NCBI GenBank assembly: GCA_043732705.1
Contig: JAYTHE010000029.1
Span: 3,251-67,250, forward strand
Direction of reading: 5' to 3'
Length of the DNA stretch: 64,000 nucleotides
Source of the DNA: Candidatus Omnitrophota bacterium
Lineage (GTDB): Bacteria; Omnitrophota; Omnitrophia; Omnitrophales; Aquincolibacteriaceae
Numbering within the stretch: the first letter of the stretch is position 1; each line of letters begins with the position of its first letter. This document shows, in pieces, positions 1 to 64,000 of this stretch. The position numbers and the translations under genes are program-made. The notes beneath the pieces were generated by a model. It was not told where the DNA came from, made no database searches, and saw only the letters and a list, made by a program, of their open reading frames with translations.

Positions 1-593
1 GCAAACGCGCGTCAAACATCAACTTTTTCAACGCTTCTTCGCCGGGGCCCTTGGGAAGAATATCCTCTATTTTTTTTCCCTCAACCATGCGCGGATCCTG
101 CGTGCGTGCGGAAAGCGCTTCATAGCCATGCGCGTCTTTGATCACAACAACATTACGGTATTCGCCGCCGGAATAAAAACGCACAAAGTCACTGGCGAGT
201 TTTTTATTGAGAAAATGCGTCAGCACACGCGCTTCTTTGGTCGAAATTTGTCCCGCCGTCGCGTCCGCTAAAACTCCGTTGGCCTCGGTCACAAAGTGCA
301 TGGAAAAAGCAACTTCGTTGTCTTCAAGATTGAGCTCGCAATTCGCGGCATCCAACGGGCCGCGTCCCGGATAGTCTTTTTGAATGTCATAACCAATCGC
401 ATTCATCAAAACCGCGTCGGGCGAAAAAGGCGTGCGATCTGTCAGAACTTTAACTGTTCCGACTTTCCCCGATTTTGCAAAAAAATGCAAATTAGAAAGT
501 TTTGCGGCATCCAGCGGTGTGCGCTCCCCGAGCTGCACAACCGGCTTATCACAAGCGCCGGCTAGAACTACTAGTATGTACTTCATGTTCTAC
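1..593 (-). CDS. Cofactor-independent phosphoglycerate mutase-like metalloenzyme (ApgM family; possible non-orthologous homoserine kinase). Partial; C-terminus lies beyond the window start.
   Basis: The minus-strand translation begins [26 protein letters not shown]... and continues in frame to the window edge, typical of ApgM/metalloenzyme-superfamily N-termini. It lies immediately downstream of thrC in a hom-thrC operon. It is not in the ORF track because it runs off the edge. The start overlaps the thrC 3' end by about 45 nt. Confidence 0.55.
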
Positions 594-1661
594 TATCTCC
601 CTGATGGCGGATACTTTCGCATCAACCACCTCATGCTTATCATTGAAACTAAATGCGTAATCCGGATCTTTCAGTCCCGCGCCTGTCAGCGTAATGACAA
701 TTCTTGAACCTTCTTTAAAATAATTTTTCTTCGCAAGTTTCACGACCCCCGCAACCGCCGCCGCTGACGCAGGCTCCGCGAATACCCCCTCGCGCTCGGC
801 AATAAAACGATAGGCTTTCCCGATTTCTTCATCGGTCACGGCATCAATCAATCCGCCGGATTCATCGCGCGCGGCCAAAGCGCCTTTCCAGCTTGCAGGG
901 TTTCCGATACGAATCGCCGTCGCGATTGTTTCAGGCTTTGAAAAAACGCGATCATAAACAATCGGAGCTGAACCTTCCGCCTGAAAACCAAGCATCTTGG
1001 GCAATATTTCAGAGCGTCCTGCTTTCTTATATTCGTTATATCCACGCCAATAAGCAGTGATGTTTCCCGCGTTTCCGACCGGAATCGCGTGGTACTCGGG
1101 CGCCTCGCCCAAATCATCGACAATTTCAAATGCCGCTGTTTTCTGGCCCTCGATTCGGAAAGGATTAATTGAGTTCACTAAAGTAATTTTTCCGTCTTTC
1201 GTCATTTCTTTAACCATTTCAAGCGCGTCATCAAAATTTCCACGAATCACGATAACTTTCGCGCCATAGCGATAGGCCTGCATCAATTTACCCATCGCGA
1301 TTTTCCCGTCCGGAATCAAAACAAAACATTTCATACCGCAGCGTGAAGCATAAGCCGCCGCTGCTGCGGAGGTATTACCCGTTGACGCGCACATGACCGC
1401 CTTTGCACCGGCTTCCGCGGCCTTGGAAATGGCCATCGTCATACCGCGGTCTTTAAAAGAACCCGTGGGGTTGAGCCCCTCAAACTTGTAATAAATACGC
1501 ACATTTTTCAAACCCAATTCATGGGGCAAAGCTTCGGCTAAAATCAGCGGCGTATTACCTTCATTCAAAGAAATAATCGGGGTCGCATCCGTCACCGGCA
1601 AAAATTCCTGATAACGCTCAATGATTCCGATTTTTTTAACCGCAAACTTTTTTGTAACCAT
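549..1661 (-). CDS. thrC: Threonine synthase
   Basis: A 370-aa ORF with the PLP-lysine motif SFKDRG and a glycine-rich PLP loop ([10 protein letters not shown]). It has the full-length PLP-fold type II architecture. Confidence 0.9.
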
Positions 1662-1680
1662 ACTGCTCTCTTTTTTTCAG

Positions 1681-1700
1681 CTCTGCGCTTTGCGCAACCG
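1681..1700. repeat. REP-like element, family R3 (CTCTGCGC-ttt-GCGCAACCG), between hom and thrC
   Basis: Matches the R3 consensus in the reverse orientation. Confidence 0.5.
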
Positions 1701-1733
1701 CTTGTTTAAGCTTCGGGACGCGCCCGGCTAAAG

Positions 1734-3032
1734 TTACTCTTCAATTCTGAGAACTTGCGACTTGCCTTTGATAGGCTTCATTTTGTCGATTGCCGCTACG
1801 GCCTGCCGGATATTTTTTTCATGCGTTTCATGTGTCAACATAATCAACGGAACAATTTTCCCAACACGGCGTTCCTGCTGGATCACATCAGAAATGCTGA
1901 TATGAAAACGTCCCAAAATATTTGAAATCGACGCCAAGACACCGGGCTGATCAATCACGTGGAATCGCAAATAATAACGCGATTCGATCGAAGAAATATT
2001 CCGCACCGGAATATGTTTTTCGATTCCGCGCATCGAAAGCGAATTCTGCACAGGGCCATAAATCCCACCCTTCGCGATATCTACCAAGTCCGCGAAAACC
2101 GCGCTCGCGGTCGGATGCGCACCCGCGCCTTTTCCGTAAAAAAGAACTTCGCCTACCTCATCACCCTGAATCTGCACCGCATTAAACGAACCGTTCACAC
2201 TCGCGAGAATATGTTTTTCAGGCACCAAAGTCGGCTGAACACGCGCCTCCAGGCCTGCGGCTGAACGCTTGGCAACCGCAAGCAATTTAATCCGGTAGCC
2301 AAAATGCCGCGCGAATTGAATATCTTCGATGTTAATATCCTGAATCCCTTCGCGATAAATCGAATCAAACTTCACGCCGCCGTTAAAGGCATATCGCGCT
2401 AAAATTGTCAGCTTATGCGCCGCATCAGTCCCGTCGATGTCGAGTTTCGGATTGGCCTCGGCATAGCCTTTCGCCTGCGCCTGCTTCAACGCTTCATCAA
2501 AGCTCGTGCCGTCTTCGGTCATGCTGCTTAAAATATAATTGCTTGTGCCGTTGATGATCGAATAAATCGATTGAATCTTATTCGCGACCAAACCTTCGCG
2601 CAAAGCCTTCATCACCGGAATTCCGCCCGCAACGCTTGCTTCAAAACAAATCCAGCGTTTCTTTTGATACGCCAACTTAAAGATCTCGTCGCCATGCTCA
2701 GCAAGCAAAGCTTTGTTGGCAGTCACGACATGTTTGCCGTTCTTCAACGCTTCACGTACCAAAACGCGGGCTTCGCGCGTACCGCCGATTAATTCCACCA
2801 CCGCGTCAATCGAAGGGTCTTTGACAACAAGCTTCGCGTTGTCGGTCAAAAGATGCGCGGGAACCTTAAAAGAGCGTTTTTTGGAAAGATTTTTAACCGC
2901 AATTTTGCGAATTTCGAAATCCACGCCCAATTGGCTGATAAACCATGACCGTTTTGAATGGAGAATCTCCACCAACCCGGTGCCGACCTGCCCTAAACCC
3001 AAGATACCAATACGAATTTTCTGAATACCCAT
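1734..3032 (-). CDS. hom: Homoserine dehydrogenase
   Basis: A 432-aa ORF with an N-terminal Rossmann motif (IGILGLGQVGTG), the homoserine dehydrogenase catalytic core and a C-terminal ACT-like domain. It is adjacent to thrC. Confidence 0.9.
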   Translation of the reverse strand: MGIQKIRIGILGLGQVGTGLVEILHSKRSWFISQLGVDFEIRKIAVKNLSKKRSFKVPAHLLTDNAKLVVKDPSIDAVVELIGGTREARVLVREALKNGKHVVTANKALLAEHGDEIFKLAYQKKRWICFEASVAGGIPVMKALREGLVANKIQSIYSIINGTSNYILSSMTEDGTSFDEALKQAQAKGYAEANPKLDIDGTDAAHKLTILARYAFNGGVKFDSIYREGIQDINIEDIQFARHFGYRIKLLAVAKRSAAGLEARVQPTLVPEKHILASVNGSFNAVQIQGDEVGEVLFYGKGAGAHPTASAVFADLVDIAKGGIYGPVQNSLSMRGIEKHIPVRNISSIESRYYLRFHVIDQPGVLASISNILGRFHISISDVIQQERRVGKIVPLIMLTHETHEKNIRQAVAAIDKMKPIKGKSQVLRIEE

Positions 3033-3402
3033 AACACCAAAAGTGCTAGAAGCGGTTTCATAAATAGTCGTAAAGTCAAAGAATTGAGAGGCGCAAGTAG
3101 GGCAAGAAGTCCGAAGCAGGCAATGTCAAATGCACATTGTCGATGCAGGACGACGAAGCCATACGAAGCTCATATCAATTCGACACTTACGAATACTTAT
3201 GAATTCGCTTCTAAATTAACCCCTAAAACGAGCCTGGATTATAACATAGAAGCCTATTTGAGCTGTATTGGGATTTGGAATTTTTCACCCAAGGGAGTAT
3301 ACTGAGCCCTGATTACAGACCAACGACCAAGGACTAATGGCCTTTTTACTGTCTGTAGTCTTCTGTCTTTAGTCTTCGGTCTGGGTTGAAGGGATCACAA
3401 AC

Positions 3403-3822
3403 ATGCGCAATATATTTAAATTTTTTTTGATTCTTGGGATATGTGCTTTAAGCGTCGGCATGTCACGTCGCGGACAATATGACGAAGAAGCACGGGACGT
3501 TGAAAAATTTCAAAAAGATTATGACAAGGCCGGCTATTCCGCCGCCAAACCCGTGGAAGATGTCGCGTCCGGAGTTAAACAAGCTACGTATGACAGCACC
3601 AAAGCGCTGATTAGTTCTACGGCCGAAGGCACCGCGGACAATCCCCCGATAGTCGGAACCGTTAAAGGCGTAGCGGACGGAGCGGGTAAAGTTCTAGAAA
3701 ATACTTCCAAGGGAATCGCGAAAGTCGCGACATTAGGCCGTGCCGACACCAGCACCTTCCGCGTTGAAGATCCCGAACACGGCAAAGAGAATGACACTAC
3801 TAAGGTAAAGTTTAACTTCTAA
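3403..3822 (+). CDS. Small secreted hypothetical protein (139 aa) with an N-terminal signal peptide
   Basis: The ORF begins MRNIFKFFLILGICALSVG (hydrophobic h-region) and is followed by Gly/Ala/Lys-rich low-complexity sequence ending KVKFNF. No recognisable catalytic motif. Confidence 0.45.
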   Translation: MRNIFKFFLILGICALSVGMSRRGQYDEEARDVEKFQKDYDKAGYSAAKPVEDVASGVKQATYDSTKALISSTAEGTADNPPIVGTVKGVADGAGKVLENTSKGIAKVATLGRADTSTFRVEDPEHGKENDTTKVKFNF

Positions 3823-3842
3823 TCGAAATTAAACTTTACTTA
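3817..3842. repeat. 26-bp direct repeat, copy 1 (ttctaatcgaaattaaactttactta). It overlaps the stop codon of the 3403..3822 gene.
   Basis: Read directly; the second copy at 3890..3915 is 25/26 identical. Confidence 0.7.
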
Positions 3843-3889
3843 TAAGTCAGTGTTACTTATGGCACACAGCAAGCTTGCGCCATCATAAT

Positions 3890-3915
3890 TTCTAATCGAA
3901 ATTAAATTTTACTTA
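3890..3915. repeat. 26-bp direct repeat, copy 2 (ttctaatcgaaattaaattttactta). It overlaps the stop codon of the 3902..4498 gene.
   Basis: Read directly; pairs with 3817..3842. The 47-bp spacer contains the 10-bp palindrome GCAAGCTTGC. Confidence 0.7.
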
Positions 3916-4498
3916 AAAAAGACTCGCTTAGCGCTTCTGGCTTTGCTTTCTGCCCCCAAAGCTTCTTGGAATATTGCTTCAGGAAAAAAAGTACGTGCTC
4001 TTTGAATTGGCCGATTTCCAACGACAAATCGCTGGATCGGAATGCCTGCGCCCAAACCTTGATTATTCTTTCAGGTTTGATTTTCTTTTTTGCAATAATT
4101 TTCACCATATCTTGGATGTCTAACTCGAGAAAGCGAGTCATCTTCCCGATCGTCCAATAACCCGGCTCAATAAGTTTGATATTGAGTTTTCCGGTTTTTC
4201 TATAAGGCAGCGCAGTTTTGCGGTAATTTAAATAACTGACCATTGACCAGCCGCCAATATTCTCGGAAAAGTTCACCGCGACACCGGTTTCACGTGCTGT
4301 TTTTAAAATGATCTCCGCCAACCGCTTTTTTTGTGCCGGCGTATTCCGGCTCAGGCGAATTTCAAAGTCGATATCAAAACTGGGACGTACATGCCCCATG
4401 AGCGACGCGGCGCTTGCTCCGACGACAATCACTGTCGCGTTCCGGTCAAGGTTGATGTCGAGCCGTTTAAAAAATTCGTGGATTTTCTTTTTATTCAT
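3902..4498 (-). CDS. Minimal nucleotidyltransferase-fold protein (198 aa), a candidate toxin or effector partner of the upstream HTH gene
   Basis: Motif VVGASAASLMGHVRPSFDIDFEI fits the NTase hG[GS]-x(9-13)-[DE]h[DE]h signature. Its start overlaps the stop of the 4491..4967 gene by 8 nt, so the two are translationally coupled. Confidence 0.5.
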   Translation of the reverse strand: MNKKKIHEFFKRLDINLDRNATVIVVGASAASLMGHVRPSFDIDFEIRLSRNTPAQKKRLAEIILKTARETGVAVNFSENIGGWSMVSYLNYRKTALPYRKTGKLNIKLIEPGYWTIGKMTRFLELDIQDMVKIIAKKKIKPERIIKVWAQAFRSSDLSLEIGQFKEHVLFFLKQYSKKLWGQKAKPEALSESFLSKI

Positions 4499-4967
4499 TC
4501 GTCTTCTTTTCCTTTTGTCTCATTTCCGCGTCGCGGACTCGCGCATGCAAACTGTTAATCGCCTGCTTAGGCAGAATCGCGCGTAGTTGCCGCCAGGCCT
4601 TATACGTTCTCCCCAACCGCGCCTGCGCGGCGGAATGAGGGCGTAAATCTCCGAACAGTTTTGCGATTTCTCTGTCCTCTCCCGTAAGTTTGGGGTGCCC
4701 CTTAACAATTGCCTCCGCTAATTTTTCAATGCGCTCGCGGGAGAGCGGCACGACTTCCGGTGTTTTTTCGACTTCGCGGAAAAAATCGGCGAGCGAACAA
4801 TTCAGTACGGACGCAATGCGCTGCAGCGTGCCGACTGTTACATCCTGTTTACCTTTTTCGATATTAGATAAATTCGGCTGCGGCACACTCACAAGCCGCG
4901 AAAGCTCGCGCTGGGTCAGCCCCCGTTTCATCCTCAGTTGAAAAACCACATCTCCGACTTGCTTCAT
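4491..4967 (-). CDS. XRE-family helix-turn-helix transcriptional regulator (158 aa)
   Basis: N-terminal segment LRMKRGLTQRELSRLVSVPQPNLSNIEKGKQDVTVGTLQRIASVL is a canonical Cro/C1 HTH. The C-terminal roughly 90 aa are of unknown function. Confidence 0.65.
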   Translation of the reverse strand: MKQVGDVVFQLRMKRGLTQRELSRLVSVPQPNLSNIEKGKQDVTVGTLQRIASVLNCSLADFFREVEKTPEVVPLSRERIEKLAEAIVKGHPKLTGEDREIAKLFGDLRPHSAAQARLGRTYKAWRQLRAILPKQAINSLHARVRDAEMRQKEKKTNE

Positions 4968-4972
4968 AGTTA

Positions 4973-4995
4973 TAATATAGCATATTTACTATATT
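4973..4995. promoter_or_regulatory. Perfect 8-bp inverted repeat (TAATATAG-n7-CTATATTA) overlapping -10-like TATATT/TATAAC boxes directly upstream of the HTH gene start. This is a candidate autoregulatory operator and leaderless promoter.
   Basis: Read directly in the AT-rich 60-bp upstream region of the 4491..4967 gene. Confidence 0.35.
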
Positions 4996-5029
4996 ACGCA
5001 ATATGTAAAATCGGTTTTAATATCCTGAC

Positions 5030-5308
5030 TTAATTATCAATACAGAAGGGACTGGGCAGAAGACATTCGAGGAAGATTCCCAGAGCTAAATTGCGATCAT
5101 ATGAGCCTTCCATACTCGACCATATTGCTGGCTCGCACTGATGTGGAATAGCGCTGAAAGCATCGCGGGCAAAAAAAGTATCCTTATAACAGTCACAACC
5201 TGCAGCCTCGCGGCTTTCAAAAACAATTTCGCTTTTGCCATCGCTACAAGAGCAATACTTAAAAGGCGGAATCGGCGCAGGAACTAGATCTTTAAAGTCT
5301 TCGGCCAT
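5030..5308 (-). CDS. Hypothetical Cys-rich small protein (92 aa)
   Basis: ORF with clustered Cys (CSCSDG ... GCDCY ... HQCE). There is no clear RBS and it could be spurious. Confidence 0.3.
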   Translation of the reverse strand: MAEDFKDLVPAPIPPFKYCSCSDGKSEIVFESREAAGCDCYKDTFFARDAFSAIPHQCEPAIWSSMEGSYDRNLALGIFLECLLPSPFCIDN

Positions 5309-5350
5309 AACCCGGCCAAAGTGTTTGGTAAAATCCGCTCAAAATAATTT

Positions 5351-5440
5351 GGATACTAGGCGCATCCTAGCGACTGCGGAGGTGTATGCGGTAATACGCC
5401 GTACAAAAAAGCGAAGGTCGCAACGAAGTAGATGGATCTG
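5351..5440. repeat. Structured intergenic repeat, family R1, copy A (about 90 nt)
   Basis: About 75% identical to 15070..15159 (shared AGCGACyGCGGAGGyGTATGCGGyAATACGCCGyACA ... AACGAAGyAGATG). It lies between the Cys-rich ORF and the msbA stop. Confidence 0.7.
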
Positions 5441-5492
5441 TCGTGCGCGAGCCTTATCGAGCGCACAAAACAAAACTGTCAGTGGGATTTGG

Positions 5493-7277
5493 TTATTCGC
5501 GGAATTGGAGATCGTAGAGGTCTTTGTAAAGTCCCCCGCTTTTAAGAAGCGCATCATGTGTTCCCTCTTCCATAACCTTGCCCTCACGAAGAACAATAAT
5601 GCGGTTGGCTTTCTTCACTGTGGAAAGACGATGCGCGATCACAAGCACGGTTCTGCCGCGCATTAAATTTTCGAGTGCGATTTGAACTTCGAATTCACTG
5701 TGCGTATCAAGGTTAGATGTGGCTTCATCTAAAATCAAAATCGGCGGGTTTTTTAAAATGGCACGCGCAATCGAAAGCCGCTGGCGCTGTCCGCCCGACA
5801 AATTCATTCCACGCTCTCCGATGTTCGTATCATAACCTTGGGGCATAGCTGAAATAAAATCATGCGCCTGCGCGGCCTGGGCCGACGCAATCACGGTTTC
5901 AATCGATGCATTCGGATCCGAGTAAGCAATATTTTCGCGAACCGTTCCGTTAAAAAGCACCGTGTCTTGCGTCACAATCGCAATCATCGCGCGCAGCGAA
6001 TGAAGCGTCATTTTGCGCAAATCAGTTCCATTCACCTGAATACTGCCCGACGCGGGGTCATAGAAACGCGGCAATAAATTCGCGAGCGTGCTTTTACCTG
6101 AACCGCTTTGCCCCACAAGCGCAACGACCTCGCCCGCTTTAATTTTAAAATTAAAGTTCGAAAAAATTTCAGGGCCTGTCGGGTAACGGAAAGTTAAATT
6201 TTCATAACTGATTTCCCGCACCGGCTCTTTGAAATCAACAGCATCGGGAAGATCGCGCACGGAAGGAACTTCATCCAAAATTTCAAAAATTCTGGAGCCC
6301 GCGGCAACTGACTGTTGGATGGTACCGTTCACTTTGCTGATTTTTTTGACCGGCTCATACAGCAAAAAAAGCGCCGCTAAAAAAGAAGTGAATCGTTCGG
6401 GCGTAAATTTATCGATCGACATTCCGATCGCGACCGCGGCGCCAACAGCGCCCATCATTTCAATCATCGGCCGCTGAAGAATGGTGACACGAACTGTTTT
6501 TTTATAATGATCAAACACGCTTTTGTTGATCGCGTTAAATTTAGCAATCATGCGGTTTTCCTGATTAAACGCCTTCACAATCGCCATACCCATCAAACTC
6601 TCGCCGATAAAAGAAGTAATTTCTCCGGTGCGCTCCTGCATTTTTTTGGTCGTACGGCGCAGTGATTTTCCAAAAATAACAATCGGAAATGCCACCACGG
6701 AGAAAACAGCGACAGCCACAAGCCCGCCCATGCCGCCCCACAATATAACGGGCGGCAATAAACAGATTACGGTGATCGGCTGTTTCACAATGTCGGTCAA
6801 AACATCGGTCACAGCAGCCTGAATGGCGCCGACATCATTCGTGATGCGGCTGAGAAAATCGCCGGTTTTACCGCGTGAATAAAAATCACTCGAAAGCTGG
6901 GTTAAATGCGCGAATAAATCTTCGCGTACTTTTTTTATCGCGCGTAACCCCACATTCATCATTTGATAATTGAGAATATAATCAAACAAACTGCGCAAGC
7001 CAATAATTCCAAAAATAAGAACGGGCAGCCATGCCACGCTAAAGTGAATATCTATGGGGATATGCATATGCGGGAAGCTTTGTCCGTTTAAAATAACTTC
7101 GCGCTTATTAGAAAGGCCGTTAATCGTTAAATAAGGAATGGCGGAAGCTAAAGCCATCGTCAGCGCATAGCCTACCATCGCAACCACGGCAATCGCAAAA
7201 CGCCAAAGATGCGGGCGGATATACTGCAAAAGGCGCCGGTAGATGACGAATGAATGCATTTCTTTCTTGTCTGCCAT
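5493..7277 (-). CDS. msbA: Lipid A/lipid export ABC transporter, fused permease-ATPase (MsbA-like)
   Basis: Six-TM exporter domain followed by Walker A GQSGSGKST, the ABC signature LSGGQRQR and Walker B ILILDEATS. The start is chosen at MADKKEMHSF (7277) rather than the upstream in-frame ATG. Confidence 0.85.
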   Translation of the reverse strand: MADKKEMHSFVIYRRLLQYIRPHLWRFAIAVVAMVGYALTMALASAIPYLTINGLSNKREVILNGQSFPHMHIPIDIHFSVAWLPVLIFGIIGLRSLFDYILNYQMMNVGLRAIKKVREDLFAHLTQLSSDFYSRGKTGDFLSRITNDVGAIQAAVTDVLTDIVKQPITVICLLPPVILWGGMGGLVAVAVFSVVAFPIVIFGKSLRRTTKKMQERTGEITSFIGESLMGMAIVKAFNQENRMIAKFNAINKSVFDHYKKTVRVTILQRPMIEMMGAVGAAVAIGMSIDKFTPERFTSFLAALFLLYEPVKKISKVNGTIQQSVAAGSRIFEILDEVPSVRDLPDAVDFKEPVREISYENLTFRYPTGPEIFSNFNFKIKAGEVVALVGQSGSGKSTLANLLPRFYDPASGSIQVNGTDLRKMTLHSLRAMIAIVTQDTVLFNGTVRENIAYSDPNASIETVIASAQAAQAHDFISAMPQGYDTNIGERGMNLSGGQRQRLSIARAILKNPPILILDEATSNLDTHSEFEVQIALENLMRGRTVLVIAHRLSTVKKANRIIVLREGKVMEEGTHDALLKSGGLYKDLYDLQFRE

Positions 7278-7372
7278 ACAAAAACTCCCTTTAAACGAGC
7301 GGTATTCTAACATCACTATCCACCATTCACAATTCATTCGCCGCAGCCGATTTATTTTTGAGCCGTGGCACA

Positions 7373-7425
7373 GCGCTTCCGCCCTATTCAAATGGCAAAT
7401 AGCCATTTGAATAGGGCGGAAGCGC
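7373..7425. promoter_or_regulatory. 24-bp perfect inverted repeat with a 5-nt loop (gcgcttccgccctattcaaatggc aaata gccatttgaatagggcggaagcgc). Candidate operator.
   Basis: Read directly in the divergent msbA / Gfo-lpxB intergenic region. The right arm carries the -35 box of the adjacent promoter. Confidence 0.6.
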
Positions 7426-7434
7426 TAGTATAAT
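7407..7434 (+). promoter_or_regulatory. Sigma-70-type promoter TTGAAT-16nt-TATAAT. The -10 ends 6 nt before the ATG at 7441, implying a leaderless transcript.
   Basis: TTGAAT at 7407..7412, TATAAT at 7429..7434, ATG at 7441. Confidence 0.5.
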
Positions 7435-7440
7435 CCCCCA

Positions 7441-8382
7441 ATGACAAAGAAACTACGTGTCGGGGTTGTCGGAATCGGTTACCTGGGTAAAATCCATACC
7501 CGCATTTATAATGAGCTGGCTGAAGCGGAATTGGTCGGAATTTGCGACTCTAATCCGGAAACAAAAATCAAAGCGGATGAATATGGTACTGCTTTCTTTA
7601 CCGATCATCGCGACCTCATCGGCAAAGTGGATGCGGTGAGCATCGTCACCCCCACTTTCACGCATCATGCCGTTGCCAAAGATTTTCTGAACGCCGGAAT
7701 TCATACTCTGATTGAAAAGCCCATTACGCTTAAAATCGAAGATGCCGACGAATTGATTGCGATCGCCCGTCGTAAAAAGCTAGCTTTACAGGTCGGCCAT
7801 CTCGAGCGGCACAATCCCGGATTCAAACGCATTGCTGAAATTATCCAAAATGTGGGCTTTCTTGAAATTCACCGCCTCGGGCCTTTTACCGGGCGCATCA
7901 ATGATTGCGGCGTCGTGCTTGATCTGATGATCCACGATCTCGACATTTTGCTCGGGCTTGTTAAATCCCCCATCAAAAATTTTGACGCGATGGGCATTCA
8001 TGTTTTAACTCCCTTTGAAGATATTGCAAACGTACGTATTCGTTTTGAAAATGGCGCCGTCGCAAATCTCACGGCTTCACGCCTGACATTTGAAAAACAG
8101 CGGCGTTTGCGCGTTTTTCAAGAGAACGGTTATCTCTCACTCGACTATGAAGCTCAAAGCTGCAAAATCATCCGTAAAATCGGCGATCAAATTGAGCAGG
8201 AAACCATTGATATTCAAAAAGGCGAACCACTCAAAGAAGAGCTGCGCTTTTTCATCAACAGTATTTTAGACGGCACAGGCCCCGGAAATCCTGATACGGC
8301 AGCGCGCGATGCTTTGGCGCTTGCGATTCAAATCCGCGACTCCATCGACGAACAAGTCAAATCCCGTTCTGTATTGAAATAA
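7441..8382 (+). CDS. Gfo/Idh/MocA-family NAD(P)-dependent oxidoreductase
   Basis: N-terminal Rossmann motif VGVVGIGYLGKIH and the conserved EKP motif of the family. It ends 2 nt before lpxB. Confidence 0.8.
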   Translation: MTKKLRVGVVGIGYLGKIHTRIYNELAEAELVGICDSNPETKIKADEYGTAFFTDHRDLIGKVDAVSIVTPTFTHHAVAKDFLNAGIHTLIEKPITLKIEDADELIAIARRKKLALQVGHLERHNPGFKRIAEIIQNVGFLEIHRLGPFTGRINDCGVVLDLMIHDLDILLGLVKSPIKNFDAMGIHVLTPFEDIANVRIRFENGAVANLTASRLTFEKQRRLRVFQENGYLSLDYEAQSCKIIRKIGDQIEQETIDIQKGEPLKEELRFFINSILDGTGPGNPDTAARDALALAIQIRDSIDEQVKSRSVLK

Positions 8383-8384
8383 AA

Positions 8385-9512
8385 ATGAAGAAAATTTTTT
8401 TTACCGCTCTCGAAACTTCGGCGGATCATCATGCCGCGGAACTCATTCACGAACTTAAGCAAAACGATCCCTCTCTGCAAATCGAAGGCATTGGCGGGTC
8501 TGAGATGCAGCGCGCAGGCATGGTTTTGCATAAAGATATGACGCTGACTTCCGCGCTGGGCTTCATGGATGTCATCCGCAAATATCCAATTTTTAAAAAA
8601 ATATTTGAAGAAACTATTTTAAAAATTGAAAATGAAAAACCGGATTTAATTGTTTGTCTTGACTCGCCTGCTTTTAATTTGCGTTTAGCCAAGCGCGTTT
8701 CGAAAACCGCGCCAATTTTTTACTATATTGCGCCGCAGCTTTGGGCCTGGGGGCAAAACCGCGTTAAAGTGGTTCAAAAGCATATTCGCAAAGTGCTTGT
8801 GCTTTTGCCTTTCGAAAAAAATTTCTATCTTAAGCGGAGCGTCGATGCCGAATATGTCGGACATCCGCTGGTTGAAAAATTAAGTTCAGTACCCGATAAA
8901 GAGACCTGTAAAAAGAAACTGGGGCTCGATAAAAGCATGCATATCGGTTTGTTTTCGGGCTCACGCCTTCGAGAGCTGAAACGTATTTTTCCGGTGATGC
9001 TGGAATCAGCAAAGAACATTCAAAAAGTAATTCCCGGAGTTTCCTTCCATGCGAATCGCGCTCCCGGATTACCTGTCCATCTTTATGACGATTTGGCGCG
9101 CGAAGCGGGTGTGACGGTTCATTTCCATGATGCTTCCTTTGAGGAAACGGTCCGTGCGATGGACTTTGCTCTGGTAGCTTCGGGCACGGCGACACTTGAA
9201 ACAGCGCTTTTGGGAACGCCTTTCTTTCTGCTTTATAAGACCGAATGGACAACCTATATCTTGGGAAGATGGCTGGTAAAAGTTAAATATTTGGGCCTGG
9301 CCAATTTGCTGTTAGACCAGCCTGTGATTCCGGAGTTTATTCAAAACGATGCATGCCCGGAAAAGATTGCCGCGCTCGCGATTGACTATCTTAAAAACAC
9401 GGAAAAAATTGACGCAATGAAAACCGCGTTTTCAAAGCTGCATGAAATTTTGGGAAATCAATCTGCCAGCAAATCCGCCGCCCGCGAGATTCTTACCTTC
9501 CTCAAAAACTAA
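8385..9512 (+). CDS. lpxB: Lipid-A-disaccharide synthase
   Basis: A 375-aa ORF with GT19-family N-terminal conservation (FFTALETSADHHAAELI) and appropriate length. Confidence 0.85.
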   Translation: MKKIFFTALETSADHHAAELIHELKQNDPSLQIEGIGGSEMQRAGMVLHKDMTLTSALGFMDVIRKYPIFKKIFEETILKIENEKPDLIVCLDSPAFNLRLAKRVSKTAPIFYYIAPQLWAWGQNRVKVVQKHIRKVLVLLPFEKNFYLKRSVDAEYVGHPLVEKLSSVPDKETCKKKLGLDKSMHIGLFSGSRLRELKRIFPVMLESAKNIQKVIPGVSFHANRAPGLPVHLYDDLAREAGVTVHFHDASFEETVRAMDFALVASGTATLETALLGTPFFLLYKTEWTTYILGRWLVKVKYLGLANLLLDQPVIPEFIQNDACPEKIAALAIDYLKNTEKIDAMKTAFSKLHEILGNQSASKSAAREILTFLKN

Positions 9513-9553
9513 CCCTTACAAAACAACCTATTCCAAAAACGCTCAAAGAGTTT

Positions 9554-9643
9554 TGGATGCAAGGCGCAAACGAACGATCGAGGAGACGTAGTAGAAACCT
9601 ACGTTGACAAAGATTGTGAGTTTGCAACGCCGCAGACGGAGCT
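9554..9643. repeat. Structured intergenic repeat, family R1, copy B
   Basis: Shares the GGATGCAAGGCG ... GGAGACGTAG-n-CTACGT ... GCAACG ... CAGAyGGAGC framework with 42794..42884, and is flanked by short inverted termini AAAGAG/CTCTTT. Confidence 0.6.
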
Positions 9644-9646
9644 CTT

Positions 9647-9996
9647 TCAGCGATTTTTGTTATTGGGAAGGTGGTCCCAAGGAAACTCCGGCTCAACCAC
9701 CGGAGCATATTCTTTCGGGAAAGGAACAGGAAAGGTCACCATATCATAAAGACCGGCTAATGCCCGGCCGCCCATAAAAGCAACGCCGCGAATCGAACCA
9801 CTCATCCAGCTCGGAAGCATTTGGTCGGCGTTTTCTGATTTCTCTTTGGCAAGTTCAGTAGAAATTTCCATTGGACTAAGAGCAATATTTACAAAGCCGC
9901 GCTGTAGTTTACGCAAAGGGCCCGCAGATTCAATCGCAGCCGCAAAAGCATTCTGCGAAACCAGAATCAGAAGCGCGAGAAGTAAGAGTTTTTTCA
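9647..9996 (-). CDS. Small secreted hypothetical protein (about 116 aa, start probably GTG at 9996)
   Basis: Signal-peptide-like VKKLLLLALLILVSQNAFAA. The first 13 codons of the tracked ORF (MHISFFLSRASHG) are translation of the MITE-like element R2 and are excluded. Confidence 0.4.
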
Positions 9997-10086
9997 CCCC
10001 GTGAGAAGCTCTCGAAAGAAAAAAAGATATATGCATTATTATTTAAGTCCTAATTTCTGATTAAGATTCATCAAACAGGTTAAGCT
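9997..10086. repeat. MITE-like element, family R2, divergent copy (terminal inverted repeats CCCGTGAGAAGCT / AGCTTCTAACGGG)
   Basis: Termini and the A-rich internal region (AAAGAAAAAAAG) match copies at 17296..17397 and 47215..47323. It begins immediately after the GTG start of the 9647..9996 gene. Confidence 0.55.
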
Positions 10087-10142
10087 TCTAACGGGGTTCA
10101 TGACAGATAATCTAACAAACCCCGCTCCAACACTCAAGAAGC

Positions 10143-10179
10143 AAAAAAAAGACCGTGGAATTTCTTCCACGGTCTTTTT
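10143..10179. terminator. Bidirectional rho-independent terminator (AAAAAAAA-GACCGTGGAA-tttc-TTCCACGGTC-TTTTT), 3' of glnN
   Basis: A perfect 10-bp stem, 4-nt loop and flanking A- and T-tracts, 30 nt downstream of the glnN stop. Confidence 0.75.
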
Positions 10180-10211
10180 CGCCGGTTGCGCTTTAGCGCA
10201 GAGGCAAGATA

Positions 10212-12326
10212 TTACAGCTTAAAGAGCATGTCAGCATAAGTCGGTACCGGCCACGCTCCAGCGCAAACCAATACTTCTACCGCATCAATATCAGGACGGG
10301 TTGCATCCATCGCAACCTTGACCTTATCGCGATAAGCGCGTGCCTTTTCGGGCGCATGCTCAATCTTGGAGCACTTCTCAAGTGTCGCTTCAAGCTTGTC
10401 AAGCTTGTCTTTAGCGGACTCAAGATGGCCCGTAATCGTGATCAAAAGATCTTTTTGAACCGCGGAAGAAGCACCCGTTCCCTTAAGCGAGTTGATCGTA
10501 TCAGCGAGTTTGCCGGTGTAGCAAATGATCGTCGGGATATAAAGAGTCTTCAACATGCGCACTGCGCATTTCGCTTCGATGCCAATTTGCTTGACATAGC
10601 TTTCCATGTAAATTTCATGACGCGAATGAAGTTCACTCTTGGAAAGCACTTTGTACTTTTCAAAAAGCTTAACGCATTCAGGCGTATTCATCGCATCCAA
10701 AGCTTCTACGGTTGAGCTAATATTCGGAAGGCCACGCTTCTTCGCTTCCTTGACCCATTCCTGGGAATATCCGTTTCCGTTAAAAATAACGCGGCCATGA
10801 CTCTTCATAATTTCGCGTACGATTTTTTCAGCTTCTTTATTGAGGTCGCCCTTACCCACTTTTTCAAGACGAGTTGCAACTTCATCAAAAGCTTCAGCAG
10901 TGATCGTGTTAAGAATACAGTTCGGTCCTGCAACTGACGCCGAAGAAGGCACCATGCGGAATTCAAACTTGTTGCCAGTGAAAGCAAACGGTGAAGTGCG
11001 GTTACGGTCGGTATTATGCAAAGGCAGCGGCGGAAGTGAATCCACACCCATGTGCAAATAACCCTGTGCTTTTGCCAACGCTTTTTTACCCTGCGCAATC
11101 GCAGTCAAAATGTCGGTCAAGCCTGTGCCCATAAAAACCGAAATAATCGCCGGAGGAGCTTCATTCGCGCCCAAACGTAAATCATTTCCGGTATTGGAAG
11201 CCGAAGCACGCAATTTATCGGCGTGACGGTCAACCGCGCGAATAATCGCAGCCAAAATAACCAAAAACTGCAAATTGTCATGCGGAGTTTTGCCCGGCTC
11301 AAGAAGGTTTTCGCCTTCGTTTGTCGCGAGCGACCAGTTGTTATGTTTACCGGAACCATTTACGCCCGCAAAGGGTTTTTCATGCAGTAAACAAACCAAA
11401 CCGTTGCGCAAAGCAATTTTTTGCATCGATTCCATAACGAGCTGATTATGATCAACCGCAATGTTCGTAGTTGTAAAAACAACCGCAAGTTCGAACTGCG
11501 CAGGCGCAACTTCGTTATGCTTGGTCTTCGCGCTAACGCCCATTTTCCAAAGTTCGATATCGAGTTCTTTCATAAACTTAGCGATACGGTCTTTGATTGA
11601 ACCAAAATACTGGTCTTCAAGCTCTTGGCCTTTCGGAGAAGCCGCACCAAAAAGCGTACGGCCGGACAAAGCCAAATCCATGCGCTGATCATAAAACTTT
11701 TTGTCGATCAAAAAGTATTCCTGCTCAGGACCTACGGTCGCGGTAACGCGTGTTGCGGTTTTATTGCCAAGCACACGCAAAAGACGAACGGCTTGTTTGG
11801 AAACCGCTTCCATGGAACGAAGCAAAGGGGTTTTCTTATCCAGCGATTCGCCGGTGTAAGACATAAACGCAGTCGGAATGCAAAGCGTCAAATCGCCGGC
11901 TGCGTCTTCTTTTAAGAAAGCCGGTGAAGTGCAATCCCAAGCCGTATAGCCGCGCGCTTCAAAAGTTGCGCGCAATCCACCGCTCGGAAAGGAAGATGCG
12001 TCAGGCTCGCCCTGAATCAACATACTGCCTGTCAACTCAAGCGTAATGCCGCCTTTCATATCGGGATCGATAAAAGAATCATGCTTTTCGGCGGTAATAC
12101 CAGTCAAAGGCTGAAACCAATGTGTAAAGTGCGAAGCTCCTTTTTCAAGCGCCCAATCTTTCATGGCATTCGCAACAACACTGGCAACTTCGGGAGTCAG
12201 CGGAGTTCCTTTTTCAATCGTCTTGCTCAAAGATTTATAAATATCCTTCGGCAGACGCTCGCGCATCACTTTATCATTGAATACATTGCTCCCGAATACT
12301 CCGGGAAGTTTATTCTCACAGCTCAT
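10212..12326 (-). CDS. glnN: Glutamine synthetase type III
   Basis: A 704-aa ORF (GSIII length class) with catalytic glutamine-synthetase motifs. It has a sigma-54 promoter upstream and an adjacent sigma-54 activator. Confidence 0.9.
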
Positions 12327-12478
12327 GGCACTCTCCTGAAATTGACGTTGATTTTAAAATTCTAAATGTAAGTGCTTCGGAAGGCAGAAAGCCTACTACG
12401 AAGATTTGCGGGAATCAACTTTTTTGAAAAGGTGTTCCTACCCCTGCATCCCCATCCAAACCTAACGAACTGATTAAA

Positions 12479-12493
12479 GCAATCCTTGTGCCA
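12479..12493 (-). promoter_or_regulatory. Sigma-54 (-24/-12) promoter TGGCAC-aagga-TTGC driving glnN
   Basis: The plus strand reads gcaatccttgtgcca; the reverse complement is TGGCACAAGGATTGC with exact GG/GC spacing. It sits about 150 nt upstream of the glnN ATG. Confidence 0.7.
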
Positions 12494-12591
12494 AACATTC
12501 AAAAATCAGCCTCTCTGCATTTTTGAAGTTAAAGCCTATTTTTGTCGAATTATACAAATATGTAGTATTTTGGGCCACATGTTTGTAATCT

Positions 12592-14202
12592 TTATTCGAT
12601 AACCGCTTTGGCAGGAATTTGATAATTCTTGATCTTGTAACCCAGAATTCGTTCCGTCAAACCCAGCATCTTCGCGGCACGGCGTTGATTCCCGCCCGTC
12701 TTCCTTAAGGCTTCGCGAATCATTTTCTCTTCCAAAACTTGCACTGCGGCCGGCAAATCACCGGTCGGAGTCGCACCGCCACCTGAAGAAAAAATGGGTT
12801 CATTTTCAATCGGTTGAAACTGCGTCAAAACAGGACTATCTTTATGCCCCGGAATGGGAAAAAGAGACGGCTCAATGGTGTCGCCTTTGCAAAGCACAAC
12901 CGCACGCTCAACCGCGTTTTGTAATTCGCGAATATTGCCAGGCCAAGCATACGCCATTAAATATTTCATCGCAGAATCTGAAACATATTTCACTTTCTTG
13001 CCATTCTCTTTATTCGCGATACCAAGAAAGTGATTTACAAGCAGCGGAATATCTTCGCGTCTTTCGCGCAGAGCGGGCAGAAAAATAGGCACCACATTCA
13101 AACGATAATATAAATCTTCGCGAAATTTTCCTTCGCGCACGAGCTTCTCTAAATCGCGGTTGGTCGCGGTAATCAAACGAATATCGACTTTGATTGTTTT
13201 CGTTCCGCCAACCCGTTCAAATTCTTTTTCCTGCAAAACTCGAAGCAATTTAATTTGCGTGGAAAGCGCGATATCACCGATTTCATCGAGAAACAAGGTG
13301 CCTTTATGCGCAATTTCAAAGCGACCCTGTTTGGAAGCCATCGCGCCCGTAAAAGAGCCCTTCTCATGCCCGAAAAGCTCAGCCTCTAAGAGTGTGTCGG
13401 GTAATGCTGCGCAAGAAACCTTCACGAAGGGGCCGTCACGGCGATCGCTCGCATAATGAATTGCATGCGAAACAAGCTCTTTGCCGGTGCCGGTTTCACC
13501 GCGAATCAACACGGTCGCTTTGGATTGACTCACCATTTCAATCGAGGACAAAACATCGTGGATACGCTTACTTTCACCGATGATATTGTCGGGACGAAAC
13601 TTCTTCGCAAGCTCACGTTTTAAACGTAAATTTTCATCCTGCAATTCCATTTTTTCTTTCTCACGGCGCAGATAAATTTGCACCGTTTGCGCGATCATGG
13701 AACTGATAATGGAAAGCAAGCGCACATCTTCTTGGAAAGAAACATCTTCATGGAAAAGCCGGTCGACACTCAAAGCACCGATTGTGTCTTGATCGAGCTT
13801 AATCGGCACGCAAAGAAACGCGATCTTGCTGCGGTCCAGATGTTCGCGCGCGCGCGTTTTATTCAGAAAAAGCGGTTCTTTATCAATATTGGGAACGACA
13901 ATCGGCTCTCCGGCCTGAACGACTTTTCCGGTAATACCTTCGCCGACTTTATAGCTTCCGCGGCGCTTCGCCTGCTCGTCCATTCCATGCGCAACTTCAA
14001 CCGTCAACGTGGATTTGTCGGAACTCAAAAGCGCGAGGGTCCCGCGCGCCATCCCCATTTTATCATGCAAAGTATCTAAAACTTTGTGGAGGCGCTTATC
14101 CATCGAGTCTGACGAGTTCAGACAGCGTGAAATCTCATAGAGGGCCTGAACCTCCATGATCTCGCGTCTCAACCCTTGAATCGTATCGTATTTTTGCGTC
14201 AT
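12592..14202 (-). CDS. Sigma-54-dependent transcriptional activator with N-terminal GAF domain (NifA/NtrC-like enhancer-binding protein)
   Basis: GAF domain, then an AAA+ sigma-54 interaction domain (GETGTGKE, GSFTGA, RFEIAHKGTLFLDEI), then a C-terminal Fis-type HTH (RRAAKMLGLTERILGYKIKN). Confidence 0.85.
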   Translation of the reverse strand: MTQKYDTIQGLRREIMEVQALYEISRCLNSSDSMDKRLHKVLDTLHDKMGMARGTLALLSSDKSTLTVEVAHGMDEQAKRRGSYKVGEGITGKVVQAGEPIVVPNIDKEPLFLNKTRAREHLDRSKIAFLCVPIKLDQDTIGALSVDRLFHEDVSFQEDVRLLSIISSMIAQTVQIYLRREKEKMELQDENLRLKRELAKKFRPDNIIGESKRIHDVLSSIEMVSQSKATVLIRGETGTGKELVSHAIHYASDRRDGPFVKVSCAALPDTLLEAELFGHEKGSFTGAMASKQGRFEIAHKGTLFLDEIGDIALSTQIKLLRVLQEKEFERVGGTKTIKVDIRLITATNRDLEKLVREGKFREDLYYRLNVVPIFLPALRERREDIPLLVNHFLGIANKENGKKVKYVSDSAMKYLMAYAWPGNIRELQNAVERAVVLCKGDTIEPSLFPIPGHKDSPVLTQFQPIENEPIFSSGGGATPTGDLPAAVQVLEEKMIREALRKTGGNQRRAAKMLGLTERILGYKIKNYQIPAKAVIE

Positions 14203-15020
14203 AAAACCTGATTGGGATCCACCCCGTAAAGAGCAATTCCGGCCTTGTTGGCACGTTCAAGAAAAAGCTCTAAATCCAAAAAGAGGGTTTTCCCGGACTC
14301 AAAAGCAAAAACCTTGGCTTTTGACGCGACTAAGGATTCCAATGTGGTCAATCCCACCGCAGGCACGTCAAAACGCATATCCTGCTTGGGTTTAGCGACC
14401 TTCACAACGACAATATCCCCGCCGGCCAACTGTCCGCCCCGTAAAATTGCCTGATCCGTCCCCTCAACCGACTCCACCGCAACCACGGTCTTATTTTTGA
14501 CAACCACCGTCTGCCCGATGTCCTCAGCTGCTACATGCTTAGCAATTTTGAAGCCAAAGTTCACATTTTCAAAATCTTCCTTCGAACATTTCCGCTTTCC
14601 CAAGGGACCCGCGCCCGGTAAAAAGTCATCCATCAGCCAGGTGGAATCCATTAAATCAATGCCCTGATGATGCAAATAGTCGGCAATGCCGCCCAAAAGA
14701 GAATCATCCTTATGGTCTTTCAATTTAATGAGCATTCCAAGCATGTCGAGATCAGGCCGGACATTTTCCTGGAGCAAACGCACCTTTTCCACTTTTCCCG
14801 CCATAACCACTTCATGCACACCTGCCGCGCGGAAAATTTTAACTAATTTTTTGAGTTCGCCGATTTTCACCCATTCAAATTGGTCTGAAACCTGCGCAAG
14901 CAGCGGATCGGCTTCTTTTTCAATTCCACAAACTACAACACGATAACCACGAGCACGCGCTTGCTGCGCAAAAAGAATTGGAAAACGGCCATTGCCGGCG
15001 ATAAGTCCTACTGTTTTCAT
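14199..15020 (-). CDS. lpxI: UDP-2,3-diacylglucosamine pyrophosphatase LpxI (DUF1009 family)
   Basis: N-terminus MKTVGLIAGNGRFP and a length of about 270 aa fit LpxI. It lies directly downstream of lpxA. Confidence 0.7.
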   Translation of the reverse strand: MKTVGLIAGNGRFPILFAQQARARGYRVVVCGIEKEADPLLAQVSDQFEWVKIGELKKLVKIFRAAGVHEVVMAGKVEKVRLLQENVRPDLDMLGMLIKLKDHKDDSLLGGIADYLHHQGIDLMDSTWLMDDFLPGAGPLGKRKCSKEDFENVNFGFKIAKHVAAEDIGQTVVVKNKTVVAVESVEGTDQAILRGGQLAGGDIVVVKVAKPKQDMRFDVPAVGLTTLESLVASKAKVFAFESGKTLFLDLELFLERANKAGIALYGVDPNQVL

Positions 15021-15069
15021 AAATTTTTACGCCTTACCAATTGGATAAAAAGACCGCTCAAAAAGCTTC

Positions 15070-15159
15070 AGATGCGAGGCATTAACAAGCGACCGCGGAG
15101 GCGTATGCGGCAATACGCCGCACAAGGAAGCGATGTTAATAACGAAGCAGATGATCTTT
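15070..15159. repeat. Structured intergenic repeat, family R1, copy C
   Basis: About 75% identical to copy A (5351..5440). It lies between the lpxI start and the lpxA stop. Confidence 0.7.
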
Positions 15160-15169
15160 TTCAGCGGTC

Positions 15170-15976
15170 TCACCGACAAATACCGCGCTCGCATTGCTTG
15201 AGGAAAGTAATCAAGGTCTGTATGGAATCTGAAGTGAAAATTTTTTCAAGCTGTTGGATGGAACTTTTAAGCGCAACTTTCGAGCGAAAAATAATCTTAA
15301 AGGCTTTTTTAATCGCAGACTTTTCATCCGGTGAAAAATTTGCGCGTTCCAAACCAACCGAATTAATTCCGAAAGCACGGGCGGGATGACCATCAACCAT
15401 CATGAAGGGAGGAACATCCTGAACGACTTTTGAGCATCCGCCAATAATTGAAAGCGAACCGATACGAACAAATTGATGCACGCCGGTTAACCCGCCGATA
15501 ATCGCGCGGTCTTCAACGATAACATGCCCAGCTAAAGTGGCGGCATTGGCCAAAACAGTGTTGTTATGAACAATGCAGTCATGCGCAATATGCACATACG
15601 CCATGAGTAAATTATTATTGCCAATCACTGTCTCGGTACCGTCTTTGGTTCCGGGATTGACTGTAACGTATTCGCGAATCTTATTGCCATTTCCGATGCG
15701 CACATAAGAAACGCCGCCGTCAAATTTTTTATCCTGGGTCGGGCTTCCGATCACCGCGCCGGTAAAAATTTCATTGTCGCTGCCAATCGTCGTATGCCCC
15801 TCAATGGTAACGCGCGGCCCAATTTTGGTCCGATCCCCGATTTTTACAGTTCCTTCGATAATCGCGAACGGCCCAACCTCAACGCCTTCACCGAGTTCAG
15901 CATCAGGATGGACAATAGCTGTCGCATGAATAAGTGTTTTTGTTGTTTTCATTTCAATTCTTGTTGTTGCTTTCAT
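15170..15976 (-). CDS. lpxA: Acyl-ACP--UDP-N-acetylglucosamine O-acyltransferase
   Basis: Left-handed beta-helix hexapeptide repeats (IHATAIVHPDAELGEGVEVGPFAII...) and the LpxA C-terminal helical domain. An alternative start at MKTTKTL (15952) is possible. Confidence 0.85.
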   Translation of the reverse strand: MKATTRIEMKTTKTLIHATAIVHPDAELGEGVEVGPFAIIEGTVKIGDRTKIGPRVTIEGHTTIGSDNEIFTGAVIGSPTQDKKFDGGVSYVRIGNGNKIREYVTVNPGTKDGTETVIGNNNLLMAYVHIAHDCIVHNNTVLANAATLAGHVIVEDRAIIGGLTGVHQFVRIGSLSIIGGCSKVVQDVPPFMMVDGHPARAFGINSVGLERANFSPDEKSAIKKAFKIIFRSKVALKSSIQQLEKIFTSDSIQTLITFLKQCERGICR

Positions 15977-15977
15977 G

Positions 15978-15998
15978 CCGGTTGAGCTTGCTCAGAGG
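15978..15998. repeat. REP-like element R3 (CCGGTTGAGC-tt-GCTCAGAGG), immediately 5' of the lpxA start
   Basis: Family consensus. Confidence 0.6.
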
Positions 15999-16014
15999 TA
16001 AAACATGACCGGCG

Positions 16015-17295
16015 TCACGGTTCGACGACTGCGAACTTCACTTCCGCTTCGCATACTAATTTGTCTCCGACATACGCTTTGCCTTCACACTGTCCGGCGC
16101 GGGCGCGCTTTTTAATGACATCCACTTCCATACGCAAAACATCGCCCGGTACAACCGGAGCGCGAAACTTTACTTTGTCCAAGCTCATAAAATAAGCAAT
16201 TTTCCCGCGATTTTCAGGTTCCGCGAGCATAATCACGCCCCCCACCTGCGCCATGGCTTCAACAATCAAAACCCCGGGCATGACGGGATGACCCGGGAAA
16301 TGGCCTTCAAAAAAATAATCATTTACGGTGACCTGTTTAATACCCGTCGCGCGCTTACCCTGCTCAAAATTTTCGATACGGTCCACAAAAAGAAAGGGGT
16401 AGCGATGCGGAATAATTTTTTTGATTTCTTCCACCGTCAGGGTTTTGGGTAAAACAGCCGGCAAACTATTTTCTATCATGCTCAATTTCCTCACGAGTTC
16501 AGTGTTAAGTGCGTGTCCGCTGCGTGTCGCAATCACATGCCCTTTGATAAATTTTCCGAGCAAGAAAAGATCTCCGAGCAAATCCATGATTTTATGCCGA
16601 CAAGCTTCATCCGAAAAGCGCAGTTCATTATCAATCGGCTGGTTGTTTTCAAAGACGAGCGTATTGCTGACATTCGCGCCCTTTCCAAAACCTTGTGAAA
16701 GCAAATATTCCGCTTCTTTTTTAAGACAAAAAGTTCTTGCCGGAGCAAGATCGCGTTCAAATGTTTCCGGCAAAATGGGCAGCATCAAAAACTGGTCTTT
16801 CAAATTCGGGTCAGAATAGGCCAATGTATAAGAAATGATAAATTGCGGGGAAGGCAAAACAATAATGGAATGTTCACCGCGATCCACAAAAACCGGCTGC
16901 TTCACTTCAAGATAAACACGGTTTGCAATTTGCTCAACCAACCCGGCCTGCGAAAGTGAGCGCGTAAACTCAAGCGCGCTGCCGTCCATCCCGGGCAATT
17001 CATCCCCGTTGACTTCGACAACGGCATTATCAATTCCCAGGCCATGAAAAGAGGCCATCAAATGTTCGATTGTTTTGATCACACCCGTTCCGACCGCTAG
17101 TGCCGTTTGACGCAATTCATCGGTGCGGACATTTTGGATCAATGCGCGGACTTTTAATTGCGGGTCAAGATCAACGCGGCAAAATCGAATACCCGTGTTT
17201 TCCTCCGCCGGCAAAACACGGACTTTTACGGATTGGCCCGTGTGCAATCCGGTGCTTTCAAACTCAACCGGTGTCCTAAGCGTTCTTTGCTTCAT
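16015..17295 (-). CDS. lpxC/fabZ: Bifunctional UDP-3-O-acyl-N-acetylglucosamine deacetylase / (3R)-hydroxyacyl-ACP dehydratase (LpxC-FabZ fusion)
   Basis: N-terminal LpxC fold (TLRTPVEFESTGLHTG...) is fused to a C-terminal FabZ hotdog (HFPGHPVMPGVLIVEAMAQ). Such fusions are known in several gram-negative phyla. Confidence 0.9.
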   Translation of the reverse strand: MKQRTLRTPVEFESTGLHTGQSVKVRVLPAEENTGIRFCRVDLDPQLKVRALIQNVRTDELRQTALAVGTGVIKTIEHLMASFHGLGIDNAVVEVNGDELPGMDGSALEFTRSLSQAGLVEQIANRVYLEVKQPVFVDRGEHSIIVLPSPQFIISYTLAYSDPNLKDQFLMLPILPETFERDLAPARTFCLKKEAEYLLSQGFGKGANVSNTLVFENNQPIDNELRFSDEACRHKIMDLLGDLFLLGKFIKGHVIATRSGHALNTELVRKLSMIENSLPAVLPKTLTVEEIKKIIPHRYPFLFVDRIENFEQGKRATGIKQVTVNDYFFEGHFPGHPVMPGVLIVEAMAQVGGVIMLAEPENRGKIAYFMSLDKVKFRAPVVPGDVLRMEVDVIKKRARAGQCEGKAYVGDKLVCEAEVKFAVVEP

Positions 17296-17397
17296 CCCGT
17301 TAGAAGCTCCTCAAATAAAAAGGGTTATCAAAATAAAACTCATCACTCAAAACACCGTTTAGCCCGAAAAACAAACGTCGGTTAAGCTTCTAACGGG
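17296..17397. repeat. MITE-like element, family R2 (102 bp; 13-bp perfect terminal inverted repeats CCCGTTAGAAGCT / AGCTTCTAACGGG)
   Basis: Perfect terminal inverted repeats read directly. The element begins at the nucleotide after the lpxC/fabZ ATG, and its internal region is about 70% identical to 47215..47323. Confidence 0.7.
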
Positions 17398-17415
17398 ATG
17401 AATCCTGTATAAAAA

Positions 17416-17916
17416 CTAGGCTTTTTTATATTTCTTCATCAGCTCTGCAAGAACAGCCTTGGTAATATTCAAAGAAGGATTGCGATAAAGCAAAACACGG
17501 TCATTTAAAATAAAGTCGTACCCTTTCGCTTTACCGAATTCCGCGATTGTCGCGTCAATATCTTGAAAGATTTCACGTACCACTTTTTCACGGCTCTCGC
17601 CGAGCTGGCGGCGAACTTCGCGGTCGAAATCTTCGAGCTGACGTTTCTTTTCGATCAATTGCTCTTGCTTTTGCTGCCGTGCATCTTTTGCTAAAAGGCT
17701 CATTTCATCTTCAAGCTGGCGTGCGGCTTTAACCAATGAGGCGCGTTCTTTTTCTTTTTGCTCACCTACGTTTTTAAGCGACAAGTCCTGATCTTTTGTT
17801 TTTTGATAATTATCAAAAACTTCAGCAACATCCACATATGCGATTCCGGCGGCAAAAACATTACCCGAAAGAAGCATGGTTGCGATTAAAAAAAGTAACC
17901 CCGTGTATTTTTTCAT
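17416..17916 (-). CDS. skp: Periplasmic chaperone Skp/OmpH
   Basis: Signal peptide followed by a coiled-coil-rich 166-aa protein, between bamA and lpxC as in canonical clusters. Confidence 0.8.
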   Translation of the reverse strand: MKKYTGLLFLIATMLLSGNVFAAGIAYVDVAEVFDNYQKTKDQDLSLKNVGEQKEKERASLVKAARQLEDEMSLLAKDARQQKQEQLIEKKRQLEDFDREVRRQLGESREKVVREIFQDIDATIAEFGKAKGYDFILNDRVLLYRNPSLNITKAVLAELMKKYKKA

Positions 17917-17963
17917 TTTAAAGTTCTCCTTGTTAAATGCTCATTTATTTTTGATGCGATTTG

Positions 17964-17987
17964 CCGGTTGAGCCGAAGGCTCAGAGG
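17964..17987. repeat. REP-like element R3 (CCGGTTGAGC-cgaa-GGCTCAGAGG), between bamA and skp
   Basis: Family consensus; 24/25 identical to the in-frame copy in bamA. Confidence 0.7.
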
Positions 17988-17996
17988 CTCAAACGA

Positions 17997-20657
17997 TTAG
18001 AAGCCGCGGCTCAAACTAAACTCAAACCGCCCGTTTTGATTTTTAGTATCTTTATTGAAAATCGGATACCCGTAATAAAGCGCGATCGGGCCGAGCGGTG
18101 TTTTAACTTTAATACCCGGCCCAACACTGGTTGAAAAATCGCTGAAGTTAAATTTAAAAGTTCCACGATTAACATTGCCCGCATCGATAAATACGACACC
18201 ACGCATAATATCCAGAAAAGGCACCGGAAATGTGTAATCAAGGTTAAAAATAGCCATGGATTGTCCGCCCACTGCGTTACCATTTTCAATGGGACCCACG
18301 CGACGATAATTAAAACCGCGAACAGAACCCAAACCACCGGCATAAAAACGGTCGAACACGGGAACCTCTTTCGTACCGCCCAAACTATCCGAAATACCAA
18401 GGCGCGCACCGGCTTCGATCGAGTGCTTTTTCCAAATTTGGATAAACTTGGTATAGTTTGTGTTCAAAATATAATAGTCTGCGTCACCGCCGAGGAAAGT
18501 CCCAATCAATTCGGCATTAATTCCCGCCTGGCTGCCTTTTGTGGGCGCAAAATAATTATCACGTGAATCATAAGTCGTGAAAGTTTTAAGCCTGGAAAGC
18601 AAGGTGTTGCCTTCATAATCACGCACAGTTTGCGGTGCATCCGCCGAAAGATTTTTCAATTTAACTTGTTCCATTGTGTAGCCGCCGCCAACACGGAACA
18701 GATCTTTGATCAGCTTGGAAATCGTAAAGCCCGCGCCTAAACGTGTTTCATCAAAATCAACATTGGTGTTATCGCGAAAATTATCGTAAACATCCAAACC
18801 AAAAGCGTAAGGTTTTCCAAAAAGATACGGTTCCACAAAGCTAAATGCGAAGTTACGGCTGATTGTGCCCACACGCGCGCGCAACGACACCGACTGTCCG
18901 CCGCCGGTGAAACGGGGAAAATTAAAAAGATCAAAGTTCTTTTGCGAAATTTCGGCAAACCCGAGGAAGCGGTCGATTGAGCTCACGCCGCCGCCAAATG
19001 AAAGTTCACCGGTGCGTTTTTCTTTGACACGGAAAACAAGGTCTTTGCGGTTGGGTTCGGTTTCTGAAGGAACGGTGTCGTAAGTGACATCTTCAAAGTA
19101 ATTCAGGTTGTCGAGACGCTCCTTTGATTTTTTGATTTTATCGCCGTCAAAACGGTCGCCGGGACGAATGCGCAGCTCGCGGCGAATAACCTGATCGCGG
19201 GTTTTCGTATTGCCGCGCACGACAACCTTATCTACGAAATAAAGATCGCCTTCGACGATTTCATAAAGCACGTCCACTTTACCGTTTTCTTTATTCAGCT
19301 GAATATCGGGGATGACGCGCGCGTCCATATATCCGCGCTCATTATAAAAAGCACGGAGCTTTTCAACATCCTGCGCGATGTAATACTGTGAATAAGTCAA
19401 ACCGGGCAGCATTTCCAGCTCCTGCCAGAGCTCGGATTCGGGGAAAAGCTGGTTGCCTTTAAACTTGACCTCACCCGTCATATATTTCTGGCCTTCTTCA
19501 ATCAAAACTTTAATGGCCATATCATGTGTTTTCTCGTCATAAGCAAACTCAGGCGCGACTTTAACGTCTAAAAAACCTTCTTTCTGATACTGAAAATAAA
19601 TGCGTTCAAGGTCCTGGTCAAATTCATCTTCTTTAAAGGTTCCGAATAAAAACCACTTACGCGGCTTATTTTTCATAAGCTTTAAAAGCTCTTTACTCTT
19701 AAAGCTTTTATTGCCTTCGAAAACAACTTTCCCGATTTTGTATTTCTTGCCTTCCTCAATTTTAATTTTAATTGTCGCTTGGCCCGCAGCCATATCCTTC
19801 TGAACGTCTTGTTTAACTTCAATAAACCGGAAGCCTTTTTTCTCATAAAGCTTCTTAATTTCTTCAACGCCCTTATTAAGTTTGTTTTCGTCAATGACTT
19901 CGCCTTCCACAAGCCCGAGCGTTTTGCGGATTTTTTCATCTTTAAAAACCGTATGTCCGGAAATTTGAATTTCTTTGATCACCGGTTTTTCAACCACAGT
20001 CACATAAATTTTGAAACCATCCGGAAGCTCATCCAGCTTCACTTGGATATCATCAAAATATCCGGCGGCATAAAGACGCTTGATATCATCATTCACGGTT
20101 TGTTGGCGTAAAATCGCGCCTTTCCGCGTGCGCATTTTCGAAAAAATCGTTTGGGTACTGATAATCTGATTTCCAATAATTTCAACCGCGATTACTTTTT
20201 TCTCCGCTTTGTCCGGAGCCGGCGCAGACATTGTTTTGGGTTTTGCCGCCGGTTGAGCCGCAGGCTCAGAGGAAGAACTTTGATTGACCGCAGGCTGAGA
20301 GGACGCTGCCGGTGTTGCAGCCGCAGCAGGAGGTGCTTGAGTTTGCGGTGCAGGCGGAGCAATCGCCGTGCTTGAGGCTGTCGGTAAACTGTTGGATTCC
20401 GTTACAGGACGATCGGCAGCGGGCGCAGAGTCCTTCTTGTCGCCGGCATCCTGCGCTACAGCCAATTGAATATTGAGACTATAAATTAAGACAATTACAG
20501 AAAGGGAAAAGGCAAGAATACTGCGGGCAGCCTGGCGATTGCGCCGGCGGCTTAAAAATAATACGGTGTTATTCCGGCTGTTTCGCAGGAACTGAGCGAG
20601 AAAAACACCACGTTGATTGAACCAACGACTCAGAGACCCAATAATACGGCGTATCAT
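17997..20657 (-). CDS. bamA: Outer membrane protein assembly factor BamA, with a long Pro/Ala/Ser/Gln-rich low-complexity insert after the signal anchor
   Basis: POTRA repeats and a C-terminal 16-strand barrel ending ...RFEFSLSRGF (aromatic C-terminus). The N-terminal roughly 100-aa linker is low-complexity and contains an in-frame REP-like element. Confidence 0.85.
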   Translation of the reverse strand: MIRRIIGSLSRWFNQRGVFLAQFLRNSRNNTVLFLSRRRNRQAARSILAFSLSVIVLIYSLNIQLAVAQDAGDKKDSAPAADRPVTESNSLPTASSTAIAPPAPQTQAPPAAAATPAASSQPAVNQSSSSEPAAQPAAKPKTMSAPAPDKAEKKVIAVEIIGNQIISTQTIFSKMRTRKGAILRQQTVNDDIKRLYAAGYFDDIQVKLDELPDGFKIYVTVVEKPVIKEIQISGHTVFKDEKIRKTLGLVEGEVIDENKLNKGVEEIKKLYEKKGFRFIEVKQDVQKDMAAGQATIKIKIEEGKKYKIGKVVFEGNKSFKSKELLKLMKNKPRKWFLFGTFKEDEFDQDLERIYFQYQKEGFLDVKVAPEFAYDEKTHDMAIKVLIEEGQKYMTGEVKFKGNQLFPESELWQELEMLPGLTYSQYYIAQDVEKLRAFYNERGYMDARVIPDIQLNKENGKVDVLYEIVEGDLYFVDKVVVRGNTKTRDQVIRRELRIRPGDRFDGDKIKKSKERLDNLNYFEDVTYDTVPSETEPNRKDLVFRVKEKRTGELSFGGGVSSIDRFLGFAEISQKNFDLFNFPRFTGGGQSVSLRARVGTISRNFAFSFVEPYLFGKPYAFGLDVYDNFRDNTNVDFDETRLGAGFTISKLIKDLFRVGGGYTMEQVKLKNLSADAPQTVRDYEGNTLLSRLKTFTTYDSRDNYFAPTKGSQAGINAELIGTFLGGDADYYILNTNYTKFIQIWKKHSIEAGARLGISDSLGGTKEVPVFDRFYAGGLGSVRGFNYRRVGPIENGNAVGGQSMAIFNLDYTFPVPFLDIMRGVVFIDAGNVNRGTFKFNFSDFSTSVGPGIKVKTPLGPIALYYGYPIFNKDTKNQNGRFEFSLSRGF
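20249..20272. repeat. REP-like element R3 (CCGGTTGAGC-cgca-GGCTCAGAGG) embedded in-frame in the bamA low-complexity linker. It is followed by a half-copy CCGCAGGCTGAGAGG.
   Basis: Read directly; it translates on the minus strand as SSEPAAQPA within the Pro/Ala-rich region. Confidence 0.65.
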
Positions 20658-22030
20658 ATCGTAACTTCTTGCTCCCTTGAAAATTCGGGATTATCAAACC
20701 GCGTCCACTCTTTTAAGAAAACCAGCGGAACCGTGCCCGTGGGACCATTACGCTGTTTAGCGATGATCGCTTCGGCGCGATTACGATTTTCTTCTGTCGG
20801 ATTATAATATTCTTCGCGAAAAAGAAATACAACAACGTCCGCGTCCTGCTCGATCGCACCGGACTCGCGCAAATCCGAAAGCTGCGGTTTGTTTCCCTGA
20901 CGAGCTTCTACCGCGCGCGAAAGCTGACTGACGGCAATAACAGGAACTTTTAATTCACGCGCCAACGCTTTAAGCGAACGCGAAATCGCGGAAATTTCCT
21001 GCTGACGGCTTTCAACTTGCCCGCCCATGTGCATCAACTGAAGGTAATCTATCACAACCATTTGAATTCCGTATCGCATTTTCAAGCGTCTGGCTTTCGC
21101 GCGGATTTCAAGCACGGTTTGACCCGGCGAATCATCGATATAAAGCGGTGCTTCGGAAAGTTTGCCCGCGGCCTGCGTCAACTTCGGCCAATCCTGATGC
21201 GACAAATATCCCGTGCGGACTTTTTGAGCATCCACGCGCGCAAAAGAACACAACATACGCTGCACGAGCTGTTCTTTACTCATTTCAAGCGAGAAAAAAG
21301 CCACCGGCTTTTTGAGATTGACCGCGGCATGTTCGCATAAAGCTGTCGTGAAAGCCGATTTACCCATTGAAGGACGGCCGGCGATAATAATTAAATCGGA
21401 AGGCTGCAATCCAGCGGTCTTTGTATCAAATTCATGAAAACCTGTCGCAAGTCCTGTGACATGTTCTTTGCGTTGAAAAAGCTGATCGATGGTTTCCATC
21501 GTATTGTGAATGATGTCACGCATCGCGTAGGCTTTGCCTTCGATTTGATCTTGTCCGATATCAAAAATGGCGCGCTCGGCTTTATCAATTACGTTGCGTG
21601 CATCCTGAGCAGGATCAAAACTTTCCTGAACAATCGTGGTCGCGGATTGAATCAACATACGCAGCAACGCGCGCTCTTTTACGATTTTTGCGTAATGCTG
21701 AATATTGGCAGCAGTCGGCACCGCCGCCGTAAGTTGAGTTAAATAAACCGCGCCACCCGCTCCCTCAAGTTGTCCGCGTTTACGGAGCTCTTCGGAAACC
21801 GTGACTAAATCAGCAGGCTGGTTGCGGTCAAAAAGAGTTTGGAGAACAGAAAAAATTTGAGAGTGGGAAGTTTCGTAGAAGTAGTCGGGCTTGAGAATTT
21901 CAATCGCCAGTGTCAACGCATTCTCATCAAAGAGCATCGAGCCAATAACGCTCATCTCAGCTTCACGGCTGTGCGGCGGAACCTTTTCGAGATTTTGAAC
22001 CGAACCGCCGGCAATGTTACGTTCGGCCAT
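20654..22030 (-). CDS. dnaB: Replicative DNA helicase
   Basis: A 458-aa ORF with Walker A GRPSMGKSAF and the DnaB N-terminal domain. The stop overlaps the bamA start (ATGA). Confidence 0.9.
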   Translation of the reverse strand: MAERNIAGGSVQNLEKVPPHSREAEMSVIGSMLFDENALTLAIEILKPDYFYETSHSQIFSVLQTLFDRNQPADLVTVSEELRKRGQLEGAGGAVYLTQLTAAVPTAANIQHYAKIVKERALLRMLIQSATTIVQESFDPAQDARNVIDKAERAIFDIGQDQIEGKAYAMRDIIHNTMETIDQLFQRKEHVTGLATGFHEFDTKTAGLQPSDLIIIAGRPSMGKSAFTTALCEHAAVNLKKPVAFFSLEMSKEQLVQRMLCSFARVDAQKVRTGYLSHQDWPKLTQAAGKLSEAPLYIDDSPGQTVLEIRAKARRLKMRYGIQMVVIDYLQLMHMGGQVESRQQEISAISRSLKALARELKVPVIAVSQLSRAVEARQGNKPQLSDLRESGAIEQDADVVVFLFREEYYNPTEENRNRAEAIIAKQRNGPTGTVPLVFLKEWTRFDNPEFSREQEVTI

Positions 22031-22152
22031 AAATCACCCAGAGAAATTTAGCGCGCCTCGACGAGACTTGGCGCGCATTCATAAAACTATTATTATTTAT
22101 TTGCTGCGTATCGCGATTGCGCCCCAAAGTCACAATCGCCTGAAATATTTTG

Positions 22153-22195
22153 CTCTGCGCTACGCGCAACCGCCGGTTGGGCCAAAGCCCAGAGG
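22153..22195. repeat. Two adjacent REP-like R3 copies in opposite orientation (CTCTGCGC-tac-GCGCAACCG followed by CCGGTTGGGC-caaa-GCCCAGAGG), between rplI and dnaB
   Basis: Read directly. Confidence 0.65.
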
Positions 22196-22212
22196 CATTA
22201 TATTTACTGTGA

Positions 22213-22671
22213 TTACGCAGGCTGCGGCTCGCCAACAACCTCAACCGTAACCTTAGCCTTGACCTGCGGATAAACTTCGACTTCTACAATATGGGTTCCG
22301 AGCGTCTTGATCGGCTCTTCCATCTGTATTTGTTTCTTGTCCACTTTATGGCCTTTTTTACGGGAAATGTTATCTGCAATTTGTTCCGCGGTTATCGAAC
22401 CGAAAAGTTTGTCGCCCGCGCCGATCTTGGCGGTGATCACAACTTTGATGCGTTCAAGTGATTTCACGGTTTCTTCCGCGGCCGCTCTTTCTTTGGTGCG
22501 GCGGGCTTCAACGCGTACGCGCTGTTCTTCAATAAACACGCGGTTAGCGCGAGTCGCGGGAAGAGCGTAGTGGCGAGGAATTAAATAATTGCGTCCAAAG
22601 CCGTCGCGAACTTTAACGACGTCGCCTTTTCTGCCAACATGCGGTACATTTTGAATCAATAACAATTCCAT
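22213..22671 (-). CDS. rplI: 50S ribosomal protein L9
   Basis: Begins MELLLIQNVPHVGRKGDVVKVRDGFGRNYLIP. The start is chosen at this Met rather than the upstream in-frame Met of the tracked ORF. Confidence 0.85.
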   Translation of the reverse strand: MELLLIQNVPHVGRKGDVVKVRDGFGRNYLIPRHYALPATRANRVFIEEQRVRVEARRTKERAAAEETVKSLERIKVVITAKIGAGDKLFGSITAEQIADNISRKKGHKVDKKQIQMEEPIKTLGTHIVEVEVYPQVKAKVTVEVVGEPQPA

Positions 22672-22727
22672 GGCCGAACTCCTTCTGTAATCCTCTTGCT
22701 CTACGCTAAAGCGCAACCGCATCAGTA

Positions 22728-22748
22728 CGGTTGGGGCGAAGCCCAGAG
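22728..22748. repeat. REP-like element R3 (CGGTTGGGGC-gaa-GCCCAGAG), between rpsR and rplI
   Basis: Family consensus. Confidence 0.65.
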
Positions 22749-22765
22749 TTAAATAAAACTGCGAA

Positions 22766-23056
22766 TCAGTAGACTTGAAACGGCATTAAAGCAGCATGCC
22801 GGGCTTTGCGGATCAACTTCTTCAAAGCGCGTTGATCTTTCGCGTTCAAACGCGTAATACGGCGAGGCAAAATCTTGCCCTTTTCCGTCACAAACTTCAT
22901 AAGCAGTTCCGTGTCCTTATAATCGTAAGTCGGAATCGGACGAACGCCGCGCGGCATTCCCATACCACCGCCCATACGGTCGAAATCCCCGCGGGGCTTT
23001 CTGTCTTTCTTAAACTTGCTGTCTTTGCTGTTGCTTCTTTTGCGCGGCTCTGGCAT
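22766..23056 (-). CDS. rpsR: 30S ribosomal protein S18
   Basis: C-terminal core [42 protein letters not shown]. Start at MPEPRKR. Confidence 0.85.
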
Positions 23057-23135
23057 TTTCAACTATCTCCCTTAATCTTTTTGTTATTGCGGTTGCGGTT
23101 GTTCGCCTGCGGCGAACAGAGCAAAAATATTACTG

Positions 23136-23651
23136 TCAAAACGGAACGTCTTCGTCCGGCTTCAACTCATCCGCTGAAAGTGATCCGGCGCCTCGGGCAC
23201 CTTTACCACTCGAAGCAGCGCTTCCCGCACTCGGAAAAGAATCCGTATCTTCAAAAATCGCTTCATCCGCACCTTCGGTTGAAGGCTCAGCGCCGCGTGC
23301 CGCGCCCGCTTGACCTTGACCGCGGGGCAAGAACTGAACATTCTGCGCCACAACTTCGATCGTTGAACGCTTCGTACCATCCTGGCCTTCCCAACTGCGA
23401 CTTTGCATACGGCCTTCCACAAAAACCGGACTGCCCTTTTTTAAATATTCATTGCAAATTTCCGCAAGACGCGCCCACACCACCACGCGCACATAACTGA
23501 CTTCTTCTTTTTTTTCGCCGGTTTGTGAATTATAAACCCGGTTCATCGCAATCGAAAAGCTTGTGACGGGTTGCCCTGAAGGCAAATAACGCAATTCGGG
23601 ATCGCGTGTTAAATTTCCCATCAAAAAAACTTTATTCAGACTTGCGGCCAT
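23136..23651 (-). CDS. ssb: Single-stranded DNA-binding protein
   Basis: OB-fold N-terminus (NKVFLMGNLTRDPELRY), a Gly-rich tail and an acidic C-terminus DEDVPF. Confidence 0.85.
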   Translation of the reverse strand: MAASLNKVFLMGNLTRDPELRYLPSGQPVTSFSIAMNRVYNSQTGEKKEEVSYVRVVVWARLAEICNEYLKKGSPVFVEGRMQSRSWEGQDGTKRSTIEVVAQNVQFLPRGQGQAGAARGAEPSTEGADEAIFEDTDSFPSAGSAASSGKGARGAGSLSADELKPDEDVPF

Positions 23652-23653
23652 TT

Positions 23654-24019
23654 TTAATCCCTTCCGTAGCCTTCGCGGCCATAGCCTGCGCCGGCAAAAC
23701 CATTATCATCGGATTTGAAAAACTTAGGCACCGGCTTCTTGGAAGGCGGAAAGGTCAGCGTAAAAGAAAGCAGCTTAGTTTCCATCTCAAGCGCTTTTCT
23801 GAAAGCATCAGCCTGATTAGGGTTCATTTGATAAGTCACGGCAAAAACTTTACCATCGGCAAGCTTCTTGAGCTTATAACCCAAGCGGCGCGTACCTACA
23901 TCCACGATTTGGTCCACAACGCCTTCAAAACGCTGGATCCAACCTGTTACTTCAGCGGCCACGTTTTCAGCGGCGGCAACTTCAACAGAAAAAATAAAAA
24001 GACCTTCGTATACTTTCAT
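23654..24019 (-). CDS. rpsF: 30S ribosomal protein S6
   Basis: Begins MKVYEGLFIFS. AAGGAG sits 9 nt upstream of this ATG; an upstream in-frame ATG at 24040 lacks an RBS. Confidence 0.8.
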   Translation of the reverse strand: MKVYEGLFIFSVEVAAAENVAAEVTGWIQRFEGVVDQIVDVGTRRLGYKLKKLADGKVFAVTYQMNPNQADAFRKALEMETKLLSFTLTFPPSKKPVPKFFKSDDNGFAGAGYGREGYGRD

Positions 24020-24296
24020 TCCACTTAACTCCTTACTCAAACTTGATCAAAATAACAAAAAAAATGCCAAATCTTTTAAAAACCACCCGGTTCCGACCGC
24101 TGCCAGAGAAAAAAAAATGGTCAAAACCATTTCGTCTGAAAGAAGCACGCGATTTTCGGTGAAAAAGGTTGGGTAATTTAACACGATCACCAAGGGGACG
24201 CAATAGGGAAAATCAACTTCGCTCAAAGGCAAAAAGCTTGATAAGCCCGCCGACTCTGTTCAGGATTTCATTTTTAGCTTGCGATCTCTAATGCTA

Positions 24297-24908
24297 TTAA
24301 TCGCTATGATTTTTTATATTCATGGCATTCGCCGCAGCAGCAAAAGACTTTTCCACCCATAATTTGCAGGCTTGGGTTGTTTTAGAGAAAACATCCTTCA
24401 GCTGCTTTTCCTGCTCGGGCTTCAGCTTTTCCAGCACGTAGTCTTCCAAAGGTTTCCCGGCCAGAAAATCATTAATCGAATCGCAGGCATTAATATGATC
24501 ACCCACACCGATTTTGATGCGTTGATATTTTGAATGTCCTAAAGCCTGTTCAACCGAAGTCAATCCATTATGCCCGCCCGCGCTTCCGGAGGTCCGCAAA
24601 CGAATCGATCCGAAAGGAATTGCAACGTCATCTGAAACGACAAGCAAATCTTTATCGGTTTGAATTTTATAATAATCACAAATCAAACGGACGGCCTCGC
24701 CTGAAAGATTCATGAAAGTATTCGGATACGCGATTAAAATTTTATCCGTTGGTGTACTCCAACTGCAAATCGAAGCTTTGAGATTGGAATCGGATTGAAA
24801 AGACAAACGCTCGGTTTCTGCCAAAGCAGTTACCGAGCGTTTACCAATATTGTGACGCGTTAAATCGTATTGCGTCCCAGGATTTCCTAAACCGACGATC
24901 AATCTCAT
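24297..24908 (-). CDS. pth: Peptidyl-tRNA hydrolase
   Basis: N-terminus MRLIVGLGNPGTQYDLTRHNIG and catalytic His in the canonical position. Confidence 0.9.
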   Translation of the reverse strand: MRLIVGLGNPGTQYDLTRHNIGKRSVTALAETERLSFQSDSNLKASICSWSTPTDKILIAYPNTFMNLSGEAVRLICDYYKIQTDKDLLVVSDDVAIPFGSIRLRTSGSAGGHNGLTSVEQALGHSKYQRIKIGVGDHINACDSINDFLAGKPLEDYVLEKLKPEQEKQLKDVFSKTTQACKLWVEKSFAAAANAMNIKNHSD

Positions 24909-24922
24909 ATTTTATATTCTAA

Positions 24923-24947
24923 CTCTGCGGTTGGGCGCAGCCCAGAG
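24923..24947. repeat. REP-like element R3 (CTCTGCGGTTGGGC-gca-GCCCAGAG), between L25 and pth
   Basis: Family consensus. Confidence 0.65.
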
Positions 24948-24985
24948 CAAATATAAATTAAAGTAATAAAGAGCTTTGCTCTTTA

Positions 24986-25723
24986 TTACTTCTTGTCTGT
25001 CTTCGGAGCAGCAGGAGCAGCGGCTTTTGCACCACCTGCGGGAGCAGCACCTTTGGCGCCTGCAGCAGGAGGAGTGTCGCCTTCATCCTTCTTCTTCGCT
25101 GTCAGAACTTCCGGTTCTTTAGCGCCGTCTTCAGCGGGCTTCGGCTCTTCTTCTGCCTTCTGTGCGTGAAGCGCAACGAGAACTTCGTCGACAGGAAAAT
25201 CAGTTGTTGCGCCTTCAGGCAGCTTAATGTCTTTCAAGTGAATCGCGTCGCCAATATTCATGCCCCTTACGTCAATTTCAATAAAATCAGGAATTTGTGT
25301 CGGTAAACATTCGATTTCAATTTCGTGATGCACAAGATCCAAACTTCCGCCGGCTTTGACACCGGGAGCAAGATCCGCGCCCTTCATCTTCAAACGAACA
25401 CTAACTTCGATTTTTTCAGTCAATGAAATCACCATAAAATCAATGTGATTGATTTTGTCGGTAACGGGATTGGTTTGATAATCTTTTACGCGGCAGGTGC
25501 TTTCTTTAAGCTTCACGCCTTCAACCTGTAATTGGAACAAAATGTTAAGACCATGTTCCGTGCGAATGGCTTTATTAAAAATCTTATCGTTCACAGAAAT
25601 TGGCAGTGCTTGCATACCGTGACCATAAACAATGGCTGGAATTGCTTCGGCGCGGCGTGTGTCTTCGGCGCCTTTGGTGCCTAATTTCGTGCGTGGTTTG
25701 GCTTGTAGTTCAATCGTTTCCAT
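24986..25723 (-). CDS. rplY: 50S ribosomal protein L25 / general stress protein Ctc, with an Ala/Lys/Pro-rich C-terminal tail
   Basis: Begins METIELQAKPRTKLGTKGAEDTRRAEAIPAIVYG. Confidence 0.8.
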   Translation of the reverse strand: METIELQAKPRTKLGTKGAEDTRRAEAIPAIVYGHGMQALPISVNDKIFNKAIRTEHGLNILFQLQVEGVKLKESTCRVKDYQTNPVTDKINHIDFMVISLTEKIEVSVRLKMKGADLAPGVKAGGSLDLVHHEIEIECLPTQIPDFIEIDVRGMNIGDAIHLKDIKLPEGATTDFPVDEVLVALHAQKAEEEPKPAEDGAKEPEVLTAKKKDEGDTPPAAGAKGAAPAGGAKAAAPAAPKTDKK

Positions 25724-25920
25724 TTTTATTCTCCTTAAGTTACGCTCCTGACCTGCGGCAGGCAGGTGCCCGCACGTGGTTAGAAGCCCGCTCCCCATCG
25801 ATTCGCAGTCATTTTTTTCTCTGCACCAAAAGGTACAACTGCATGGATCTACTCAGAGCGAAAATGAGCCGGAATGATAGCGAATCTCTTTGTCGCCGTC
25901 TACTAGATTTATGCCCGCCA

Positions 25921-25947
25921 CCTTGTACACATCGGATGTGTACAAGG
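25921..25947. repeat. 27-bp perfect palindrome CCTTGTACACATCGGATGTGTACAAGG, family R4, copy 1
   Basis: Read directly, 16 nt 3' of the giant-gene stop. A second copy with one mismatch is at 46279..46305. Confidence 0.8.
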
Positions 25948-25962
25948 TTAGTTTGGGCTGTT

Positions 25963-28900
25963 TTAAGCTGAAATATCGATCAATTCGCCTGCTTTGAGCA
26001 AGGCTTGCACGACAACCATCACCGACCAACCACCGTTCGGACGGCGCTGAAGGCCTTGAATACGCTGGTTGAGATAATTTTGTGCGGCAACAATATCGCC
26101 TAGTGCGGCGGCTTGGCGCAAATCACGTATCATCGCCACCAAAACTTCATAGTCTTCTGCTGAAACCGCATTTAAAAGTTCCAAAACAATTTTGCCGCGA
26201 ATATTTTTTAAGATTGAATTCGAAGTTAAGAGCACAGCTACACCAGGTTTTGCAGCCCATGTCGCAACCTCGGTTTGATTCCCAACAATCACAAGCGCAC
26301 TCATCCAATTCTTCGCTTTGTTCTTCTGTTCAACGGATAACCCTGATTTCAAATTGGTCAATTTATTCCGAATGCGATCGCGCAAGCCGCCCTTCATGTC
26401 TAATAAAATCAAAAGCCCCGCTGTATCTTTCAAAACGGCATAGAGACCCTTGGCATCATTTGCTTCGAGCAATAAATCCACATACGCGGAATCCAGAATA
26501 AGCTGCGTATTATTTTGGACAAATTTTGATTGAGGCGCCGCCAATGTTTTGCTTGGTGCTTGCTGCGCAAGCACTCCAACTATCGGCTGAGGAATTTCAT
26601 CGGCAAAAGCTTTCGCACCTGTCCATGTCATAATCAAAGCAATTGCATCGCTTGTAGCAAGCTCCATCAAAAACTGCCGCGGCACAATACCGCGCATAAT
26701 CCAAACCAATGTTGGTAAAATCGCCACACGCGTCTGCAGAGGCTGTCTTGTAATTTGAGCTTCACCAAAAACCGGCCTTTGCTCTGACCGCCGAATAACC
26801 CGCGGCGCATAAATCAAACGCGCCTGATTCCCCAGTGATGGGCTCGGTGTCAGGTCTTTTGGAAGACTTCGCACTTCGGAGCGAGCTAAATAATAGTAAG
26901 CCACGGTTTCTAACCCTTTATTGCCAATTTGTTTTGCGAAAATTTTCCCTGAACGGCTCAACTCAGCAAAAAGAACTCTTGCTTCCGCAACTTTGCTATC
27001 GTTTTCAATGCCATATCTCCCCCCATCGATAGCTTTGGAAAGCAGCTGCACAGCCTGCTTCGCTTTAACAATGTTGGCGGGAGTTTGGTCTTTTAAGAAA
27101 ATGAGCGTCACAGCTGCTATAAAAACCAACACGCTTCCAAGCAACCCGGTAAGCGAGCTTGCTGAAGCCGAAATATTTGTCATGGCCGTCGCGAGGCTTA
27201 TCAACCATGCCCCCAAAGTCATGGTCACGCCCGCCGCCAAAACCGTAACAATCCATAATTTCAATGATTTTTGTTTTACCGCATCAGATTGCTGCCACGC
27301 CACAGCCTTACCTCCTAGCTGTCTTGAAAGATTGACAAACTGCTGCCAATTATTATCAACCCGCGCTTCGGAGCGAGCCAATCTCATCCAAATATAAGCT
27401 CCAGTCATTATTTCCGGTAAAGAGGCATCCGTAAACTCGTTTTGAAATTTTTGTTTGAGCAATTCCAAAAGTTTTCGTGTGTTTTCTAAATTAGCCTCAG
27501 TTTCGCCGTCATGATAATAAATTTTAAGTTCGATATTTTTTTCTTCTCCTGCCATTTCAACTTCAAGTTTTTTGAAATTTGGATTTCCACGAAAATAATT
27601 CTCAGCCGCTTGCCTTATAGCCTCTCGAAAAAGAAGGTCTTCCACACCACTATAAATGGCGGTATCGCTGTCAGGATTTGAGGCGGTTGACTCAGCGTCA
27701 TTTTTTCCAATTACAAACCACGCTTTTGCTTTGGACTCCACGGTGGACGATGAGCTTGAACCTTCAGGAAAAAATAGTTCCTGAAGCTCCGGAGAAGGCG
27801 CCTTGGGATCTAACAAAATTGTGGGTACCGCAATTTGTCCGAAAGCATGCGCCCCTTGGAGTGACTTTCGGAAATCTGCTAGCGAACCAGGAACTGTTTC
27901 ATCGGCATCGACATCGACCACTTTTTTACGGGCGAGAAGAACCGCTTTCCAATAGTCCGCGCTTTCTGAAAACTCCTCCGGCTGATAAAAAAGAACCCCC
28001 ACAATCTCGACTGCATCCGGAAAAACTGCGCCATCCACATTGGCAAGTATCTGTCTAATCGCCGCAGTTTTTTTCCTTTCAAACGGATTAGTAACAGGCG
28101 CATATCGAGTCAGTTGATTTTTGCCAACATTACCATTGCCCGGCTGGCGACCGGTAGACGACCCACGCACAGTTTGATTCTCGCCTCGCACAAGCCAAGC
28201 AGACGGAATCAGCCGAACAATCAACGTGGCTGCCAAAACACTGAGCAATAAATATAAAAATGGATTTGCATGTATCAAATTCCATAAGACTCCAAAATGA
28301 ATGCAAAAAAATGCGACAGGAATAATGGCTGCCGTGATCAATCCCCTTTTATAAATGACTCGGATTGCGTGGTTCTGCTGCGAAGGAGAAGCTAATTTAA
28401 ATAAATCCGGAAAAATAATTATCAGAAAGTCCCTCAGAAGAAAATAGAATGCCGCGGCAGTCCCAAATGCTATGCCCATATTAGAAAAGTATGAGTGCTG
28501 CGAGCCAACCATGCCGTTTCTTGATAAAATCGCACCCACAGCACTGCTCAAATCCATTGCCAGAATTAAAGTCACCACCCTCATGGTCCATGGCGCATGA
28601 CCTTGTCTGTGTTCGGAACGCTTAGGCGGAATGACGTGTCCGGACGAAGGCTGACCGTTACCAAAATGGGTTGGGAGAGGAGCGTTTTTTACCTGCGGAA
28701 TTGAAAACGGACTACGCATTTTGTTGCCATATCCATATGTCGTAAAAGTCATCGGCCTAGGTCCTGCGTGCTCCATACTACGACGCACCGCTTCTGTGAA
28801 TTGCGCGCAACTACCCAAGATTCCAGCGATTGAAACTGACAGCAACATCCTCACGAGTGAAGAAATTCCCAGCCGTTTATTGAACCGCATTTCGGAGCGC

Positions 28901-31900
28901 AATAGCTTTGGAACGAGCTCGCGCAACACAAACAATCGAAAAAGTGCCGGAGAGTTTTTACCTTCCCCGCGCATCACTTCTAAATCTGCGCTCGCATCAT
29001 CCGGCACAGAATAGCGCTGAACAAATTTTTTGAAAGCCGCACGGTCTTCATCTGAAATCTCGTGAGGGATAATTTTGCGGCCGTCTTTCTTTGATGGATC
29101 TGGTGCATTGACCAAAATAAATTCCAGAATTTTATCTTTTTCTTGAAAGGCGCGTATCCAAAGAACCCGGGGATCAAAAAACGACTTGATCATCTCAGCC
29201 TCAACGCGCGATGCATTTTGCAAACGCGCAACCGCTTGAGAAAAAATCGGGGCATGCGCGCCAAGATTGATAATATTCCACTCACTCCAAAAATGCGCGC
29301 GATACCTGTAAAACAGTTGACCACCCTCAACCACAATAATTTGATGATTTACTCCTGCTTCTACAGTCTGTTTTCCGCGCGATTCAGAGCGGGCCTTCGC
29401 TTCATACAAAGAAAAATAAACTCTGCCGCTATCGCCCGGCTCGGTTTTTTGATCCCAGCTGATTGTGACCTGGGATGCTGCCCGGGTACGCGCGACACGC
29501 AGATTTTGCAAACTAAAATTCACGCTTCTTGCGCCGGATTCGATTTTGACCAGCTCCATAACGTCGGGATTTCCGCGAGCGGGACGAAAATCCAAAAACA
29601 TATCGGTGCCCGATAAAATATTTTCAACCGCTGCGGTGGCCTTTGCACGGGCCGTGGAAGAAGGCAGACTTCTGATTTGGCCTATAAGATGCGCCTTTAA
29701 GTTTGTTCTTACGTCGAGATGAGTAACCAGGTTCAACTTCCATTTTTTCTGCAATTTCTCTCTGGAAACTAAAAGCATCGTTGCGCCGTAACCTCTTACT
29801 TCAGAGCGAACGGGAATCGAGAATTTGATTTTACTGCCCGAAACTTCAACTTTAACAGGCTTGGTTTGGCGTTGAGCAATGCGGTCGGTTGGGCGCTGTC
29901 TTGGCGAGCCTTCCGGTGAAAGAACGTAGACCTCTTCATTCCGCAATTGTTCGTTCACGACCACACCCCAATTACCGGTGGGGGCATAGGTCTGCGTAAG
30001 AGCTTCGCGAAAAGCGCTTAATTCCCCGGTTTGATTTACGATAAAGATCAAGCGGCGGGTTTTCAAAAGGCCCTTCATCAAATTACGAACATACCCCAAA
30101 TCGTCAGGCAAAATTATCCAGGCCTGTAAAGCTTGAATCAACTCAGCCTGTTTCTTCAAAAGCGCAGGGTCGGCCTCATTGACATTTCGCGCACCACCAG
30201 CTAAAAGATCGATAAGGAAAATGCGCTCACCGCGATGTTTATAAGTACCTTGCCCAGCAGCCTCAACATGCTGAAAAAATTCGTCGGTCACTTCACTTAC
30301 GAGCTTATCGTCTAAATTGAATTCTATTTCGCGTGTTTCGGAGCGGGCTTTGATTTTTGAAGTTGCGGCTTCAAGCAAGCGTGCTTTACGCTGAGCAAGG
30401 TCTGCATCCGAAATCCGGGCTGTAGCTCCCCCATTCGCGCCCCACTGCGATTCATAATTCAAATCAATATTCCGGTGTGCGTTTAAAAAGCCGCCGCTGG
30501 GGCCAAAATATTTAACCCCCCTGAATTCAACGGGGCCTCCTTTTCCGGAAAAAACTTCTAATTGAATCAAGCTCTCATCTCCATTTGCGCCACCGTAAAA
30601 TTTCCATAGCTTGTATTTTGTGCCAGGCACATTTTCGACTTTGAATCTCGTTGCATTTTGAACGAGAGCCAGAACTTCTTCGTAGCTAATTGATTCTCGT
30701 GATTCAGAGCGACTTTTTGTCTTCTCGCCACGTTTTTTAAAAGTTGCCATGTTGTGATTACGGCGCGCTGCGTGAAGAAAGCGCCTATTTCTTTCATCCC
30801 GCCTTTCATCATGCGCCTCTTGCTGTTGAATCGCGTGACTCCTCGCCGCTGGATCCCAAGCTACGCGCATCGTAAGTGGATTCGGTTCGCCGTCCGCGCG
30901 CTGACGCGCCTCGGAACGGCGCGTAAACTCAATGGTCCATATAAATCTTCCATTATTTAAACGAGAGCCTTCACTCTTCAATTGATAATCATATTGAGGA
31001 TATTTCCATGTTAAAAGGCGTCCAAAATTTTCCGCTAAATCCTTTCCAAAATTTCCTTCCGGAACAGAAACCGTCATCTTAAAAGAAACAGGGTTAGCAC
31101 CTGAAAAAGAAATTACCGGGTTGTTGTCATGCATCGCCAGCCCGCGTTCTAAATAAATAAACTCTTTGGGTGCACTACCTTGTGTCCACAGAGGTGTGCC
31201 CTGCATTTGCCCAAGCCCTTTTGAAGTGAGCGGCTCACTTTGAATTGCGCTTAAATGTTCCTGAACGGCATTCATCGCTCGCACACCCAAGGTTTGCAGT
31301 TGAGCATCCGTGGCGCCGCTTGTTTCTTCAGCCTTAAAATCCAAACCAAAAGATGTCTTGGCCGTAATCAAAGCTTTGCTGCGGTTTTTTGCAACACTGA
31401 TTTCAAAAACCAGGCCAGGCAAGACTTTGACAACCAAAGTGGGTAGAGAATTTTTTATTTCTTTTGAACTCCATATAATGCGCCCATGGTTCGGAAGAAT
31501 TTTATCCATTTGTGTCAAAAGGCTTCGAAATGCCGGTCTAAAATTTTCTGCAACGTCCGCGACGGCTCCGCTGATCGCGCCATCTGAAAGGCGATGTTCG
31601 GAGCGGGCATCCGGAACTTCAATAATAATTTCAACGTGGTCTCCGGTTAAAGATTCAACACGAGCCGAAAATCCCGGCACAGTAAGCGGCGTCAGGTCGA
31701 GAGATGCACCATATACGGCCGATTGAATATCACTATTTTCACCGTTCAAACCATAGCTTACGGCTAAATGCTTTGTCGGTCCGTCATGATCATGCCCGTC
31801 AACATTATCAAAAATAACCACGCGGCCATTCAAAATTCCCAAACGGAATTCATGGTCAGAGAGAATCGTTGCCATGGGCGATGCTTCATCGCTTAACTGA

Positions 31901-34900
31901 TCCAGGTCGGCAAGCAACCCCGGCTCATTTCTCGTGCCGCGGACTGCATCAAAATTGTCATCGTTTGCATCAACTAAAAACATTTCAATGGGCGCGCCCT
32001 TTTTTAAAGCAATCGGTTTTGTCCGTTTTGCCGTTAATACTATTTCACGAACTTCAGAGCGAACAGCACGCGCGCTTTCGAAAGCAGCCTGAATTGCTTC
32101 TTGTGATTTCACACCGCGAATGGCCTCGCCGCTTAGAAGTAGTTGTATTTTTTGCTCAAGCGTTGCCCAATTAAAAATTTGGAGAAGCTTTAAAGTGTTC
32201 TTAATCCGGCCGACAAGGTTCGCTTTATTTCCTGATTCAATGTGTGCAATAAAAGCCGCCCATTGTGGGCTTATTTTTAGAAGCCCACGCTTTTCTAAAA
32301 TTTCCCGCATCAGCGCAATGCTTTTTTCTCCAACTCGATCGGTTGTCAAATCACCAGCTTTTAATTTTGTCAGCAGTTGCCCCATATCCGTGATTGGCGA
32401 TGCGCCATCCGACAATTGATTCTTAGCGAACCCGGCAAGCCTGCGGTCTATTCGAGCCATTTCAAAAAATAAATCATTCAGCTCATAGGCCAATCCCTCT
32501 TTGCGTCTTTTTTGAAAAACAAAAAATGCTTTAGCCCAATTCAACCCTGTTTTTCGAATGTGCTGTATGGTTTGACTGGAATTCTTCCCTAGCTTTCCGC
32601 GCAATTGACTCACGCTAAGGAATTCTTCACCGCTCAAAGGAAACTGTCCTTTTAATACCGCGATTTCATCTTTTGTCAGCGGTGATTCTGTTGAATTAAA
32701 AAGCTGTTCGCGGAATTCCTGGTTACTAAGAAATGCCGGTCTTCGCGGCGTTTGCCGGAATTCCGAGCGGACGGTACCCGCAACAGAAGGGGCCGATTCG
32801 GTGCGTAAAATAAGGTGCCCAGCTTTGAGGTCAATTAAACCTTGATAAGCGTTGCTGAGAAACAAGTCCTGCCTTGTGCCGTCGCTTCGAATCATCCAGG
32901 GTACTCCGCCATGGATTTCATCATAATTCAAAGGGCGAAGCGGGTTTAATCCACCATCGATCAGTTGAGCTCCGATAACTTGGCGATCTTTAACCCAAAA
33001 CACAATGTCTTGTCTATTCTGGCCGCGAAACGCAGCAAGATTCAGCCCTTCAAACATTGTTCCAAACTTAAAATTACTAACAGTAACAATTTGAATAACT
33101 TTTCCGTCTAAATGACTCGCACGCGTTTGATCCATGATAACTTTTTCTATCTTCGGATCCCAATACCACGAGCGAAATGCAGGCAACCAAATAGGCGAAA
33201 ACATTAACAGAGCAAATATGCTAGCAATGCTTGCGGGAATAAGAACAGCAATAACCCGTATGATTAAACTAAAAGATGTTCGACCCAAAAATCTCAACCT
33301 TTTCGAAAAATAAGAATAGTTAGCATCATTCTTTAATAGGGTCACAATATGGATTACGCTTTCCAAACTCTTTAAGGCTTCCGGCTGATCCTGCGCATCT
33401 GTCTTAAGAAAAAATTTAATCTGCCATTTGAGCACTGTTCCGCCAAGAGTCCACTCATCTACCAATTCATCAAATTTCGCCGGCATCGTACTTAAAAAAT
33501 TTCGCACATCCGCAAGCATTTCCGGTTGTTTCGAAGCATCAAAACCTTTGTTTTTCAGAAGGGACTGAAACCCAATTGCTTCGTTCTCAATACCATCAAG
33601 CACATTTAAAAATTTGGAAGTTCTCTTGCCCATTTGAAGAAAACGTGATTCTGAACGCGCTAAATTGCCAAACCAATTTTTTTCCTCGATTGCGGCGTCT
33701 TTCGCATCGGCGCTGCCATGAAAACCATTCGGGCCATAACCCACCTTACCGGAATAAGGAATGCCCTCTTTTTGTCCAAGCATACCGCGCAGTGTATCTT
33801 TGCCGGCTTTGGCGGGATTCGTATCGCCCAAGCGAATTCTAAAATCAGCGATGGCTTTTTGTTTTGTCCCGGCGGGAGCTAAAAGCGGCGCGATTTCTAA
33901 AACAATAATCGTTTTTTGTTCAGCCCAGGTTTGACGCATTTGGGGATAATGGCCGTTGATAACAACAACATCTTCTTCGCCGCCACCGCGTTTTTTAAGA
34001 TGCATTTTAGCGACATAAGCGCCTTCTCCGATTTTGTTGCGGCGATCAACAGTCCAAACCGGCTGGCCAGCATCGTCTTTTTTAGGAGGCGCAAGACTAT
34101 CCCATGCGCCCGCGAGTTCATCCGCCGTAACATTGTATTTTTCTAAAACTACGTCAGCGGGAAGGATAATAGCCGCGGCACCATAAATATGTTCACTCGT
34201 AGCTTTCAAGTTGGCATCTTGTGAACTAAAGCCTTTTGAAGCATATCCCGCCATTAAACCATAGTGCTGATCCACTTTTTTAGAACGCGCGGCAAATTCA
34301 CCCGACATCGCGACACCGCGCACAATATAAAAACCATCATCGTTTAAAATTTTCAGAGACTTTTCAAAAAATTCCGGGCTTTGCGGGCCGCCAAATTGTT
34401 TGAAAATGAAAACTGCTGCTTCATCCAATTTTAACCGGCTTCGCGGCACAGTCTCCCTGTCCACATAAATCGGAACTGGCCCTCCCTTCACGTCTAGAGC
34501 TGAAAGTTTTGCTAACTCTTCAGCGAGTTTCCGCAATTCGGAACGCACCGGCTTAAACACAAATTGCCAGCCTAGCGGAGCTTGTCCCGGGTGCCTGGAA
34601 TGAGCTGTCTCAACTTCGGTCCCTAAAAATTCCCGGACCAAGGCTTCTTGTTCATCCGAAAAAGTGATTCTTATTTTTGCTAAGTCCGGGTTATAAGAAA
34701 AAGCAACGAGCGGGTTTTGATCTGCGCGTTCATATCCGGGAATATTTCTGCTTCTCAAATGAAAAGCAAACGGCATGCTGGCATTCTCACGATTCCAGGA
34801 CATCCAAACCATTTCACCCTTGGCGTCTTTCATTTCAAGCGCCCAGCCATTGCCATCCGGATAAACGGAAAGCATCGCGTAAGTTTGTCCGAGCGAAAGT

Positions 34901-37900
34901 GTTCTCTGGGCGGATACTGCTCCTGATGTGTATTTCCAAGAATCTAAATTCCCGCGCTGCCCCTGAATCAATTTATATAAATCATCCATGGTCATGCGCA
35001 TTTCGGAGCGAGCGGAATAAAGCAATTTTGGATAATGGTCTTCGATTGTCTGCTTTAACTTTTCCTGAAAGATCTTGTCAGCGGGTTGCGATTCCAAAAT
35101 CAGCCAGCGCTCCTCGGTCTTCGAGTCAGCCGGACTTTCAATCACCACTGTTAAGCCGGCCCGGTAAGCGATAACTGAAAGAATATCAAAAATTTCCTTT
35201 GATCTCCCTGTTAACTCCACGTTGCGGGCCGCATCAATCGAGACTTCCGAAACATTCAAAGGAATTCGAATTTCATTGCCTTTAAAATCAATGACCAGCT
35301 GATTCATTCGCAATGTGGTAATAAAATTTTGAACGCTTGAATCCTGCTGATTAGAAGCGTTATTCCAAGGCCACCCTTGGCCATAGCCGAATCGCATTTC
35401 AGAGCGGGCGGCTGAGTCAAGCAAAACAGCAGGCTGGGGCGCTGGTTGCGTGTTATTTTTATTTTGGGACTGCTCCTCGCTCATCTGCCGCCTGAATTCC
35501 GCTTCCTCTTCTTTAGTAAGCCGCCTTACAGCTCCACTTGTATCCGGCATATTATCCGCCGCGGGGTTTGGATTTCTGAGTGGTTCCAAAAGTAAATATC
35601 CGGCATAAAGGACACCCACCGCCGCAAGACTAATCAACGCGGCCGGCACCTTGCGTATTTCAGACCGGGCAGTCGGTTCAAGAAATAAAAGCTGGGCATG
35701 CAGGCCCAAGTGATGCATATTCGCATCGTGAGCAAAGTGATCCGTAACTGGAATGCCCGCGCGAAAATCGTACACCAAGTCTTGCGCACTAGGAGCTTTG
35801 TCGTAAAAGTGAACTTTTTCTTCGCCCGGAATGGAATAGTCCCCCACCGAATAAAACACATCATCGCGTGCGGCCAATAACGAACTCATATTTTGAACAT
35901 TACGCGCCCACACTTTATTAGCCTGTTGATCCCAAGGTTCGATTCCCAAATAAAAGAAAGGTGTTAGAATGCGGCCGGTTTTAGGATGGCTGCGGGAAAA
36001 CATAACCGTGTCATAATGATCTGTGCGATGCAAACGCAACATTGAACCTTCTCCGAAAAGAAGTTGATTCACAGGATCTTTTAAATAATTTTCAAGCATT
36101 GAAAATTGCGGAAGATTCCAGCTTCTGAATGCTTCCAACGTTTCTGGCGCCAGAAAAACAGCTAAACCCGCCAAGCCAAAAACTTTTTCTTCGCCGTATT
36201 TTTTCGCGGCTTCTTCGCGCGACAATTGACTGATTTCAGCCACCCATGTCGCAAGTTTTTGCGGCAAAGGTTCCCCCTGCTGAATGGGCTTGCGAATTTC
36301 CTTCACCATTCCGACCAAGGGCTCGAGATTGTTCTGTCGATTGAGAATCGCGTTAAACTCGCGCATATATTGCGCGCCCGGATTAAGCGCATTCACAACA
36401 CGGCTTAATTTAACGGCGACTTCCAAATAGGAGCCAAAGTGTGCCGGTTTTTCATGAAATGCGTTGACCTGGTTCAGAAGAACTTCCAGATAAGAACCGG
36501 GCTTATCGTCTTTGGGAATTAAAATGTTACCGGAGCCCGCGACTTTCGGATTAAGAACAATTCCGATTTTCTGAATATTGCCTTCCGTCCAAGCAGGCCC
36601 CATGATGAGCGCGCCATTCACCGCGCCGTTCATTTCAGTAATTTCCGAAGCGCCGGTTTTATAATTAGAATCCGCCACAATAATATGTGAAATGCCTAAA
36701 CCGTCGACTTGTTCTTCCAGGCCGAATCCGGTCCGAACAACTACGCGTCCAAATTTTCTTCCTTGCTCTCTTTCTTCTTTTTCAGCGAGCGTATTGATTT
36801 CAGCCGCCGCTTTCTGCAATTCTTCAAAAACTTTATTCGGTATGGTTTGAACGTTGCCTTCATAAAGTACATTCGCGCCGCTTAAAATCAGTTGGCGAAT
36901 GTTATAAATCGTCCAGGCGCGCTCACGGCCCGATTTCTCATGCACAAACCGTCCTAGGTAAGAAATTACCGGTAAATCAGGATTGAGCTCAGCGTTCCAT
37001 ATCCCTTTATATTTAATATTTAATTCCCGGATACCTTCTTTTTTTGCCGCAATAATCTGCTCACCGGTGGGACGCCAGACATCCACTTCCCCCGGATGAG
37101 GATAAAGCTTCAAAAGCATTTTTCTAAAAAAAGCCGCCGATCGATCCAAGTCATCCCCGTTAGGAACGGAGACCATTCGCGCTTGCGGATCCCTGCGCGA
37201 AACTTCATGCACGTGCGGCGCGGCCACGCCATTTCTTCCGTGAGAAGCGCGCACGCCCTGCGAAGTAGGGTCCATTGAGCCATTGCTGTCGACCGATTCC
37301 ACCGGGCCCCGATTTAAAAAAGTATGCGTGGTAAACCAGACAATTGCTTTTCTTAAAATGTCGGTGGCTTTATCCATTTTTCTTTTTTCGGGAGGCAAAT
37401 AACCGGTCTGTCCGTCATTGCCCCAAATCACCGGCGACTTATAATCGTTTGCGTTTTCACCTTGTTTGGTTTTTTCTAAAATCCGGATCAATTCCAACGA
37501 CGCTTTGGAGAAAAATTCACTAAATTCTTTCCAGGTTGGCAAAGGAAAAGGCGGGTCTTGAATGTCAGGCGAATATTTGTAAAGTGCTGCGGTGTACTTA
37601 CCGCCGTCAAGCAGGTAAACGGGAATGCCGTCTTCGGTTCTCCCTTCTCTGACAATGACTTTCACTTTTGTTCCAAGCACAACCACTTCGAATTCATACA
37701 CCGCTTTTAAATTTTTAATCGGCGTTTCAAGTTTTTCATAATCGATGGGGGTCGTGGATTTGTCCGCGTGAATCTTATGATGATAAAAGCCTTCGATTGT
37801 TACGATTTTTCCACGTTTTGCCAAAAGCTTGTGAATAGCGCGTGTGTGGTATTGCCCGACACGGCCTAAGCCGCCCGCCAGCAGCCATGTCTCGGGCGAA

Positions 37901-40900
37901 ACATAATAAATGCGGCGTCCAATAAGATTCGGCGTGTGGAACTGCATCCATTGATCAATGTAGGCTTCCCATTCCTCCGGAGCTAATAATTCTTCGCCCA
38001 GCATTAAGAAAATTGCGTCCGTCACGCGTAAAGATCCAAATTTTTCAGGGGCAGAGATTAATTGCCGGAGCAATTTCTTCTGATCGTCTTTTTTCATCAT
38101 CGCGACCGCGCGCATGACCGGCCAACGAGATTCAAGCGGATATTTCGGCCAATCATCAGCCGCTTTGTCATAAGCCGCTAAAATTGCAGGCAGGTTCTCT
38201 TTGTTGTTTAAGGCTTCGAGCAATTGTGCTTGAATATAAAATGCCGCGTCCGAACTAAGCGCGGCGGCATCCATATTTTCAAGCAAACCCGTTCGCTGAA
38301 TTTCCGCCCACAAGGCAGTTAATTGATCATTGCTCGCGCCAAGGTTCATATCAATCAAACGCGCGGACATGCGGGGTTTAAGATCAGCTTCCGCGATGGA
38401 GTCACCGTCTTTCTTGGCATCCAGATAAACCCAGACCATGGTATTCATTCTTTGCCAATCCGCCGTGGGAGCATCAAGTCCCATCCAAAGCGATTTGTTC
38501 ATATCCCGTAATTCGGAGCGTTGCGCGGACTCGTTTTGCTTCTCTGCAAGCACGCTTTGAATAAACATCGCCATACCAATCGGGCCAATATTCTTTTGGC
38601 TTAATTTTTGATGCTCTCCTGGCCCCCAGCTCTTTTTCGCAAGATCCTTCTCCGTTAAAATCGTGATTTTTATTTTATCTTGCAGATCGTATTTTCTGAG
38701 CGCATCGAAAATTACTTGTTTAAATACTTCCTTGCGATCTTCACGGACAATTCCACCGCCAAGCACAATCTCATCGGGACTACCTTCGCCCGTCCCTTGC
38801 GTCATAAAATAATGGATAGCCAAATTGCTGGCGTATTTATCAGCAAAGTTACGCAAAACTCTGTTGGCAATTTGGCTTTTTCTGTTTCTAAGCAAAGCGG
38901 ACAGATTATCCGCCAGCGGTTGAACTGGCAGTGCTTCTGCCAAGGGTCTAAATTCGCCTTCCCTCAAATCATTCCAGTGATTCCTGTTATTAGTGGCCTG
39001 AGTAATCGCGGAATGGAGCATTCCAGGAATGCCGGTGAAAGCTTCTGAGTCATAAATCGCGTCGCCCGGTCGGCCAAAATTGAAAATACAATGTCCCACC
39101 TCCGTTGGCGCATTCATCGGAATACCGTTAACTAACTCTGCGTTACCAAAACCCGTACCAAGCCAATCCACGCGAACGTGGCCCTTTAATAATTCAGGTT
39201 TAATTGCAGCAAGGGCCCAAGCCACCCCCGAACCAACACCGTCCATGTCATTGCGAATCAATACTTCTCCGTGATTTAACCCTAGTTTTTCCTTTACCCG
39301 CACTGGTAAAATTAGTCCAAAATGCTGAACTTGCCTCATGCTCCATCGTTTTTCAGTAGGAATCTGCCCTAAAGTTTCCATTTGATTTTCGGTTAAGTTC
39401 TTGGCGCCGGGGGTGTCAAGACCAACGCCGTCAAAATTAATCCCTGCCCCCAATACTGCTTTTCTAATTTCGTCTATGTGGTCTGCGATACGCATAGCAA
39501 ACTGTTCGGGCGATTCCGCTATAAATTCGCCTCCCACAGTTTTTAGAACAGTCGGAAGCGTTTGCAAGTCTTCTGGAATCTCTATCATTTTTCCGTTACT
39601 TATCACCGCAAACTTTGCCGAACCACCGCCTAAATCCATCCCGAGAAAATTTCCTTTTACATCCGCTTGTAAAGCAATGCCCAGATCCAACTTCTTTTTC
39701 TCTTTTTCTTGAGGCGTCAGGTCCGATATTTTTTTAAAAGATATTTTTTCACCACCGCCATTTGCGTAATTCTGAACTCCAAACGCCGTTACCGTGTCCT
39801 GCGATAATTCCGTGCTTTGATTCACTCTTGATAAATCGCCCTGAGTTAGCAAATCGGCGATTCTACTTTCTTTTACCAAATCAGGCTCACCTTCAACTCC
39901 GACCGCAATAAATGAAGTGCCATATCGAATCGAAAGGTTGTAGGCCCACGCGGCTATATAACGATAAGCTGATTCTTGAAACGCGGGATCTTGAAGCAAC
40001 GACCGCGACATCGGAATTTGAAGTTTGACACCGCGCGCGATTTGAATCGTCACATTCATTTTGTCAGCCGCCTCTGCAGGCCGATACTGATTAAGCAATC
40101 CAAACCAAGTTAATGCGTCCGTGCTAACTTTTAAAATCGGCTTGATTTCTTCTAACCGCATTTCGGAGCGCAGAGCTGAGCGGATATTCACCGTTACAGT
40201 ATTGGCGTTTGTTGAAAAATCCCAGGTAATCGCATTGCGTCCCTTTTGCCTTGCGCGGGAAAACTCCCACTTGACTGCTTTCGCAAGAGACCGTCTAGAC
40301 TCTGCCATCACTTTACCCTCTAGCAAAAACAGATTGATTTGAATTCCGATTTCACCATTTACGTAAAAAGCTATTGTTTTTATTTCTGAAGTAGCCGTGG
40401 ATTCAATTTTTCGCAGAATTTCACGCAATAGACGCTCTTCCTGCCGAAAAATCTCTTGCCTTGCAGACACCCTGCCTCTAACGTAGAAGAAAAGCGCCCC
40501 GAGCAATCCGGCGGCCATCCATTTCCAATCATGCCGCAGCCAGGCAAAAATTCCCGTCACAGCCAAAAGAGCCGGATAGAAAAACTTATTCGCTCTTATT
40601 TTTGCTACGGCAGCAGAAAATGTTTTCTTCCATTCCACGCGCATTTCGGAACGCTGAGAACGGCTTTTCGCTTTAACCGAGGACGAACTTCTTTGAACGA
40701 AGCGTCGCACCGGAGATGCTTCTTTACGCGATGAATTAAAAGCGCCGCTGCGCGCAGTAAGTACAAGAGTTTGCAATTCAAAACGATGCATCGCCTCGCC
40801 TCCAACGGGGTCGGCGCCATAAGGAGACTCAAGGTTTCGATTCAGAGTGTTAGGAATAGTATGCGCCATCGTTTGCGCGATACCCGGCATGCGGTACGCG

Positions 40901-42540
40901 GCACTTTCCTGCAGCATACTTTTCAAATAAGCCTGATAACCCTTTTCATCGGGACCGGAAATGGCGGGCGTCACAACAACGTAAGTATAACCTTCCTTTT
41001 CAAGCTGTTTGCGCATCGCGTCCGTATGAAATCCGCCGGTCACTACAACCGCGAACTTTGCGGGATTTTTTTTCAAATAATTCTCTGTATTTTGAATCAT
41101 GAGTGTATCGCGATTTTTCGCGCCTTGATAAAAAGCAACTGCTGTTTGAAAAACGCCATCGATCTCTCTCAGATGCACAAATTGAGATCTTTTCGCGGAA
41201 ACAGTTTTTATTTTTTGCAAACGCCTCGCGAGTGCGGACGGCTGGATTTCTGAAACCACAGGGGTCAGTCCCCGCTGCTTCGCATCAAGGACAGACCCCT
41301 CTGCATTATTTTTTCTGATTTTTAAAAAATCGCCGGGAGTGAGTTGTAACGCGAGAAGTTTTTTGAGCAGGCGATAATCTGAAAAAATGGCGAGCATTTC
41401 TTTTTCGCTTTCATTACGCGCCAATTTATCCATGACAAGTTTTTCAATTTGTTCGATTTCAGATGCAAATGCAGCGGGACGAACTTCGCTTTGCAGGATA
41501 AGCAGACCCATAAAACGCATGACATTAGGATAAGTTTTAAAATTAAAATCATGCGGAAAATAACGCAGCATCTCAGCAAATGTATTTTCTGTTTCAGGTT
41601 CGGGTAGTTGAATACTCTCCCCCGCGCTATTCAAAAGTTTTTCAACTTTCTCATAGAGGCCGGAGACCGGAGACCGGAGACCCGGTAAATACCTTTCGGC
41701 TTGCTTTAAAAAAGCCTTTTTCTCCACTTCATATTTTGAAGCATTCCATTCTTTGGAAATTTTTTGAATTTTAAAAAACCGTACTAACATCGGCCAGGGT
41801 AGCTGCCAAGCTGCGTCCGTTAAATCAACTTCCAGGTATTTTTGCGCGTTTTTCTTTAACTCTTCAGTCCAGGCCTCGTAAGAAACCATTCCCAGCTCAT
41901 GCTGTTCAGCTCTTGTAAGAAAACTGCGTAGCGCGGGATCAAAAATAGCCGCGGCCTTTTCCATTTCCCGGTCAAACGAATCTAAAAATTCCTGCGAACC
42001 TTCACGCGCGCGCAGAACGGCTGCAAACTGACGTTGATTGACCCAATACGCAAATTCGTTTTCAATCCCCTGCGCTAAAGCGGCAGGATGGTCTAATAAA
42101 TACAGTTCGGGGCCCTTAATCAAAGCTTGCATGGCAAGCAAATGCGCGGCCTTTTGTGTACGTTCAGGATTACCAGGGAAAAAATTAATGCGCTGCGGAT
42201 CCAGCTTTCCCGCGGCACCTTCCAGCAATACGGGATACGAACCATATTGCGCGGCAAACCGGTCAAGAATTTTTTGAATTTTGACCTGCGCCTCATAATG
42301 TCCATGCGCGGTTTGAAGATGAACAATGATTCCTTTATAACCCGGATGGAGACTATCAATGTGGCCTAATTTAGTGGGCAATGTAAGCGCAAGGCCTTGG
42401 CTGAATTGGGAGAAAGCTGGAATAGAAATTTCAGCCTGCGGTGCAATCACCCCGGCATAAGAGAAATTAGTGGGAATATAAGCGATCAGCGTCACGATCG
42501 CCGTGACACGCCAAAATTTTCCGAGAGACTTTTGAAGCAT
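25963..42540 (-). CDS. Giant 5,525-aa multi-domain, multi-TM protein of unknown function with about 21 recurrent [AVL]-R-S-E-x-R motifs
   Basis: One uninterrupted 16,578-nt ORF with no stop on the minus strand, which is not achievable by chance at this GC. It has an N-terminal hydrophobic signal anchor and at least five clusters of TM helices. Three domains are recognisable: TraB/GumN/Tiki-like at about 40950..42400, ASKHA ATPase (GMDLGGGSAKF ... IVLGGGI) at about 38740..39690, and a divergent alpha-glucan-phosphorylase-like (GT35-like) domain (IYYVSPETWLLAGGLG ... IPVYLLDGG ... TGASEITEMNGAVNGALIMGPAW) at about 36450..37910. A sigma-70-like promoter candidate lies upstream. Confidence 0.8.
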   Translation of the reverse strand: MLQKSLGKFWRVTAIVTLIAYIPTNFSYAGVIAPQAEISIPAFSQFSQGLALTLPTKLGHIDSLHPGYKGIIVHLQTAHGHYEAQVKIQKILDRFAAQYGSYPVLLEGAAGKLDPQRINFFPGNPERTQKAAHLLAMQALIKGPELYLLDHPAALAQGIENEFAYWVNQRQFAAVLRAREGSQEFLDSFDREMEKAAAIFDPALRSFLTRAEQHELGMVSYEAWTEELKKNAQKYLEVDLTDAAWQLPWPMLVRFFKIQKISKEWNASKYEVEKKAFLKQAERYLPGLRSPVSGLYEKVEKLLNSAGESIQLPEPETENTFAEMLRYFPHDFNFKTYPNVMRFMGLLILQSEVRPAAFASEIEQIEKLVMDKLARNESEKEMLAIFSDYRLLKKLLALQLTPGDFLKIRKNNAEGSVLDAKQRGLTPVVSEIQPSALARRLQKIKTVSAKRSQFVHLREIDGVFQTAVAFYQGAKNRDTLMIQNTENYLKKNPAKFAVVVTGGFHTDAMRKQLEKEGYTYVVVTPAISGPDEKGYQAYLKSMLQESAAYRMPGIAQTMAHTIPNTLNRNLESPYGADPVGGEAMHRFELQTLVLTARSGAFNSSRKEASPVRRFVQRSSSSVKAKSRSQRSEMRVEWKKTFSAAVAKIRANKFFYPALLAVTGIFAWLRHDWKWMAAGLLGALFFYVRGRVSARQEIFRQEERLLREILRKIESTATSEIKTIAFYVNGEIGIQINLFLLEGKVMAESRRSLAKAVKWEFSRARQKGRNAITWDFSTNANTVTVNIRSALRSEMRLEEIKPILKVSTDALTWFGLLNQYRPAEAADKMNVTIQIARGVKLQIPMSRSLLQDPAFQESAYRYIAAWAYNLSIRYGTSFIAVGVEGEPDLVKESRIADLLTQGDLSRVNQSTELSQDTVTAFGVQNYANGGGEKISFKKISDLTPQEKEKKKLDLGIALQADVKGNFLGMDLGGGSAKFAVISNGKMIEIPEDLQTLPTVLKTVGGEFIAESPEQFAMRIADHIDEIRKAVLGAGINFDGVGLDTPGAKNLTENQMETLGQIPTEKRWSMRQVQHFGLILPVRVKEKLGLNHGEVLIRNDMDGVGSGVAWALAAIKPELLKGHVRVDWLGTGFGNAELVNGIPMNAPTEVGHCIFNFGRPGDAIYDSEAFTGIPGMLHSAITQATNNRNHWNDLREGEFRPLAEALPVQPLADNLSALLRNRKSQIANRVLRNFADKYASNLAIHYFMTQGTGEGSPDEIVLGGGIVREDRKEVFKQVIFDALRKYDLQDKIKITILTEKDLAKKSWGPGEHQKLSQKNIGPIGMAMFIQSVLAEKQNESAQRSELRDMNKSLWMGLDAPTADWQRMNTMVWVYLDAKKDGDSIAEADLKPRMSARLIDMNLGASNDQLTALWAEIQRTGLLENMDAAALSSDAAFYIQAQLLEALNNKENLPAILAAYDKAADDWPKYPLESRWPVMRAVAMMKKDDQKKLLRQLISAPEKFGSLRVTDAIFLMLGEELLAPEEWEAYIDQWMQFHTPNLIGRRIYYVSPETWLLAGGLGRVGQYHTRAIHKLLAKRGKIVTIEGFYHHKIHADKSTTPIDYEKLETPIKNLKAVYEFEVVVLGTKVKVIVREGRTEDGIPVYLLDGGKYTAALYKYSPDIQDPPFPLPTWKEFSEFFSKASLELIRILEKTKQGENANDYKSPVIWGNDGQTGYLPPEKRKMDKATDILRKAIVWFTTHTFLNRGPVESVDSNGSMDPTSQGVRASHGRNGVAAPHVHEVSRRDPQARMVSVPNGDDLDRSAAFFRKMLLKLYPHPGEVDVWRPTGEQIIAAKKEGIRELNIKYKGIWNAELNPDLPVISYLGRFVHEKSGRERAWTIYNIRQLILSGANVLYEGNVQTIPNKVFEELQKAAAEINTLAEKEEREQGRKFGRVVVRTGFGLEEQVDGLGISHIIVADSNYKTGASEITEMNGAVNGALIMGPAWTEGNIQKIGIVLNPKVAGSGNILIPKDDKPGSYLEVLLNQVNAFHEKPAHFGSYLEVAVKLSRVVNALNPGAQYMREFNAILNRQNNLEPLVGMVKEIRKPIQQGEPLPQKLATWVAEISQLSREEAAKKYGEEKVFGLAGLAVFLAPETLEAFRSWNLPQFSMLENYLKDPVNQLLFGEGSMLRLHRTDHYDTVMFSRSHPKTGRILTPFFYLGIEPWDQQANKVWARNVQNMSSLLAARDDVFYSVGDYSIPGEEKVHFYDKAPSAQDLVYDFRAGIPVTDHFAHDANMHHLGLHAQLLFLEPTARSEIRKVPAALISLAAVGVLYAGYLLLEPLRNPNPAADNMPDTSGAVRRLTKEEEAEFRRQMSEEQSQNKNNTQPAPQPAVLLDSAARSEMRFGYGQGWPWNNASNQQDSSVQNFITTLRMNQLVIDFKGNEIRIPLNVSEVSIDAARNVELTGRSKEIFDILSVIAYRAGLTVVIESPADSKTEERWLILESQPADKIFQEKLKQTIEDHYPKLLYSARSEMRMTMDDLYKLIQGQRGNLDSWKYTSGAVSAQRTLSLGQTYAMLSVYPDGNGWALEMKDAKGEMVWMSWNRENASMPFAFHLRSRNIPGYERADQNPLVAFSYNPDLAKIRITFSDEQEALVREFLGTEVETAHSRHPGQAPLGWQFVFKPVRSELRKLAEELAKLSALDVKGGPVPIYVDRETVPRSRLKLDEAAVFIFKQFGGPQSPEFFEKSLKILNDDGFYIVRGVAMSGEFAARSKKVDQHYGLMAGYASKGFSSQDANLKATSEHIYGAAAIILPADVVLEKYNVTADELAGAWDSLAPPKKDDAGQPVWTVDRRNKIGEGAYVAKMHLKKRGGGEEDVVVINGHYPQMRQTWAEQKTIIVLEIAPLLAPAGTKQKAIADFRIRLGDTNPAKAGKDTLRGMLGQKEGIPYSGKVGYGPNGFHGSADAKDAAIEEKNWFGNLARSESRFLQMGKRTSKFLNVLDGIENEAIGFQSLLKNKGFDASKQPEMLADVRNFLSTMPAKFDELVDEWTLGGTVLKWQIKFFLKTDAQDQPEALKSLESVIHIVTLLKNDANYSYFSKRLRFLGRTSFSLIIRVIAVLIPASIASIFALLMFSPIWLPAFRSWYWDPKIEKVIMDQTRASHLDGKVIQIVTVSNFKFGTMFEGLNLAAFRGQNRQDIVFWVKDRQVIGAQLIDGGLNPLRPLNYDEIHGGVPWMIRSDGTRQDLFLSNAYQGLIDLKAGHLILRTESAPSVAGTVRSEFRQTPRRPAFLSNQEFREQLFNSTESPLTKDEIAVLKGQFPLSGEEFLSVSQLRGKLGKNSSQTIQHIRKTGLNWAKAFFVFQKRRKEGLAYELNDLFFEMARIDRRLAGFAKNQLSDGASPITDMGQLLTKLKAGDLTTDRVGEKSIALMREILEKRGLLKISPQWAAFIAHIESGNKANLVGRIKNTLKLLQIFNWATLEQKIQLLLSGEAIRGVKSQEAIQAAFESARAVRSEVREIVLTAKRTKPIALKKGAPIEMFLVDANDDNFDAVRGTRNEPGLLADLDQLSDEASPMATILSDHEFRLGILNGRVVIFDNVDGHDHDGPTKHLAVSYGLNGENSDIQSAVYGASLDLTPLTVPGFSARVESLTGDHVEIIIEVPDARSEHRLSDGAISGAVADVAENFRPAFRSLLTQMDKILPNHGRIIWSSKEIKNSLPTLVVKVLPGLVFEISVAKNRSKALITAKTSFGLDFKAEETSGATDAQLQTLGVRAMNAVQEHLSAIQSEPLTSKGLGQMQGTPLWTQGSAPKEFIYLERGLAMHDNNPVISFSGANPVSFKMTVSVPEGNFGKDLAENFGRLLTWKYPQYDYQLKSEGSRLNNGRFIWTIEFTRRSEARQRADGEPNPLTMRVAWDPAARSHAIQQQEAHDERRDERNRRFLHAARRNHNMATFKKRGEKTKSRSESRESISYEEVLALVQNATRFKVENVPGTKYKLWKFYGGANGDESLIQLEVFSGKGGPVEFRGVKYFGPSGGFLNAHRNIDLNYESQWGANGGATARISDADLAQRKARLLEAATSKIKARSETREIEFNLDDKLVSEVTDEFFQHVEAAGQGTYKHRGERIFLIDLLAGGARNVNEADPALLKKQAELIQALQAWIILPDDLGYVRNLMKGLLKTRRLIFIVNQTGELSAFREALTQTYAPTGNWGVVVNEQLRNEEVYVLSPEGSPRQRPTDRIAQRQTKPVKVEVSGSKIKFSIPVRSEVRGYGATMLLVSREKLQKKWKLNLVTHLDVRTNLKAHLIGQIRSLPSSTARAKATAAVENILSGTDMFLDFRPARGNPDVMELVKIESGARSVNFSLQNLRVARTRAASQVTISWDQKTEPGDSGRVYFSLYEAKARSESRGKQTVEAGVNHQIIVVEGGQLFYRYRAHFWSEWNIINLGAHAPIFSQAVARLQNASRVEAEMIKSFFDPRVLWIRAFQEKDKILEFILVNAPDPSKKDGRKIIPHEISDEDRAAFKKFVQRYSVPDDASADLEVMRGEGKNSPALFRLFVLRELVPKLLRSEMRFNKRLGISSLVRMLLSVSIAGILGSCAQFTEAVRRSMEHAGPRPMTFTTYGYGNKMRSPFSIPQVKNAPLPTHFGNGQPSSGHVIPPKRSEHRQGHAPWTMRVVTLILAMDLSSAVGAILSRNGMVGSQHSYFSNMGIAFGTAAAFYFLLRDFLIIIFPDLFKLASPSQQNHAIRVIYKRGLITAAIIPVAFFCIHFGVLWNLIHANPFLYLLLSVLAATLIVRLIPSAWLVRGENQTVRGSSTGRQPGNGNVGKNQLTRYAPVTNPFERKKTAAIRQILANVDGAVFPDAVEIVGVLFYQPEEFSESADYWKAVLLARKKVVDVDADETVPGSLADFRKSLQGAHAFGQIAVPTILLDPKAPSPELQELFFPEGSSSSSTVESKAKAWFVIGKNDAESTASNPDSDTAIYSGVEDLLFREAIRQAAENYFRGNPNFKKLEVEMAGEEKNIELKIYYHDGETEANLENTRKLLELLKQKFQNEFTDASLPEIMTGAYIWMRLARSEARVDNNWQQFVNLSRQLGGKAVAWQQSDAVKQKSLKLWIVTVLAAGVTMTLGAWLISLATAMTNISASASSLTGLLGSVLVFIAAVTLIFLKDQTPANIVKAKQAVQLLSKAIDGGRYGIENDSKVAEARVLFAELSRSGKIFAKQIGNKGLETVAYYYLARSEVRSLPKDLTPSPSLGNQARLIYAPRVIRRSEQRPVFGEAQITRQPLQTRVAILPTLVWIMRGIVPRQFLMELATSDAIALIMTWTGAKAFADEIPQPIVGVLAQQAPSKTLAAPQSKFVQNNTQLILDSAYVDLLLEANDAKGLYAVLKDTAGLLILLDMKGGLRDRIRNKLTNLKSGLSVEQKNKAKNWMSALVIVGNQTEVATWAAKPGVAVLLTSNSILKNIRGKIVLELLNAVSAEDYEVLVAMIRDLRQAAALGDIVAAQNYLNQRIQGLQRRPNGGWSVMVVVQALLKAGELIDISA

Positions 42541-42590
42541 GAAACCTTTAAAAGAAAATGTTTTGAAAAAGACTAGGAAAAGGTTCCAAA

Positions 42591-42620
42591 AATATACTCG
42601 TTGAAAGGACTTAAGACAAG
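42591..42620 (-). promoter_or_regulatory. Candidate sigma-70-type promoter for the giant gene (minus strand: -35 TTGTCT, 17 nt, -10 TATATT, about 40 nt upstream of the ATG)
   Basis: Read from the reverse complement of 42591..42620 in an AT-rich 5' region. Confidence 0.3.
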
Positions 42621-42774
42621 AGTGAAAATGAAAAAAAATTTAGAATTAAAACTTAAATCTAGCGGATAAAAAAACTAAGCTTCTATTTGAAAAATAAATC
42701 TCTATACATAAGAATAGAGAGAGATCACTATCAATTTATAGCGCAGAAAAGCACTCCAAATAGAATTGTTCTTA

Positions 42775-42897
42775 AAACCGATCCAAAGGCTTTAGATGCT
42801 AGGCGTAAATGAGTAAGCGAGGGAGACGTATCGAGCGAATACGTTGAGCGAGCATTGCGAATTTACAACAACGCAGATGAAGCCTTTGGATCGGTTT
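42775..42897. repeat. Structured intergenic repeat, family R1, copy D, bounded by a perfect 16-bp inverted repeat (aaaccgatccaaaggc / gcctttggatcggttt). This is MITE-like.
   Basis: The internal 42794..42884 aligns with copy B at 9554..9643. The outer inverted repeat abuts the prs stop codon at 42898. Confidence 0.65.
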
Positions 42898-43878
42898 TTA
42901 TGCTTCGACACCGGAGCGTTTGAAAAGCTCGCTAACCGAGGCATTGTAATGAATGCGCGCGATTGCATCCGCTAAAAGCGGTGCCACTGAAAGTTGCGTG
43001 ATTTTTTTGATTTTTTTATTATCCGAGAGCGGAATCGTATTCGAAACAATTAATTCTTTAATCGGCGCGCCCTGCAGACGCTCAATCGCGGGCCCCGCTA
43101 AAACAGGATGCACGGCAACGACATAAATATCCAAAGCCCCATTTGCTTTTAAAGCCTTCGCAGCTTCCGCAACGGAACCGCCAGTTGAAATCAAATCGTC
43201 CACAATAACGACGTTCTTCCCTTTCACTTCTCCGATGATATTCATGACTGAAGTTTTTGCGGCGTCTTCACGGCGTTTATCTACAATCGCCAAACTGCTG
43301 TTTAAAAGTTTGGAATAAGCACGTGCCATTTTAATTCCGCCGACATCAGGCGAAACGACAACCAGATTTTTCAATTTTTTCTTTTTTAAATACTGCCCCA
43401 TGATATTGATCGAATACAAATGATCGACGGGAATATCAAAGAAGCCCTGGATTTGGCCCGAGTGTAAATCCATGGTTAAAACGCGGTCAGCTCCGGCGCT
43501 GACAAGCAAATTCGCGACCAGCTTTGCTGTAATCGGAACTCGCGGGCGGTCTTTGCGGTCTTGGCGCGCATAACCATAAAACGGCAGCACGGCAGTGATC
43601 CGGCGGGCCGAAGCACGGCGTGCGGCATCAACCAAAATCAAAAGTTCCATTAAATAATCATTCGGAGAATTGCATGTTGATTGCAATAAAAAAACATCTT
43701 TGCCGCGGATATTTTCGCGGATTTGAACATGAATTTCGCCTTCCGGAAAACGGCCTACCAAAACTTCTCCCAGTTTCACATTTAGCAACTGCGCCACTTC
43801 TTTGGCAAGAGCAGGATTAGAATTTCCAGAAAAAAGCATGAGCTGGTCATGATTTTTTGATTTCAGATTAACCGCCAT
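42898..43878 (-). CDS. prs: Ribose-phosphate pyrophosphokinase
   Basis: PRPP-binding loop VVVSPDVGGIKMARAY and the Prs N-terminal domain. Start chosen at MAVNLKSKNHDQLMLFSG. Confidence 0.9.
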   Translation of the reverse strand: MAVNLKSKNHDQLMLFSGNSNPALAKEVAQLLNVKLGEVLVGRFPEGEIHVQIRENIRGKDVFLLQSTCNSPNDYLMELLILVDAARRASARRITAVLPFYGYARQDRKDRPRVPITAKLVANLLVSAGADRVLTMDLHSGQIQGFFDIPVDHLYSINIMGQYLKKKKLKNLVVVSPDVGGIKMARAYSKLLNSSLAIVDKRREDAAKTSVMNIIGEVKGKNVVIVDDLISTGGSVAEAAKALKANGALDIYVVAVHPVLAGPAIERLQGAPIKELIVSNTIPLSDNKKIKKITQLSVAPLLADAIARIHYNASVSELFKRSGVEA

Positions 43879-43902
43879 AAATAAATTCCTTTTTGAGTCA
43901 TC

Positions 43903-43950
43903 GGGGACAGACCCCGCTCTCAAACACGAACAATCATAGGGGTCTGTCCC
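43903..43950. repeat. Hairpin GGGGACAGACCCC-n23-GGGGTCTGTCCCC between the glmU stop and the prs start
   Basis: 13-bp perfect inverted arms read directly. A near-identical arm pair occurs inside the giant gene at 41261..41300. Confidence 0.6.
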
Positions 43951-43956
43951 CCTAAA

Positions 43957-45213
43957 TTATTTCTTGAGTGCTTTAGCCGGCACACCCGCGACAACATTAC
44001 CCGCGCGCATTTTTGTTTTCTTCGTCACAACCGAACCTGCGCCGGTTTTGACACGCTCGGGGATATCCACCGGCGCGACCATCACCGTATTCGACCCGAT
44101 CATGGCATGCTTACCGACGCGCGTTGTGTGTTTGTTTTTTCCGTCAAAATTTGCCGTAATCGCGCCCGCGCCAAAATTAACAAAATCACCGACAATCGCG
44201 TCGCCCAAATAAGCTAAATGCTTCGCGTTCACATGCCGGCCCAATTTCGACCGGTTGACTTCCACAAAGTTTCCGACAAGAGTTTCATTGCCAATTTTGG
44301 ATCCGCCGCGAATTTTAGCGAAAGGACCGATTTGGCAATTTAAACCAATGACAGTGCCCGAATCAATCCAAGTCCATGGATAAATTACTGTGCCTGCACC
44401 GATTTTAACATGCGGCGCAATCCAAGTATCCCGCGGCGAAACAACATTAACCCCCGCTTCCAGATGCATGTCAATTTCCCGGTCTGTAAGCGCACGCGCC
44501 GCGGCAGCCAAATCTCTTTTAGAATTCACTCCGAGCGCTTCTTCGGAGCTTGCCGCACAGCAGGCCTGCACACTTAAATTTTTTGCCCGGAGAATCTCAA
44601 TCGTGTCTGTTAAATAATATTCGCCTTTTTGATTATTCGGTTGAACTTCCCGCAGTGCTTCGAAAAGTGCTTTGCGGTCAAACAAGTAAATTCCGGTATT
44701 CACTTCGTTTAACTTTTTTTCGGATTCACTTGCATCCACTTCTTCGCGGATGGATACAAATTCACAGCGTGAGTCACGGATAATTCTTCCGTAACCAAAA
44801 GGATTAGGCTGGCGGCAGGTCAACACGCTAACCGAAGCGCCGCTCGAATGATGCTCTTTAAAAAGCTTCTGCAGCGTTTCTTTTTTAAGAAGCGGCATAT
44901 CTCCGGGCCAAATTAAGACTTCTTCCGCATTTTGCATCGCGCGCTCAGCGACCATCACGGCATGCCCCGTTCCCTTTTGCGGCTTTTGTAAAACCGTACT
45001 TGCAGAATTTCCCAGGAGCTTTTTAACTTCCGGAGCGCCATAACCAACGACCACACAAGGTTTTTTAATTCCAAGGCTTTGAAGTGTATCCAGGACATGT
45101 CCAAGCAGCGGGCGTTCCCAAATCGAGTGAAGAACTTTAGGAAGATCGGAATGCATGCGGGTACCCTTACCCGCGGCGAGAATCAATGCTTGTGGTAAAT
45201 TTTTATTTTTCAT
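43957..45213 (-). CDS. glmU: Bifunctional UDP-N-acetylglucosamine pyrophosphorylase / glucosamine-1-phosphate N-acetyltransferase
   Basis: N-terminal nucleotidyltransferase motif LILAAGKGTRM and C-terminal left-handed beta-helix hexapeptide repeats; 418 aa. Confidence 0.9.
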   Translation of the reverse strand: MKNKNLPQALILAAGKGTRMHSDLPKVLHSIWERPLLGHVLDTLQSLGIKKPCVVVGYGAPEVKKLLGNSASTVLQKPQKGTGHAVMVAERAMQNAEEVLIWPGDMPLLKKETLQKLFKEHHSSGASVSVLTCRQPNPFGYGRIIRDSRCEFVSIREEVDASESEKKLNEVNTGIYLFDRKALFEALREVQPNNQKGEYYLTDTIEILRAKNLSVQACCAASSEEALGVNSKRDLAAAARALTDREIDMHLEAGVNVVSPRDTWIAPHVKIGAGTVIYPWTWIDSGTVIGLNCQIGPFAKIRGGSKIGNETLVGNFVEVNRSKLGRHVNAKHLAYLGDAIVGDFVNFGAGAITANFDGKNKHTTRVGKHAMIGSNTVMVAPVDIPERVKTGAGSVVTKKTKMRAGNVVAGVPAKALKK

Positions 45214-45335
45214 AATTTAAAAACCCAAATCCTAATATCTAAACAAATTCCAATTCCCAAAAATAAATGCTCTAAACGTTTTGAGGCTTGATCATTTTGC
45301 TTTTGGGTTTATTTAGGATTTAGAGTTTAAGGACT

Positions 45336-46229
45336 TCATCCTTTGATGCCGGATAATTTGATGCCTTCGACAAAAAAGCGCTGAGAGAAAATAAACACGA
45401 CCAAAATCGGCAGCATCATCATCACGGTGGCCGCCATCAAAAGCTCCCAATTCGTATTATGCAGCCCCTGAAAGTAGGAAAGCCCCACCGGCAGCGGATA
45501 TTTTTCACTGGTATTCACAACGATCAAAGGCCACATCAAACTCATCCAGGAGCCCATAAAAGTAAATGTGGTCAAAGTCGCGAGTGCAGGGCCGGAAAGC
45601 GGAATAATAATATGCCAAAAGATTCTTAAGTAGGAACAGCCGTCAATTTTCGCCGCGTCTTCAAGTTCTTTGGGCATGGTTAAAAAAAACTGCCGCAACA
45701 TGAATGTGCCGTAAGCCGTGAAAATTCCGGGAAGAATCATCGCTTTGTACGTATCAATCCACCCTAAATAACGCAGCAAAATAAAAACGGGAATCATCGT
45801 CACTGCGCCCGGGATCATCATCGTCCCGAGATAACCAAAAAAGATTTTATCGCGGCCTGGAAATTCAAGCCGCGCGAAAGCATAAGCAGCGAGAGAGCTT
45901 GTGACCACCTGTCCAAAAGTCAGCGCAACCGAAATAAATATTGAGTTAAGATAAAACCGGCCGAAAGGAATGACTTTCCAGACATCGACATAGTTTTTCC
46001 AAACAAAAACTGTGGGAAGCCATTCTTTCCACCAGGCGCGCTCGGAAAAAATTGCGCCCTGCTCGGAAAGCGAAGTCGTGATCATCCAAAGAAACGGCGC
46101 AATCATCGTAATCGCACCGAGTGTGAGCGCGGCATAAATCAATCCGTTTTGAAAAAAACGCCCCCACTGGATTTTTTTTCGCTTCGGATTGGGTTGTGCC
46201 GCCAAAATAATTTCGTCTTGATAGCTCAT
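45336..46229 (-). CDS. Carbohydrate ABC transporter permease (MalG/UgpE-like)
   Basis: Six-TM permease with an EAA-type loop (ELEDAAKIDGCSYLRIF). Confidence 0.8.
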   Translation of the reverse strand: MSYQDEIILAAQPNPKRKKIQWGRFFQNGLIYAALTLGAITMIAPFLWMITTSLSEQGAIFSERAWWKEWLPTVFVWKNYVDVWKVIPFGRFYLNSIFISVALTFGQVVTSSLAAYAFARLEFPGRDKIFFGYLGTMMIPGAVTMIPVFILLRYLGWIDTYKAMILPGIFTAYGTFMLRQFFLTMPKELEDAAKIDGCSYLRIFWHIIIPLSGPALATLTTFTFMGSWMSLMWPLIVVNTSEKYPLPVGLSYFQGLHNTNWELLMAATVMMMLPILVVFIFSQRFFVEGIKLSGIKG

Positions 46230-46278
46230 AACTTGCTTTTATTAATTTTAAAATTGCTCAAAAAATTCCAAACTTCTA

Positions 46279-46305
46279 CCTTGTGCACATCGGATGTGTA
46301 CAAGG
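46279..46305. repeat. 27-bp palindrome CCTTGTGCACATCGGATGTGTACAAGG, family R4, copy 2
   Basis: 26/27 identical to 25921..25947. It lies between the two ABC permease genes. Confidence 0.8.
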
Positions 46306-47214
46306 TTAGGTGTAATGAATATTTTTACCGAAAAATTTCCACTTCAAAAAAGTAATCAGAAAAATAACCAGAAACAGCACCCACGCGATCGCCGCCGCAT
46401 ACCCCATGTGATACCAAACGAAAGCGTTGTTATAGAGATAATAAATAAGCGTTGTGGTAGATCCGTTCGGACCGCCGCCCGTCATCATATAAGCTTGATC
46501 GAAGCCGGCTTGAAATCCGCCGATTAAACTCATAATTCCGATAAAAAAAGTAGTCGGTGAAATTTGCGGCCAAGTTACGGCCCAAAATTTTTGAACGGAC
46601 GTGGCGCCATCAACCTCTGCGGCATCATACAAGTCGCGCGGAACACCCTGCAAAGCGGCGAGATACAAAATCATATTTTGCCCGCCGACACTTTGCCATA
46701 CGCTCATCAAAATAAGCGCGGGCTTAGCCCAAGTTTCATCCGTCAGCCAATTCGGCCCTTGTAGTTTCAACCCCAGCATATGTCCCAGCCGCGCGATCAT
46801 GGTGTTGAACGCACCAAATTCAGGGTTATACATCAAACGCCAAAGCATGAAGATCGCGACACCCGCGCAAATGGTCGGCAAATAATAAATCGTCCGGAAA
46901 ATAACCATGCCTTTTAATTTTTGGTTAAGCGCAAGCGCGAGAAGAAGCGAGCCGGCCATGGAAATCGGAATGGCGCCCATTAAATAAACGGTATTCAAAC
47001 AATATTGCCAAAAACGCTTATCCTGAAAGAGCTCGATGAAGTTTCGGAACCCCACTAACTTCGGCGCTGAAAAAAGGCTCCAATCCGTAAAACTCAAAAA
47101 AAGCGAGGCAACGACCGGAATGGAAGTGAAGATAAGGAAGCCGATAAGGTTCGGCGCAAGAAACGCGTACGCCGCAACCATTTCCTTGGTTTTATCTTTC
47201 ATGAAGCGCTTCAT
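46306..47214 (-). CDS. Carbohydrate ABC transporter permease (MalF/UgpA-like)
   Basis: Six-TM permease with an EAA loop (DLYDAAEVDGATSVQKFWAV). Start set at MKRFMKDKTKEM. The upstream 27 codons of the tracked ORF are translation of MITE R2 and are excluded. Confidence 0.8.
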   Translation of the reverse strand: MKRFMKDKTKEMVAAYAFLAPNLIGFLIFTSIPVVASLFLSFTDWSLFSAPKLVGFRNFIELFQDKRFWQYCLNTVYLMGAIPISMAGSLLLALALNQKLKGMVIFRTIYYLPTICAGVAIFMLWRLMYNPEFGAFNTMIARLGHMLGLKLQGPNWLTDETWAKPALILMSVWQSVGGQNMILYLAALQGVPRDLYDAAEVDGATSVQKFWAVTWPQISPTTFFIGIMSLIGGFQAGFDQAYMMTGGGPNGSTTTLIYYLYNNAFVWYHMGYAAAIAWVLFLVIFLITFLKWKFFGKNIHYT

Positions 47215-47323
47215 CCCGTTAGAAACTCCCAAAATAAAAAAATGACCGAAATTCAATATACTTGCCGCCCAACACATGCATACACGCACACGCAAAGTTG
47301 TTTAAGTTTCTAACGGGATTCAA
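47215..47323. repeat. MITE-like element, family R2 (terminal inverted repeats CCCGTTAGAAACT / AGTTTCTAACGGG)
   Basis: Terminal inverted repeats and the internal AAAATAAAAAA region match 17296..17397. It begins at the nucleotide after the permease ATG. Confidence 0.7.
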
Positions 47324-48582
47324 GCTGATTTCTCCAAGCGAGACACATGGGTCACAACAGGCTGTGTTTTTCCGCTGATCACCTCTTCGGTAATAAATAC
47401 CTCCGAAGCATCTTGCGTTGCGGGAATATCATACATCAAATCAAGCAAAGCCGCCTCGAGAATAGACCGTAAAGCGCGAGCTCCCGTCGACTTCTTAAGC
47501 GCGCGACGGGCCACTTCGCGTAACGCCCCGTCGGTAAAATGCAAATCTACATTTTCCATCTTAAACAATTTTTGATATTGCTTCACAATCGCGTTTTTAG
47601 GCTCCGTTAAAACGCGCACCAAATCATCTTCGGTCAGTTTATGCAAACCCGAAACTACCGGAAAACGGCCGATAAACTCGGGAATCAGCCCAAACTTCAC
47701 CAAGTCTTCAGGCTCAAGCCGGTCAATCAATTGGCCCAAATCCTTTTCTTTTTTAAGCGAAGAGTTTTGCGCGCCAAAACCCATTGTCTTGCTTGCGATG
47801 CGCCGCTCAATCAAGTCTTCGATTCCGCCAAACATTCCGCCGCAAATGAAAAGAATATTGCGCGTGTTGACCGTAATATATTCCTGATGCGGATGCTTGC
47901 GCCCGCCTTGCGGGGGAACATTCGCGGTCGTACCTTCTAAAATCTTCAGCAGCGCTTGTTGAACGCCTTCGCCCGACACATCGCGGGTAATCGACATATT
48001 TTCGGATTTCTTTGCGATCTTATCAATTTCATCGATATAAACAATTCCGATTTCCGCACGCTTCACATCAAAATTCGCGGACTGCAAAAGCCGGAGTAAA
48101 ATATTTTCCACGTCTTCTCCGACATAGCCAGCTTCGGTCAATGAGGTCGCGTCCGCGATCGCGAAAGGCACGTCTAAAATTTTAGCCAAAGTCCTCGCGA
48201 AAAGTGTTTTTCCCGAGCCCGTCGGCCCGATAAGCAGCACATTGCTTTTTTCAATCTCAATCTCATCTTCATTCTTGGAGGTAATACGCTTGTAATGATT
48301 ATGAACACTGACCGCGAGACGCTTTTTGACAAGGCTTTGTCCCACGACATGCTGATCGAGTTTGAGTTTAATATCATGCGGTTTCGGAACTTTAAAATCT
48401 TCGATTTTAAAAGTTTTGGCATCGGCAGCGGGGGCGGGCTGCTTCAGAAAAGCATCGTAACAAACACGGACACAAACTTCGCAGATGAAAGATTGATTGC
48501 CGGCGAAAAGTTTTTTAACTTCCGCTTTCTTGCGTCCGCAAAATGAACAACTTTCGCCCGTATTGTCTTTTTGAAAGGTCAT
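47320..48582 (-). CDS. clpX: ATP-dependent Clp protease ATP-binding subunit ClpX
   Basis: N-terminal C4 zinc finger (CSFCGRK ... CEVCV) and AAA+ Walker A GPTGSGKT; 420 aa. Confidence 0.9.
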
Positions 48583-48827
48583 TTAATTTTCTTTTTTATG
48601 AATTCGAGTTTTTGTTTCCGTGACCAAGATTTAATTTGCGCTTCGCGTTTAGACGCGCTTGACCGGTCAGCCCGTCTTTCCTCGTAAACCATTTTTGCCG
48701 CTCCAAAAGCCCGCGTATAACGCGCGCCCTTGCCGCTTTGATGCTGGCTTAAACGGCGCTTCAGATCATTTGTTATTCCCGTGTATAAACTTCCGTTTTT
48801 ACATTTCAGGATATAAACGTGCCACAT
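48579..48827 (-). CDS. GIY-YIG nuclease-superfamily small protein (UPF0213-like), about 82 aa
   Basis: [39 protein letters not shown] matches the GIY-YIG core. Start chosen at MWHVYIL (48827). Confidence 0.6.
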
Positions 48828-48921
48828 CTTATCCTTTGCTGCGCAACAGAGCTTTGCCCCTCTGCCCGCTTTCGCGAGCTGCCGCTTCGCGACCAAAGGG
48901 CCCATGTATATTTAAAACGAC

Positions 48922-48992
48922 TTGCCCGACCAGGGTTCGAACCTGGAACCTTGCCTCCAAAGGGCAGTGTGATACCATTTCACCATCGGGCA
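48922..48992 (-). tRNA. tRNA-Gln (anticodon UUG)
   Basis: Manual fold of the reverse complement. Acceptor stem TGCCCGA/TCGGGCA (U1:A72 as in bacterial tRNA-Gln). D-arm GTGA-AATGGTA-TCAC. Anticodon loop CTTTGGA (UUG). T-arm CCAGG-TTCGAAC-CCTGG. Discriminator A. CCA is not encoded. One A:C mismatch in the anticodon stem. Confidence 0.75.
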
Positions 48993-49054
48993 GCAAATAG
49001 TCGTTTTAAATATACAAAAATAACATAGTGATAAAAACTTCAAGCTTGCTTCAA

Positions 49055-49077
49055 GTATCATTTCACCATCGGGCAAC
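49055..49077 (-). repeat. Degenerate copy of the tRNA-Gln 5' portion (acceptor 5' strand plus D-arm), fragment 1
   Basis: The reverse complement GTTGCCCGATGGTGAAATGATAC matches tRNA 5' TGCCCGATGGTGAAATGGTATCAC. It is not followed by the rest of the tRNA. Confidence 0.6.
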
Positions 49078-49135
49078 AAACAATCCCAAAAACAAAAAAA
49101 TAAGTTTGCGATAATATTTTCAAGCTATGCTTGAA

Positions 49136-49159
49136 AATACCATTTCATTATCGGGCATT
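49136..49159 (-). repeat. Degenerate copy of the tRNA-Gln 5' portion, fragment 2
   Basis: The reverse complement AATGCCCGATAATGAAATGGTATT lies about 80 nt beyond fragment 1. Confidence 0.55.
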
Positions 49160-49253
49160 GTATTCTCAAAACACATGGATCTGAGACCGCATAATCTACC
49201 TGATTTTCAGCATTTCCCCAAGAGCGGATTTCGGGGTCTTTTTTAGAGGAATT

Positions 49254-50069
49254 TTAAAGGGAAGAACAGAGAATCGAGCGCTTTCGTAGCTTTTGCGGTA
49301 AAGCCTTTCTTGTCTTTTGAATTTGCGTGCGTGAAGAGGCTGCCGCGAAAACCGTGGGACCACTGCCGCTCATTAAAACGGCTACGGCGCCGGCCTTGGT
49401 CAGCTGTTTCAAACATTGATCGATCGAAGGCCGCAAAGCAATTGCGGGCAGCTGCAAAGCATTAATGATTTGCCCGGCCTTTAATTTCCCTTTTGAAAAT
49501 GAACAGCCGTTCTCGCGATATTTTTTATAAACCTCGACAGTCGATAAAGGTTTCGGGTCGGTTATGAGCAAAAACCAGTTTTTTTTGTGACTACTCACGG
49601 GTTTTAATTTCTCTCCCACTCCAAGGGCATAGGCCTGGGTTTTCTGCAGCAAAAAAAAAGGTACATCCGCGCCGATACGCAAACCCATCTTCATCAGCTC
49701 GGATTTTGAAATGCGCAGTCCATAAAGTTTAATTATCCCTAATAGAAAAAAAGCCGCATTGCTGGATCCCCCGCCAAGTCCGGCCCCGATCGGAATACGC
49801 TTAATAAGTTTGGCGTGTACGCCTTTTAAATTCGGGAATTTTTTCTGAAGCTCAACATAAGCCTTGAAAAGTAAATTGCCTTCACGCGGCGGAAGCTTGG
49901 CGTGAGAGGAAAATGAGAAGTTGGATTTACGTTTTGAGAGAATCAATGTATCCGCAAGCGAGATGCGATGAAAAAGAGTATCGAGAATGTGATAACCGTC
50001 AGGACGGCGACCGGTAATTCGCAAGTACAAATTCACTTTGGCCGGTGATTTTAAGGTGAGTTTTTTCAT
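49254..50069 (-). CDS. ispE: 4-diphosphocytidyl-2-C-methyl-D-erythritol kinase
   Basis: GHMP kinase motif PIGAGLGGGSSNAA; 271 aa. Confidence 0.85.
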   Translation of the reverse strand: MKKLTLKSPAKVNLYLRITGRRPDGYHILDTLFHRISLADTLILSKRKSNFSFSSHAKLPPREGNLLFKAYVELQKKFPNLKGVHAKLIKRIPIGAGLGGGSSNAAFFLLGIIKLYGLRISKSELMKMGLRIGADVPFFLLQKTQAYALGVGEKLKPVSSHKKNWFLLITDPKPLSTVEVYKKYRENGCSFSKGKLKAGQIINALQLPAIALRPSIDQCLKQLTKAGAVAVLMSGSGPTVFAAASSRTQIQKTRKALPQKLRKRSILCSSL

Positions 50070-50108
50070 AACTGATGCTTCTTACACGGTTGCAAACGGC
50101 GCAAAGTT

Positions 50109-50128
50109 AGGTTGGGCAAAGCCCAGAG
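50109..50128. repeat. REP-like palindromic element, family R3 (GGTTGGGC-aaa-GCCCAGAG)
   Basis: Matches the family consensus CGGTTGRGC-n3-4-GCYCAGAG. Confidence 0.6.
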
Positions 50129-50139
50129 TAAAAATATAA

Positions 50140-50184
50140 CAGAAAGAAAAACGGGAAACGAAAAACATTGTTTTCCGTTTCCCG
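50140..50184 (-). terminator. Rho-independent terminator (CGGGAAACG-loop-CGTTTCCCG followed by TTTTTCTTTCTGTT on the minus strand), 3' of the small basic ORF
   Basis: A 9-bp perfect stem plus a T-rich tract, read from the reverse complement. Confidence 0.55.
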
Positions 50185-50220
50185 CTATTTGTTATTCGCG
50201 ATCCGCCTAAGCGGAAACCG

Positions 50221-50319
50221 CTATGACCAATCTTTTTTCTTATGGCGGTTTTTGCGCAGCTTCTTTTTGCGCTTATGCTTATTCATCTTTTTCTTACGCT
50301 GTTTTTTTGCCCAGGGCAT
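50221..50319 (-). CDS. Very small, highly basic protein (32 aa: MPWAKKQRKKKMNKHKRKKKLRKNRHKKKDWS), possibly ribosome-associated
   Basis: Not in the 60-aa ORF track. GAGGAG sits 7 nt upstream of the ATG and a terminator lies directly downstream. The composition resembles very small basic ribosomal or ribosome-associated proteins, but the family is not assigned. Confidence 0.4.
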   Translation of the reverse strand: MPWAKKQRKKKMNKHKRKKKLRKNRHKKKDWS

Positions 50320-50341
50320 TCGGGTTCTCCTCAGTCGATGA

Positions 50342-51214
50342 TTATGGAATTACTTTGTTCAAAGGGTATTCAATGATGCCATGCGCGCCCGCGGATTTTA
50401 AATCCGGGATCAAGTTACGCACAATTGCCTCATCAATAATAGTATCGACATCAAACCAGCCGTCTTCAGCGAGCGAAGAAACGGTCGGTTTGCGAAGCGC
50501 GGGAAGCAAAGCAATCACCGCTTTTAAATTCTTTTGGGAAACATTCATTTTCAATCCGACTTTTTCCTGGGCCCGGATCGCTCCCTGCAAAAGCATCACA
50601 AGTTGATCCATTTTCTTTTTCTTCCAACCGTCTTTAATGCTGTCTTTATTCGCAATGAATTTAGGAATAGAAACAATCACGGTATCGACAATGCGCAAAC
50701 GATTCGCTTTCAAGCTTGAGCCGGTTTCGGTGGCTTCTACAATCGCATCGGCAAGACGCGGCGGCTTGGCTTCAGTGGCGCCCCATGAAAACTCCACTTC
50801 GGCTTTGACTTTATTCTTTTTCAAATAAGCTTTGGTGACATTCACGAGTTCGGTCACGATTTTTTTACCCTGAAGGTCTTTAATACTTTGGACTTTGGAT
50901 GATTCATGCACGGCAAGCACCCAGCGCACCGGATTGGAAGTTTGCTTGGAATATTGAAGCTGGCAAAGTTCGGTGACTTTGGAGCTGTTTTCGACAATCC
51001 AGTCATGGCCGGTTAAACCACAATCAACGATACCGTCTTCGATATATCGGGACATTTCCTGGGGACGAAAAAGGATGATTTCTAGCTCGGGGTCATTCAC
51101 CGAAGGGGTAAATGAACGGGAACTATTGCGAATCTCAAAACCGGCCTTTTTGAACAAGGCAAAGGTTGAGTCTTCGAGTGAACCCTTGGGAAGCGCTAAT
51201 TTAAGTGTTGCCAT
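50342..51214 (-). CDS. hisG: ATP phosphoribosyltransferase (long form)
   Basis: A 290-aa ORF with HisG catalytic domains plus a C-terminal regulatory domain. Confidence 0.85.
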   Translation of the reverse strand: MATLKLALPKGSLEDSTFALFKKAGFEIRNSSRSFTPSVNDPELEIILFRPQEMSRYIEDGIVDCGLTGHDWIVENSSKVTELCQLQYSKQTSNPVRWVLAVHESSKVQSIKDLQGKKIVTELVNVTKAYLKKNKVKAEVEFSWGATEAKPPRLADAIVEATETGSSLKANRLRIVDTVIVSIPKFIANKDSIKDGWKKKKMDQLVMLLQGAIRAQEKVGLKMNVSQKNLKAVIALLPALRKPTVSSLAEDGWFDVDTIIDEAIVRNLIPDLKSAGAHGIIEYPLNKVIP

Positions 51215-51777
51215 AGAGGGCGGATTGTAGCGAAGCCCATGGAAACTGTCAAAGTAAAAACCAAGCTAGGTTTAAATCAAATAAGGGCTAAAAATTGATT
51301 AAAATACGTTGGTTTGGTCTTTGGAGTTAGGATTCACCCCACTCAAACAGCTCCGTCCTAAGGCGGAGAACTCGTGGGGCAAATCCTAACTTCAAAGATG
51401 ACTTCGCTATGTGAGGTGGGAGCAATAAAAGGAGAAGCAAGGCGACCTAATAAACTCCGTAGAAAAGCTAATCTCTTATTTCGTGAATCACGGGCATCAA
51501 GCTTCACATATAAAGCTTCCCGTCATACGTTTTTCTTGCTCTGCTAAGCCGAGCAAGAAAAAGGTGTAGCAGGAAACTATTTTAAAGTTCGAGGCCGGGG
51601 GTAGGAATATTTCTGCTGAAACTTCGATAAAGTTATTCTTGAACCCTAGTTTCTCTACTTCTTGCCTCCACCCCATCATGCCGCAGTGCTCAGGAAAAAA
51701 TACTTACATTTTCGAGTTCTGAGCGCAGCATCAGTTGTCTGAGAAAATGGGAGTATTTTTCTGAGCTCAATCCGCTG

Positions 51778-52935
51778 TTATTCCGCAATTCTAAGATTCG
51801 GTTTGGCCGTAAGATTTAAGCCGGCGCTGCTGCCTGATTCAAAAAGTTCGAGGCCACGCCTTGCGATCATCGCGGCATTATCACCTGTTAACCCCAGCGG
51901 CGGAATCGAGACCTCAATCCCCTTTTCCGCAGCTTGACGGACTAATTCCTCCCGCAAATGTGAATTGGCACTCACGCCACCGCCAACGACCAAATCTTTC
52001 ACGCCTTTAAGCTCACAGGCGGCAAGAGACTTTTCGACAATCCAGCGCACAACGGAATATTGAAAACTAGCCGCCAAGTCTTCATTGGAAGGCGCATCCG
52101 ATTTGCGTTCGCCGGTTTTTATATCTTTGACCGCGTAAAGCACGGCGGTTTTAATTCCGCTAAAACTAAAATCAAGCGGCTTTTCCTGCTTTGGTTTTTT
52201 GAATGCGATGGCGCGTGCATTCCCTTTTACTGCGAGCTTATCCAAAAGCGGGCCACCCGGATAATCGAGCCCCATGATTTTCGCAACTTTGTCATAAGCC
52301 TCACCAACCGCATCATCTTCTGTTTCGCCAAGCATCTCATGCTTGCCATTTTCATGATAAGTGAGCGAAGTATGCCCGCCCGAAACAAGCAAGCCGACAT
52401 ATCTTTTCGGAGCGGGCTTACCAATAAAATTCGCCGCGAAATGGGCTTCCAAATGATTCACGGCCACGAGCGGAATACCGAGCCGGTAACTCAATGATTT
52501 TGCAAAACCCATCCCTACAAAAAGTGATCCGATTAATCCGGGCCCTTCGGTCACCGCGATTAAATTCAAATCTTGTACGGTGATGTTCGCTTCTTTTAAT
52601 GCCTGATTAAAAACCGGCTCGATTTGTTCGAGGCAGTGACGCGACGCAATTTCAGGCACAACACCGCCCCACTCTTTATGACGGAACAAACTGGACGAAA
52701 TGATATTCGAGAGTATTTTGATTTCTTGATTGTTTGCGGTTGTGCCATGCGCAGAGCCTGATTGATCCGGCGCGGTTGGGCGCAGCCCAAAGCTTGATAA
52801 AACAGCGACGGAAGTTTCGTCGCAGGAAGTTTCTATACCTAGGACTAAGACCGGAGGCCGGTGGCCGGAGGGATTTTCAGCTTTTTGGGGCTCGGGCCTC
52901 GGGCCTCGGGCCTTCGAATCATGAGCATGCAACAT
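51778..52935 (-). CDS. tsaD: tRNA N6-adenosine threonylcarbamoyltransferase TsaD (Kae1/Gcp family)
   Basis: LVLGIETSCDETSVAVL and metal-binding His motifs. The real start is probably downstream of the first Met (no Met precedes VLVLGIETS other than the ORF start), so a GTG start near 52854 is possible. Confidence 0.8.
   Translation of the reverse strand: MLHAHDSKARGPRPEPQKAENPSGHRPPVLVLGIETSCDETSVAVLSSFGLRPTAPDQSGSAHGTTANNQEIKILSNIISSSLFRHKEWGGVVPEIASRHCLEQIEPVFNQALKEANITVQDLNLIAVTEGPGLIGSLFVGMGFAKSLSYRLGIPLVAVNHLEAHFAANFIGKPAPKRYVGLLVSGGHTSLTYHENGKHEMLGETEDDAVGEAYDKVAKIMGLDYPGGPLLDKLAVKGNARAIAFKKPKQEKPLDFSFSGIKTAVLYAVKDIKTGERKSDAPSNEDLAASFQYSVVRWIVEKSLAACELKGVKDLVVGGGVSANSHLREELVRQAAEKGIEVSIPPLGLTGDNAAMIARRGLELFESGSSAGLNLTAKPNLRIAE
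52768..52792. repeat. REP-like element R3 (CGGCGCGGTTGGGC-gca-GCCCAAAG), in the tsaD 5' region
   Basis: Family consensus. Confidence 0.6.
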
Positions 52936-52936
52936 T

Positions 52937-54385
52937 TTATGACAGCTTTTTTGTCAAAAGCTCATTAACAAGCTTTGGATTGGCTTTACCGCCCGTTTCC
53001 TTCATGATTTGTCCGACCAAAAATCCAAGCGCCTGTTTTTTGCCGGATTTAAAATCTTCAACCGACTTCGGGTTTGCGGCAATCACTTTATCCGCCGCGG
53101 CTTCAAGTAATCCCGTATCCTGAACCTGCGCCAAACCTTTTTCTTTGACGATTTGGTCTGCGCTTTTACTTTCTGAAAGCATCAGCGGCAAAACATCTTT
53201 TGCGATTTTGCCGTTAATCGTGCTGTTATCAATTAAGAGAATTAATCCCGCGAGTGCTTTCGGCGAAATCGGAGAATTCTCGATCGCGATTTTATTTTCG
53301 TTCAAACTTCCGAGCAAGTCATTCAAAAGCCAATTGGCGGCAAGTTTCGCACTGGCACCTTCTTTGATTGTTTCTTCAAAAAACTTAGCAAGCAGCTGGT
53401 CTTCCACCAATACATGCGCGTCGGCGCGCGGTAAACCGAGCTTCTCGACAAACCGTTTTGCGCGTGCGCGCGGAAGTTCGGGCAAAGTCTTGCGCATCGC
53501 TTCAACTCTGTCGCGCACGATAGTAAACGGTACCAAATCAGGCTCCGGAAAATAACGGTAATCATGTGCGTCTTCTTTGGAACGCATTAATGCCGTTTCG
53601 CCTTTGGCTTCATTCCACAAGCGGGTTTGCTGTTCAACCACGCCGCCGTCTTCGAGGATTTGGCTTTGCCGCGCGATTTCATAATCAATCGCCTTTTGGA
53701 CCGCGCGGAAGGAATTTAAATTTTTTGTTTCAGTGCGTGTGCCAAATTTTTCCTGTCCGGCGGGACGAACCGATACGTTCGCATCGCAGCGCAATTTCCC
53801 CATTTCCATATCACAGTCGCTAACACCAGCATATTGCAGAACGGCTTTCAAAGCGGAAAGATAGGCATAAGCTTCTTCGGATGAACGGATATCCGGTTCA
53901 GATACGATTTCAAGCAAAGGAATACCGCCGCGATTATAGTCGACCAAAGTTCCGTCCACAATACCTTCATGCAGAAGTTTGCCGGCGTCTTCTTCCAAAT
54001 GCGCACGCGTGATGCCGATTTTTTTTTCAATCCATTTCCCGTCCGCGCCTTTAGTCTCGATCAAAAGATGCCCGCCTTTATTAATCGGCATATCAAACTG
54101 CGAAATTTGATATGCTTTCGGAAGATCGGGGTAAAAATAGTTTTTGCGGTCGAATTTCAAACGCGCGTTGATTTCGCAATCCAGCGCAAGCCCCGCTTTC
54201 ATTCCCAATTCAAGCGCCTGCTGATTCAGAACCGGCAAAGATCCAGGCATACCGAGACAAACGGGACAAGTATTGGAATTGGGCTCAGAACCAAAAGTCG
54301 TCGCGCAGGCACAAAACAATTTCGAGTTTGTGCCGAGCTGAACGTGAACTTCAAGTCCGATGACGGGTTCGAATTTTATTGTCAT
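52937..54385 (-). CDS. gatB: Asp-tRNA(Asn)/Glu-tRNA(Gln) amidotransferase subunit B
   Basis: N-terminus IGLEVHVQL with Zn-binding CAC ... CPVC; 482 aa. Confidence 0.9.
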   Translation of the reverse strand: MTIKFEPVIGLEVHVQLGTNSKLFCACATTFGSEPNSNTCPVCLGMPGSLPVLNQQALELGMKAGLALDCEINARLKFDRKNYFYPDLPKAYQISQFDMPINKGGHLLIETKGADGKWIEKKIGITRAHLEEDAGKLLHEGIVDGTLVDYNRGGIPLLEIVSEPDIRSSEEAYAYLSALKAVLQYAGVSDCDMEMGKLRCDANVSVRPAGQEKFGTRTETKNLNSFRAVQKAIDYEIARQSQILEDGGVVEQQTRLWNEAKGETALMRSKEDAHDYRYFPEPDLVPFTIVRDRVEAMRKTLPELPRARAKRFVEKLGLPRADAHVLVEDQLLAKFFEETIKEGASAKLAANWLLNDLLGSLNENKIAIENSPISPKALAGLILLIDNSTINGKIAKDVLPLMLSESKSADQIVKEKGLAQVQDTGLLEAAADKVIAANPKSVEDFKSGKKQALGFLVGQIMKETGGKANPKLVNELLTKKLS

Positions 54386-54504
54386 AAAATTAACTCAAAG
54401 GTCAAAGCTAAAAGCTTAAAACTACAGCCCAAAACCCCTCAACTTTCCGAACAGCTTTGGGTTTCAAGCTATAGCTTTGGGTTTTAACCTTTAACTTTTT
54501 GCCT

Positions 54505-55935
54505 TTATAAATTTGGTTTCTTTTTATAAAAAGAATTCTTCTGTTCATACTGATGGGCCGCTCTCAAAATCGTTTCTTCTTCGAATGCACGCCCCATCAA
54601 CTGCAAGCCAATCGGCAAACCCGAACCCGTAAATCCGCAAGGCACGGACAACGCCGGAATACCTGCTAAATTCGCGGGAATTGTGTATATATCAGACAGA
54701 TACATCGCAAGCGGATCATTCGACTTCTCGCCGATTTTAAAAGCGGGCGTCGGTGAAGTTGGCGACAAAATCACATCGACGTCCTTAAATGCTTGATCAA
54801 AGTCGTTTCTAATCAAAGTGCGGACTTTCTGGCCTTTCAAATAATAGGCTTCGTAATATCCGGCTGAAAGCACAAATGTGCCGAGCAAAATGCGGCGCTT
54901 CGCTTCTTGTCCGAAGCCTTCGCTGCGGCTTGCAAAATAAACTTCATCCAAAGTTTTAGCTGCCGCGCGCGCGCCAAAACGCACACCGTCGAAACGCCCC
55001 AGGTTGGAGCTTGCTTCCGCGACCGCGACAATATAATAAACTTCTACGGAATATTGCACATGCGGCAAAGTGATTTCGCGGATTTCCGCGCCCAGGCTTT
55101 TTAACTGTTCCACCGCGTCGCGCACGGATTTCTCAACGTCTTTATCCATACCGCCGCCGTCTTTCGGAAAGAATTCTTTCGGCAATCCGATTTTGAGTCC
55201 TTTGATCGAAGTGTTTAAATTTTTTGTGTAATCCGGCACCGAAACATTCGCCGAGGTCGAATCCAGCATGTCATGCCCCGCCATCGCGCCGAGCAAAATC
55301 GCAGAATCTTCCACCGTCTTAGTAATGGGTCCGATTTGATCAAAGCTCGAACCGAAAGCAATCAAACCGCTGCGTGAAATGCGTCCGTAAGTCGGCTTTA
55401 AGCCGACGAGGCCGCAAAGCGCTGCTGGCTGACGAATCGAACCGCCGGTATCACTGCCAAGCGCCGCATAAGCCATATCGGCCGCAACTGCCGCCGCGGA
55501 ACCACCGCTGGAACCGCCGGGCACACGCGAAATATCCCAGGGATTTTTTGCGGGGCCAAAAGCCGAAGTTTCACAGGAAGAACCGAAAGCAAATTCATCC
55601 ATATTGCAGGTTCCGAAAATTGAGGCCCCGGAATTTTTTAATTTTTGAATGACGGTCGCATCATAAGGCGCAACATGACCTTTTAAAATTTTGGACGCAC
55701 AAGTTGCCTCCTGGCCGTCGACGCAAATATTGTCTTTGACGGCAATCGGAACACCGGCAAAAGCAGCTGTGGCATTACCGTTGGAAGGAACTGTCTGATC
55801 TAAACGTAAAAAAGCATTCAGTGACGGATTTAATTTTTGCGCGCGGGTTTTGACAGCGCTGACAAGATCAGCCGCGCCATTTTTTTTCGCGTGCTCGACC
55901 GCTTCTTTAAAAGTTAATGTGTGCAGCTCGGCCAT
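54505..55935 (-). CDS. gatA: Glutamyl-tRNA(Gln) amidotransferase subunit A
   Basis: Amidase-signature [13 protein letters not shown] with the Ser-cisSer-Lys triad region. Start at [18 protein letters not shown]. Confidence 0.9.
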
Positions 55936-55936
55936 A

Positions 55937-56221
55937 TCATTCTCTCGAAACGGTTTTGGGAACTTTAAAGAAAAAGCCGTCGCTTGCGGGCGCATGCTTC
56001 AAAACTTTGTCGCGCGCGGCAGATTTTTTGACCTCATCGGGACGGTAAACATTTTCGAGATTGAGAACGTGGCTGGTCGGCTCAACGTCTTTGGTGTCGA
56101 GTTTTTCAAGATTTTTCACGTAATCCAGAATCGCGCTCAAATTCTGAGTGAGCTTGGCGGCCTCTTCGGGCGCCAGCTTCAAACGCGATAACTTAGCCAC
56201 TTTATTGATATCAAAATCCAC
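55937..56221 (-). CDS. gatC: Glutamyl-tRNA(Gln) amidotransferase subunit C
   Basis: A 94-aa protein beginning [16 protein letters not shown] ... [12 protein letters not shown]. It sits directly upstream of gatA with a 1-nt gap. Confidence 0.85.
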
Positions 56222-56365
56222 GAATATTCCTCTAAGGCCACACTTGGTTCCAACTCACTTCCCGGAGGTGGACAATTTGTCCACCTCCGGGAAGTAAAAA
56301 CGGGTTAATAAGGGAGCAAATTTAACACGGCAAACTGGCCTGCGCCAAGCTCAATCTTTACGCTT

Positions 56366-58522
56366 CTACCGGTTCTCAGTCATGGCGAACATGAAAGTGT
56401 AATCGCGGGCAATCTCCTTTAGATATGCGTATCTTCCCGACGGCCCGCCGTGGCCGGAACCCATGTGAATAATCATCAACAGCAGGTTTTTATCGGTTTT
56501 CGTGGCGCGTAATTTTGCGGTCCATTTTGCCGGCTCCCAATATTGCACGCGCGGATCGTTCAATCCGCCCGTCACAAGCATATTCGGATAATTTTGTGCT
56601 TTGATATTTTCATAAGGCGCGTAACCGCGTATCGTTTTGAAAAATTCTGCATCTTCGGGATTACCCCATTCATCATATTCCGTGACCGTCAGCGGCAAAG
56701 AAGCATCGAGCATGGTATTTAAGGCATCCACAAACGGCACATCCAGAATCATCGCTTTGAAAAGATCCGGCCTTAAATTCGCAACCGCGCCCATGAGCAG
56801 CCCGCCTGCGCTGCCGCCTGAAGTCACAAGCCGGTCCGCTGAGGTATATTTCTCACGGATTAAGAATTCGGCACAAGCAATAAAATCAAGAAAGGTGTTC
56901 ATTTTCTTTTTGAGCTTACCCGCGTCATACCAGGGACGACCCATATCCCCGCCGCCACGAATATGCGCGATCGCAAAAATAAAACCGCGGTCAAGCAGGC
57001 TTAACCGATTGGAAGAAAAAACCGGATCCATGCTGATACCGTAAGAGCCATAACCATAAATCCAGGCTTTGGAAGAACCGTCGCGTTTCATGCCTTTTTT
57101 ATAAACCAAAGAAATCGGAATTTTGACGCCGTCATGCGAAGTTGCAAAAACACGCTCGGAAGCGTATTGCGCGGGATCATAACCGCCCAAAACTTCCTGC
57201 CGCTTTTTAACTTCACGTTCGCGCGTGCGCATGTTGTAGTCATAAACCGTGGCGGGTGTCAGCAAAGACGCGAACCCAATCCGCAAGACTTCCGAATCAT
57301 ATTCGGGATTCGATCCGCCTCCCGAGGTATAAACAGTTTCGCCAAAATCAATTTTATGCTCGGCACGATTTGAAAAATCAATCACACGGATTTCGGTATT
57401 GCCGTTTGAACGCTCGTAAAGCACCGCATATTTTTTAAAAATATCCAAACCTTCCAACTTTACTTCCGGCCTGTGCGCGTACCACTCTTTCCAATTCGTA
57501 CGTCTGGGATTTGAAACCGGCGCCTCCATAACTCGAAAATTAACCGCTTGCCAATTTGTCACAATCAAAAGCTTGCCTTCATGATGATCGGCGGAGTACT
57601 CGACTCCCTCTTCACGCGAAGCAACCATTTGAAATTGGCCTGCGGGTTGATTCGCGTCGAGAAAAAGCTCTTCGGATGTATTTTTGCTGTGAAGCCCCAG
57701 GAATAAATATTGCTCATCTTTGGTTTTACTTGCGGCTAAAAAAAACCGTTCATCTTTTTCTTCATAAACCAAAACATCTTTCGCAAAATCTGTTCCCAGG
57801 ATATGCCGGAACAAACGATAGGGCCGTTTCATTTTATCGAGCGTGCTGTAAAAAAAGGTCTTATTGTCATTTGCCCAAACCAGACCTGTGCCAGTGGCGG
57901 GAATTTTTTCCGAAAGCAGCGCGCCTGTTTCCAGATTTTTTACCTGAAGCGTATAAGTTTCTGAGCCTGTATTGTCCCATGAGTAAGCAAGTAATTTTTG
58001 GTCGGGGCTGATACTGAAAACACCTAAATCAAAATCATCCGAGCCGGCCGCAAGCTGATTCACATCCAACATAATTTCTTCGGGCGTGTCTAAGCTTCTT
58101 TTCTTACGGCAATGAATCGAATAAGACTTTCCCTTTTCCGTGCGCGAATAGTAGAAAAATCCTTTTTTCCAAACCGGCACGCTCAAATCATCTTCTTTGA
58201 TCCGCGCCAGCATCTCTTCGTAAAGTTTCTTTTGGAAATCAGCGGTGGGCTCAAAAACTTTATCCGCGTAAGCATTTTCAGCCTTGAGATAGCTGAGCAC
58301 TTCGGGGTTTTCTTTTTCGCGCAGCCAGAAATAAGGATCATCCCATGTCTCACCATGCGCTTTGACGGCATGGGGCTTACGCGCGGCGATCGGCGGCTGT
58401 TTTTTTTGCGCTTGTTCAAAAGAAAATGAAAGGTTCATTGGTTTTCCGTTCCGGTTAATACATAAAACGGCAATCGCCGCGACCATTCCAAAAAAGAGCG
58501 CTTTATTTCGAGAGAGAATCAC
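56366..58522 (-). CDS. S9-family serine peptidase (prolyl oligopeptidase / oligopeptidase B-like)
   Basis: N-terminal beta-propeller plus a C-terminal alpha/beta hydrolase with the nucleophile motif GGSAGGLL; 718 aa. Confidence 0.8.
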   Translation of the reverse strand: MILSRNKALFFGMVAAIAVLCINRNGKPMNLSFSFEQAQKKQPPIAARKPHAVKAHGETWDDPYFWLREKENPEVLSYLKAENAYADKVFEPTADFQKKLYEEMLARIKEDDLSVPVWKKGFFYYSRTEKGKSYSIHCRKKRSLDTPEEIMLDVNQLAAGSDDFDLGVFSISPDQKLLAYSWDNTGSETYTLQVKNLETGALLSEKIPATGTGLVWANDNKTFFYSTLDKMKRPYRLFRHILGTDFAKDVLVYEEKDERFFLAASKTKDEQYLFLGLHSKNTSEELFLDANQPAGQFQMVASREEGVEYSADHHEGKLLIVTNWQAVNFRVMEAPVSNPRRTNWKEWYAHRPEVKLEGLDIFKKYAVLYERSNGNTEIRVIDFSNRAEHKIDFGETVYTSGGGSNPEYDSEVLRIGFASLLTPATVYDYNMRTREREVKKRQEVLGGYDPAQYASERVFATSHDGVKIPISLVYKKGMKRDGSSKAWIYGYGSYGISMDPVFSSNRLSLLDRGFIFAIAHIRGGGDMGRPWYDAGKLKKKMNTFLDFIACAEFLIREKYTSADRLVTSGGSAGGLLMGAVANLRPDLFKAMILDVPFVDALNTMLDASLPLTVTEYDEWGNPEDAEFFKTIRGYAPYENIKAQNYPNMLVTGGLNDPRVQYWEPAKWTAKLRATKTDKNLLLMIIHMGSGHGGPSGRYAYLKEIARDYTFMFAMTENR

Positions 58523-59157
58523 TTACCTGACAAATGATCCGCAACAGCCTGGCCCTCGAGCTTATTCTCCGCATCTTTACGCTGCGCGTCGGAAGATAAT
58601 CCCAAAGCTTCTGCCGGAGCTTTGACAACGCCGTTGAGCACCGCACCAGTTGTCTCTTCGACCACATCCGCAGGAATGGACACAATTTTCTGGGTCAGCG
58701 TCGAGGTTTTTTCCAAAGCTTTGCTCGCGGTTGAAACCGAGGCGGAAGGATGCATTTTTAAATCAAAACGATCATTTTCAAGAGTTTTCATGGACCCTGA
58801 AAGGAAATCAACCAGCCATGCCGCGAGATTACCGATACCCAAAGTCCATTTACTCCATTTTTGCCAATTCACTTTAGTGGAGTATTTAAAACCTTCGCCA
58901 GAAATTTTAGACCAAACCCGGAAATTTAAATTTTCATAATTGGGGGCCTGCGCCAGACAGTCATGATTCGAGCTGCGCTTCAACCGGATATTACCCGGCA
59001 ATTCTGTCGCTTCTCCGCCGCAATTCACCGTTGCCTGCGGCGCATTGGTTTTAAAATAAACCCGCACTAAATCGTTTTGCCGGCCATAACTCGTCGCGCA
59101 GCCTTGCAAAGTTATCGAACCCAGCAGCAAAAAGGGCACTAAAAAATATGATTTCAT
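58519..59157 (-). CDS. Hypothetical lipoprotein (212 aa)
   Basis: Signal peptide with lipobox LQGC (MKSYFLVPFLLLGSITLQGC). No other recognisable motif. Confidence 0.5.
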   Translation of the reverse strand: MKSYFLVPFLLLGSITLQGCATSYGRQNDLVRVYFKTNAPQATVNCGGEATELPGNIRLKRSSNHDCLAQAPNYENLNFRVWSKISGEGFKYSTKVNWQKWSKWTLGIGNLAAWLVDFLSGSMKTLENDRFDLKMHPSASVSTASKALEKTSTLTQKIVSIPADVVEETTGAVLNGVVKAPAEALGLSSDAQRKDAENKLEGQAVADHLSGK

Positions 59158-59365
59158 TTCGCTTTCCTTTTTTGTTTTTGAACAAACCTCATCAAGCCAC
59201 TGCCTCTTTGTAGAGAGCGCGAAAGCTTACGAGCATCGTGTATAATTCTAACATAAATGAGACCACAAGTTACTGCATGTAACTTGTGTGGTCGAATTAA
59301 TACCGAACGCGCAGCTTTGAAAGTTCGGTAACTAGGAGCAAGCTGCGAATGCCGCTTGTCAGATT

Positions 59366-60394
59366 ATGGACATCAAAATTATCAATCAACCCGGTTATGA
59401 AAAAGTCGCCGAAGCCCATGACGCTGAAACAGGGCTGCGGGCCGTCATTGCCGTACACAGCACCCACCGCGGCCCTTCGTTAGGCGGAGTACGCATGTTT
59501 CCTTACTCGAATAAACAAGCAGCTCTCGCCGATGTTCTGCGACTTGCGCGCGCGATGACCTATAAATCCGCTTCGGTGGATTTAAAGCTGGGCGGCGGTA
59601 AAGCAGTTATTGTAGGCGATCCCCTCAAAGATAAAACACCGGAACTTTTTAAACGCATGGGTGAATTCATCCATACTTTTCAGGGCACTTATTATTCCGC
59701 TAAAGACGCGGGCATTGTCACCGCAGACTTAGTGGAAGTTTCAAAAACAACGCCCTATGTTAAGGGCCTGCCCTCAGGTTCGGGCGATCCTTCGTACCTG
59801 ACAGCTTGCGGTATCATCGCCGGCATGCGGACGGCTTTAAAATTCAAATTAGGCATTCAAAGTTTCTATGGTATTCATGTGGCCGTTCAAGGGCTGGGCC
59901 ATGTGGGCTATGCCGTTGCCAAACTTTTACATTTTGAAGACGCCAATCTCACCGTAACGGATATGCATTCAGCCTTGGCAAAAAAAGTTGCGAATGAGCT
60001 AGGCGCGCGCGTCGTTGAGCCCGATCAAATTTTTGATGTTCCGGCTGATATTTTTTCGCCCTGCGCAATGGGCAGCATTTTAAATGCCGAAACGATCCGG
60101 AAGCTGCGGTCTTCGATTATCGCCGGTGCGGCAAACAATCAACTTTCGGATGAAAAAGAAAACGGCGATCAACTGCATCAGCGCGGCATTCTTTACGTGC
60201 CGGATTATATGATTAACGCGGGCGGCGTCATTAATATTTACGTGCGGGACATTTTAAAGCAAACGCATCCTGAAAGATGGCTCGTCAAAATCGAAGAGAA
60301 CTTGCAAAACGTTTTTGAATTATCAAAATCAAAAAATATTTCTACCGCCCGCACGGCCAATGAGCTGACCGAAATCAAGCTGGGTCAGCCGTAA
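59366..60394 (+). CDS. Glu/Leu/Phe/Val dehydrogenase family enzyme (leucine-dehydrogenase-like)
   Basis: Catalytic Lys motif LKLGGGKAVIVGDP and Rossmann motif VAVQGLGHVGYAVAKLL; 342 aa. Confidence 0.8.
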   Translation: MDIKIINQPGYEKVAEAHDAETGLRAVIAVHSTHRGPSLGGVRMFPYSNKQAALADVLRLARAMTYKSASVDLKLGGGKAVIVGDPLKDKTPELFKRMGEFIHTFQGTYYSAKDAGIVTADLVEVSKTTPYVKGLPSGSGDPSYLTACGIIAGMRTALKFKLGIQSFYGIHVAVQGLGHVGYAVAKLLHFEDANLTVTDMHSALAKKVANELGARVVEPDQIFDVPADIFSPCAMGSILNAETIRKLRSSIIAGAANNQLSDEKENGDQLHQRGILYVPDYMINAGGVINIYVRDILKQTHPERWLVKIEENLQNVFELSKSKNISTARTANELTEIKLGQP

Positions 60395-60404
60395 TTACGG
60401 CTTT

Positions 60405-60980
60405 CTAACTCTGCTTTAAAATAATATTGAAGGCTTCGGGATAAAGTTCATATTCCACTGTATGCACGCGCTCTTCAACGGCTTCCAAAGTTTCGCCTAA
60501 ATAAATGGGTACTTTTTTTTGCAGAATAATCGGGCCGGTGTCCACTCCCGTATCCACATAATGCACCGTCACGCCGGTCTCTTTCGCTTTCGCAATATAA
60601 GCGTCTTTGATCGCATGCGCTCCCGGGAAAGCCGGTAAATAAGACGGGTGAATGTTAATCAGTTTTTTGGGATAGCGATTCACAAACTCCGTTGTAAGCA
60701 GCCGCATAAACCCCGCAAGGCAAATGAGGTCCGCGCCGCTTGAATCGATCACACTTGCGAGTTCACGGTCAAAATCATGGCGCGAAGCAAATTGCTCATG
60801 ATCAATCACACATGCCGGAACTCTTAAAAGCGCGGCGCGGTCCAAAGCTCCCGCTTCCGGACGGTTACAAATCACTAAAACCGGCTCCGCCAAAATTTCT
60901 CCGGATTTCATCCGCTTGATCAAGTTCTCCATGTTAGTACCGCTGCCGGACACAAGAAAAACGACTTTTTTAAGACTCAT
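60405..60980 (-). CDS. purN: Phosphoribosylglycinamide formyltransferase
   Basis: N-terminus FLVSGSGTNMENLI and the formyl-transferase core INIHPSYLPAFPGAHA; 191 aa. Confidence 0.85.
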   Translation of the reverse strand: MSLKKVVFLVSGSGTNMENLIKRMKSGEILAEPVLVICNRPEAGALDRAALLRVPACVIDHEQFASRHDFDRELASVIDSSGADLICLAGFMRLLTTEFVNRYPKKLINIHPSYLPAFPGAHAIKDAYIAKAKETGVTVHYVDTGVDTGPIILQKKVPIYLGETLEAVEERVHTVEYELYPEAFNIILKQS

Positions 60981-61725
60981 GTGTTCCTTCCGAATCGTCT
61001 TTTTCTATCACAACAGATTGCTCCGCCGACTCAAAGTTCCCGGCTGCAAAAAGCTTCTTGCGATCCGCACCAGCAATCACAAGCATCATTTCGCCTTTGC
61101 GCGGTCTTTTTTGAAGCGCCGCAACCAGCTGGCTCAATGTACCGCGTAAAGTTTCTTCAAATTTTTTGGTCATTTCGCGCGCAAGCGCGGCTTCCCTGTC
61201 GCCCAAAACCTCAAGTGCTTCCGTAACCGATTTTTCAATGCGAAAAGGCGATTCAAAAAAAATCAATGTTTCTCTTTTTTGCGCCAGCTCAGCAAAGATT
61301 TTTTTACGCTGTGATGATTTTTGCGGCAAAAATCCAAAAAATGAAAAAGAATCCACCGCCAAACCGCTTAGAACCAGCCCCGAGATAATGGAACAGGGCC
61401 CGGGCAAAATTTCGACCGCGATATTAAATTCACGGGCAAAACGCATCAGCTCAAAACCCGGGTCATTCATCAAGGGCGTGCCGCCGTCGGAAACAAGCGC
61501 TACATGCTTGCCCTCGCGCAGCATCGCTGCCAAACGGCGCCGATGCTCGGGAGAAGAATGGTCATGATGGCTAACGAGCAGTTTTTCAATTTGATAATGC
61601 TTGAGCAGCGTCAAAGTATGGCGGGTATCTTCACAGGCGATGACGTCGCATTTTTTCAGCGTTTCAATCGCACGGAAAGTGATGTCGCCTAAATTTCCGA
61701 TCGGCGTGGAAATAATGCTTAGCAC
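60970..61725 (-). CDS. rsmI: 16S rRNA (cytidine1402-2'-O)-methyltransferase
   Basis: Tetrapyrrole-methylase-fold N-terminus MLSIISTPIGNLGDITFRAIETLKKCDVIACEDTRHTLTLL. Confidence 0.85.
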   Translation of the reverse strand: MLSIISTPIGNLGDITFRAIETLKKCDVIACEDTRHTLTLLKHYQIEKLLVSHHDHSSPEHRRRLAAMLREGKHVALVSDGGTPLMNDPGFELMRFAREFNIAVEILPGPCSIISGLVLSGLAVDSFSFFGFLPQKSSQRKKIFAELAQKRETLIFFESPFRIEKSVTEALEVLGDREAALAREMTKKFEETLRGTLSQLVAALQKRPRKGEMMLVIAGADRKKLFAAGNFESAEQSVVIEKDDSEGTHES

Positions 61726-61737
61726 GGCTGAATCCGT

Positions 61738-62733
61738 TTAACGTGTCCGCTCAAGAATATAACCGGCCAGTTTTTCAAGACTTTGACGCGCGGGAGAATC
61801 CGGAAAAATAGACAGCGATAAAAGTGCCTGCTGCGTTGACTCGCGCGCACGCTTGAAAACATATTCAATCGCACCGTTTTCGGCAATCAATCCGGATAAT
61901 TGATTCAAATGCTCGCGTGAAGCGCTTTGCTCTATCAAACTCAAAATTTCCGGTTTTAAATCAGGACGCGTTTCCAGCAAACGGATCAGCGGTAGAGTCA
62001 AAACCCCCGCCGCTAAATCTGTGCCCAGCGTTTTTCCGAATTCGGCCTGATTCGCGGTGAAATCGAGGCAGTCATCTATCATTTGAAACGCGCTGCCAAA
62101 ATGGCGTCCAAACTCGGCAAGCGCTTTCGCTTCGCTCTCGGTGGCGCCGGCAGTACGCGCCCCCGCTTCAAGCACACAAGCCAAAAGAGAGGCCGTTTTT
62201 TTATAAATAATTTCAAAATATTCCGCTTCAGTTAAATCATAAAAACGTACGCGGCGCAGTTCGTGAATCTCCCCGTCACAAACGATACCCGCAGTTTTCA
62301 AAAAAAGGCGCATCACATCCGAACTACCGTTTTCAAAAATAGTCACAAGCGCGCGGTCATGAAAAAAATCACCTGCTAAAACCGCGACGGGCGAACCCCA
62401 TTGAGCGTTCACCGAGACAAGTCCGCGGCGTAATTCCGCGCGATCAATGATGTCGTCGTGAATAAGCGTGGCGGCGTGAAAAATTTCAAATGCCGCCGCA
62501 AGATTAAGCAGCTTTTCATTTTGAAGCACTGCGAAAGAGGGCCGCGCGACGGCGGCTCCCAGGAAAGTCATCGCGGGACGCAGCATTTTGCCCTGGGCCT
62601 GAAAAAAATGAGCAACAATCTCATGAATTAAAGGGTTGGAAGATTCTAGGATTTTTAGAATTTGGCCCGGGACATTTTTAAGCGAGCCCGTAACCGGTGC
62701 ATAAATTTCATCTAAAACAGAGGCTGTTTTCAT
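61738..62733 (-). CDS. Polyprenyl diphosphate synthase (IspB-like)
   Basis: Two aspartate-rich motifs, LIHDDIIDRAELRRG and FQMIDDCLDF. Confidence 0.8.
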   Translation of the reverse strand: MKTASVLDEIYAPVTGSLKNVPGQILKILESSNPLIHEIVAHFFQAQGKMLRPAMTFLGAAVARPSFAVLQNEKLLNLAAAFEIFHAATLIHDDIIDRAELRRGLVSVNAQWGSPVAVLAGDFFHDRALVTIFENGSSDVMRLFLKTAGIVCDGEIHELRRVRFYDLTEAEYFEIIYKKTASLLACVLEAGARTAGATESEAKALAEFGRHFGSAFQMIDDCLDFTANQAEFGKTLGTDLAAGVLTLPLIRLLETRPDLKPEILSLIEQSASREHLNQLSGLIAENGAIEYVFKRARESTQQALLSLSIFPDSPARQSLEKLAGYILERTR

Positions 62734-62738
62734 GGGGC

Positions 62739-63596
62739 CTATTTTAACATATCCTCACGTCTTGAAATTCTCAAAAAGAGGTTCGCGAATTGCTCGATTT
62801 TAAGCTGATCCGCGCGAAGCTTTAAATCAAGATCGCAGTTTTTAAAAATAAGCTCCATATCAAGCCGGTTGGGCTTGGGGCCTTTTTGGCTCAACAATAG
62901 GGTGATTAATGTTTTTCTGCGTTCGCTGAAAGCAATTTTGATAAACTCCAAAAACGCGGGCCTGTCTTTAAGTTCAATTTGAGCAATCGGCTTAAAGCTG
63001 AACCGGATCACGGTGGAATCTACCGCGGGCGCGGGGGTAAAACACCCTTTTGAAACCGAAAAAAGACGCTGTGTCTTTCCAACCACGCCGGCCGCAGCAG
63101 CCAACCGGCCATATTTCAAAGAACCCGCTTCCGCCGCGAGCTTTTCGGAAACTTCCTTTTGCATCATCAAAACCGCGTTTGAAAAGGCCGGGGTTTCTTC
63201 GATCAATTTAAAAAGAATCGGCGTCGTGATGTAATAAGGGAGATTGCTGACAAGCTGCACATCCTCCAAACCTTCGCAAATCTCGCGAAAGTCACAATCC
63301 AAAACATCCGCATGAATCAAATGAAAGGTATCCGGAAATTCGGGTAGTAATTCTTTTTCAAGAATCTCCACAAATTTCGGGTCTTTTTCAATCGCAATGA
63401 CATTCATGCCATGCCGCAGAAGCTCGGTTGTTAAAGCTCCGAGGCCTGGTCCGATTTCCACAACCGTTTGGCCGATTTGAGGGTTAAGCGCGCCCACGAT
63501 TTTGCGGATAATATTTGCGTCAAGGAGAAGGTGCTGGCCCAAATCACCCTTCACTTGAATGCGGTATTTTTGAAGCAATGCTGTTTGAGAGATCAT
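62739..63596 (-). CDS. rsmA: 16S rRNA (adenine1518/1519-N6)-dimethyltransferase
   Basis: SAM-binding VVEIGPGLGALT and the KsgA N-terminus GQHLLLDANIIRKIV. Confidence 0.85.
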   Translation of the reverse strand: MISQTALLQKYRIQVKGDLGQHLLLDANIIRKIVGALNPQIGQTVVEIGPGLGALTTELLRHGMNVIAIEKDPKFVEILEKELLPEFPDTFHLIHADVLDCDFREICEGLEDVQLVSNLPYYITTPILFKLIEETPAFSNAVLMMQKEVSEKLAAEAGSLKYGRLAAAAGVVGKTQRLFSVSKGCFTPAPAVDSTVIRFSFKPIAQIELKDRPAFLEFIKIAFSERRKTLITLLLSQKGPKPNRLDMELIFKNCDLDLKLRADQLKIEQFANLFLRISRREDMLK

Positions 63597-64000
63597 AATG
63601 GCTTTGATGATACCCTGAGAAGACGTAAAGTCAAATCAAGAGCGCTTTGAAAAGACGAGGGATCCGCTTTACCGGTATAAGCAATATCAAAGGCGGTTCC
63701 ATGATCGGGCGAAGTCCGTAAATAAGGCAGTCCAAGCGTCACATTCACTCCGTCTCTGAAAGAAATCATTTTAAAGGGTGCCAAAGCTTGATCATGATAC
63801 ATCGCCAAGACTGCTCCGTGCTTCCCATGATAAGCGTCATAAAAAAGGCTGTCCGCCGGATAAGGCCCGCTGGTTTTACAGCCAAGGCGCCGGGCCTCAC
63901 GTACAGCGGGAAGAATCACCCTGTCTTCTTCCTCCCCTGTTTCTTTGCCATGTGGATTTAACGCGCAAACCGCCACATCTTGTTTTGCAAAGCGGTATTT
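63593..64000 (-). CDS. pdxA: 4-hydroxythreonine-4-phosphate dehydrogenase PdxA. Only the C-terminal part is in the window; the N-terminus lies beyond position 64000.
   Basis: C-terminal PdxA motifs HGKHGAVLAMYHDQALAPFK and GLPYLRTSPDHGTAFDIA. The reading frame stays open through the window end. Confidence 0.8.
   Translation of the reverse strand, partial: KYRFAKQDVAVCALNPHGKETGEEEDRVILPAVREARRLGCKTSGPYPADSLFYDAYHGKHGAVLAMYHDQALAPFKMISFRDGVNVTLGLPYLRTSPDHGTAFDIAYTGKADPSSFQSALDLTLRLLRVSSKPL

Follow-up and report, generated by a model that had tools for sequence, protein, structure and literature searches.

A giant ORF punctuated by a pentapeptide

The window, a stretch of 64,000 nucleotides from a Candidatus Omnitrophota genome, carries a minus-strand ORF (25963-42540) whose translation comprises 5,525 amino acids, including 3 Cys residues, and begins with a signal-peptide-like N-terminus. 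The chain consists of 22 modules with 21 copies of the pentapeptide R-S-E-x-R between them (Table 1). Pfam identified a GT5 starch-synthase and an NDK domain but neither of the ASKHA and GT35-like domains named in an earlier note on this DNA, and the last module matched no known family. A TM helix (aa 2300-2318) comes after the RSEIR at aa 2292-2296. Two AlphaFold models were of low confidence (pLDDT 37 and 43).

Table 1. Features of the giant ORF in window coordinates (aa, residues of the encoded protein)
Feature	Position	Strand	Remark
Giant ORF	25963..42540	-	5,525 aa
Module 0, aa 1-634, conserved N-terminal, TIKI/TraB-like signature	40639..42540	-	ends with first RSEMR
RSEMR, aa 630-634	40639..40653	-	
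RSEMR, aa 791-795	40156..40170	-	
RSELR, aa 1341-1345, GT5 module start boundary	38506..38520	-	counterpart RSEIR 3740 of P0003
Module 3, aa 1346-2291, starch-synthase-like (PF08323)	35668..38505	-	Pfam
RSEIR, aa 2292-2296, GT5 module end boundary	35653..35667	-	RAEIR 4714 in P0003
RSEMR, aa 2379-2383	35392..35406	-	
RSEMR, aa 2511-2515	34996..35010	-	
RSELR, aa 2666-2670	34531..34545	-	
NDK domain (PF00334), aa 2862-2958, profile positions 45-131 of 135	33667..33957	-	Pfam
RSESR, aa 2962-2966	33643..33657	-	
RSEFR, aa 3258-3262	32755..32769	-	
RSEVR, aa 3494-3498	32047..32061	-	
RSEHR, aa 3646-3650	31591..31605	-	
RSEAR, aa 3875-3879	30904..30918	-	
RSESR, aa 3944-3948	30697..30711	-	
RSETR, aa 4066-4070	30331..30345	-	
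RSEVR, aa 4245-4249	29794..29808	-	
RSESR, aa 4384-4388	29377..29391	-	
RSEMR, aa 4548-4552	28885..28899	-	
Lipoprotein-type signal-peptide-like segment FNKRLGISSLVRMLLSVSIAGILGSC, aa 4553-4578	28807..28884	-	read from sequence, adjoins RSEMR aa 4548-4552
RSEHR, aa 4641-4645, then 4-TM-helix cluster	28606..28620	-	
RSEAR, aa 5056-5060	27361..27375	-	
RSEVR, aa 5220-5224	26869..26883	-	
RSEQR, aa 5251-5255, last junction	26776..26790	-	
Last module, aa 5256-5525	25966..26775	-	ends ...SA

Amino acid composition predicts 0.09 RSExR motifs and 1.46 RSE tripeptides in this protein, whereas 21 of each were observed, every RSE continuing with xR. RSE.R was also the top gapped pentamer (n = 21; runner-up, n = 4). 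These counts bear out the earlier note, which had expected well under one motif by chance, placed all 21 copies within 1-2 nt of the positions found here, and correctly counted Ala nine times and Val four times at position -1. The motif is not the proteome-wide quirk that the note had considered: the remaining 16,282 residues encoded by ORFs in the window (neighbouring genes) include no RSE.R, and a control set of about 70 ORFs, each 700 aa or longer and taken from unrelated contigs, gave a single RSExR. Peptides with one conservative change (Arg to Lys, Ser to Thr or Glu to Asp) were no commoner than background. The general abundance of Arg, Ser and Glu is all that speaks for a chance or compositional feature; against these counts, and with the motif kept at orthologous boundaries across proteins, the probability of such a feature is negligible. 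The same applies to a tandem-repeat remnant, which the earlier note had also rejected: the flanks are not alignable and showed no conservation, and the spacing is irregular (31-951 aa). No enrichment of flexible or polar residues was found around the motifs, and no description of RSExR was found in the literature searched.

Module boundaries, motif variants and codon usage

Three related Omnitrophota MAGs (L001, L002 and L003) each have a giant gene at the syntenic position, with 13, 7 and 11 RSExR motifs, respectively. The L25 protein is 77-90% identical between the window and these loci; the giant genes have only their last module in common with that of the window (78%, 29% and 37% identity, respectively), and even close relatives differ in gene content, which changes extremely rapidly. 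The ends of internal duplications coincide exactly with motifs. In L002, module 102-283 recurs between unrelated flanking modules as module 1779-1961, the two copies being 85% identical along their whole length; L003 carries one 70-aa module in duplicate; and in L001 the homology of a duplicated two-module block begins at a motif.

Two modules of the window protein, module 0 and the GT5 module (PF08323), recur in P0002 and P0003, and nothing else is shared. The GT5 module is a complete unit in both; it is module 3 in the window protein, 11 in P0002 and 13 in P0003. In the two closest giant proteins the GT5 module has a motif at each end. The alignment to P0003 ends at motifs on both sides, and that to P0002 overruns the upstream motif by ~20 aa. 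Among 18 motif-bearing homologues, 17 have the upstream motif at or near the start of the query GT5 module, five of these within ~10 aa and the rest 15-73 aa further upstream. Moreover, no motif fell inside 12,784 homologous module-core residues (23.3 expected, P ~8e-11), and two fell inside N-modules (19 expected). The motif does not sit in folded cores, the other counter-case that the earlier note had named. None of ~14 Pfam hits spanned a motif; the NDK domain ends 4 aa ahead of an RSESR, and profile position 1 of the L003 UDP-glucose dehydrogenase begins 8 aa past an RSEAR. Additionally, some modules open with a signal-peptide, lipobox or TM segment directly after the motif; overall, hydrophobic segments are weakly enriched there (5/52 vs 4.4% at random). 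The strictly conserved R-S-E-x-R pentapeptide is a mark of module boundaries, as had been claimed for the window protein, and its positions are equivalent across lineages.

In other lineages the motif reads RAExR, with Ala in place of Ser (18 copies in P0015 and 16 in P0106). Single proteins can mix RSExR and RAExR, and RSEIR at one boundary of the window protein is RAEIR at the orthologous boundary of P0003. Since Ser is replaceable by Ala in P0015, P0106 and P0003, it is neither a nucleophile nor a phosphosite, and both roles were ruled out. P0008 contains GAR[LMIVA] 22 times (1.6 expected), bordering its GT5 module at the positions that RSExR takes elsewhere. The junction motif of this sister clade is G-A-R-[L/M/I/A]-[A/S], compared with R-[S/A]-E-x-R here.

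At the DNA level the motif follows the consensus CGY-TCC-GAA-NNG-CGN with conserved synonymous sites. The 21 Ser codons of the window comprise TCC (12), TCT (6), TCA (2) and TCG (1); across 52 motifs, TCC encodes Ser in 33 (background 13%) and AGY in none. The first Arg uses four CGN codons, CGY in 48/52 (background 50%), and the second is AGR in 7/52. Ala at x is GCG in 15/15, and the L108 15-mers read CGY-TCC-GAA-GTG-CGS in 8/8. Neighbouring genes partly match this preference (CGY, 77%), and G tends to precede CGN codons in general. All four TCN codons are indeed used, as the earlier note stated, but the strong TCC bias and the lack of AGY had escaped it. Similarly, its peptide-level selection is strongly supported, and RSExR is under such selection, but the synonymous constraint within the motif makes purely peptide-level selection an incomplete account. 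This synonymous-codon conservation is strong and is not predicted by a protease site.

A recombination joint would account for the constrained synonymous sites: the ~15-nt sequence would act as microhomology or target for in-frame insertion, duplication or swapping of modules, and the peptide that it encodes would be no more than a linker that the protein tolerates. Near-identical 15-mers within one gene (as in L108), duplication and exchange breakpoints that are motifs, and the fast turnover of gene content fit this reading as well. However, the amino acids are invariant where codons vary, the one-substitution variants stay at background, and all copies share one reading frame and strand. Moreover, the mixing of RSExR and RAExR in one protein and GARLA at equivalent sites indicate a protein-level constraint, and the motif tends to occur together with one particular protein module. 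A joint acting primarily at the DNA level is distinctly unlikely; the recombination role is most likely complementary, not the sole one. A translation-level event, in which the nascent peptide and the CGC-UCC-GAA codons cause a ribosome pause or 2A-like bond skipping, would part the modules, or set when each of them folds, with no need of a protease, and predicts a strict peptide, a fixed frame and constrained codons. We regard it as highly improbable: we know of no bacterial precedent, five residues are far fewer than in known arrest or skipping peptides, GARLA-type motifs and RSExR have no common chemistry, and the codon signal is in part the housekeeping CGY preference and the general G-before-CGN bias.

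The N-terminal module

Motif-rich proteins start with a conserved ~550-aa module, and the motif is tightly associated with it: 17 of 27 proteins with the N-module were motif-rich, compared with 4 of 123 without (Fisher P = 3.5e-12). Additionally, the GAR-type proteins form one clade of N-modules. Common ancestry, and not function, could explain both the link between motif and N-module and that between motif type and N-module clade.

The invariants of the module are [D/E]-A-H, E at +28, R, and GG[F/Y]H at +28, and its halves are set apart by a helical insertion of ~330-370 aa. In module 0 of the window they appear as T-A-H79, E107, R477 and GGFH505, with Thr where the first acidic residue is expected. 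They resemble the TIKI/TraB/PrgY/ChaN/erythromycin-esterase superfamily, having [D/E]-x-H, Glu (+28), Arg and GxxH (+28) with the spacing of active TIKI members. To our knowledge, no member of this superfamily heads a polyprotein. The invariants match the TIKI 2His/2Glu+Arg signature and spacing reported for RRSP and Bcr135 (PMC6254334). The N-module matched no Pfam model at gathering thresholds, one member reaching PF04187 (ChaN, Tiki superfamily) at a sub-threshold E = 5.9e-4, and a Pfam/PDB search with the window N-module gave no hit. The TraB-like label given previously stands at the signature level. The N-module is a candidate cis protease. It is seemingly exported, and therefore cleavage in the cytoplasm would need another enzyme or a different topology.

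A candidate bacterial polyprotein and its parallels

The Omnitrophota 'multi-enzyme metabolic cluster' giant proteins (bioRxiv 10.64898/2026.06.07.730766) and the giant genes of West-Roberts et al. come from the same phylum as the window protein and likewise combine many unrelated enzyme domains per ORF with interspersed TM helices and unique sequences. The West-Roberts et al. catalogue has a threshold of 10 kaa, whereas the window protein is smaller (5.5 kaa). Starch synthase PF08323 is the commonest domain of Omnitrophota giants, and post-translational cleavage has been suspected for them (10.64898/2026.06.07.730766, 10.1101/2023.11.21.568195). West-Roberts et al. noted that cleavage-point information was lacking and suggested C39 and S8 peptidase domains (10.1101/2023.11.21.568195), both of which are absent from the window protein. 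A text search of both papers found no punctuating motif, TIKI-like N-module or cleavage points.

MARTX toxins, the analogy drawn in the earlier note, are large bacterial proteins whose unrelated effector modules are freed by a protease of the same chain, which is their likeness to the proposed polyprotein. Their inter-effector sites are loose, with cleavage after Leu, whereas the pentapeptide here is strict and the candidate protease is N-terminal and TIKI-like. The analogy holds functionally, but Pfam found neither RTX/glycine-rich repeats nor a C80 cysteine protease domain in the window protein, and no T1SS genes were found in the window. One MARTX effector, RRSP, is a TIKI-family endopeptidase (PMC6254334).

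Viral polyproteins (picornavirus 3C, potyvirus NIa) also encode many units in one ORF with a short strict site per junction, and their sites vary among lineages in step with the lineage of the protease, as the motifs of the giant proteins do with the N-module. In contrast, the giant gene is cellular, chromosomal and inserted in a housekeeping operon, its cargo is hypervariable even when close relatives are compared, the fold of the candidate protease is a different one, and cleavage is only inferred. In prohormones with dibasic sites, nematode polyprotein allergens and cyanobactin precursors, a repeated short site borders each released unit, and the units are repeated, similar small copies. 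The units of the giant ORF, unlike these, are large, unrelated and enzyme-sized.

We propose, with a probability of about one half, that RSExR is the junction signal or processing site of a bacterial polyprotein. Proteins of this Omnitrophota family would open with the ~550-aa N-module, with its signal-peptide-like start and TIKI/TraB-type signature, and continue with a variable cargo string; those of this sub-lineage would close with a conserved last module as a third part. The cargo would range from 1 to more than 20 unrelated modules. Some of these are enzymes, such as UDP-glucose dehydrogenase, NDK, the starch-synthase-like GT5, acyltransferases and receiver domains; others are lipoprotein-like or membrane segments, and much else is unknown sequence. 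A short junction motif, strict within a lineage, would stand at every joint. The ORF would be translated as a single chain and then converted by endoproteolysis at the motif, which we infer from sequence, into separate proteins that would localise by their own signals. More speculatively, the TIKI-like N-module may perform this cut in cis, in the manner of MARTX and of viral polyproteins. The 15-nt junction is probably also an in-frame joint for module duplication or exchange.

Alternatively, the protein might stay in one piece, with RSExR or GARLA as a docking or recognition site in each inter-module linker. The chain would be organised or exported by whatever binds this site: the conserved module at its N or C terminus, a modifying enzyme, a chaperone, or a factor for secretion or insertion. 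Boundary positions and lineage-specific co-variation with the N-module are equally expected in this case, a site read by one protein partner is typically this strict, and the detected peptides and proposed coat-forming role of a giant Omnitrophota ORF do not require cleavage (PMC10066038). We consider an uncleaved motif unlikely, if plausible. It leaves unexplained the internal signal-peptide- and lipobox-like starts after motifs and the cytoplasmic-type nucleotide-dependent enzymes behind an N-terminal export signal; Ser modification is excluded by the Ala variants; and the sole signature-level resemblance of the candidate partner module is to a hydrolase superfamily that includes proteases, as well as the non-catalytic ChaN.

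GT5 and NDK being nucleotide-dependent, an intact chain behind a signal peptide would place them outside the cytoplasm, a paradox that cleavage of the polyprotein would resolve. The presence of the motif at every boundary suggests that cleavage of such giant chains yields many smaller proteins, and it bears on the cleavage points of these proteins, a question that the field has left open (10.1101/2023.11.21.568195).

A pentapeptide at the module junctions of the giant protein

The giant gene is a single 16.6-kb ORF encoding a protein with three Cys residues and a signal-peptide-like N-terminus. The 21 copies of RSExR listed in the earlier note were all recovered at exactly the same positions. 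Composition predicts 1.46 occurrences of RSE and 0.09 of RSExR in this protein, compared with 21 observed for each, as xR follows all 21 RSE tripeptides. Moreover, RSExR was the top over-represented gapped pentamer of the ORF, with the runner-up occurring four times, and no copy was found among the other 16,282 long-ORF residues of the window. At the nucleotide level, CGYTCYGAA appeared 16 times in the giant gene, with just two further copies in the rest of the window. A frame-independent DNA element or an antisense element was rejected, since every copy in the gene is in frame and the opposite strand of the gene contains none. Four long antisense ORFs with TTG starts lie inside the gene and are probably spurious.

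Among 52 pooled motifs, the residues R, S, E and R were invariant, x was chiefly A, M, S, L or V, and the flanks carried essentially zero information. One-substitution variants of the motif stayed at background level, and K, T and D never appeared as substitutes. Selection at the peptide level is clear, because the residues are constant where the codons differ. Internal translation starts at x would account for the frequent ATG and GTG codons at this position, but GCG, TCG and ACN are also used there, and this explanation was rejected. A long disordered linker at the motifs was likewise rejected, as the compositional signal was absent. Unlike tandem domain-repeat proteins, whose units are regular and alignable, the giant protein has modules of 31-951 aa without mutual alignment, in agreement with the earlier statement that these are not tandem domain repeats; the only mutually alignable modules were a few recent duplicates in homologues. 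RSExR is a strictly conserved junction mark, read at the peptide level, between independently evolving modules.

Coordinates of the giant gene, its relatives and other features considered
Feature	Location	Strand	Size	Remark
Giant ORF	window 25963-42540 (25966-42540 in the comparison with syntenic ORFs)	minus	5,525 aa	21 RSExR
GT5 module of the giant ORF	aa 1346-2291
Last module of the giant ORF	window 25966-26775 (aa 5256-5525)
Antisense ORFs in the giant gene	window 26921-27397, 29143-29616, 34677-35174, 40771-41253	plus	157-165 aa	TTG starts
S9 protein	window 56366-58522	minus	718 aa	beta-propeller domain
Syntenic giant ORF	L001:3-9869			13 RSExR
Syntenic giant ORF	L002:3-6770			7 RSExR
Syntenic giant ORF	L003:1-9786			11 RSExR
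P0157	L126:6001-10092		1,363 aa	two RSExR
CRISPR array (example)	L022:7880-13980		~36-nt repeat	period ~71 nt

Module boundaries and turnover in related giant genes

The giant gene has annotated neighbours of the housekeeping type. On its upstream side are GlmU and Prs, followed farther out by two genes for ABC-transporter permeases and by ClpX; L25, Pth, L9, DnaB and BamA lie downstream. Elsewhere in the window, a prolyl-oligopeptidase family (S9) protein is encoded, for which no evidence of a link to the giant protein was found. An exact look-up of the L25 sequence gave no match; in a genome scan with L25, the nearest relatives were Candidatus Omnitrophota MAGs. L25 is 77-90% identical in the three closest loci (L001-L003), and there, as in the window, a giant ORF sits immediately upstream of it. 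Two more distant Omnitrophota (L004 and L005) have contiguous GlmU-Prs-L25-Pth and lack the giant gene, indicating that it is an insertion into a conserved operon, between prs and L25 (ctc)-pth.

The window ORF and the three syntenic ORFs have in common only the last ~270-300-aa module (78, 29 and 37% identity), and the rest is unalignable even where L25 is 90% identical. Giant-gene content turns over extremely fast, the 90% L25 relative keeping just this module of ~270 aa. The last module, also found in the homologue P0001, is conserved, ends in ...SA and always stands after the final junction; strands and helices alternate in the predicted secondary structure of this module. It had no match in Pfam or PDB sequence searches, and metagenome scans with it were uninformative (A1, too divergent; A2, no relatives). 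A 'mini' member, P0157, consists of the N-module, one cargo and one end module. Its gene sits in a gene cluster for the synthesis and export of polysaccharides (Wzy, GT4s and Poly_export), so the giant-protein family is not tied to the prs-L25 locus.

Duplications in the syntenic ORFs follow the motif. Specifically, a 182-aa module of L002 was duplicated at 85% identity over its full length between unrelated flanking modules, and a 70-aa module was duplicated in L003, both with breakpoints exactly at motifs; in L001, the homology of a duplicated two-module block starts at a motif. An exhaustive HMMER search with the starch-synthase-like GT5 module retrieved 249 proteins, of which the best 150 are mostly 0.8-7.6 kaa long; two of the homologues belong to Candidatus Omnitrophota by NCBI name. 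The best matches, P0002 and P0003, share with the window ORF only module 0 (the N-terminal, or head, module) and the GT5 module, which is module 3 in the window, 11 in P0002 and 13 in P0003. Both ends of the P0003 alignment coincide with the flanking motifs, and that of P0002 runs ~20 aa past the upstream motif. Of 18 homologues with motifs, 17 have an upstream one at or near the start of the GT5 module: five of them within about 10 aa, and the others 15-73 aa farther upstream.

Within 12,784 homologous module-core residues, no motif was found, versus 23.3 expected at random (P about 8e-11). Additionally, none of ~14 Pfam domain matches spans a motif: the NDK domain of the window ORF ends 4 aa upstream of one, and a complete UDP-glucose dehydrogenase in L003 begins 8 aa past another. 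The earlier placement of the motifs at module boundaries is therefore borne out, since orthologous boundaries carry the motif and module cores have none. Several independent units (GT5, NDK, TM and lipoprotein-like modules) are contained in one ORF and duplicate and move as units. In N-modules, only two R[SA]ExR were detected (P0017, aa 336; P0063, aa 300) versus 19 expected at random, both inside a large helical insertion.

When metagenomes were scanned with a codon-level DNA pattern, eight more ORFs were recovered that are long, poor in Cys and carry 2-10 RSExR in frame; the control, ~70 ORFs of 700 aa or more on other scan contigs, had one RSExR in total. Most matches to the DNA pattern were unrelated CRISPR arrays whose repeat (...TTTCAATCCGCGCCCCGCTCCGAAGAGCGGGGCGAT) by chance contains CGCTCCGAAGAGCG; many such arrays occur among L006-L125, and they were discarded. 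In a local test, a profile of the motif alone gave true positives just 20-36 bits. Cys is extremely depleted in the window ORF, P0002, P0008, P0015, P0089, P0106 and L108 (0-3 in 2.5-7.3 kaa), and many motif-free GT5 homologues have 10-30 Cys.

Pfam searches of all 22 modules at E up to 1 identified only GT5 (PF08323) and NDK (PF00334), so the ASKHA and GT35 domains proposed earlier found no matching model. Neither half of the giant protein had a match in PDB sequence searches, and aa 2250-3750 had none in a word-indexed homologue search or in the genome scan. AlphaFold models were not used, with pLDDT of 37 for aa 3600-4700 (single sequence) and 43 for the C-terminal module (2 sequences).

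The head module and motif variants

The first ~550 aa form a head module that was found at the extreme N-terminus of 27 proteins among the best 150 of the 249 GT5-module matches. Three of the eight pattern-scan ORFs have it too, as do proteins of 1.2-1.5 kaa with one to five internal modules before the last module, and over 40 sequences of the head module have been identified so far. Among these best 150, 17 of 27 proteins with the head module were motif-rich versus 4 of 123 without it (Fisher P = 3.5e-12), an association that shared ancestry may inflate; of the four motif-rich proteins lacking the module, at least two are truncated at the N-terminus.

Across 14 diverse head modules, the invariant residues were A-H79, E107 (+28), R477 and GG[F/Y]H505 (+28), with spacings of 27-30, mostly 28, for the first pair and 27-28 for the second. 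The first acidic position is D or E in 13 of the 14 and Thr in the window copy. In the TIKI-superfamily enzymes RRSP and Bcr135, the pairs H3902/E3930 and H85/E113 are both 28 apart, and RRSP has a basic residue, R4001, and a second His, H4030 (PMC6254334). At the level of primary sequence, the head-module invariants match the 2His/2Glu-plus-Arg signature and spacing of these active enzymes. The 'TraB-like' domain of the earlier note thus stands as a signature only: the window head module and 10 other members had no match to the TIKI-superfamily profiles PF01963 and PF04187, and PDB sequence profile searches with the N-module were negative. The head module of P0161 matched PF04187 (ChaN, Tiki superfamily) over its R...GGFH region, with E = 5.9e-4 and a score of 20.3 bits, short of the 27.7-bit cut-off.

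In other lineages, Ala takes the place of Ser: P0015 has 18 RAExR and 3 RSExR, P0106 16 and 2, and P0003 8 and 8. At one orthologous boundary, the window has RSEIR and P0003 has RAEIR. Because Ala replaces it, the Ser is not a catalytic or modified residue, and its roles as nucleophile or phosphosite were rejected. A second motif, GAR[LMIVA], punctuates another set of giant proteins that lack R[SA]ExR, with 22 copies in P0008 (1.6 expected), 10 in P0019 and 7 in P0148. It stands in the same places beside the GT5 module (7-124 aa upstream and 138-152 aa downstream), and the GAR-type proteins form one clade in the N-module tree. In this sister clade, GAR[L/M/I/A][A/S] was seen at the same module boundaries in P0008, P0012, P0019 and P0148. 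The presence of two chemically unrelated motifs at equivalent boundaries argues for a recognition signal co-evolving with its reader, not a structural element.

Proposed polyprotein processing and the evolution of giant genes

Giant ORFs (up to >100 kaa) are a hallmark of the Omnitrophota, an uncultured and probably predatory or parasitic phylum. We propose that RSExR is an endoproteolytic processing site and the ORF hence a polyprotein, with a probability of about one half. Cleavage is favoured because signal-anchor or lipobox-like segments open some modules straight after the motif (RSEMR followed by FNKRLGISSLVRMLLSVSIAGILGSC), because nucleotide-dependent enzymes would otherwise lie behind an export signal, and because the field independently suspects cleavage, without sites. 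One study left open whether Omnitrophota giant proteins stay a single chain or are cut, cleavage points being lacking (10.1101/2023.11.21.568195). That the head module is itself the protease is more speculative, and we consider it rather doubtful.

By function, viral polyproteins and MARTX toxins come closest to the giant protein. Like the former, the giant protein has a short conserved site at unit boundaries and none inside units; the counterpart of a viral-type cis protease would be the TIKI-like N-module, a candidate by its residue signature and its statistical link to the motif. The analogy with MARTX drawn earlier is retained for function only: RTX/glycine-rich repeats and a C80 cysteine protease had no Pfam match in the whole protein or in single modules, and a type I secretion/activation operon is absent among the annotated neighbours in the window. 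With the Omnitrophota 'multi-enzyme' giant class it shares its origin and distinct enzyme Pfams (PF08323 and PF00334) in one chain, but at 5.5 kaa it falls below the 10-kaa catalogue cut-off given in that preprint (10.64898/2026.06.07.730766). Keyword searches of these two main Omnitrophota giant-gene papers, on motifs, cleavage, junctions and boundaries, turned up no mention of the motif or its variants, nor of the head module. Full-text literature searches gave nothing relevant for RSExR or for Omnitrophota with polyprotein, and no bacterial description of a polyprotein strategy of this sort was found.

The codons of the motif are also conserved. Among 52 motifs, R1 is encoded by CGY in 48 (50% background) and Ser by TCC in 33 (13% background), with AGY never used for Ser, and all 15 Ala residues at x have the codon GCG; the biases at R1 and Ser were still strong against matched neighbouring-codon contexts outside the motif. 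Single genes may carry near-identical 15-mers, such as CGY-TCC-GAA-GTG-CGS in 8 of 8 motifs of L108. The pattern CGY-TCC-GAA-NNG-CGN was noted for all 21 window motifs and in L001-L003, L053, L058, L108 and others. A protease site alone does not predict such synonymous constraint, which suggests that the junction DNA is also an in-frame joint for cassette duplication or exchange, or that decoding matters. RNA processing at CGCUCCGAA may be a further reading.

Taken jointly, one ORF would encode, as cassettes in a common frame, dozens of enzymes and membrane proteins unrelated to one another, a TIKI-like head module would cleave the chain at a pentapeptide specific to the lineage (R[S/A]ExR or GAR[LM]A), and the 15-nt junction would double as a recombination joint at which cassettes are duplicated or exchanged with the frame kept. 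We advance this scheme tentatively, at somewhat less than even odds. The double role of the junction would account for the conservation at synonymous sites as well as for the hypervariability of giant genes.

A strict, lineage-specific junction motif provides concrete, testable cleavage points and turns the open question of cleavage into a direct proteomic test. It also allows giant proteins to be divided computationally into tractable units of structure and function, and nominates the TIKI-like N-terminal module as a candidate protease. Moreover, it suggests that giant genes evolve as cassettes are shuffled in frame at a fixed joint. Confirmation would make this an instance of a cellular organism expressing genes in the manner of polyproteins, and would give the TIKI/TraB fold a new class of substrate.

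Follow-up and report, generated by a model that had tools for sequence, protein, structure and literature searches.

Each giant reading frame of Omnitrophota is currently viewed as encoding one enormous protein of the surface or membrane that serves in predation, and the locus described here raises the question of whether such a frame specifies one protein or many. In the window, that is, the whole 64,000-nucleotide stretch of Candidatus Omnitrophota DNA that was analysed, an uninterrupted ORF of 5,525 aa occupies positions 25963..42540 of the minus strand and is stop-free over 16.6 kb. This chromosomal bacterial gene lies between prs and rplY-pth and is laid out as a leader, about 20 cargo modules and a C-terminal cap; it is a single ORF that codes for several gene-equivalents (~22 gene-sized modules). 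An Rfam scan of the 64-kb window returned only one tRNA, with neither a ribozyme nor an intron in the ORF. The closest homologue is found in a Ca. Omnitrophota MAG, and a scan for related loci with a single protein gave one locus. As argued below, we consider it probable that the ORF is a bacterial polyprotein, cut at R-[S/A/T]-E-x-R into separate and separately targeted proteins.

A short conserved motif is present at all 21 of the 21 junctions of the ORF (Table 1). RSExR occurs 21 times versus 0.09 predicted from composition; each RSE tripeptide in the ORF continues as xR, and all other frames of the window contain only 4 chance copies. Position x is occupied by Met (five), Val (three), Leu (two), Ile (one), Ser (three), His (two), Ala (two), Phe, Thr and Gln (one each); the five motifs with Met and six with Val, Leu or Ile counted in the initial annotation match our recount exactly. 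In the wider family, R[SAT]ExR was found 613 times in 76 homologues and 1,187 times in 112 related giant proteins. Around the five residues of the 613 motifs, conservation is limited to small side chains at -1 to -3 and a dip towards hydrophilic residues, a pattern typical of exposed linear cleavage sites. Over the same motifs x is Val in 23%, Ala in 19%, Leu in 16% and Met in 16%, Met being ~8-fold above its usual frequency when our own estimate of a 2% background is used. Lineage-specific variants occur at similar spacing, namely RAExR, RTExR, GAR[ML]A (30 copies in P0054) and [AS]SLG, and protease sites co-evolving with their protease would look like this. Motifs of this type are scarce or absent in about a quarter of the long members of the family. 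No report of the junction motif was found in the searchable literature.

Table 1. Features of the giant ORF, with positions in the window
Feature	Residues	Position	Strand	Remark
Leader Sec-type signal peptide, ...NFSYA↓G	1-29	42454..42540	-	read from sequence
Leader domain, putative hydrolase of TIKI/TraB/EreA/ChaN fold with helical insert	~55-550	40891..42378	-	
Junction 1, RSEMR	630	40639..40653	-	
Two hydrophobic stretches	653-668, 675-687	40480..40584	-	begin 19 residues past junction 1
Junction 2, RSEMR	791	40156..40170	-	
Junction 3, RSELR	1341	38506..38520	-	
Glyco_transf_5 (starch/glycogen synthase) domain, module 4		37300..37914	-	Pfam
Junction 4, RSEIR	2292	35653..35667	-	
TM-like segment	2298-2321	35578..35649	-	1 residue past junction 4; module of 87 aa
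Junction 5, RSEMR	2379	35392..35406	-	
Junction 6, RSEMR	2511	34996..35010	-	
Junction 7, RSELR	2666	34531..34545	-	
NDK-like domain		33667..33957	-	ends 3 residues before junction 8
Junction 8, RSESR	2962	33643..33657	-	
Junction 9, RSEFR	3258	32755..32769	-	
Junction 10, RSEVR	3494	32047..32061	-	
Junction 11, RSEHR	3646	31591..31605	-	
Junction 12, RSEAR	3875	30904..30918	-	
Junction 13, RSESR	3944	30697..30711	-	
Junction 14, RSETR	4066	30331..30345	-	
Junction 15, RSEVR	4245	29794..29808	-	
Junction 16, RSESR	4384	29377..29391	-	
Junction 17, RSEMR	4548	28885..28899	-	in the region first annotated
Lipoprotein-type signal, MRFNKRLGISSLVRMLLSVSIAGILGS↓C	4551-4578	28807..28890	-	PROSITE PS51257-type rule, by hand
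Junction 18, RSEHR	4641	28606..28620	-	
First of 4 TM-like segments, module 19	4653-4673	28522..28584	-	7 residues past junction 18
Junction 19, RSEAR	5056	27361..27375	-	
Hydrophobic hairpin	5093-5152	27085..27264	-	32 residues past junction 19
Junction 20, RSEVR	5220	26869..26883	-	
Junction 21, RSEQR	5251	26776..26790	-	
C-terminal cap module, ends ...ISA-COOH		25966..26775	-	

What the motifs separate can be judged from the domains between them. Many of the modules are cytoplasmic-type enzymes, including a GT5 glycogen-synthase-like enzyme, an NDK-like protein, UDP-glucose dehydrogenase and a sensor kinase. GT5 and GT1 (GlgA-like) share one module, in which GT5 begins 9 aa past the motif; the three UDP-glucose dehydrogenase domains of P0005 (Ugd N, central and C) lie together in one module and begin 7 aa past the motif; and three PAS domains, HATPase and a receiver form the single hybrid-kinase module of P0013. 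None of the Pfam domains checked is interrupted by a junction motif, and the motif is absent from the inter-domain linkers within multi-domain modules. On these boundaries, the motifs delimit whole predicted proteins (gene-equivalents), not domains. Modules from different genomes align end to end in differing order, as exemplified by the module after junction 1, which aligns end to end with module 8 of P0002, and 1,060 of 2,835 inter-module HSPs span >80% of both modules; the cassettes have evidently been shuffled between genomes. Domains found in the homologues include PGM, Ugd, hexokinase, PGI, FBPase, HEAT, NUDIX and methyltransferases.

Some modules open with what resembles an export signal. 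Signals and TM segments were called with Kyte-Doolittle windows and regular expressions, with random positions and the upstream side of the motif as controls. By hydropathy the ORF has at least 10 TM-like segments, and hydrophobic segments lie within ~35 residues downstream of five motifs; the hairpin after junction 19 is absent from the initial annotation, whose quoted peptides (aa 4548 and 4641; window positions 40653 and 35667) were all found in the ORF. At aa 4548 (window 28899), the sequence reads RSEMR-FNKRLGISSLVRMLLSVSIAGILGSC, and the 93-aa module that follows carries a lipoprotein-type signal made up of MRFNKR..., MLLSVSIAGIL and L-G-S-C (the ILGSC lipobox), with the Cys at +28 from the Met. 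Compared by hand, this segment agrees with a rule that asks for K/R among residues 1-7, an h-region free of charge, the lipobox [LVI..][ASTVIG..][AGS]-C and a Cys at 15-35; an Arg at +14 breaks the hydrophobic region. Cleavage at aa 4548 would be required to place this signal at an N-terminus. At aa 4641 (window 28620), the sequence reads RSEHR-QGHAPWTMRVVTLILAMDLSSAVGAILS, in which the 'MR' lies 8 residues downstream and is not the motif's x. Hydrophobic or lipobox-bearing starts do follow motifs, as had been proposed, but the motif's own Met-Arg opens only two of them. No homologues of modules 18-19 were detected. Within the giant ORF alone, the association between motifs and hydrophobic segments is not significant (4 of 21 versus 1.5 expected, P = 0.06).

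The association of export-type signals with junctions, weak in this ORF, is strong in the family. For the 1,187 motifs, TM-like segments start just after the motif in 85 cases versus 36.3 +/- 5.7 at random positions, and end just before it in 24 (112 relatives). Tat signals have the consensus [ST]-R-R-x-F/L-L/K and then a weakly hydrophobic h-region, near an N-terminus; of 18 Tat-like matches to a regular expression, 13 lay within 30 residues after a motif versus 1.4 expected (p 2e-11), with SRRDFLK, TRRTFLQ and TRRDVLK as examples in relatives. Textbook lipoboxes were ~8-fold enriched after motifs (5/1187 versus 15/28857). One Tat-signal module of the relatives belongs to the MdoG family of periplasmic proteins, and E. 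coli MdoD is a Tat substrate. These data support the view that some modules keep a predicted lipobox, Sec/TM-anchor or, in relatives, twin-arginine signal directly after the junction. The earlier suggestion of an in-frame fusion is supported as regards a chain of gene-equivalents that a conserved peptide links, some with N-terminal targeting signals right after the junction; it is not supported in the form first given, in which the modules as a series would be secreted proteins or lipoproteins, since ~79% of the modules have no hydrophobic segment, only ~7% open with one and many are enzymes of cytoplasmic type.

In the polyprotein model, the ORF would in effect be an operon without stop codons, translated as one chain in which the leader, with its signal peptide and putative hydrolase of TIKI/TraB fold, is followed by ~20 cargo proteins of gene size, unrelated to one another, and by the C-terminal cap. 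The pentapeptide, with x mostly aliphatic or Met, would be a site-specific endoproteolytic processing site, with R↓S or E↓x as candidate scissile bonds, and cleavage there would make each module an independent protein. The logic of the Tat and lipobox signals points to the cytoplasm as the probable compartment of cleavage. Most released modules would remain cytoplasmic, and the own Sec/TM-anchor, lipoprotein or twin-arginine signals of a minority would work only once the junction had been cut, so that the 'pseudo-N-termini' initially described would be real future N-termini.

The chain might instead stay intact as one giant multi-pass membrane protein, with RSExR as a flexible linker or partner-docking peptide and the post-motif hydrophobic, lipobox-like and RR segments as internal signal-anchor or stop-transfer elements threading modules across the membrane. 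Topology surveys in print treat such proteins as SP+TM or TM-only single chains, and the ORF has a signal peptide at its start in addition to the TM-like segments mentioned above. Internal Tat motifs can also insert downstream segments uncleaved, for example in the Streptomyces Rieske protein. A mere linker, however, would not need an invariant R, E and R, and the true linkers within multi-domain modules do without the motif; lipoboxes and AxA-type Tat signals are processed only when N-terminal. Moreover, most modules are TM-free, and uncleaved topology would place ATP- and NDP-sugar-dependent enzymes outside the cell, stranding kinases and glycogen-synthase-type enzymes there, given the odd TM counts in 176 modules. 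The first TM past a junction is mostly N-in (51 versus 19; other TMs 185 versus 132), a preference that fits independent insertion of the predicted modules. An uncleaved chain is, in our judgement, rather improbable.

The codons of the junctions bear on several other explanations. The first Arg is CGY in 65 of 74 junctions (p 8e-17) and Ser is AGY in 1 of 62 (p 1e-9), whereas Glu (GAA/GAG) and the second Arg (all six codons) are at background usage. The first-Arg and Ser codons are constrained beyond the amino acid, which a pure protease-site model does not predict. Avoidance of SD mimics was considered as the source of this CGY/TCN bias and rejected; the bias is equal at junctions with and without a start codon at x. 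A junction that is mainly a DNA-level element (CGY TCN GAR), acting as a micro-homology or recombination site with the peptide as a by-product, would suit both the nucleotide bias in the 5' half and the shuffling of modules exactly at junctions. Such an element is very unlikely to be the main function, given that the second Arg is invariant and yet draws on its six codons at background frequency, that GAA and GAG are likewise unbiased and that Ser, Ala and Thr are interchangeable. Invariant residues with background codons, together with the S/A/T interchange, therefore indicate that selection acts on the peptide; a DNA-level role may coexist with the polyprotein model, not replace it.

A constraint on exactly the first two junction codons, at the codon or tRNA level and independent of x being a start codon, would also be compatible with co-translational, non-proteolytic separation ('StopGo'/2A-like or peptidyl-tRNA-specific), which would need no protease and would do away with the conflict over the leader's compartment described below. 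We know of no bacterial mechanism of this kind and think it highly improbable: 2A needs ~18 conserved upstream residues and nothing upstream is conserved here, and the Ser/Ala/Thr interchange and the motifs of other lineages (GARMA, ASLG) resemble protease subsites.

Internal initiation, offered in the initial annotation for the Met codons, would make the x codon (Met or Val/Leu/Ile) a start, with modules made separately from one mRNA that has no stop codons ahead of them. In its favour, the codon at x is ATG in 5 of 21 junctions of the window ORF and 20 of 74 in four other genomes, ATG, GTG and TTG together account for ~33-39% of x codons, and Met is in excess as noted above. However, ~60% of x codons (GCG, ACG, TCA, CAT and others) cannot initiate, and the residues found at x are those of a subsite that prefers aliphatic side chains. 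Where x is Ala, Ser or Thr, several junctions are followed by a Tat or lipoprotein signal with no Met ahead of it. The sequence upstream of x is GC-rich (CGYTCNGAA), without an SD-like or A-rich leader; SD sequences are little used in this genome (8 of 36 window genes have one), which makes the SD analysis uninformative. The spectrum of x codons already goes most of the way to refuting initiation at x, which would also leave unexplained both the invariant upstream R-S-E and the termination of the upstream module, and we find it scarcely credible.

A polyprotein would need a cognate protease, usually one encoded in cis, and the leader is the sole conserved candidate. Each family member opens with a signal peptide and a TIKI/TraB/EreA-fold domain, and leader representatives number >10,000. 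In the N-terminus of the window leader, AF2 places a helix at residues 2-26 followed by a disordered stretch, and leader homologues carry AFA↓S-type cleavage sites. Residues H79, E107, R477 and H505 are invariant, E145 is present in 112 of 122 sequences, and the H79-E107 spacing equals the H85-E113 spacing of Bcr135; the His and Glu residues are candidates for the 2His/2Glu catalytic set of the superfamily. The modelled core consists of a predicted parallel beta-sheet with flanking helices, similar to EreB/C, ChaN, Bcr135, HopBA1 and RRSP. The leader had no match in Pfam (including TraB PF01963 and similar families), NCBIfam or PDB sequences; from the lack of a Pfam or NCBIfam match, it is therefore taken as a very divergent, undescribed branch of the superfamily, whose kinship to TIKI/TraB/EreA/ChaN is visible at the level of fold and motif alone. 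Unlike the TIKI/TraB/PrgY/EreA/ChaN superfamily, it has a ~300-residue helical insert and invariably heads a multi-kilo-residue ORF. That the leader processes the junctions is speculative, and we give it low confidence: because of its Sec-type signal peptide the leader is predicted to be periplasmic, whereas Tat and lipoprotein signals need cytoplasmic release, so its compartment seems to be the wrong one. RSE-type members differ from the others at some leader residues (e.g., E215, E316, E486), but these differences are confounded by phylogeny. No protease gene conserved beside the giant genes was found at the loci examined, where the neighbours are unrelated housekeeping genes. Two Tat-signal modules, P0032 and P0048, looked TIKI-like by eye, but the leader HMM gave no confirmation and the resemblance was discounted. 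At the other end of the chain, the C-terminal cap can be recognised in 25 of 76 relatives, which form a cluster; its alpha/beta fold is Rossmann-like and lacks invariant residues that look catalytic.

Giant proteins have been described in the same phylum. The 'Archaeovorins' of Omnitrophota have genes >90 kb and proteins >30,000 aa, and their criteria are GT5/GT1, methyltransferase, NUDIX, HEAT and sugar-metabolism domains, many TM helices and a divergent SecA DEAD/preprotein-binding domain (West-Roberts et al. 2023, bioRxiv 10.1101/2023.11.21.568195). Long proteins forming a 'multi-enzyme metabolic cluster' in Omnitrophota were reported with a 10 kaa cut-off (Nielsen & Lui 2026, bioRxiv 10.64898/2026.06.07.730766). 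In these preprints the products are taken to be single chains, or autoprocessing by C39/S8 is raised as a speculation, and the cleavage points are stated to be unknown; that cytoplasmic-type enzymes are predicted to be extracellular in these proteins is a published puzzle. The present family shares with them the N-terminal signal peptide, the cytoplasmic-type enzymes predicted outside the cell, and GT5, sugar-metabolism enzymes, kinases, HEAT, NUDIX, methyltransferases and many TM helices; GT5 and NDK occur in the ORF itself with ten TM-like segments, and the rest of the domain mix in homologues. In contrast, at 5,525 aa the ORF falls short of both cut-offs (30 kaa and 10 kaa), and no SecA family (including SecA_DEAD) had a Pfam match in the whole ORF at E <= 0.01. 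Term searches of the two preprints found no mention of the junction motif, gene-equivalent modules, a TIKI-fold leader or post-junction export signals. The junction peptide gives a concrete and testable parsing rule for a family with >10,000 representative sequences, which allows module-wise structure and function prediction and would resolve the topology paradox of the ATP-dependent enzymes. That thousands of Omnitrophota 'giant proteins' are stop-codon-free operons, cut at R[SAT]ExR by the TIKI-family leader or a partner, is a tentative extension that we judge unlikely. If cleavage is confirmed, it would mean widespread bacterial polyprotein gene expression and a new site-specific protease with its recognition site, which could also serve as a tool.

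Among bacterial systems, MARTX toxins have conserved N- and C-terminal regions that flank shuffled, unrelated effector cassettes, about 3-5 in number and all toxins, which are freed at linkers by a cysteine protease domain in cis that is activated by InsP6 and cleaves after Leu in the host cytosol. The ORF likewise encodes a giant bacterial protein with conserved ends around shuffled unrelated cassettes, and one MARTX cassette, RRSP, is a TIKI-family endopeptidase (PMC6254334). The ORF differs from MARTX in having ~20 housekeeping-type, membrane and exported modules, in its junction motif, R[SAT]ExR, and in its candidate protease. Arg-containing junctions are also processed into several mature products in gingipain (RgpA/Kgp) and Kex2/dibasic precursors; those yield small peptides or a handful of domains, adhesin or catalytic, whereas the giant ORF would yield ~20 unrelated complete proteins with targeting signals of their own. 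In viral polyproteins, a cis-encoded protease acts on short motifs at the junctions, as with picornavirus 3C, flavivirus NS2B-NS3 and potyvirus NIa, and internal signal or anchor sequences of the flavivirus polyprotein become active on processing. The resemblance lies in many gene-equivalents in one ORF and a short conserved motif per junction; the difference is that here the gene is chromosomal and bacterial, the modules are ordinary enzymes and envelope proteins, and the processing is inferred. To our knowledge, polyprotein gene expression is so far known essentially from viruses only, and if the present model is true, dozens of ordinary enzymes, membrane proteins, lipoproteins and Tat/Sec substrates per chain would be routed independently in a bacterium.

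The minus-strand ORF at 25963..42540, which runs for 5,525 codons with no stop inside, wholly contains the segments flagged by the initial annotation. Its protein carries 21 copies of the junction motif RSExR, against 0.09 expected from amino-acid composition, and all of its RSE tripeptides belong to RSExR; the six frames of the rest of the 64 kb hold just 4 chance copies, 0 of them in real genes. The initial annotation had counted five motifs with Met at position x and six with Val, Leu or Ile, and had quoted post-motif peptides that read like independent secreted or lipoprotein N-termini; our recount of the 21 motifs agreed, and the quoted peptides were located in the giant protein. The motif's own Met-Arg is the segment start in only 2 of the 5 cases tabulated here. 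For the giant ORF alone, the number of hydrophobic segments after a motif (4 versus 1.5 expected, P = 0.06) is suggestive and below significance.

Export-signal-like and hydrophobic segments that follow junction motifs in the giant ORF protein
Segment	Preceding motif (aa)	Window position	Strand
MRFNKRLGISSLVRMLLSVSIAGILGSC; basic start, hydrophobic core, L-G-S-C lipobox, Cys 28 residues from Met	4548	28899	-
TM-like segment at +7, then three more	4641	28620	-
TM-like segment at +1	2292	35667	-
Two hydrophobic stretches from +19	630	40653	-
Hairpin at +32 (fifth case)	5056		-

The giant gene lies among same-strand housekeeping genes, with a glmU-like gene and prs upstream, genes for ribosomal protein L25 and then peptidyl-tRNA hydrolase downstream, and clpX, dnaB, bamA and rplI also nearby. 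It interrupts, between prs and L25, the widely conserved glmU-prs-(rplY/ctc)-pth string, all on one strand (window 42898-45213 and 24297-25798). An Rfam scan gave no match within the giant ORF; the sole match of the window was one tRNA gene at 48922-48992 (-). The regions upstream of the 36 window ORF starts are A/T-rich, and an SD-like sequence occurs at only 8 of these 36 mechanically taken starts, a pattern that points to weak reliance of the organism on Shine-Dalgarno sequences.

Residues 1-5,000 of the giant protein, used as a homologue query, retrieved 75 other proteins of 2,759-7,830 aa, which have only the first ~550 residues (the leader) in common with the query and otherwise very different enzyme domains. 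The nearest relative, whose contig carries the title Candidatus Omnitrophota bacterium, is 63% identical over the first 600 residues, and the named homologues are mostly Omnitrophota too. The same motif punctuates most of these proteins (613 R-[S/A/T]-E-x-R altogether), once per ~250-450 residues where dense; position 2 is S in 77%, A in 20% and T in 3% of instances, and x is V, A, L, M, I, S and T in 23, 19, 16, 16, 7, 7 and 5%, respectively. Conservation in its flanks is limited to small residues from -1 to -3 and an overall hydrophilic dip. Among the 167 members in hand, each of at least 1,500 aa, 109 contain at least four R[SAT]ExR. A leader profile search of 1.84 billion proteins yielded 10,188 representative proteins (7,079 at E <= 1e-30), with the leader domain at the extreme N-terminus in all 150 of the best 150 matches.

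Punctuation varies within the family. RAExR replaces RSExR in several lineages, P0023 uses RTELR, and about a quarter of the long members have no obvious motif; variant-punctuation or motif-poor members noted were P0054, P0031, P0042, P0023, P0009, P0017, P0019, P0024 and P0059. Unrelated punctuation with similar spacing is seen in P0054 (GAR[ML]A, 30 copies) and in P0031 and P0042 ([AG][AS]SLG), and P0016, which is without RSExR, has 17-residue tandem repeats at aa 5078-5160 (SHAELPSSRKELRTAQN). Several such genes can occur in one genome: the 156,692-bp contig of the window carries a second, P0040 (7,377 aa, 20 RSExR), and at locus L002 of another genome (1-22111) two giant genes adjoin, each with one leader. 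There, the P0013 gene lies between another long ORF upstream, truncated by the contig end, and a directly following leader-headed giant gene of 5,358 aa with hexokinase domains. Of 76 family members, 65 have a C-terminal Ala; position -2 is Ala or Ser in 63, and position -5 is commonly hydrophobic (…[ILVF]-x-x-[SA]-A-COOH); these ends, including ...ISA of the giant ORF (window 25966-25974), are reminiscent of ssrA-like or PDZ-recognised ends.

Judged from the sequences, the motif bounds whole gene-equivalents rather than domains. In P0013, one module comprises three PAS domains, a histidine-kinase ATPase and a receiver domain, and another has the GT5+GT1 architecture of glycogen synthase, with GT5 beginning 9 residues past the motif; all three UDP-glucose dehydrogenase domains of P0005 lie in one module, beginning 7 residues past the motif, and an NDK-like domain of the giant ORF stops 3 residues short of it. 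Among the domains checked, the motif lay inside a Pfam domain in 0 cases. Homologous modules (giant ORF modules 2, 11 and 14 with P0002 modules 8, 7 and 12; module 4 with P0003 module 17) align from motif to motif and vary in order between genomes, and hence the junction peptide sits where an operon would have its stop codon, intergenic spacer and start codon. Module 3 (aa 791-1340, window 38521-40170) contains a stretch, LGMDLGGGSAKFAVI, that by eye resembles the ASKHA/ROK sugar-kinase phosphate-1 motif; a Pfam scan of this module gave no match, and its homologue in P0002 continues into additional sequence without a junction at its end.

The observation that targeting signals follow the motif was found to extend to the family. 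In 112 proteins with at least 4 motifs each (1,187 motifs, 447,721 aa), 85 TM-like segments start within 30 residues past a motif, compared with 36.3 +/- 5.7 at random positions (500 trials, maximum 58), and only 24 end within 30 residues ahead of one. The twin-arginine pattern ([STN]RRx[FLVMIW]... then an uncharged stretch) falls within this post-motif zone, 7.8% of the sequence, in 13 of 18 occurrences versus 1.4 expected (p 2e-11), as in SRRDFLKLAGAG..., TRRTFLQAGALAALGLAAL... and TRRAWLTMAAGFIGASAVVKA|Q; the modules headed by such signals include a periplasmic glucan-biosynthesis protein of the MdoG family and a NAGPA-type glycosidase. A lipobox pattern follows 5 of 1,187 motifs versus 15 of 28,857 control xR positions; relatives supply four of the five, all textbook cases (…LLGLAAC, …GLVGC twice, …GLVSC). 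The N-flank is the more positive in 51 versus 19 of the first TMs after a junction, and in 185 versus 132 of other TMs. The initial annotation had proposed a fused series of secreted or lipoprotein modules that retain their targeting signals and are joined by a junction peptide; fusion, retained signals and junction peptide are largely borne out, but not a secreted series, since such signals head a minority of modules and 943 of 1,187 modules are without a hydrophobic segment. Its alternative, internal translation initiation at x, is hardly credible: ~60% of x codons are unable to initiate, and Tat or lipobox signals stand behind junctions with x = A, S or T, with no Met between.

We consider it probable that the protein is cleaved at its junctions; the giant ORF would then encode a polyprotein with R[SAT]ExR as the processing site. 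Such a polyprotein would account for an invariant five-residue linear motif amid unconserved hydrophilic linkers, its confinement to gene-equivalent boundaries, its lineage-specific swap to other short motifs, cassette shuffling, and lipoprotein, Sec and Tat signals exactly at prospective new N-termini. It would also remove an absurd topology, with kinases and NDP-sugar-dependent synthases outside the cell, a problem of giant proteins noted by West-Roberts et al. (2023; bioRxiv 10.1101/2023.11.21.568195) and taken at face value by Nielsen & Lui (2026; bioRxiv 10.64898/2026.06.07.730766). Tat and lipoprotein signals have to be engaged on the cytoplasmic face, and cleavage is therefore expected in the cytoplasm or during translation. 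A candidate cut at R|[S/A/T] would leave N-termini like those from Met excision, and one at E|x would leave MR…-type N-termini. The published default, an uncleaved giant membrane protein in which RSExR is a linker, seems improbable, as it does not explain why motif residues are invariant, why true inter-domain linkers do not carry the motif or why signals of N-terminal type occur.

Codon use was counted at the 21 junctions of the window (26776-40653) and in the giant genes of loci L001-L004. Across these four other genomes, 65 of 74 junctions have CGY for the first Arg (41% in the background, p 8e-17), and in the window this Arg is AGR in 0 of 21; the Ser is AGY in 1 of 62 elsewhere (background 32%, p 1e-9) and 0 of 21 in the window. 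Codons of the Glu and second Arg are at background, and the bias is the same whether or not x is a start codon. The bias at the first Arg and Ser prompted the idea of a ribosomal, non-proteolytic separation of chains at the junction, which we regard as very unlikely. Equally unlikely is a DNA-level recombination site as the sole explanation, since the second Arg is encoded by all six codons and the peptide is thus clearly selected.

Active members of the TIKI superfamily (TIKI, RRSP and Ere esterases), whose fold the leader shares, have a 2His/2Glu site (PMC6254334). In the leader, H79, E107, R477 and H505 are kept in 120-121 of 122 sequences and E145 in 112, and H79 and E107 stand 28 residues apart, as do His85 and Glu113 of Bcr135; owing to this conserved set and spacing, the leader is probably active as a hydrolase, and site-specific endopeptidases are among the enzymes with its fold. 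No other enzyme is shared by every family member, and no protease gene conserved beside giant genes was found in the neighbourhoods of the window ORF and other family loci. That the leader itself is the cleaving enzyme is put forward tentatively, since the leader's signal peptide would place it in the periplasm, in conflict with cytoplasmic processing. The C-terminal cap, recognisable in a subset of relatives, has a generic Rossmann-like fold and no catalytic-looking invariants.

Giant multi-enzyme proteins of Omnitrophota have already been described in the two preprints, one of which itself notes a lack of cleavage-point information; a term search of both gave no mention of the junction motif, gene-sized modules, TIKI-fold leader or post-junction export signals, and a full-text literature search for the motif, or for polyproteins or cleavage sites in Omnitrophota, returned nothing relevant. 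The giant ORF differs from Archaeovorins in two of their defining features, size and a SecA domain. Functionally, it most resembles viral polyproteins and MARTX toxins, which combine conserved ends with shuffled cassettes and autoprocess in cis, and the giant ORF may well represent polyprotein processing, of a known kind, in an unexpected setting.

Follow-up and report, generated by a model that had tools for sequence, protein, structure and literature searches.

The closest described systems are the giant proteins of Omnitrophota, in which GT5 is the second commonest domain, alongside glycolytic and phosphoglucomutase (PGM) domains ("Archaeovorins", West-Roberts et al. 2023, bioRxiv 10.1101/2023.11.21.568195; the "multi-enzyme metabolic cluster" class, bioRxiv 10.64898/2026.06.07.730766). 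The published work also describes a Pfam co-occurrence "sugar-metabolism module" made up of PF08323, PF00534, PGM and ROK, and adhesion or coat roles have been proposed for these giants. Neither paper reports an inter-module motif, and one calls the cleavage points unknown.

The window analysed here, a 64,000-nt stretch of DNA from a Candidatus Omnitrophota bacterium, encodes a giant protein (Table 1) that resembles these systems in phylum, in its very long ORF and transmembrane segments, in its tiled GT5 (PF08323), sugar-kinase and sugar-metabolic domains, and in its sparse domain annotation and low sequence conservation. It differs from the published giants in length (5.5 kaa, versus thresholds of 10–30 kaa in those studies), in a kinase module whose divergence keeps it under the Pfam ROK cut-off, in that a domain search of the ORF detected no HEAT, dockerin, C39 or SecA domains, and in modules delimited by the motif R-S-E-x-R. 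The initial annotation had considered a sugar kinase and a glucan-active enzyme in one polypeptide unusual; a mix of GT5 and ROK domains is, however, already known for Omnitrophota multi-enzyme giants, which also carry phosphoglucomutase. We consider it probable that this ORF encodes another such giant, in which module 3 is a ROK-type kinase, module 4 is a GT-B transferase closest to GT5, and the modules are shuffled cassettes delimited by RSExR. The protein would comprise a signal-peptide-like N-terminus, a conserved head, about 20 autonomously folding cargo modules and a tail.

Table 1. Features of the giant ORF. Nucleotide coordinates are window positions; all features lie on the minus strand.
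Feature	Position (nt)	Residues (aa)	Remarks
Giant ORF	25963..42540	5,525 aa	ATG start; stop counted in
Signal-peptide-like segment, MLQKSLGKFWRVTAIVTLIAYIPTNFSYA/G	42451..42540	1-30	Basic n-region, hydrophobic core, A-x-A-like site; read from sequence
Conserved head domain of giant-protein family	40861..42450	31-560	Alignment A4
Junction RSEMR	40639..40653	630-634	
Junction RSEMR	40156..40170	791-795	Directly precedes kinase module
Kinase module, N-terminal alpha/beta extension	39661..40155	796-960	Kept in 15/15 strong (E<=5e-24) homologues
ROK-type ASKHA sugar-kinase domain	38521..39660	961-1340	Structure, profile and residue evidence
Junction RSELR	38506..38520	1341-1345	Separates kinase and GT modules
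GT module, first ~100 aa	38194..38505	1346-1449	Partial conservation with P0001-P0003
Family-specific helical extension ahead of GT-B fold	37921..38193	1450-1540	YPxExRWPxxxAVAxM motif
GT-B glycosyltransferase domain, GT5-like	36325..37920	1541-2072	Pfam, Foldseek, alignment
GT module, C-terminal ~220 aa	35668..36324	2073-2291	Absent from stand-alone homologue P0002
Junction RSEIR	35653..35667	2292-2296	Follows GT module
Transmembrane-like segment	35587..35643	2300-2318	Begins 4 aa past end of preceding junction
R-S-E-x-R junction	35392..35406	2379	
R-S-E-x-R junction	34996..35010	2511	
R-S-E-x-R junction	34531..34545	2666	
Nucleoside-diphosphate-kinase-like stretch, module 8	33667..33957	2862-2958	PF00334 31.5 bits (cut-off 27); NCBIfam match too
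R-S-E-x-R junction	33643..33657	2962	
R-S-E-x-R junction	32755..32769	3258	
R-S-E-x-R junction	32047..32061	3494	
R-S-E-x-R junction	31591..31605	3646	
R-S-E-x-R junction	30904..30918	3875	
R-S-E-x-R junction	30697..30711	3944	
R-S-E-x-R junction	30331..30345	4066	
R-S-E-x-R junction	29794..29808	4245	
R-S-E-x-R junction	29377..29391	4384	
Junction RSEMR	28885..28899	4548	Lipoprotein-signal-like module start next
Lipoprotein-signal-like module start, FNKRLGISSLVRMLLSVSIAGILGS/C	28807..28884	4553-4578	C4578 is one of the 3 Cys
R-S-E-x-R junction	28606..28620	4641	Transmembrane-like segment next
R-S-E-x-R junction	27361..27375	5056	
R-S-E-x-R junction	26869..26883	5220	
R-S-E-x-R junction	26776..26790	5251	
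C-terminal tail module	25966..26775	5256-5525	Ends in -SA, same as other family members

A search with the head domain returned 43 loci, about half of them labelled only "uncultured bacterium" without a phylum; the phylum-named records were all Omnitrophota except one Planctomycetales. Residues H79, E107 and GGFH505 are invariant in the head alignment, and the GGFH region of one homologue matched PF04187 below threshold; the head possibly adopts a TIKI/ChaN-like hydrolase fold. Mis-assembly, or separate genes joined through sequencing or frame errors, RSExR then being chance or low-complexity repeats, would account for the unusual ORF length, the one feature in its favour. This explanation is scarcely credible given that the frame is open through 16.6 kb, that homologous ORFs with head, cargo and tail (1.2 to >3.9 kaa) occur on about 30 independent MAG contigs, that the upstream flank is syntenic with two related loci (L002 and L003), and that RSExR is written in differing synonymous codons.

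Turning to module 3, residues 961–1340 are a divergent ROK-type sugar kinase of the ASKHA fold. The AlphaFold model of the module (pLDDT 89.7, pTM 0.91) retrieved almost exclusively ROK kinases or repressors among its best 50 Foldseek matches (best E 1.5e-12, TM 0.72), and a profile built from eight kinase modules matched the ROK glucokinase 2qm1 (E 5.5e-6) over residues 5–291 of 326. That alignment paired the DxGG, PG..D, ND, GTGxG, ExGH and GGG motifs. The module shares DxGG(T/S), PG..D, the N-D catalytic pair, GTGxG, ExGH and GGG with ROK sugar kinases (E. faecalis glucokinase 2qm1, T. thermophilus hexokinase 3vov) and polyphosphate glucokinases; all signature residues for nucleotide and sugar binding are kept (D969/G971, N1097-D1098, G1128/G1130/G1132, E1147/H1150, E1166 and G1262-G1263). 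Unlike ROK kinases, it sits inside a giant protein, has longer inserts and an added N-terminal stretch of ~165 aa, lacks the CxCGxxGCxE zinc motif (no CxCGxxGC within residues 961–1340), and scores below the Pfam ROK gathering cut-off, with sub-threshold matches in four of eight members (best E 0.007). NCBIfam gave a weak match to polyphosphate-glucose phosphotransferase. The proposed domain order is an alpha/beta extension followed by a ROK-type kinase with phosphate-1, phosphate-2 and adenosine motifs, N-D, ExGH and a downstream Glu, the zinc-cysteine motif having been lost. Such a module would probably act as an active hexose or N-acetylhexosamine kinase. The initial annotation's ASKHA sugar-kinase-type domain is therefore upheld, as ROK-like, one of the families it had proposed for testing. 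The peptides it quoted are real and fall within or beside the ranges it gave: in the kinase, LGMDLGGGSAKFAVI (aa 966–980, 39601–39645) and DEIVLGGGI (aa 1256–1264, 38749–38775); in module 4, IYYVSPETWLLAGGLGRVGQ (aa 1544–1563, 37852–37911), REGRTEDGIPVYLLDGG (aa 1631–1647, 37600–37650) and GRVVV...AWTEGN (aa 1931–1988, 36577–36750). It had given no strand for these; the strand is minus.

Module 4, proposed to consist of a helical extension, a GT-B transferase and a C-terminal region, had been described as glucan-phosphorylase-like (GT35). Its likeness to GT-B alpha-glucan enzymes stands; the GT35 label does not. PF08323 (GT5) matched the giant ORF above its curated cut-off (30–31 bits versus 22.7) and all nine family members, whereas PF00343 matched none of the nine. 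The PF08323 match, like the kinase module's likeness to ROK proteins, goes beyond chance. Foldseek placed GT5 enzymes first (E 3e-17); against this, query-normalised TM-scores slightly favour GT35 (up to 0.60, versus 0.56 for GT5). HMM alignment to GBSS paired D, H and R..K with GT5 residues; the key residues are E1550, G1556-G1559-R1560, D1709, H1739, R1864, K1869 and T1962-G-A-S-E1966. We read the domain as a retaining glycosyltransferase closest to the GT5 glycogen/starch synthases.

A GT35 homologue that lost its PLP lysine, became non-catalytic or repurposed, and was fused to the kinase as a dedicated envelope-glycan bifunctional unit seems quite unlikely. Its local motifs do recall phosphorylases (GGLGR; NDGQ versus NDTH; TTHT versus TNHT; TGASEITEM versus TEASGTGNMK), and the family profile matched residues 581–669 of liver glycogen phosphorylase at E about 0.35, so the C-terminal resemblance that had been reported is real yet weak. 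The PLP lysine is indeed replaced, by N1971 in the window and by D or N across the family; as 9/9 members lack Lys there, this state goes back to the family's ancestor and is not a recent inactivation. Other differences from GT35 are the missing PF00343 match and a GT-B domain of ~530 aa versus 750–850 aa, and the kinase–GT adjacency is missing in the nearest relative.

The assignment to GT5 likewise comes with departures from characterised synthases (E. coli GlgA 2qzs, Arabidopsis SS4 6gne, GBSS 3vue/6gnf). The KTGGL Lys is gone (LAGGLGR), the C-terminal half has no PF00534 match, the active-site loop is GT35-like in length and sequence, and a helical N-extension and C-terminal region are added. 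In the window clade, Gly replaces the Glu aligned with E. coli GS E377 and phosphorylase E672, and a Glu stands three residues later (TGASEITE versus TEAAGYTE). This displaced Glu leaves in doubt which donor is used, and even whether the domain is catalytically competent. Module 4 nonetheless retains the Asp, His, Arg and Lys aligned with GT5 and GT35 catalytic and phosphate-binding residues, and we infer that its reaction would be glucosyl transfer from a sugar nucleotide rather than that of a PLP phosphorylase.

These losses, together with that of the ROK zinc site, could instead indicate pseudoenzymes, enzyme-derived folds that no longer catalyse but scaffold a surface coat or adhesin, either structurally or by binding sugars, in line with the literature's proposals for Omnitrophota giants. 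Strong Cys depletion (3 Cys in 5,525 aa) and the signal peptide further suggest export to an ATP-free compartment; should the signal peptide be genuine and the modules be exported, a kinase that needs ATP and a transferase that needs a nucleotide sugar would end up in an odd compartment, which counts against our preferred reading. We regard such scaffolds as unlikely, because the nucleotide-binding glycines, catalytic N-D, E..H and downstream E are invariant in eight kinase modules at 28–45% identity, and the GT D, H, R and K, aligned with GT5 catalytic residues, are invariant at 28–43% identity, so a non-catalytic GT segment, as previously suggested, is not indicated. Polyphosphate glucokinases, to which the matches here are weak, are moreover ROK members without the zinc motif.

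Comparison with relatives bears on the shuffled-cassette part of the multi-enzyme reading. The closest relative, whose flanking genes are mostly 86–97% identical, has the ROK module in a different module order and lacks the GT module, so the kinase–GT adjacency is not conserved even there. Elsewhere the kinase is accompanied by NagB and PIG-L or by PGM and UDPGP modules, and stand-alone single-module homologues exist for both the kinase (P0015) and the GT (P0002, P0006). We propose that the two are neighbouring cassettes of a shuffled sugar-metabolism repertoire rather than a fixed bifunctional unit. A part in envelope glycan handling, suggested by the initial annotation, is possible for them. 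The strict pentapeptide R-S-E-x-R occurs 21 times in the ORF versus 0.09 expected, giving 22 modules, and the 33 long ORFs of related giants carry 1.97 copies per 1,000 aa, versus 0.107 in other ORFs. In other giants it lies <=8 aa from the projected ROK-module boundary at four starts and seven ends. As an inter-module separator the motif appears to be undescribed.

An analogy, of logic only, is offered by MARTX (multifunctional autoprocessing RTX) toxins, very large proteins secreted by bacteria. Their ends are conserved, their effector modules form a shuffled, variable set, and cutting of the linkers between modules frees these effectors, of which RRSP belongs to the TIKI family of endopeptidases. 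MARTX proteins differ in using a cysteine protease domain that cleaves after Leu, cleavage here being putative, and in carrying toxins, whereas the cargo here is metabolic enzymes. R-S-E-x-R may mark cleavage sites, at which modules would possibly be released. Judged from sequence features, the RSExR junctions, the possibly TIKI-like head, the near-absence of Cys and the signal-peptide-like starts after some motifs together suggest a processed polyprotein, each module of which would work as an autonomous enzyme.

The giant protein (5,525 aa) is encoded by one 16.6-kb ORF of the window, and all peptides quoted in the initial annotation were found in its translation at the places assigned to them, which confirms the underlying observation. 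The part of this protein that deserves follow-up is the pentapeptide R-S-E-x-R at the module junctions, which occurs 21 times against 0.09 copies expected. The 21 motifs divide the protein into 22 segments of 26–946 aa, with the kinase and glycosyltransferase (GT) domains each occupying one segment, and the AlphaFold model of the kinase module is folded from the first residue past one motif up to the last residue before the next. Related long ORFs carry 186 copies in 94.6 kaa (1.97 per kaa) versus 0.107 per kaa in the other ORFs of the same loci, an enrichment of about 20-fold in related Omnitrophota giants, with 3–12 copies per other giant. In those giants, a motif lies at most 8 aa from the projected boundary of the ROK-like kinase module at four starts and seven ends. 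The motif is sharply defined: 253 of 282 RS..R occurrences read RSE.R, with A, V, L, M or S at position x, and its flanks have no information content.

Features of the giant protein and its locus, in window and giant-protein coordinates
Feature	Window position	Strand	Giant protein (aa)	Remark
Giant ORF	25963–42540	-	5,525 in total	
Head domain	40861–42450	-	31–560	putative TIKI-type enzyme
Peptide LGMDLGGGSAKFAVI			966–980	in giant ORF translation
Peptide DEIVLGGGI			1256–1264	in giant ORF translation
Peptide IYYVSPETWLLAGGLGRVGQ			1544–1563	in giant ORF translation
Peptide REGRTEDGIPVYLLDGG			1631–1647	in giant ORF translation
Peptide GRVVV...AWTEGN			1931–1988	in giant ORF translation
Nucleoside-diphosphate-kinase-like stretch, module 8	33667–33957	-	2862–2958	PF00334, 31.5 bits versus cut-off 27
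RSEMR followed by FNKRLGISSLVRMLLSVSIAGILGS and C	28807–28899	-	4548–4578	lipoprotein-signal-like
Tail	25966–26775	-		-SA/-AA ending
rplY(ctc)–pth	24297–25798			flank of giant gene
glmU–prs	42898–45213			flank of giant gene
clpX	47320–48582			
Overlapping ORF, rplI–pth interval	22796–23500	+		more than 150 aa
Overlapping ORF, rplI–pth interval	23136–23651	-		more than 150 aa

Codons were counted at 193 motif sites, drawn from related loci L002–L044 and the window. Third positions vary and AGY/AGR codons are present, which argues that selection acts mainly on the peptide. A role of the motif at the level of DNA or RNA was considered, and these same features speak against it; yet the combination CGY-TCC is over-used. 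The first Arg is encoded by CGN at 98% of sites (background 79%) and by CGY at 83% (47%), and the Ser by TCN at 95% (69%) and by TCC at 52% (22%), with the last Arg at background. This bias may reflect selection for accuracy, shared descent or a nucleotide-level role. Searching the literature for the motif strings returned only the RSELR catalytic motif of PL7 alginate lyases, which is unrelated, and the accessible literature on these giants does not mention R-S-E-x-R; published work describes the cleavage points of Omnitrophota giant genes as unknown.

Turning to the segment between motifs that holds the kinase, its assignment to the ASKHA superfamily was right and can be narrowed to ROK-like. 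ASKHA proteins are marked by two RNase-H-like subdomains with phosphate-1 (DxGxx), phosphate-2 (GxGxG) and adenosine (GGG) motifs. The single segment had no meaningful match in Pfam or in a phmmer search of PDB sequences, and a word-indexed search of 5.8 billion proteins returned no relatives; an exhaustive search of representatives recovered 16, mostly within proteins of 1.3–6.5 kaa and at varying positions along them. An AlphaFold model built with these relatives as alignment (pLDDT 89.7, pTM 0.91) resembles ASKHA kinases, and its top 50 Foldseek matches in the PDB are almost exclusively ROK kinases and repressors, the best being 3vov (E 1.5e-12, target TM 0.72). Across the family, the phosphate-1 residues D969/G971, phosphate-2 residues G1128/G1130/G1132 and adenosine residues G1262-G1263 are invariant, as are N1097-D1098, E1147/H1150 and E1166. 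A profile of eight core sequences matched the ROK glucokinase 2qm1 (E 5.5e-6) over residues 5–291 of 326 with all signature motifs in register, including the ROK ExGH motif (E1147-V-G-H1150) and the catalytic N-D pair (N1097-D1098). Matches to the Pfam ROK family (PF00480) were sub-threshold only, with four of eight members matching (best E 0.007; window protein, E 0.09). The zinc motif CxCGxxGCxE that should follow ExGH is absent, the aligned HCIFNFGRPGDAIYDSE retaining only the final Glu. This absence makes ROK membership less likely, yet still possible, since polyphosphate glucokinases also lack the motif; the cysteine depletion of the giant protein may explain the loss.

The kinase module also has a conserved N-terminal extension of about 165 aa. 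In the related protein P0014 the ROK-like module sits beside NagB and PIG-L deacetylase modules, and in P0017 beside phosphoglucomutase (PGM) and UDP-sugar pyrophosphorylase modules, an arrangement that places steps of amino-sugar catabolism or sugar activation along one ORF. By eye, P0013 and P0018 have similar neighborhoods. A role as a hexose or amino-sugar kinase would be consistent with these neighbors.

The second domain had been described as GT35-like, i.e., resembling α-glucan phosphorylases, and this call should be replaced. Eight relatives of the module were found, mostly stand-alone proteins of 846–1,611 aa. All nine family members match PF08323, the GT5 starch-synthase catalytic domain (best E 3e-17; window protein, 30–31 bits versus a curated cut-off of 22.7), and none matches PF00343 or PF00534 in Pfam. 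Against PDB sequences, phmmer with the single segment found no match, and the nine-sequence profile gave marginal matches only, to GT5 as well as GT35 enzymes. The AlphaFold model of the module (pLDDT 84, pTM 0.87) retrieved exclusively GT5 and GT35 structures among its top 50 Foldseek matches, GT5 first, which places the family among the α-glucan-active GT-B enzymes, nearer to GT5. Membership of GT35 itself was rejected, as PF00343 is unmatched, the closest structural class is another, and the PLP lysine of EASGTxxMK is missing. The loss of this lysine, already remarked in the initial annotation, is borne out by profile alignment with liver phosphorylase: TGASEITEMN lies opposite TEASGTGNMK, with N1971 at the lysine position and D or N there in the family consensus. 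No family member has Lys at this site, so the module is not a PLP phosphorylase.

Profile alignment with granule-bound starch synthase (GBSS) pairs GGLG, D1709, H1739 and R1864..K1869 with GT5 residues, the latter four being invariant in the family. In the E. coli enzyme the GT5 active-site set is D137, H161, R300, K305 and E377. In the sequence alignment, members of the window clade have Gly where the active-site Glu is expected and carry a Glu at +3 instead (TGA[AS]E[IY]TE versus TEAAGYTE in the other clade); judged from this alignment, the three-residue displacement is a conserved pattern and not random decay. The lysine of the GT5 K-[TV]-GGL motif is missing, the window protein having L-A-G-G-L-G-R and the family consensus being xAGGLGRV.

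The presence of a sugar kinase and a glucan-type transferase in one polypeptide had been called unusual; it is in fact the typical cassette arrangement of Omnitrophota giant proteins and would not surprise a specialist. GT5 is the second most common domain of these giants, alongside glycolytic, PGM and PPDK domains (West-Roberts et al., 10.1101/2023.11.21.568195), and, according to a preprint from 2026, PF08323, PF00534, PGM and ROK form one Pfam co-occurrence module among proteins of at least 10 kaa, a class of such giants being named the "multi-enzyme metabolic cluster" (10.64898/2026.06.07.730766). The window protein shares the phylum, the very long ORF and the tiling of unrelated enzyme domains, sugar-metabolic ones included, but at 5.5 kaa is shorter than the thresholds of the published studies. 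It is a new, divergent example of a known Omnitrophota theme. The nucleoside-diphosphate-kinase-like stretch of module 8 (Table) matches only the C-terminal two thirds of its profile.

The giant gene lies among ordinary housekeeping genes, with glmU, prs, two ABC permeases and clpX upstream and rplY/ctc, pth, rplI, dnaB and bamA downstream. Two overlapping ORFs lie between rplI and pth (Table). A search with the N-terminal ~560 aa of the giant protein, using a three-sequence head alignment as query, identified 43 loci, of which about half belong to named Candidatus Omnitrophota MAGs, one to a Planctomycetales, and nearly all others to "uncultured bacterium"; several genomes contain two or three paralogues. 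At the best locus, L002, proteins of the upstream flank are mostly 86–97% identical to those of the window, whereas identity in the giant head reaches only about 63%, which marks the giant gene as a fast-evolving locus at a conserved chromosomal site. L003 was also among the loci compared for flanks. The giant encoded at L002, P0009, carries homologues of the window segments in the order 11-02-06-03(ROK)-14, versus 02-03-04(GT)-06-11-14 in the window, and lacks the GT module. The locus is therefore hypervariable at a fixed site, its head diverged and its cassettes reordered relative to L002, and the kinase and GT domains are shuffled cassettes and not a fixed bifunctional unit.

Several features of the protein outside the two enzyme modules bear on its possible export and processing. 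Enzymes of the TIKI/TraB/ChaN group have a TIKI fold with a conserved His-Glu pair and a second, GxxH motif. In the head domain H79 and E107, 28 residues apart, are invariant, as is GGFH505, and the His-Glu spacing equals that of the pairs in the TIKI-family enzymes Bcr135 and VvRRSP. One homologue matched PF04187 (ChaN/Tiki) in the GGFH region with 24.1 bits, under the cut-off of 27.7. A profile search of PDB sequences gave no real match, NCBIfam gave none, and a large protein database gave just two close fragments without Pfam annotation. The TIKI assignment is therefore tentative, with a TIKI-type hydrolase or protease as a candidate identity for the head.

Cysteine is strongly depleted, with three residues in 5,525 aa (0.05%) versus 0.87% in 28 neighboring proteins (family average 0.17%), a hint that the protein may be exported unfolded. 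One of the three lies in a lipobox-like context 25 aa past RSEMR4548. Segments resembling transmembrane (TM) helices begin 4–14 aa past the ends of the motifs at 2292, 4548 and 4641; the mild enrichment of hydrophobic segments after motifs (4 of 21 versus about 1.7 expected) was given little weight. At the other end, 12 family members picked for such endings terminate in -SA or -AA (the window protein, P0003, P0005, P0007, P0011–14, P0018 and P0021–23), among them stand-alone GT-module proteins without a head, and the tails align poorly beyond these terminal residues. Such an ending could act as a recognition signal at the C-terminus. The clpX gene is located five genes upstream of the giant gene, maybe by coincidence.

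Possibly, and with somewhat less than even confidence on our part, R-S-E-x-R is a proteolytic signal and the head-sharing Omnitrophota giants are exported polyproteins. In the mechanism that we propose, these giants, and perhaps also the larger "Archaeovorin"-type ones, would be bacterial polyproteins that are exported in Cys-free form and subsequently cleaved to yield about 20 autonomous proteins: soluble enzymes such as the ROK kinase and the GT5-like transferase, membrane-anchored proteins and lipoproteins. Cleavage might be carried out by the head domain, which is conserved and TIKI-like, or by an Arg-specific protease acting in trans, and R-S-E-x-R would also serve as a seam for the shuffling of cassettes between genomes. 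The specificity of the motif, its coincidence with boundaries and the signal-peptide-like starts would fit, as indirect support, a putative processed polyprotein; the low cysteine content, the lipobox- and TM-like starts, the head residues and the -SA/-AA ends likewise fit a putative polyprotein that is exported as well as processed, for which the MARTX toxins offer a loose analogy. Inspection by eye of residues ~80–160 of P0001 revealed a His/Cys pair resembling that of clan CD peptidases (..EYGHGG.. and ..KNACLQC..), upstream of a GT module delimited by RGETR and KSELR. This region could be a putative Arg-specific protease cassette present in some giants.

For the Omnitrophota giants as a family, unknown cleavage points hinder structure prediction, domain parsing and the question of whether such a protein is one coat protein or many enzymes. 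A motif that recurs family-wide at module boundaries provides a concrete, testable parsing rule and a handle for proteomics. As a delimiter, R-S-E-x-R is a candidate recognition site for a processing enzyme, and it raises the question of polyprotein logistics and cassette exchange.
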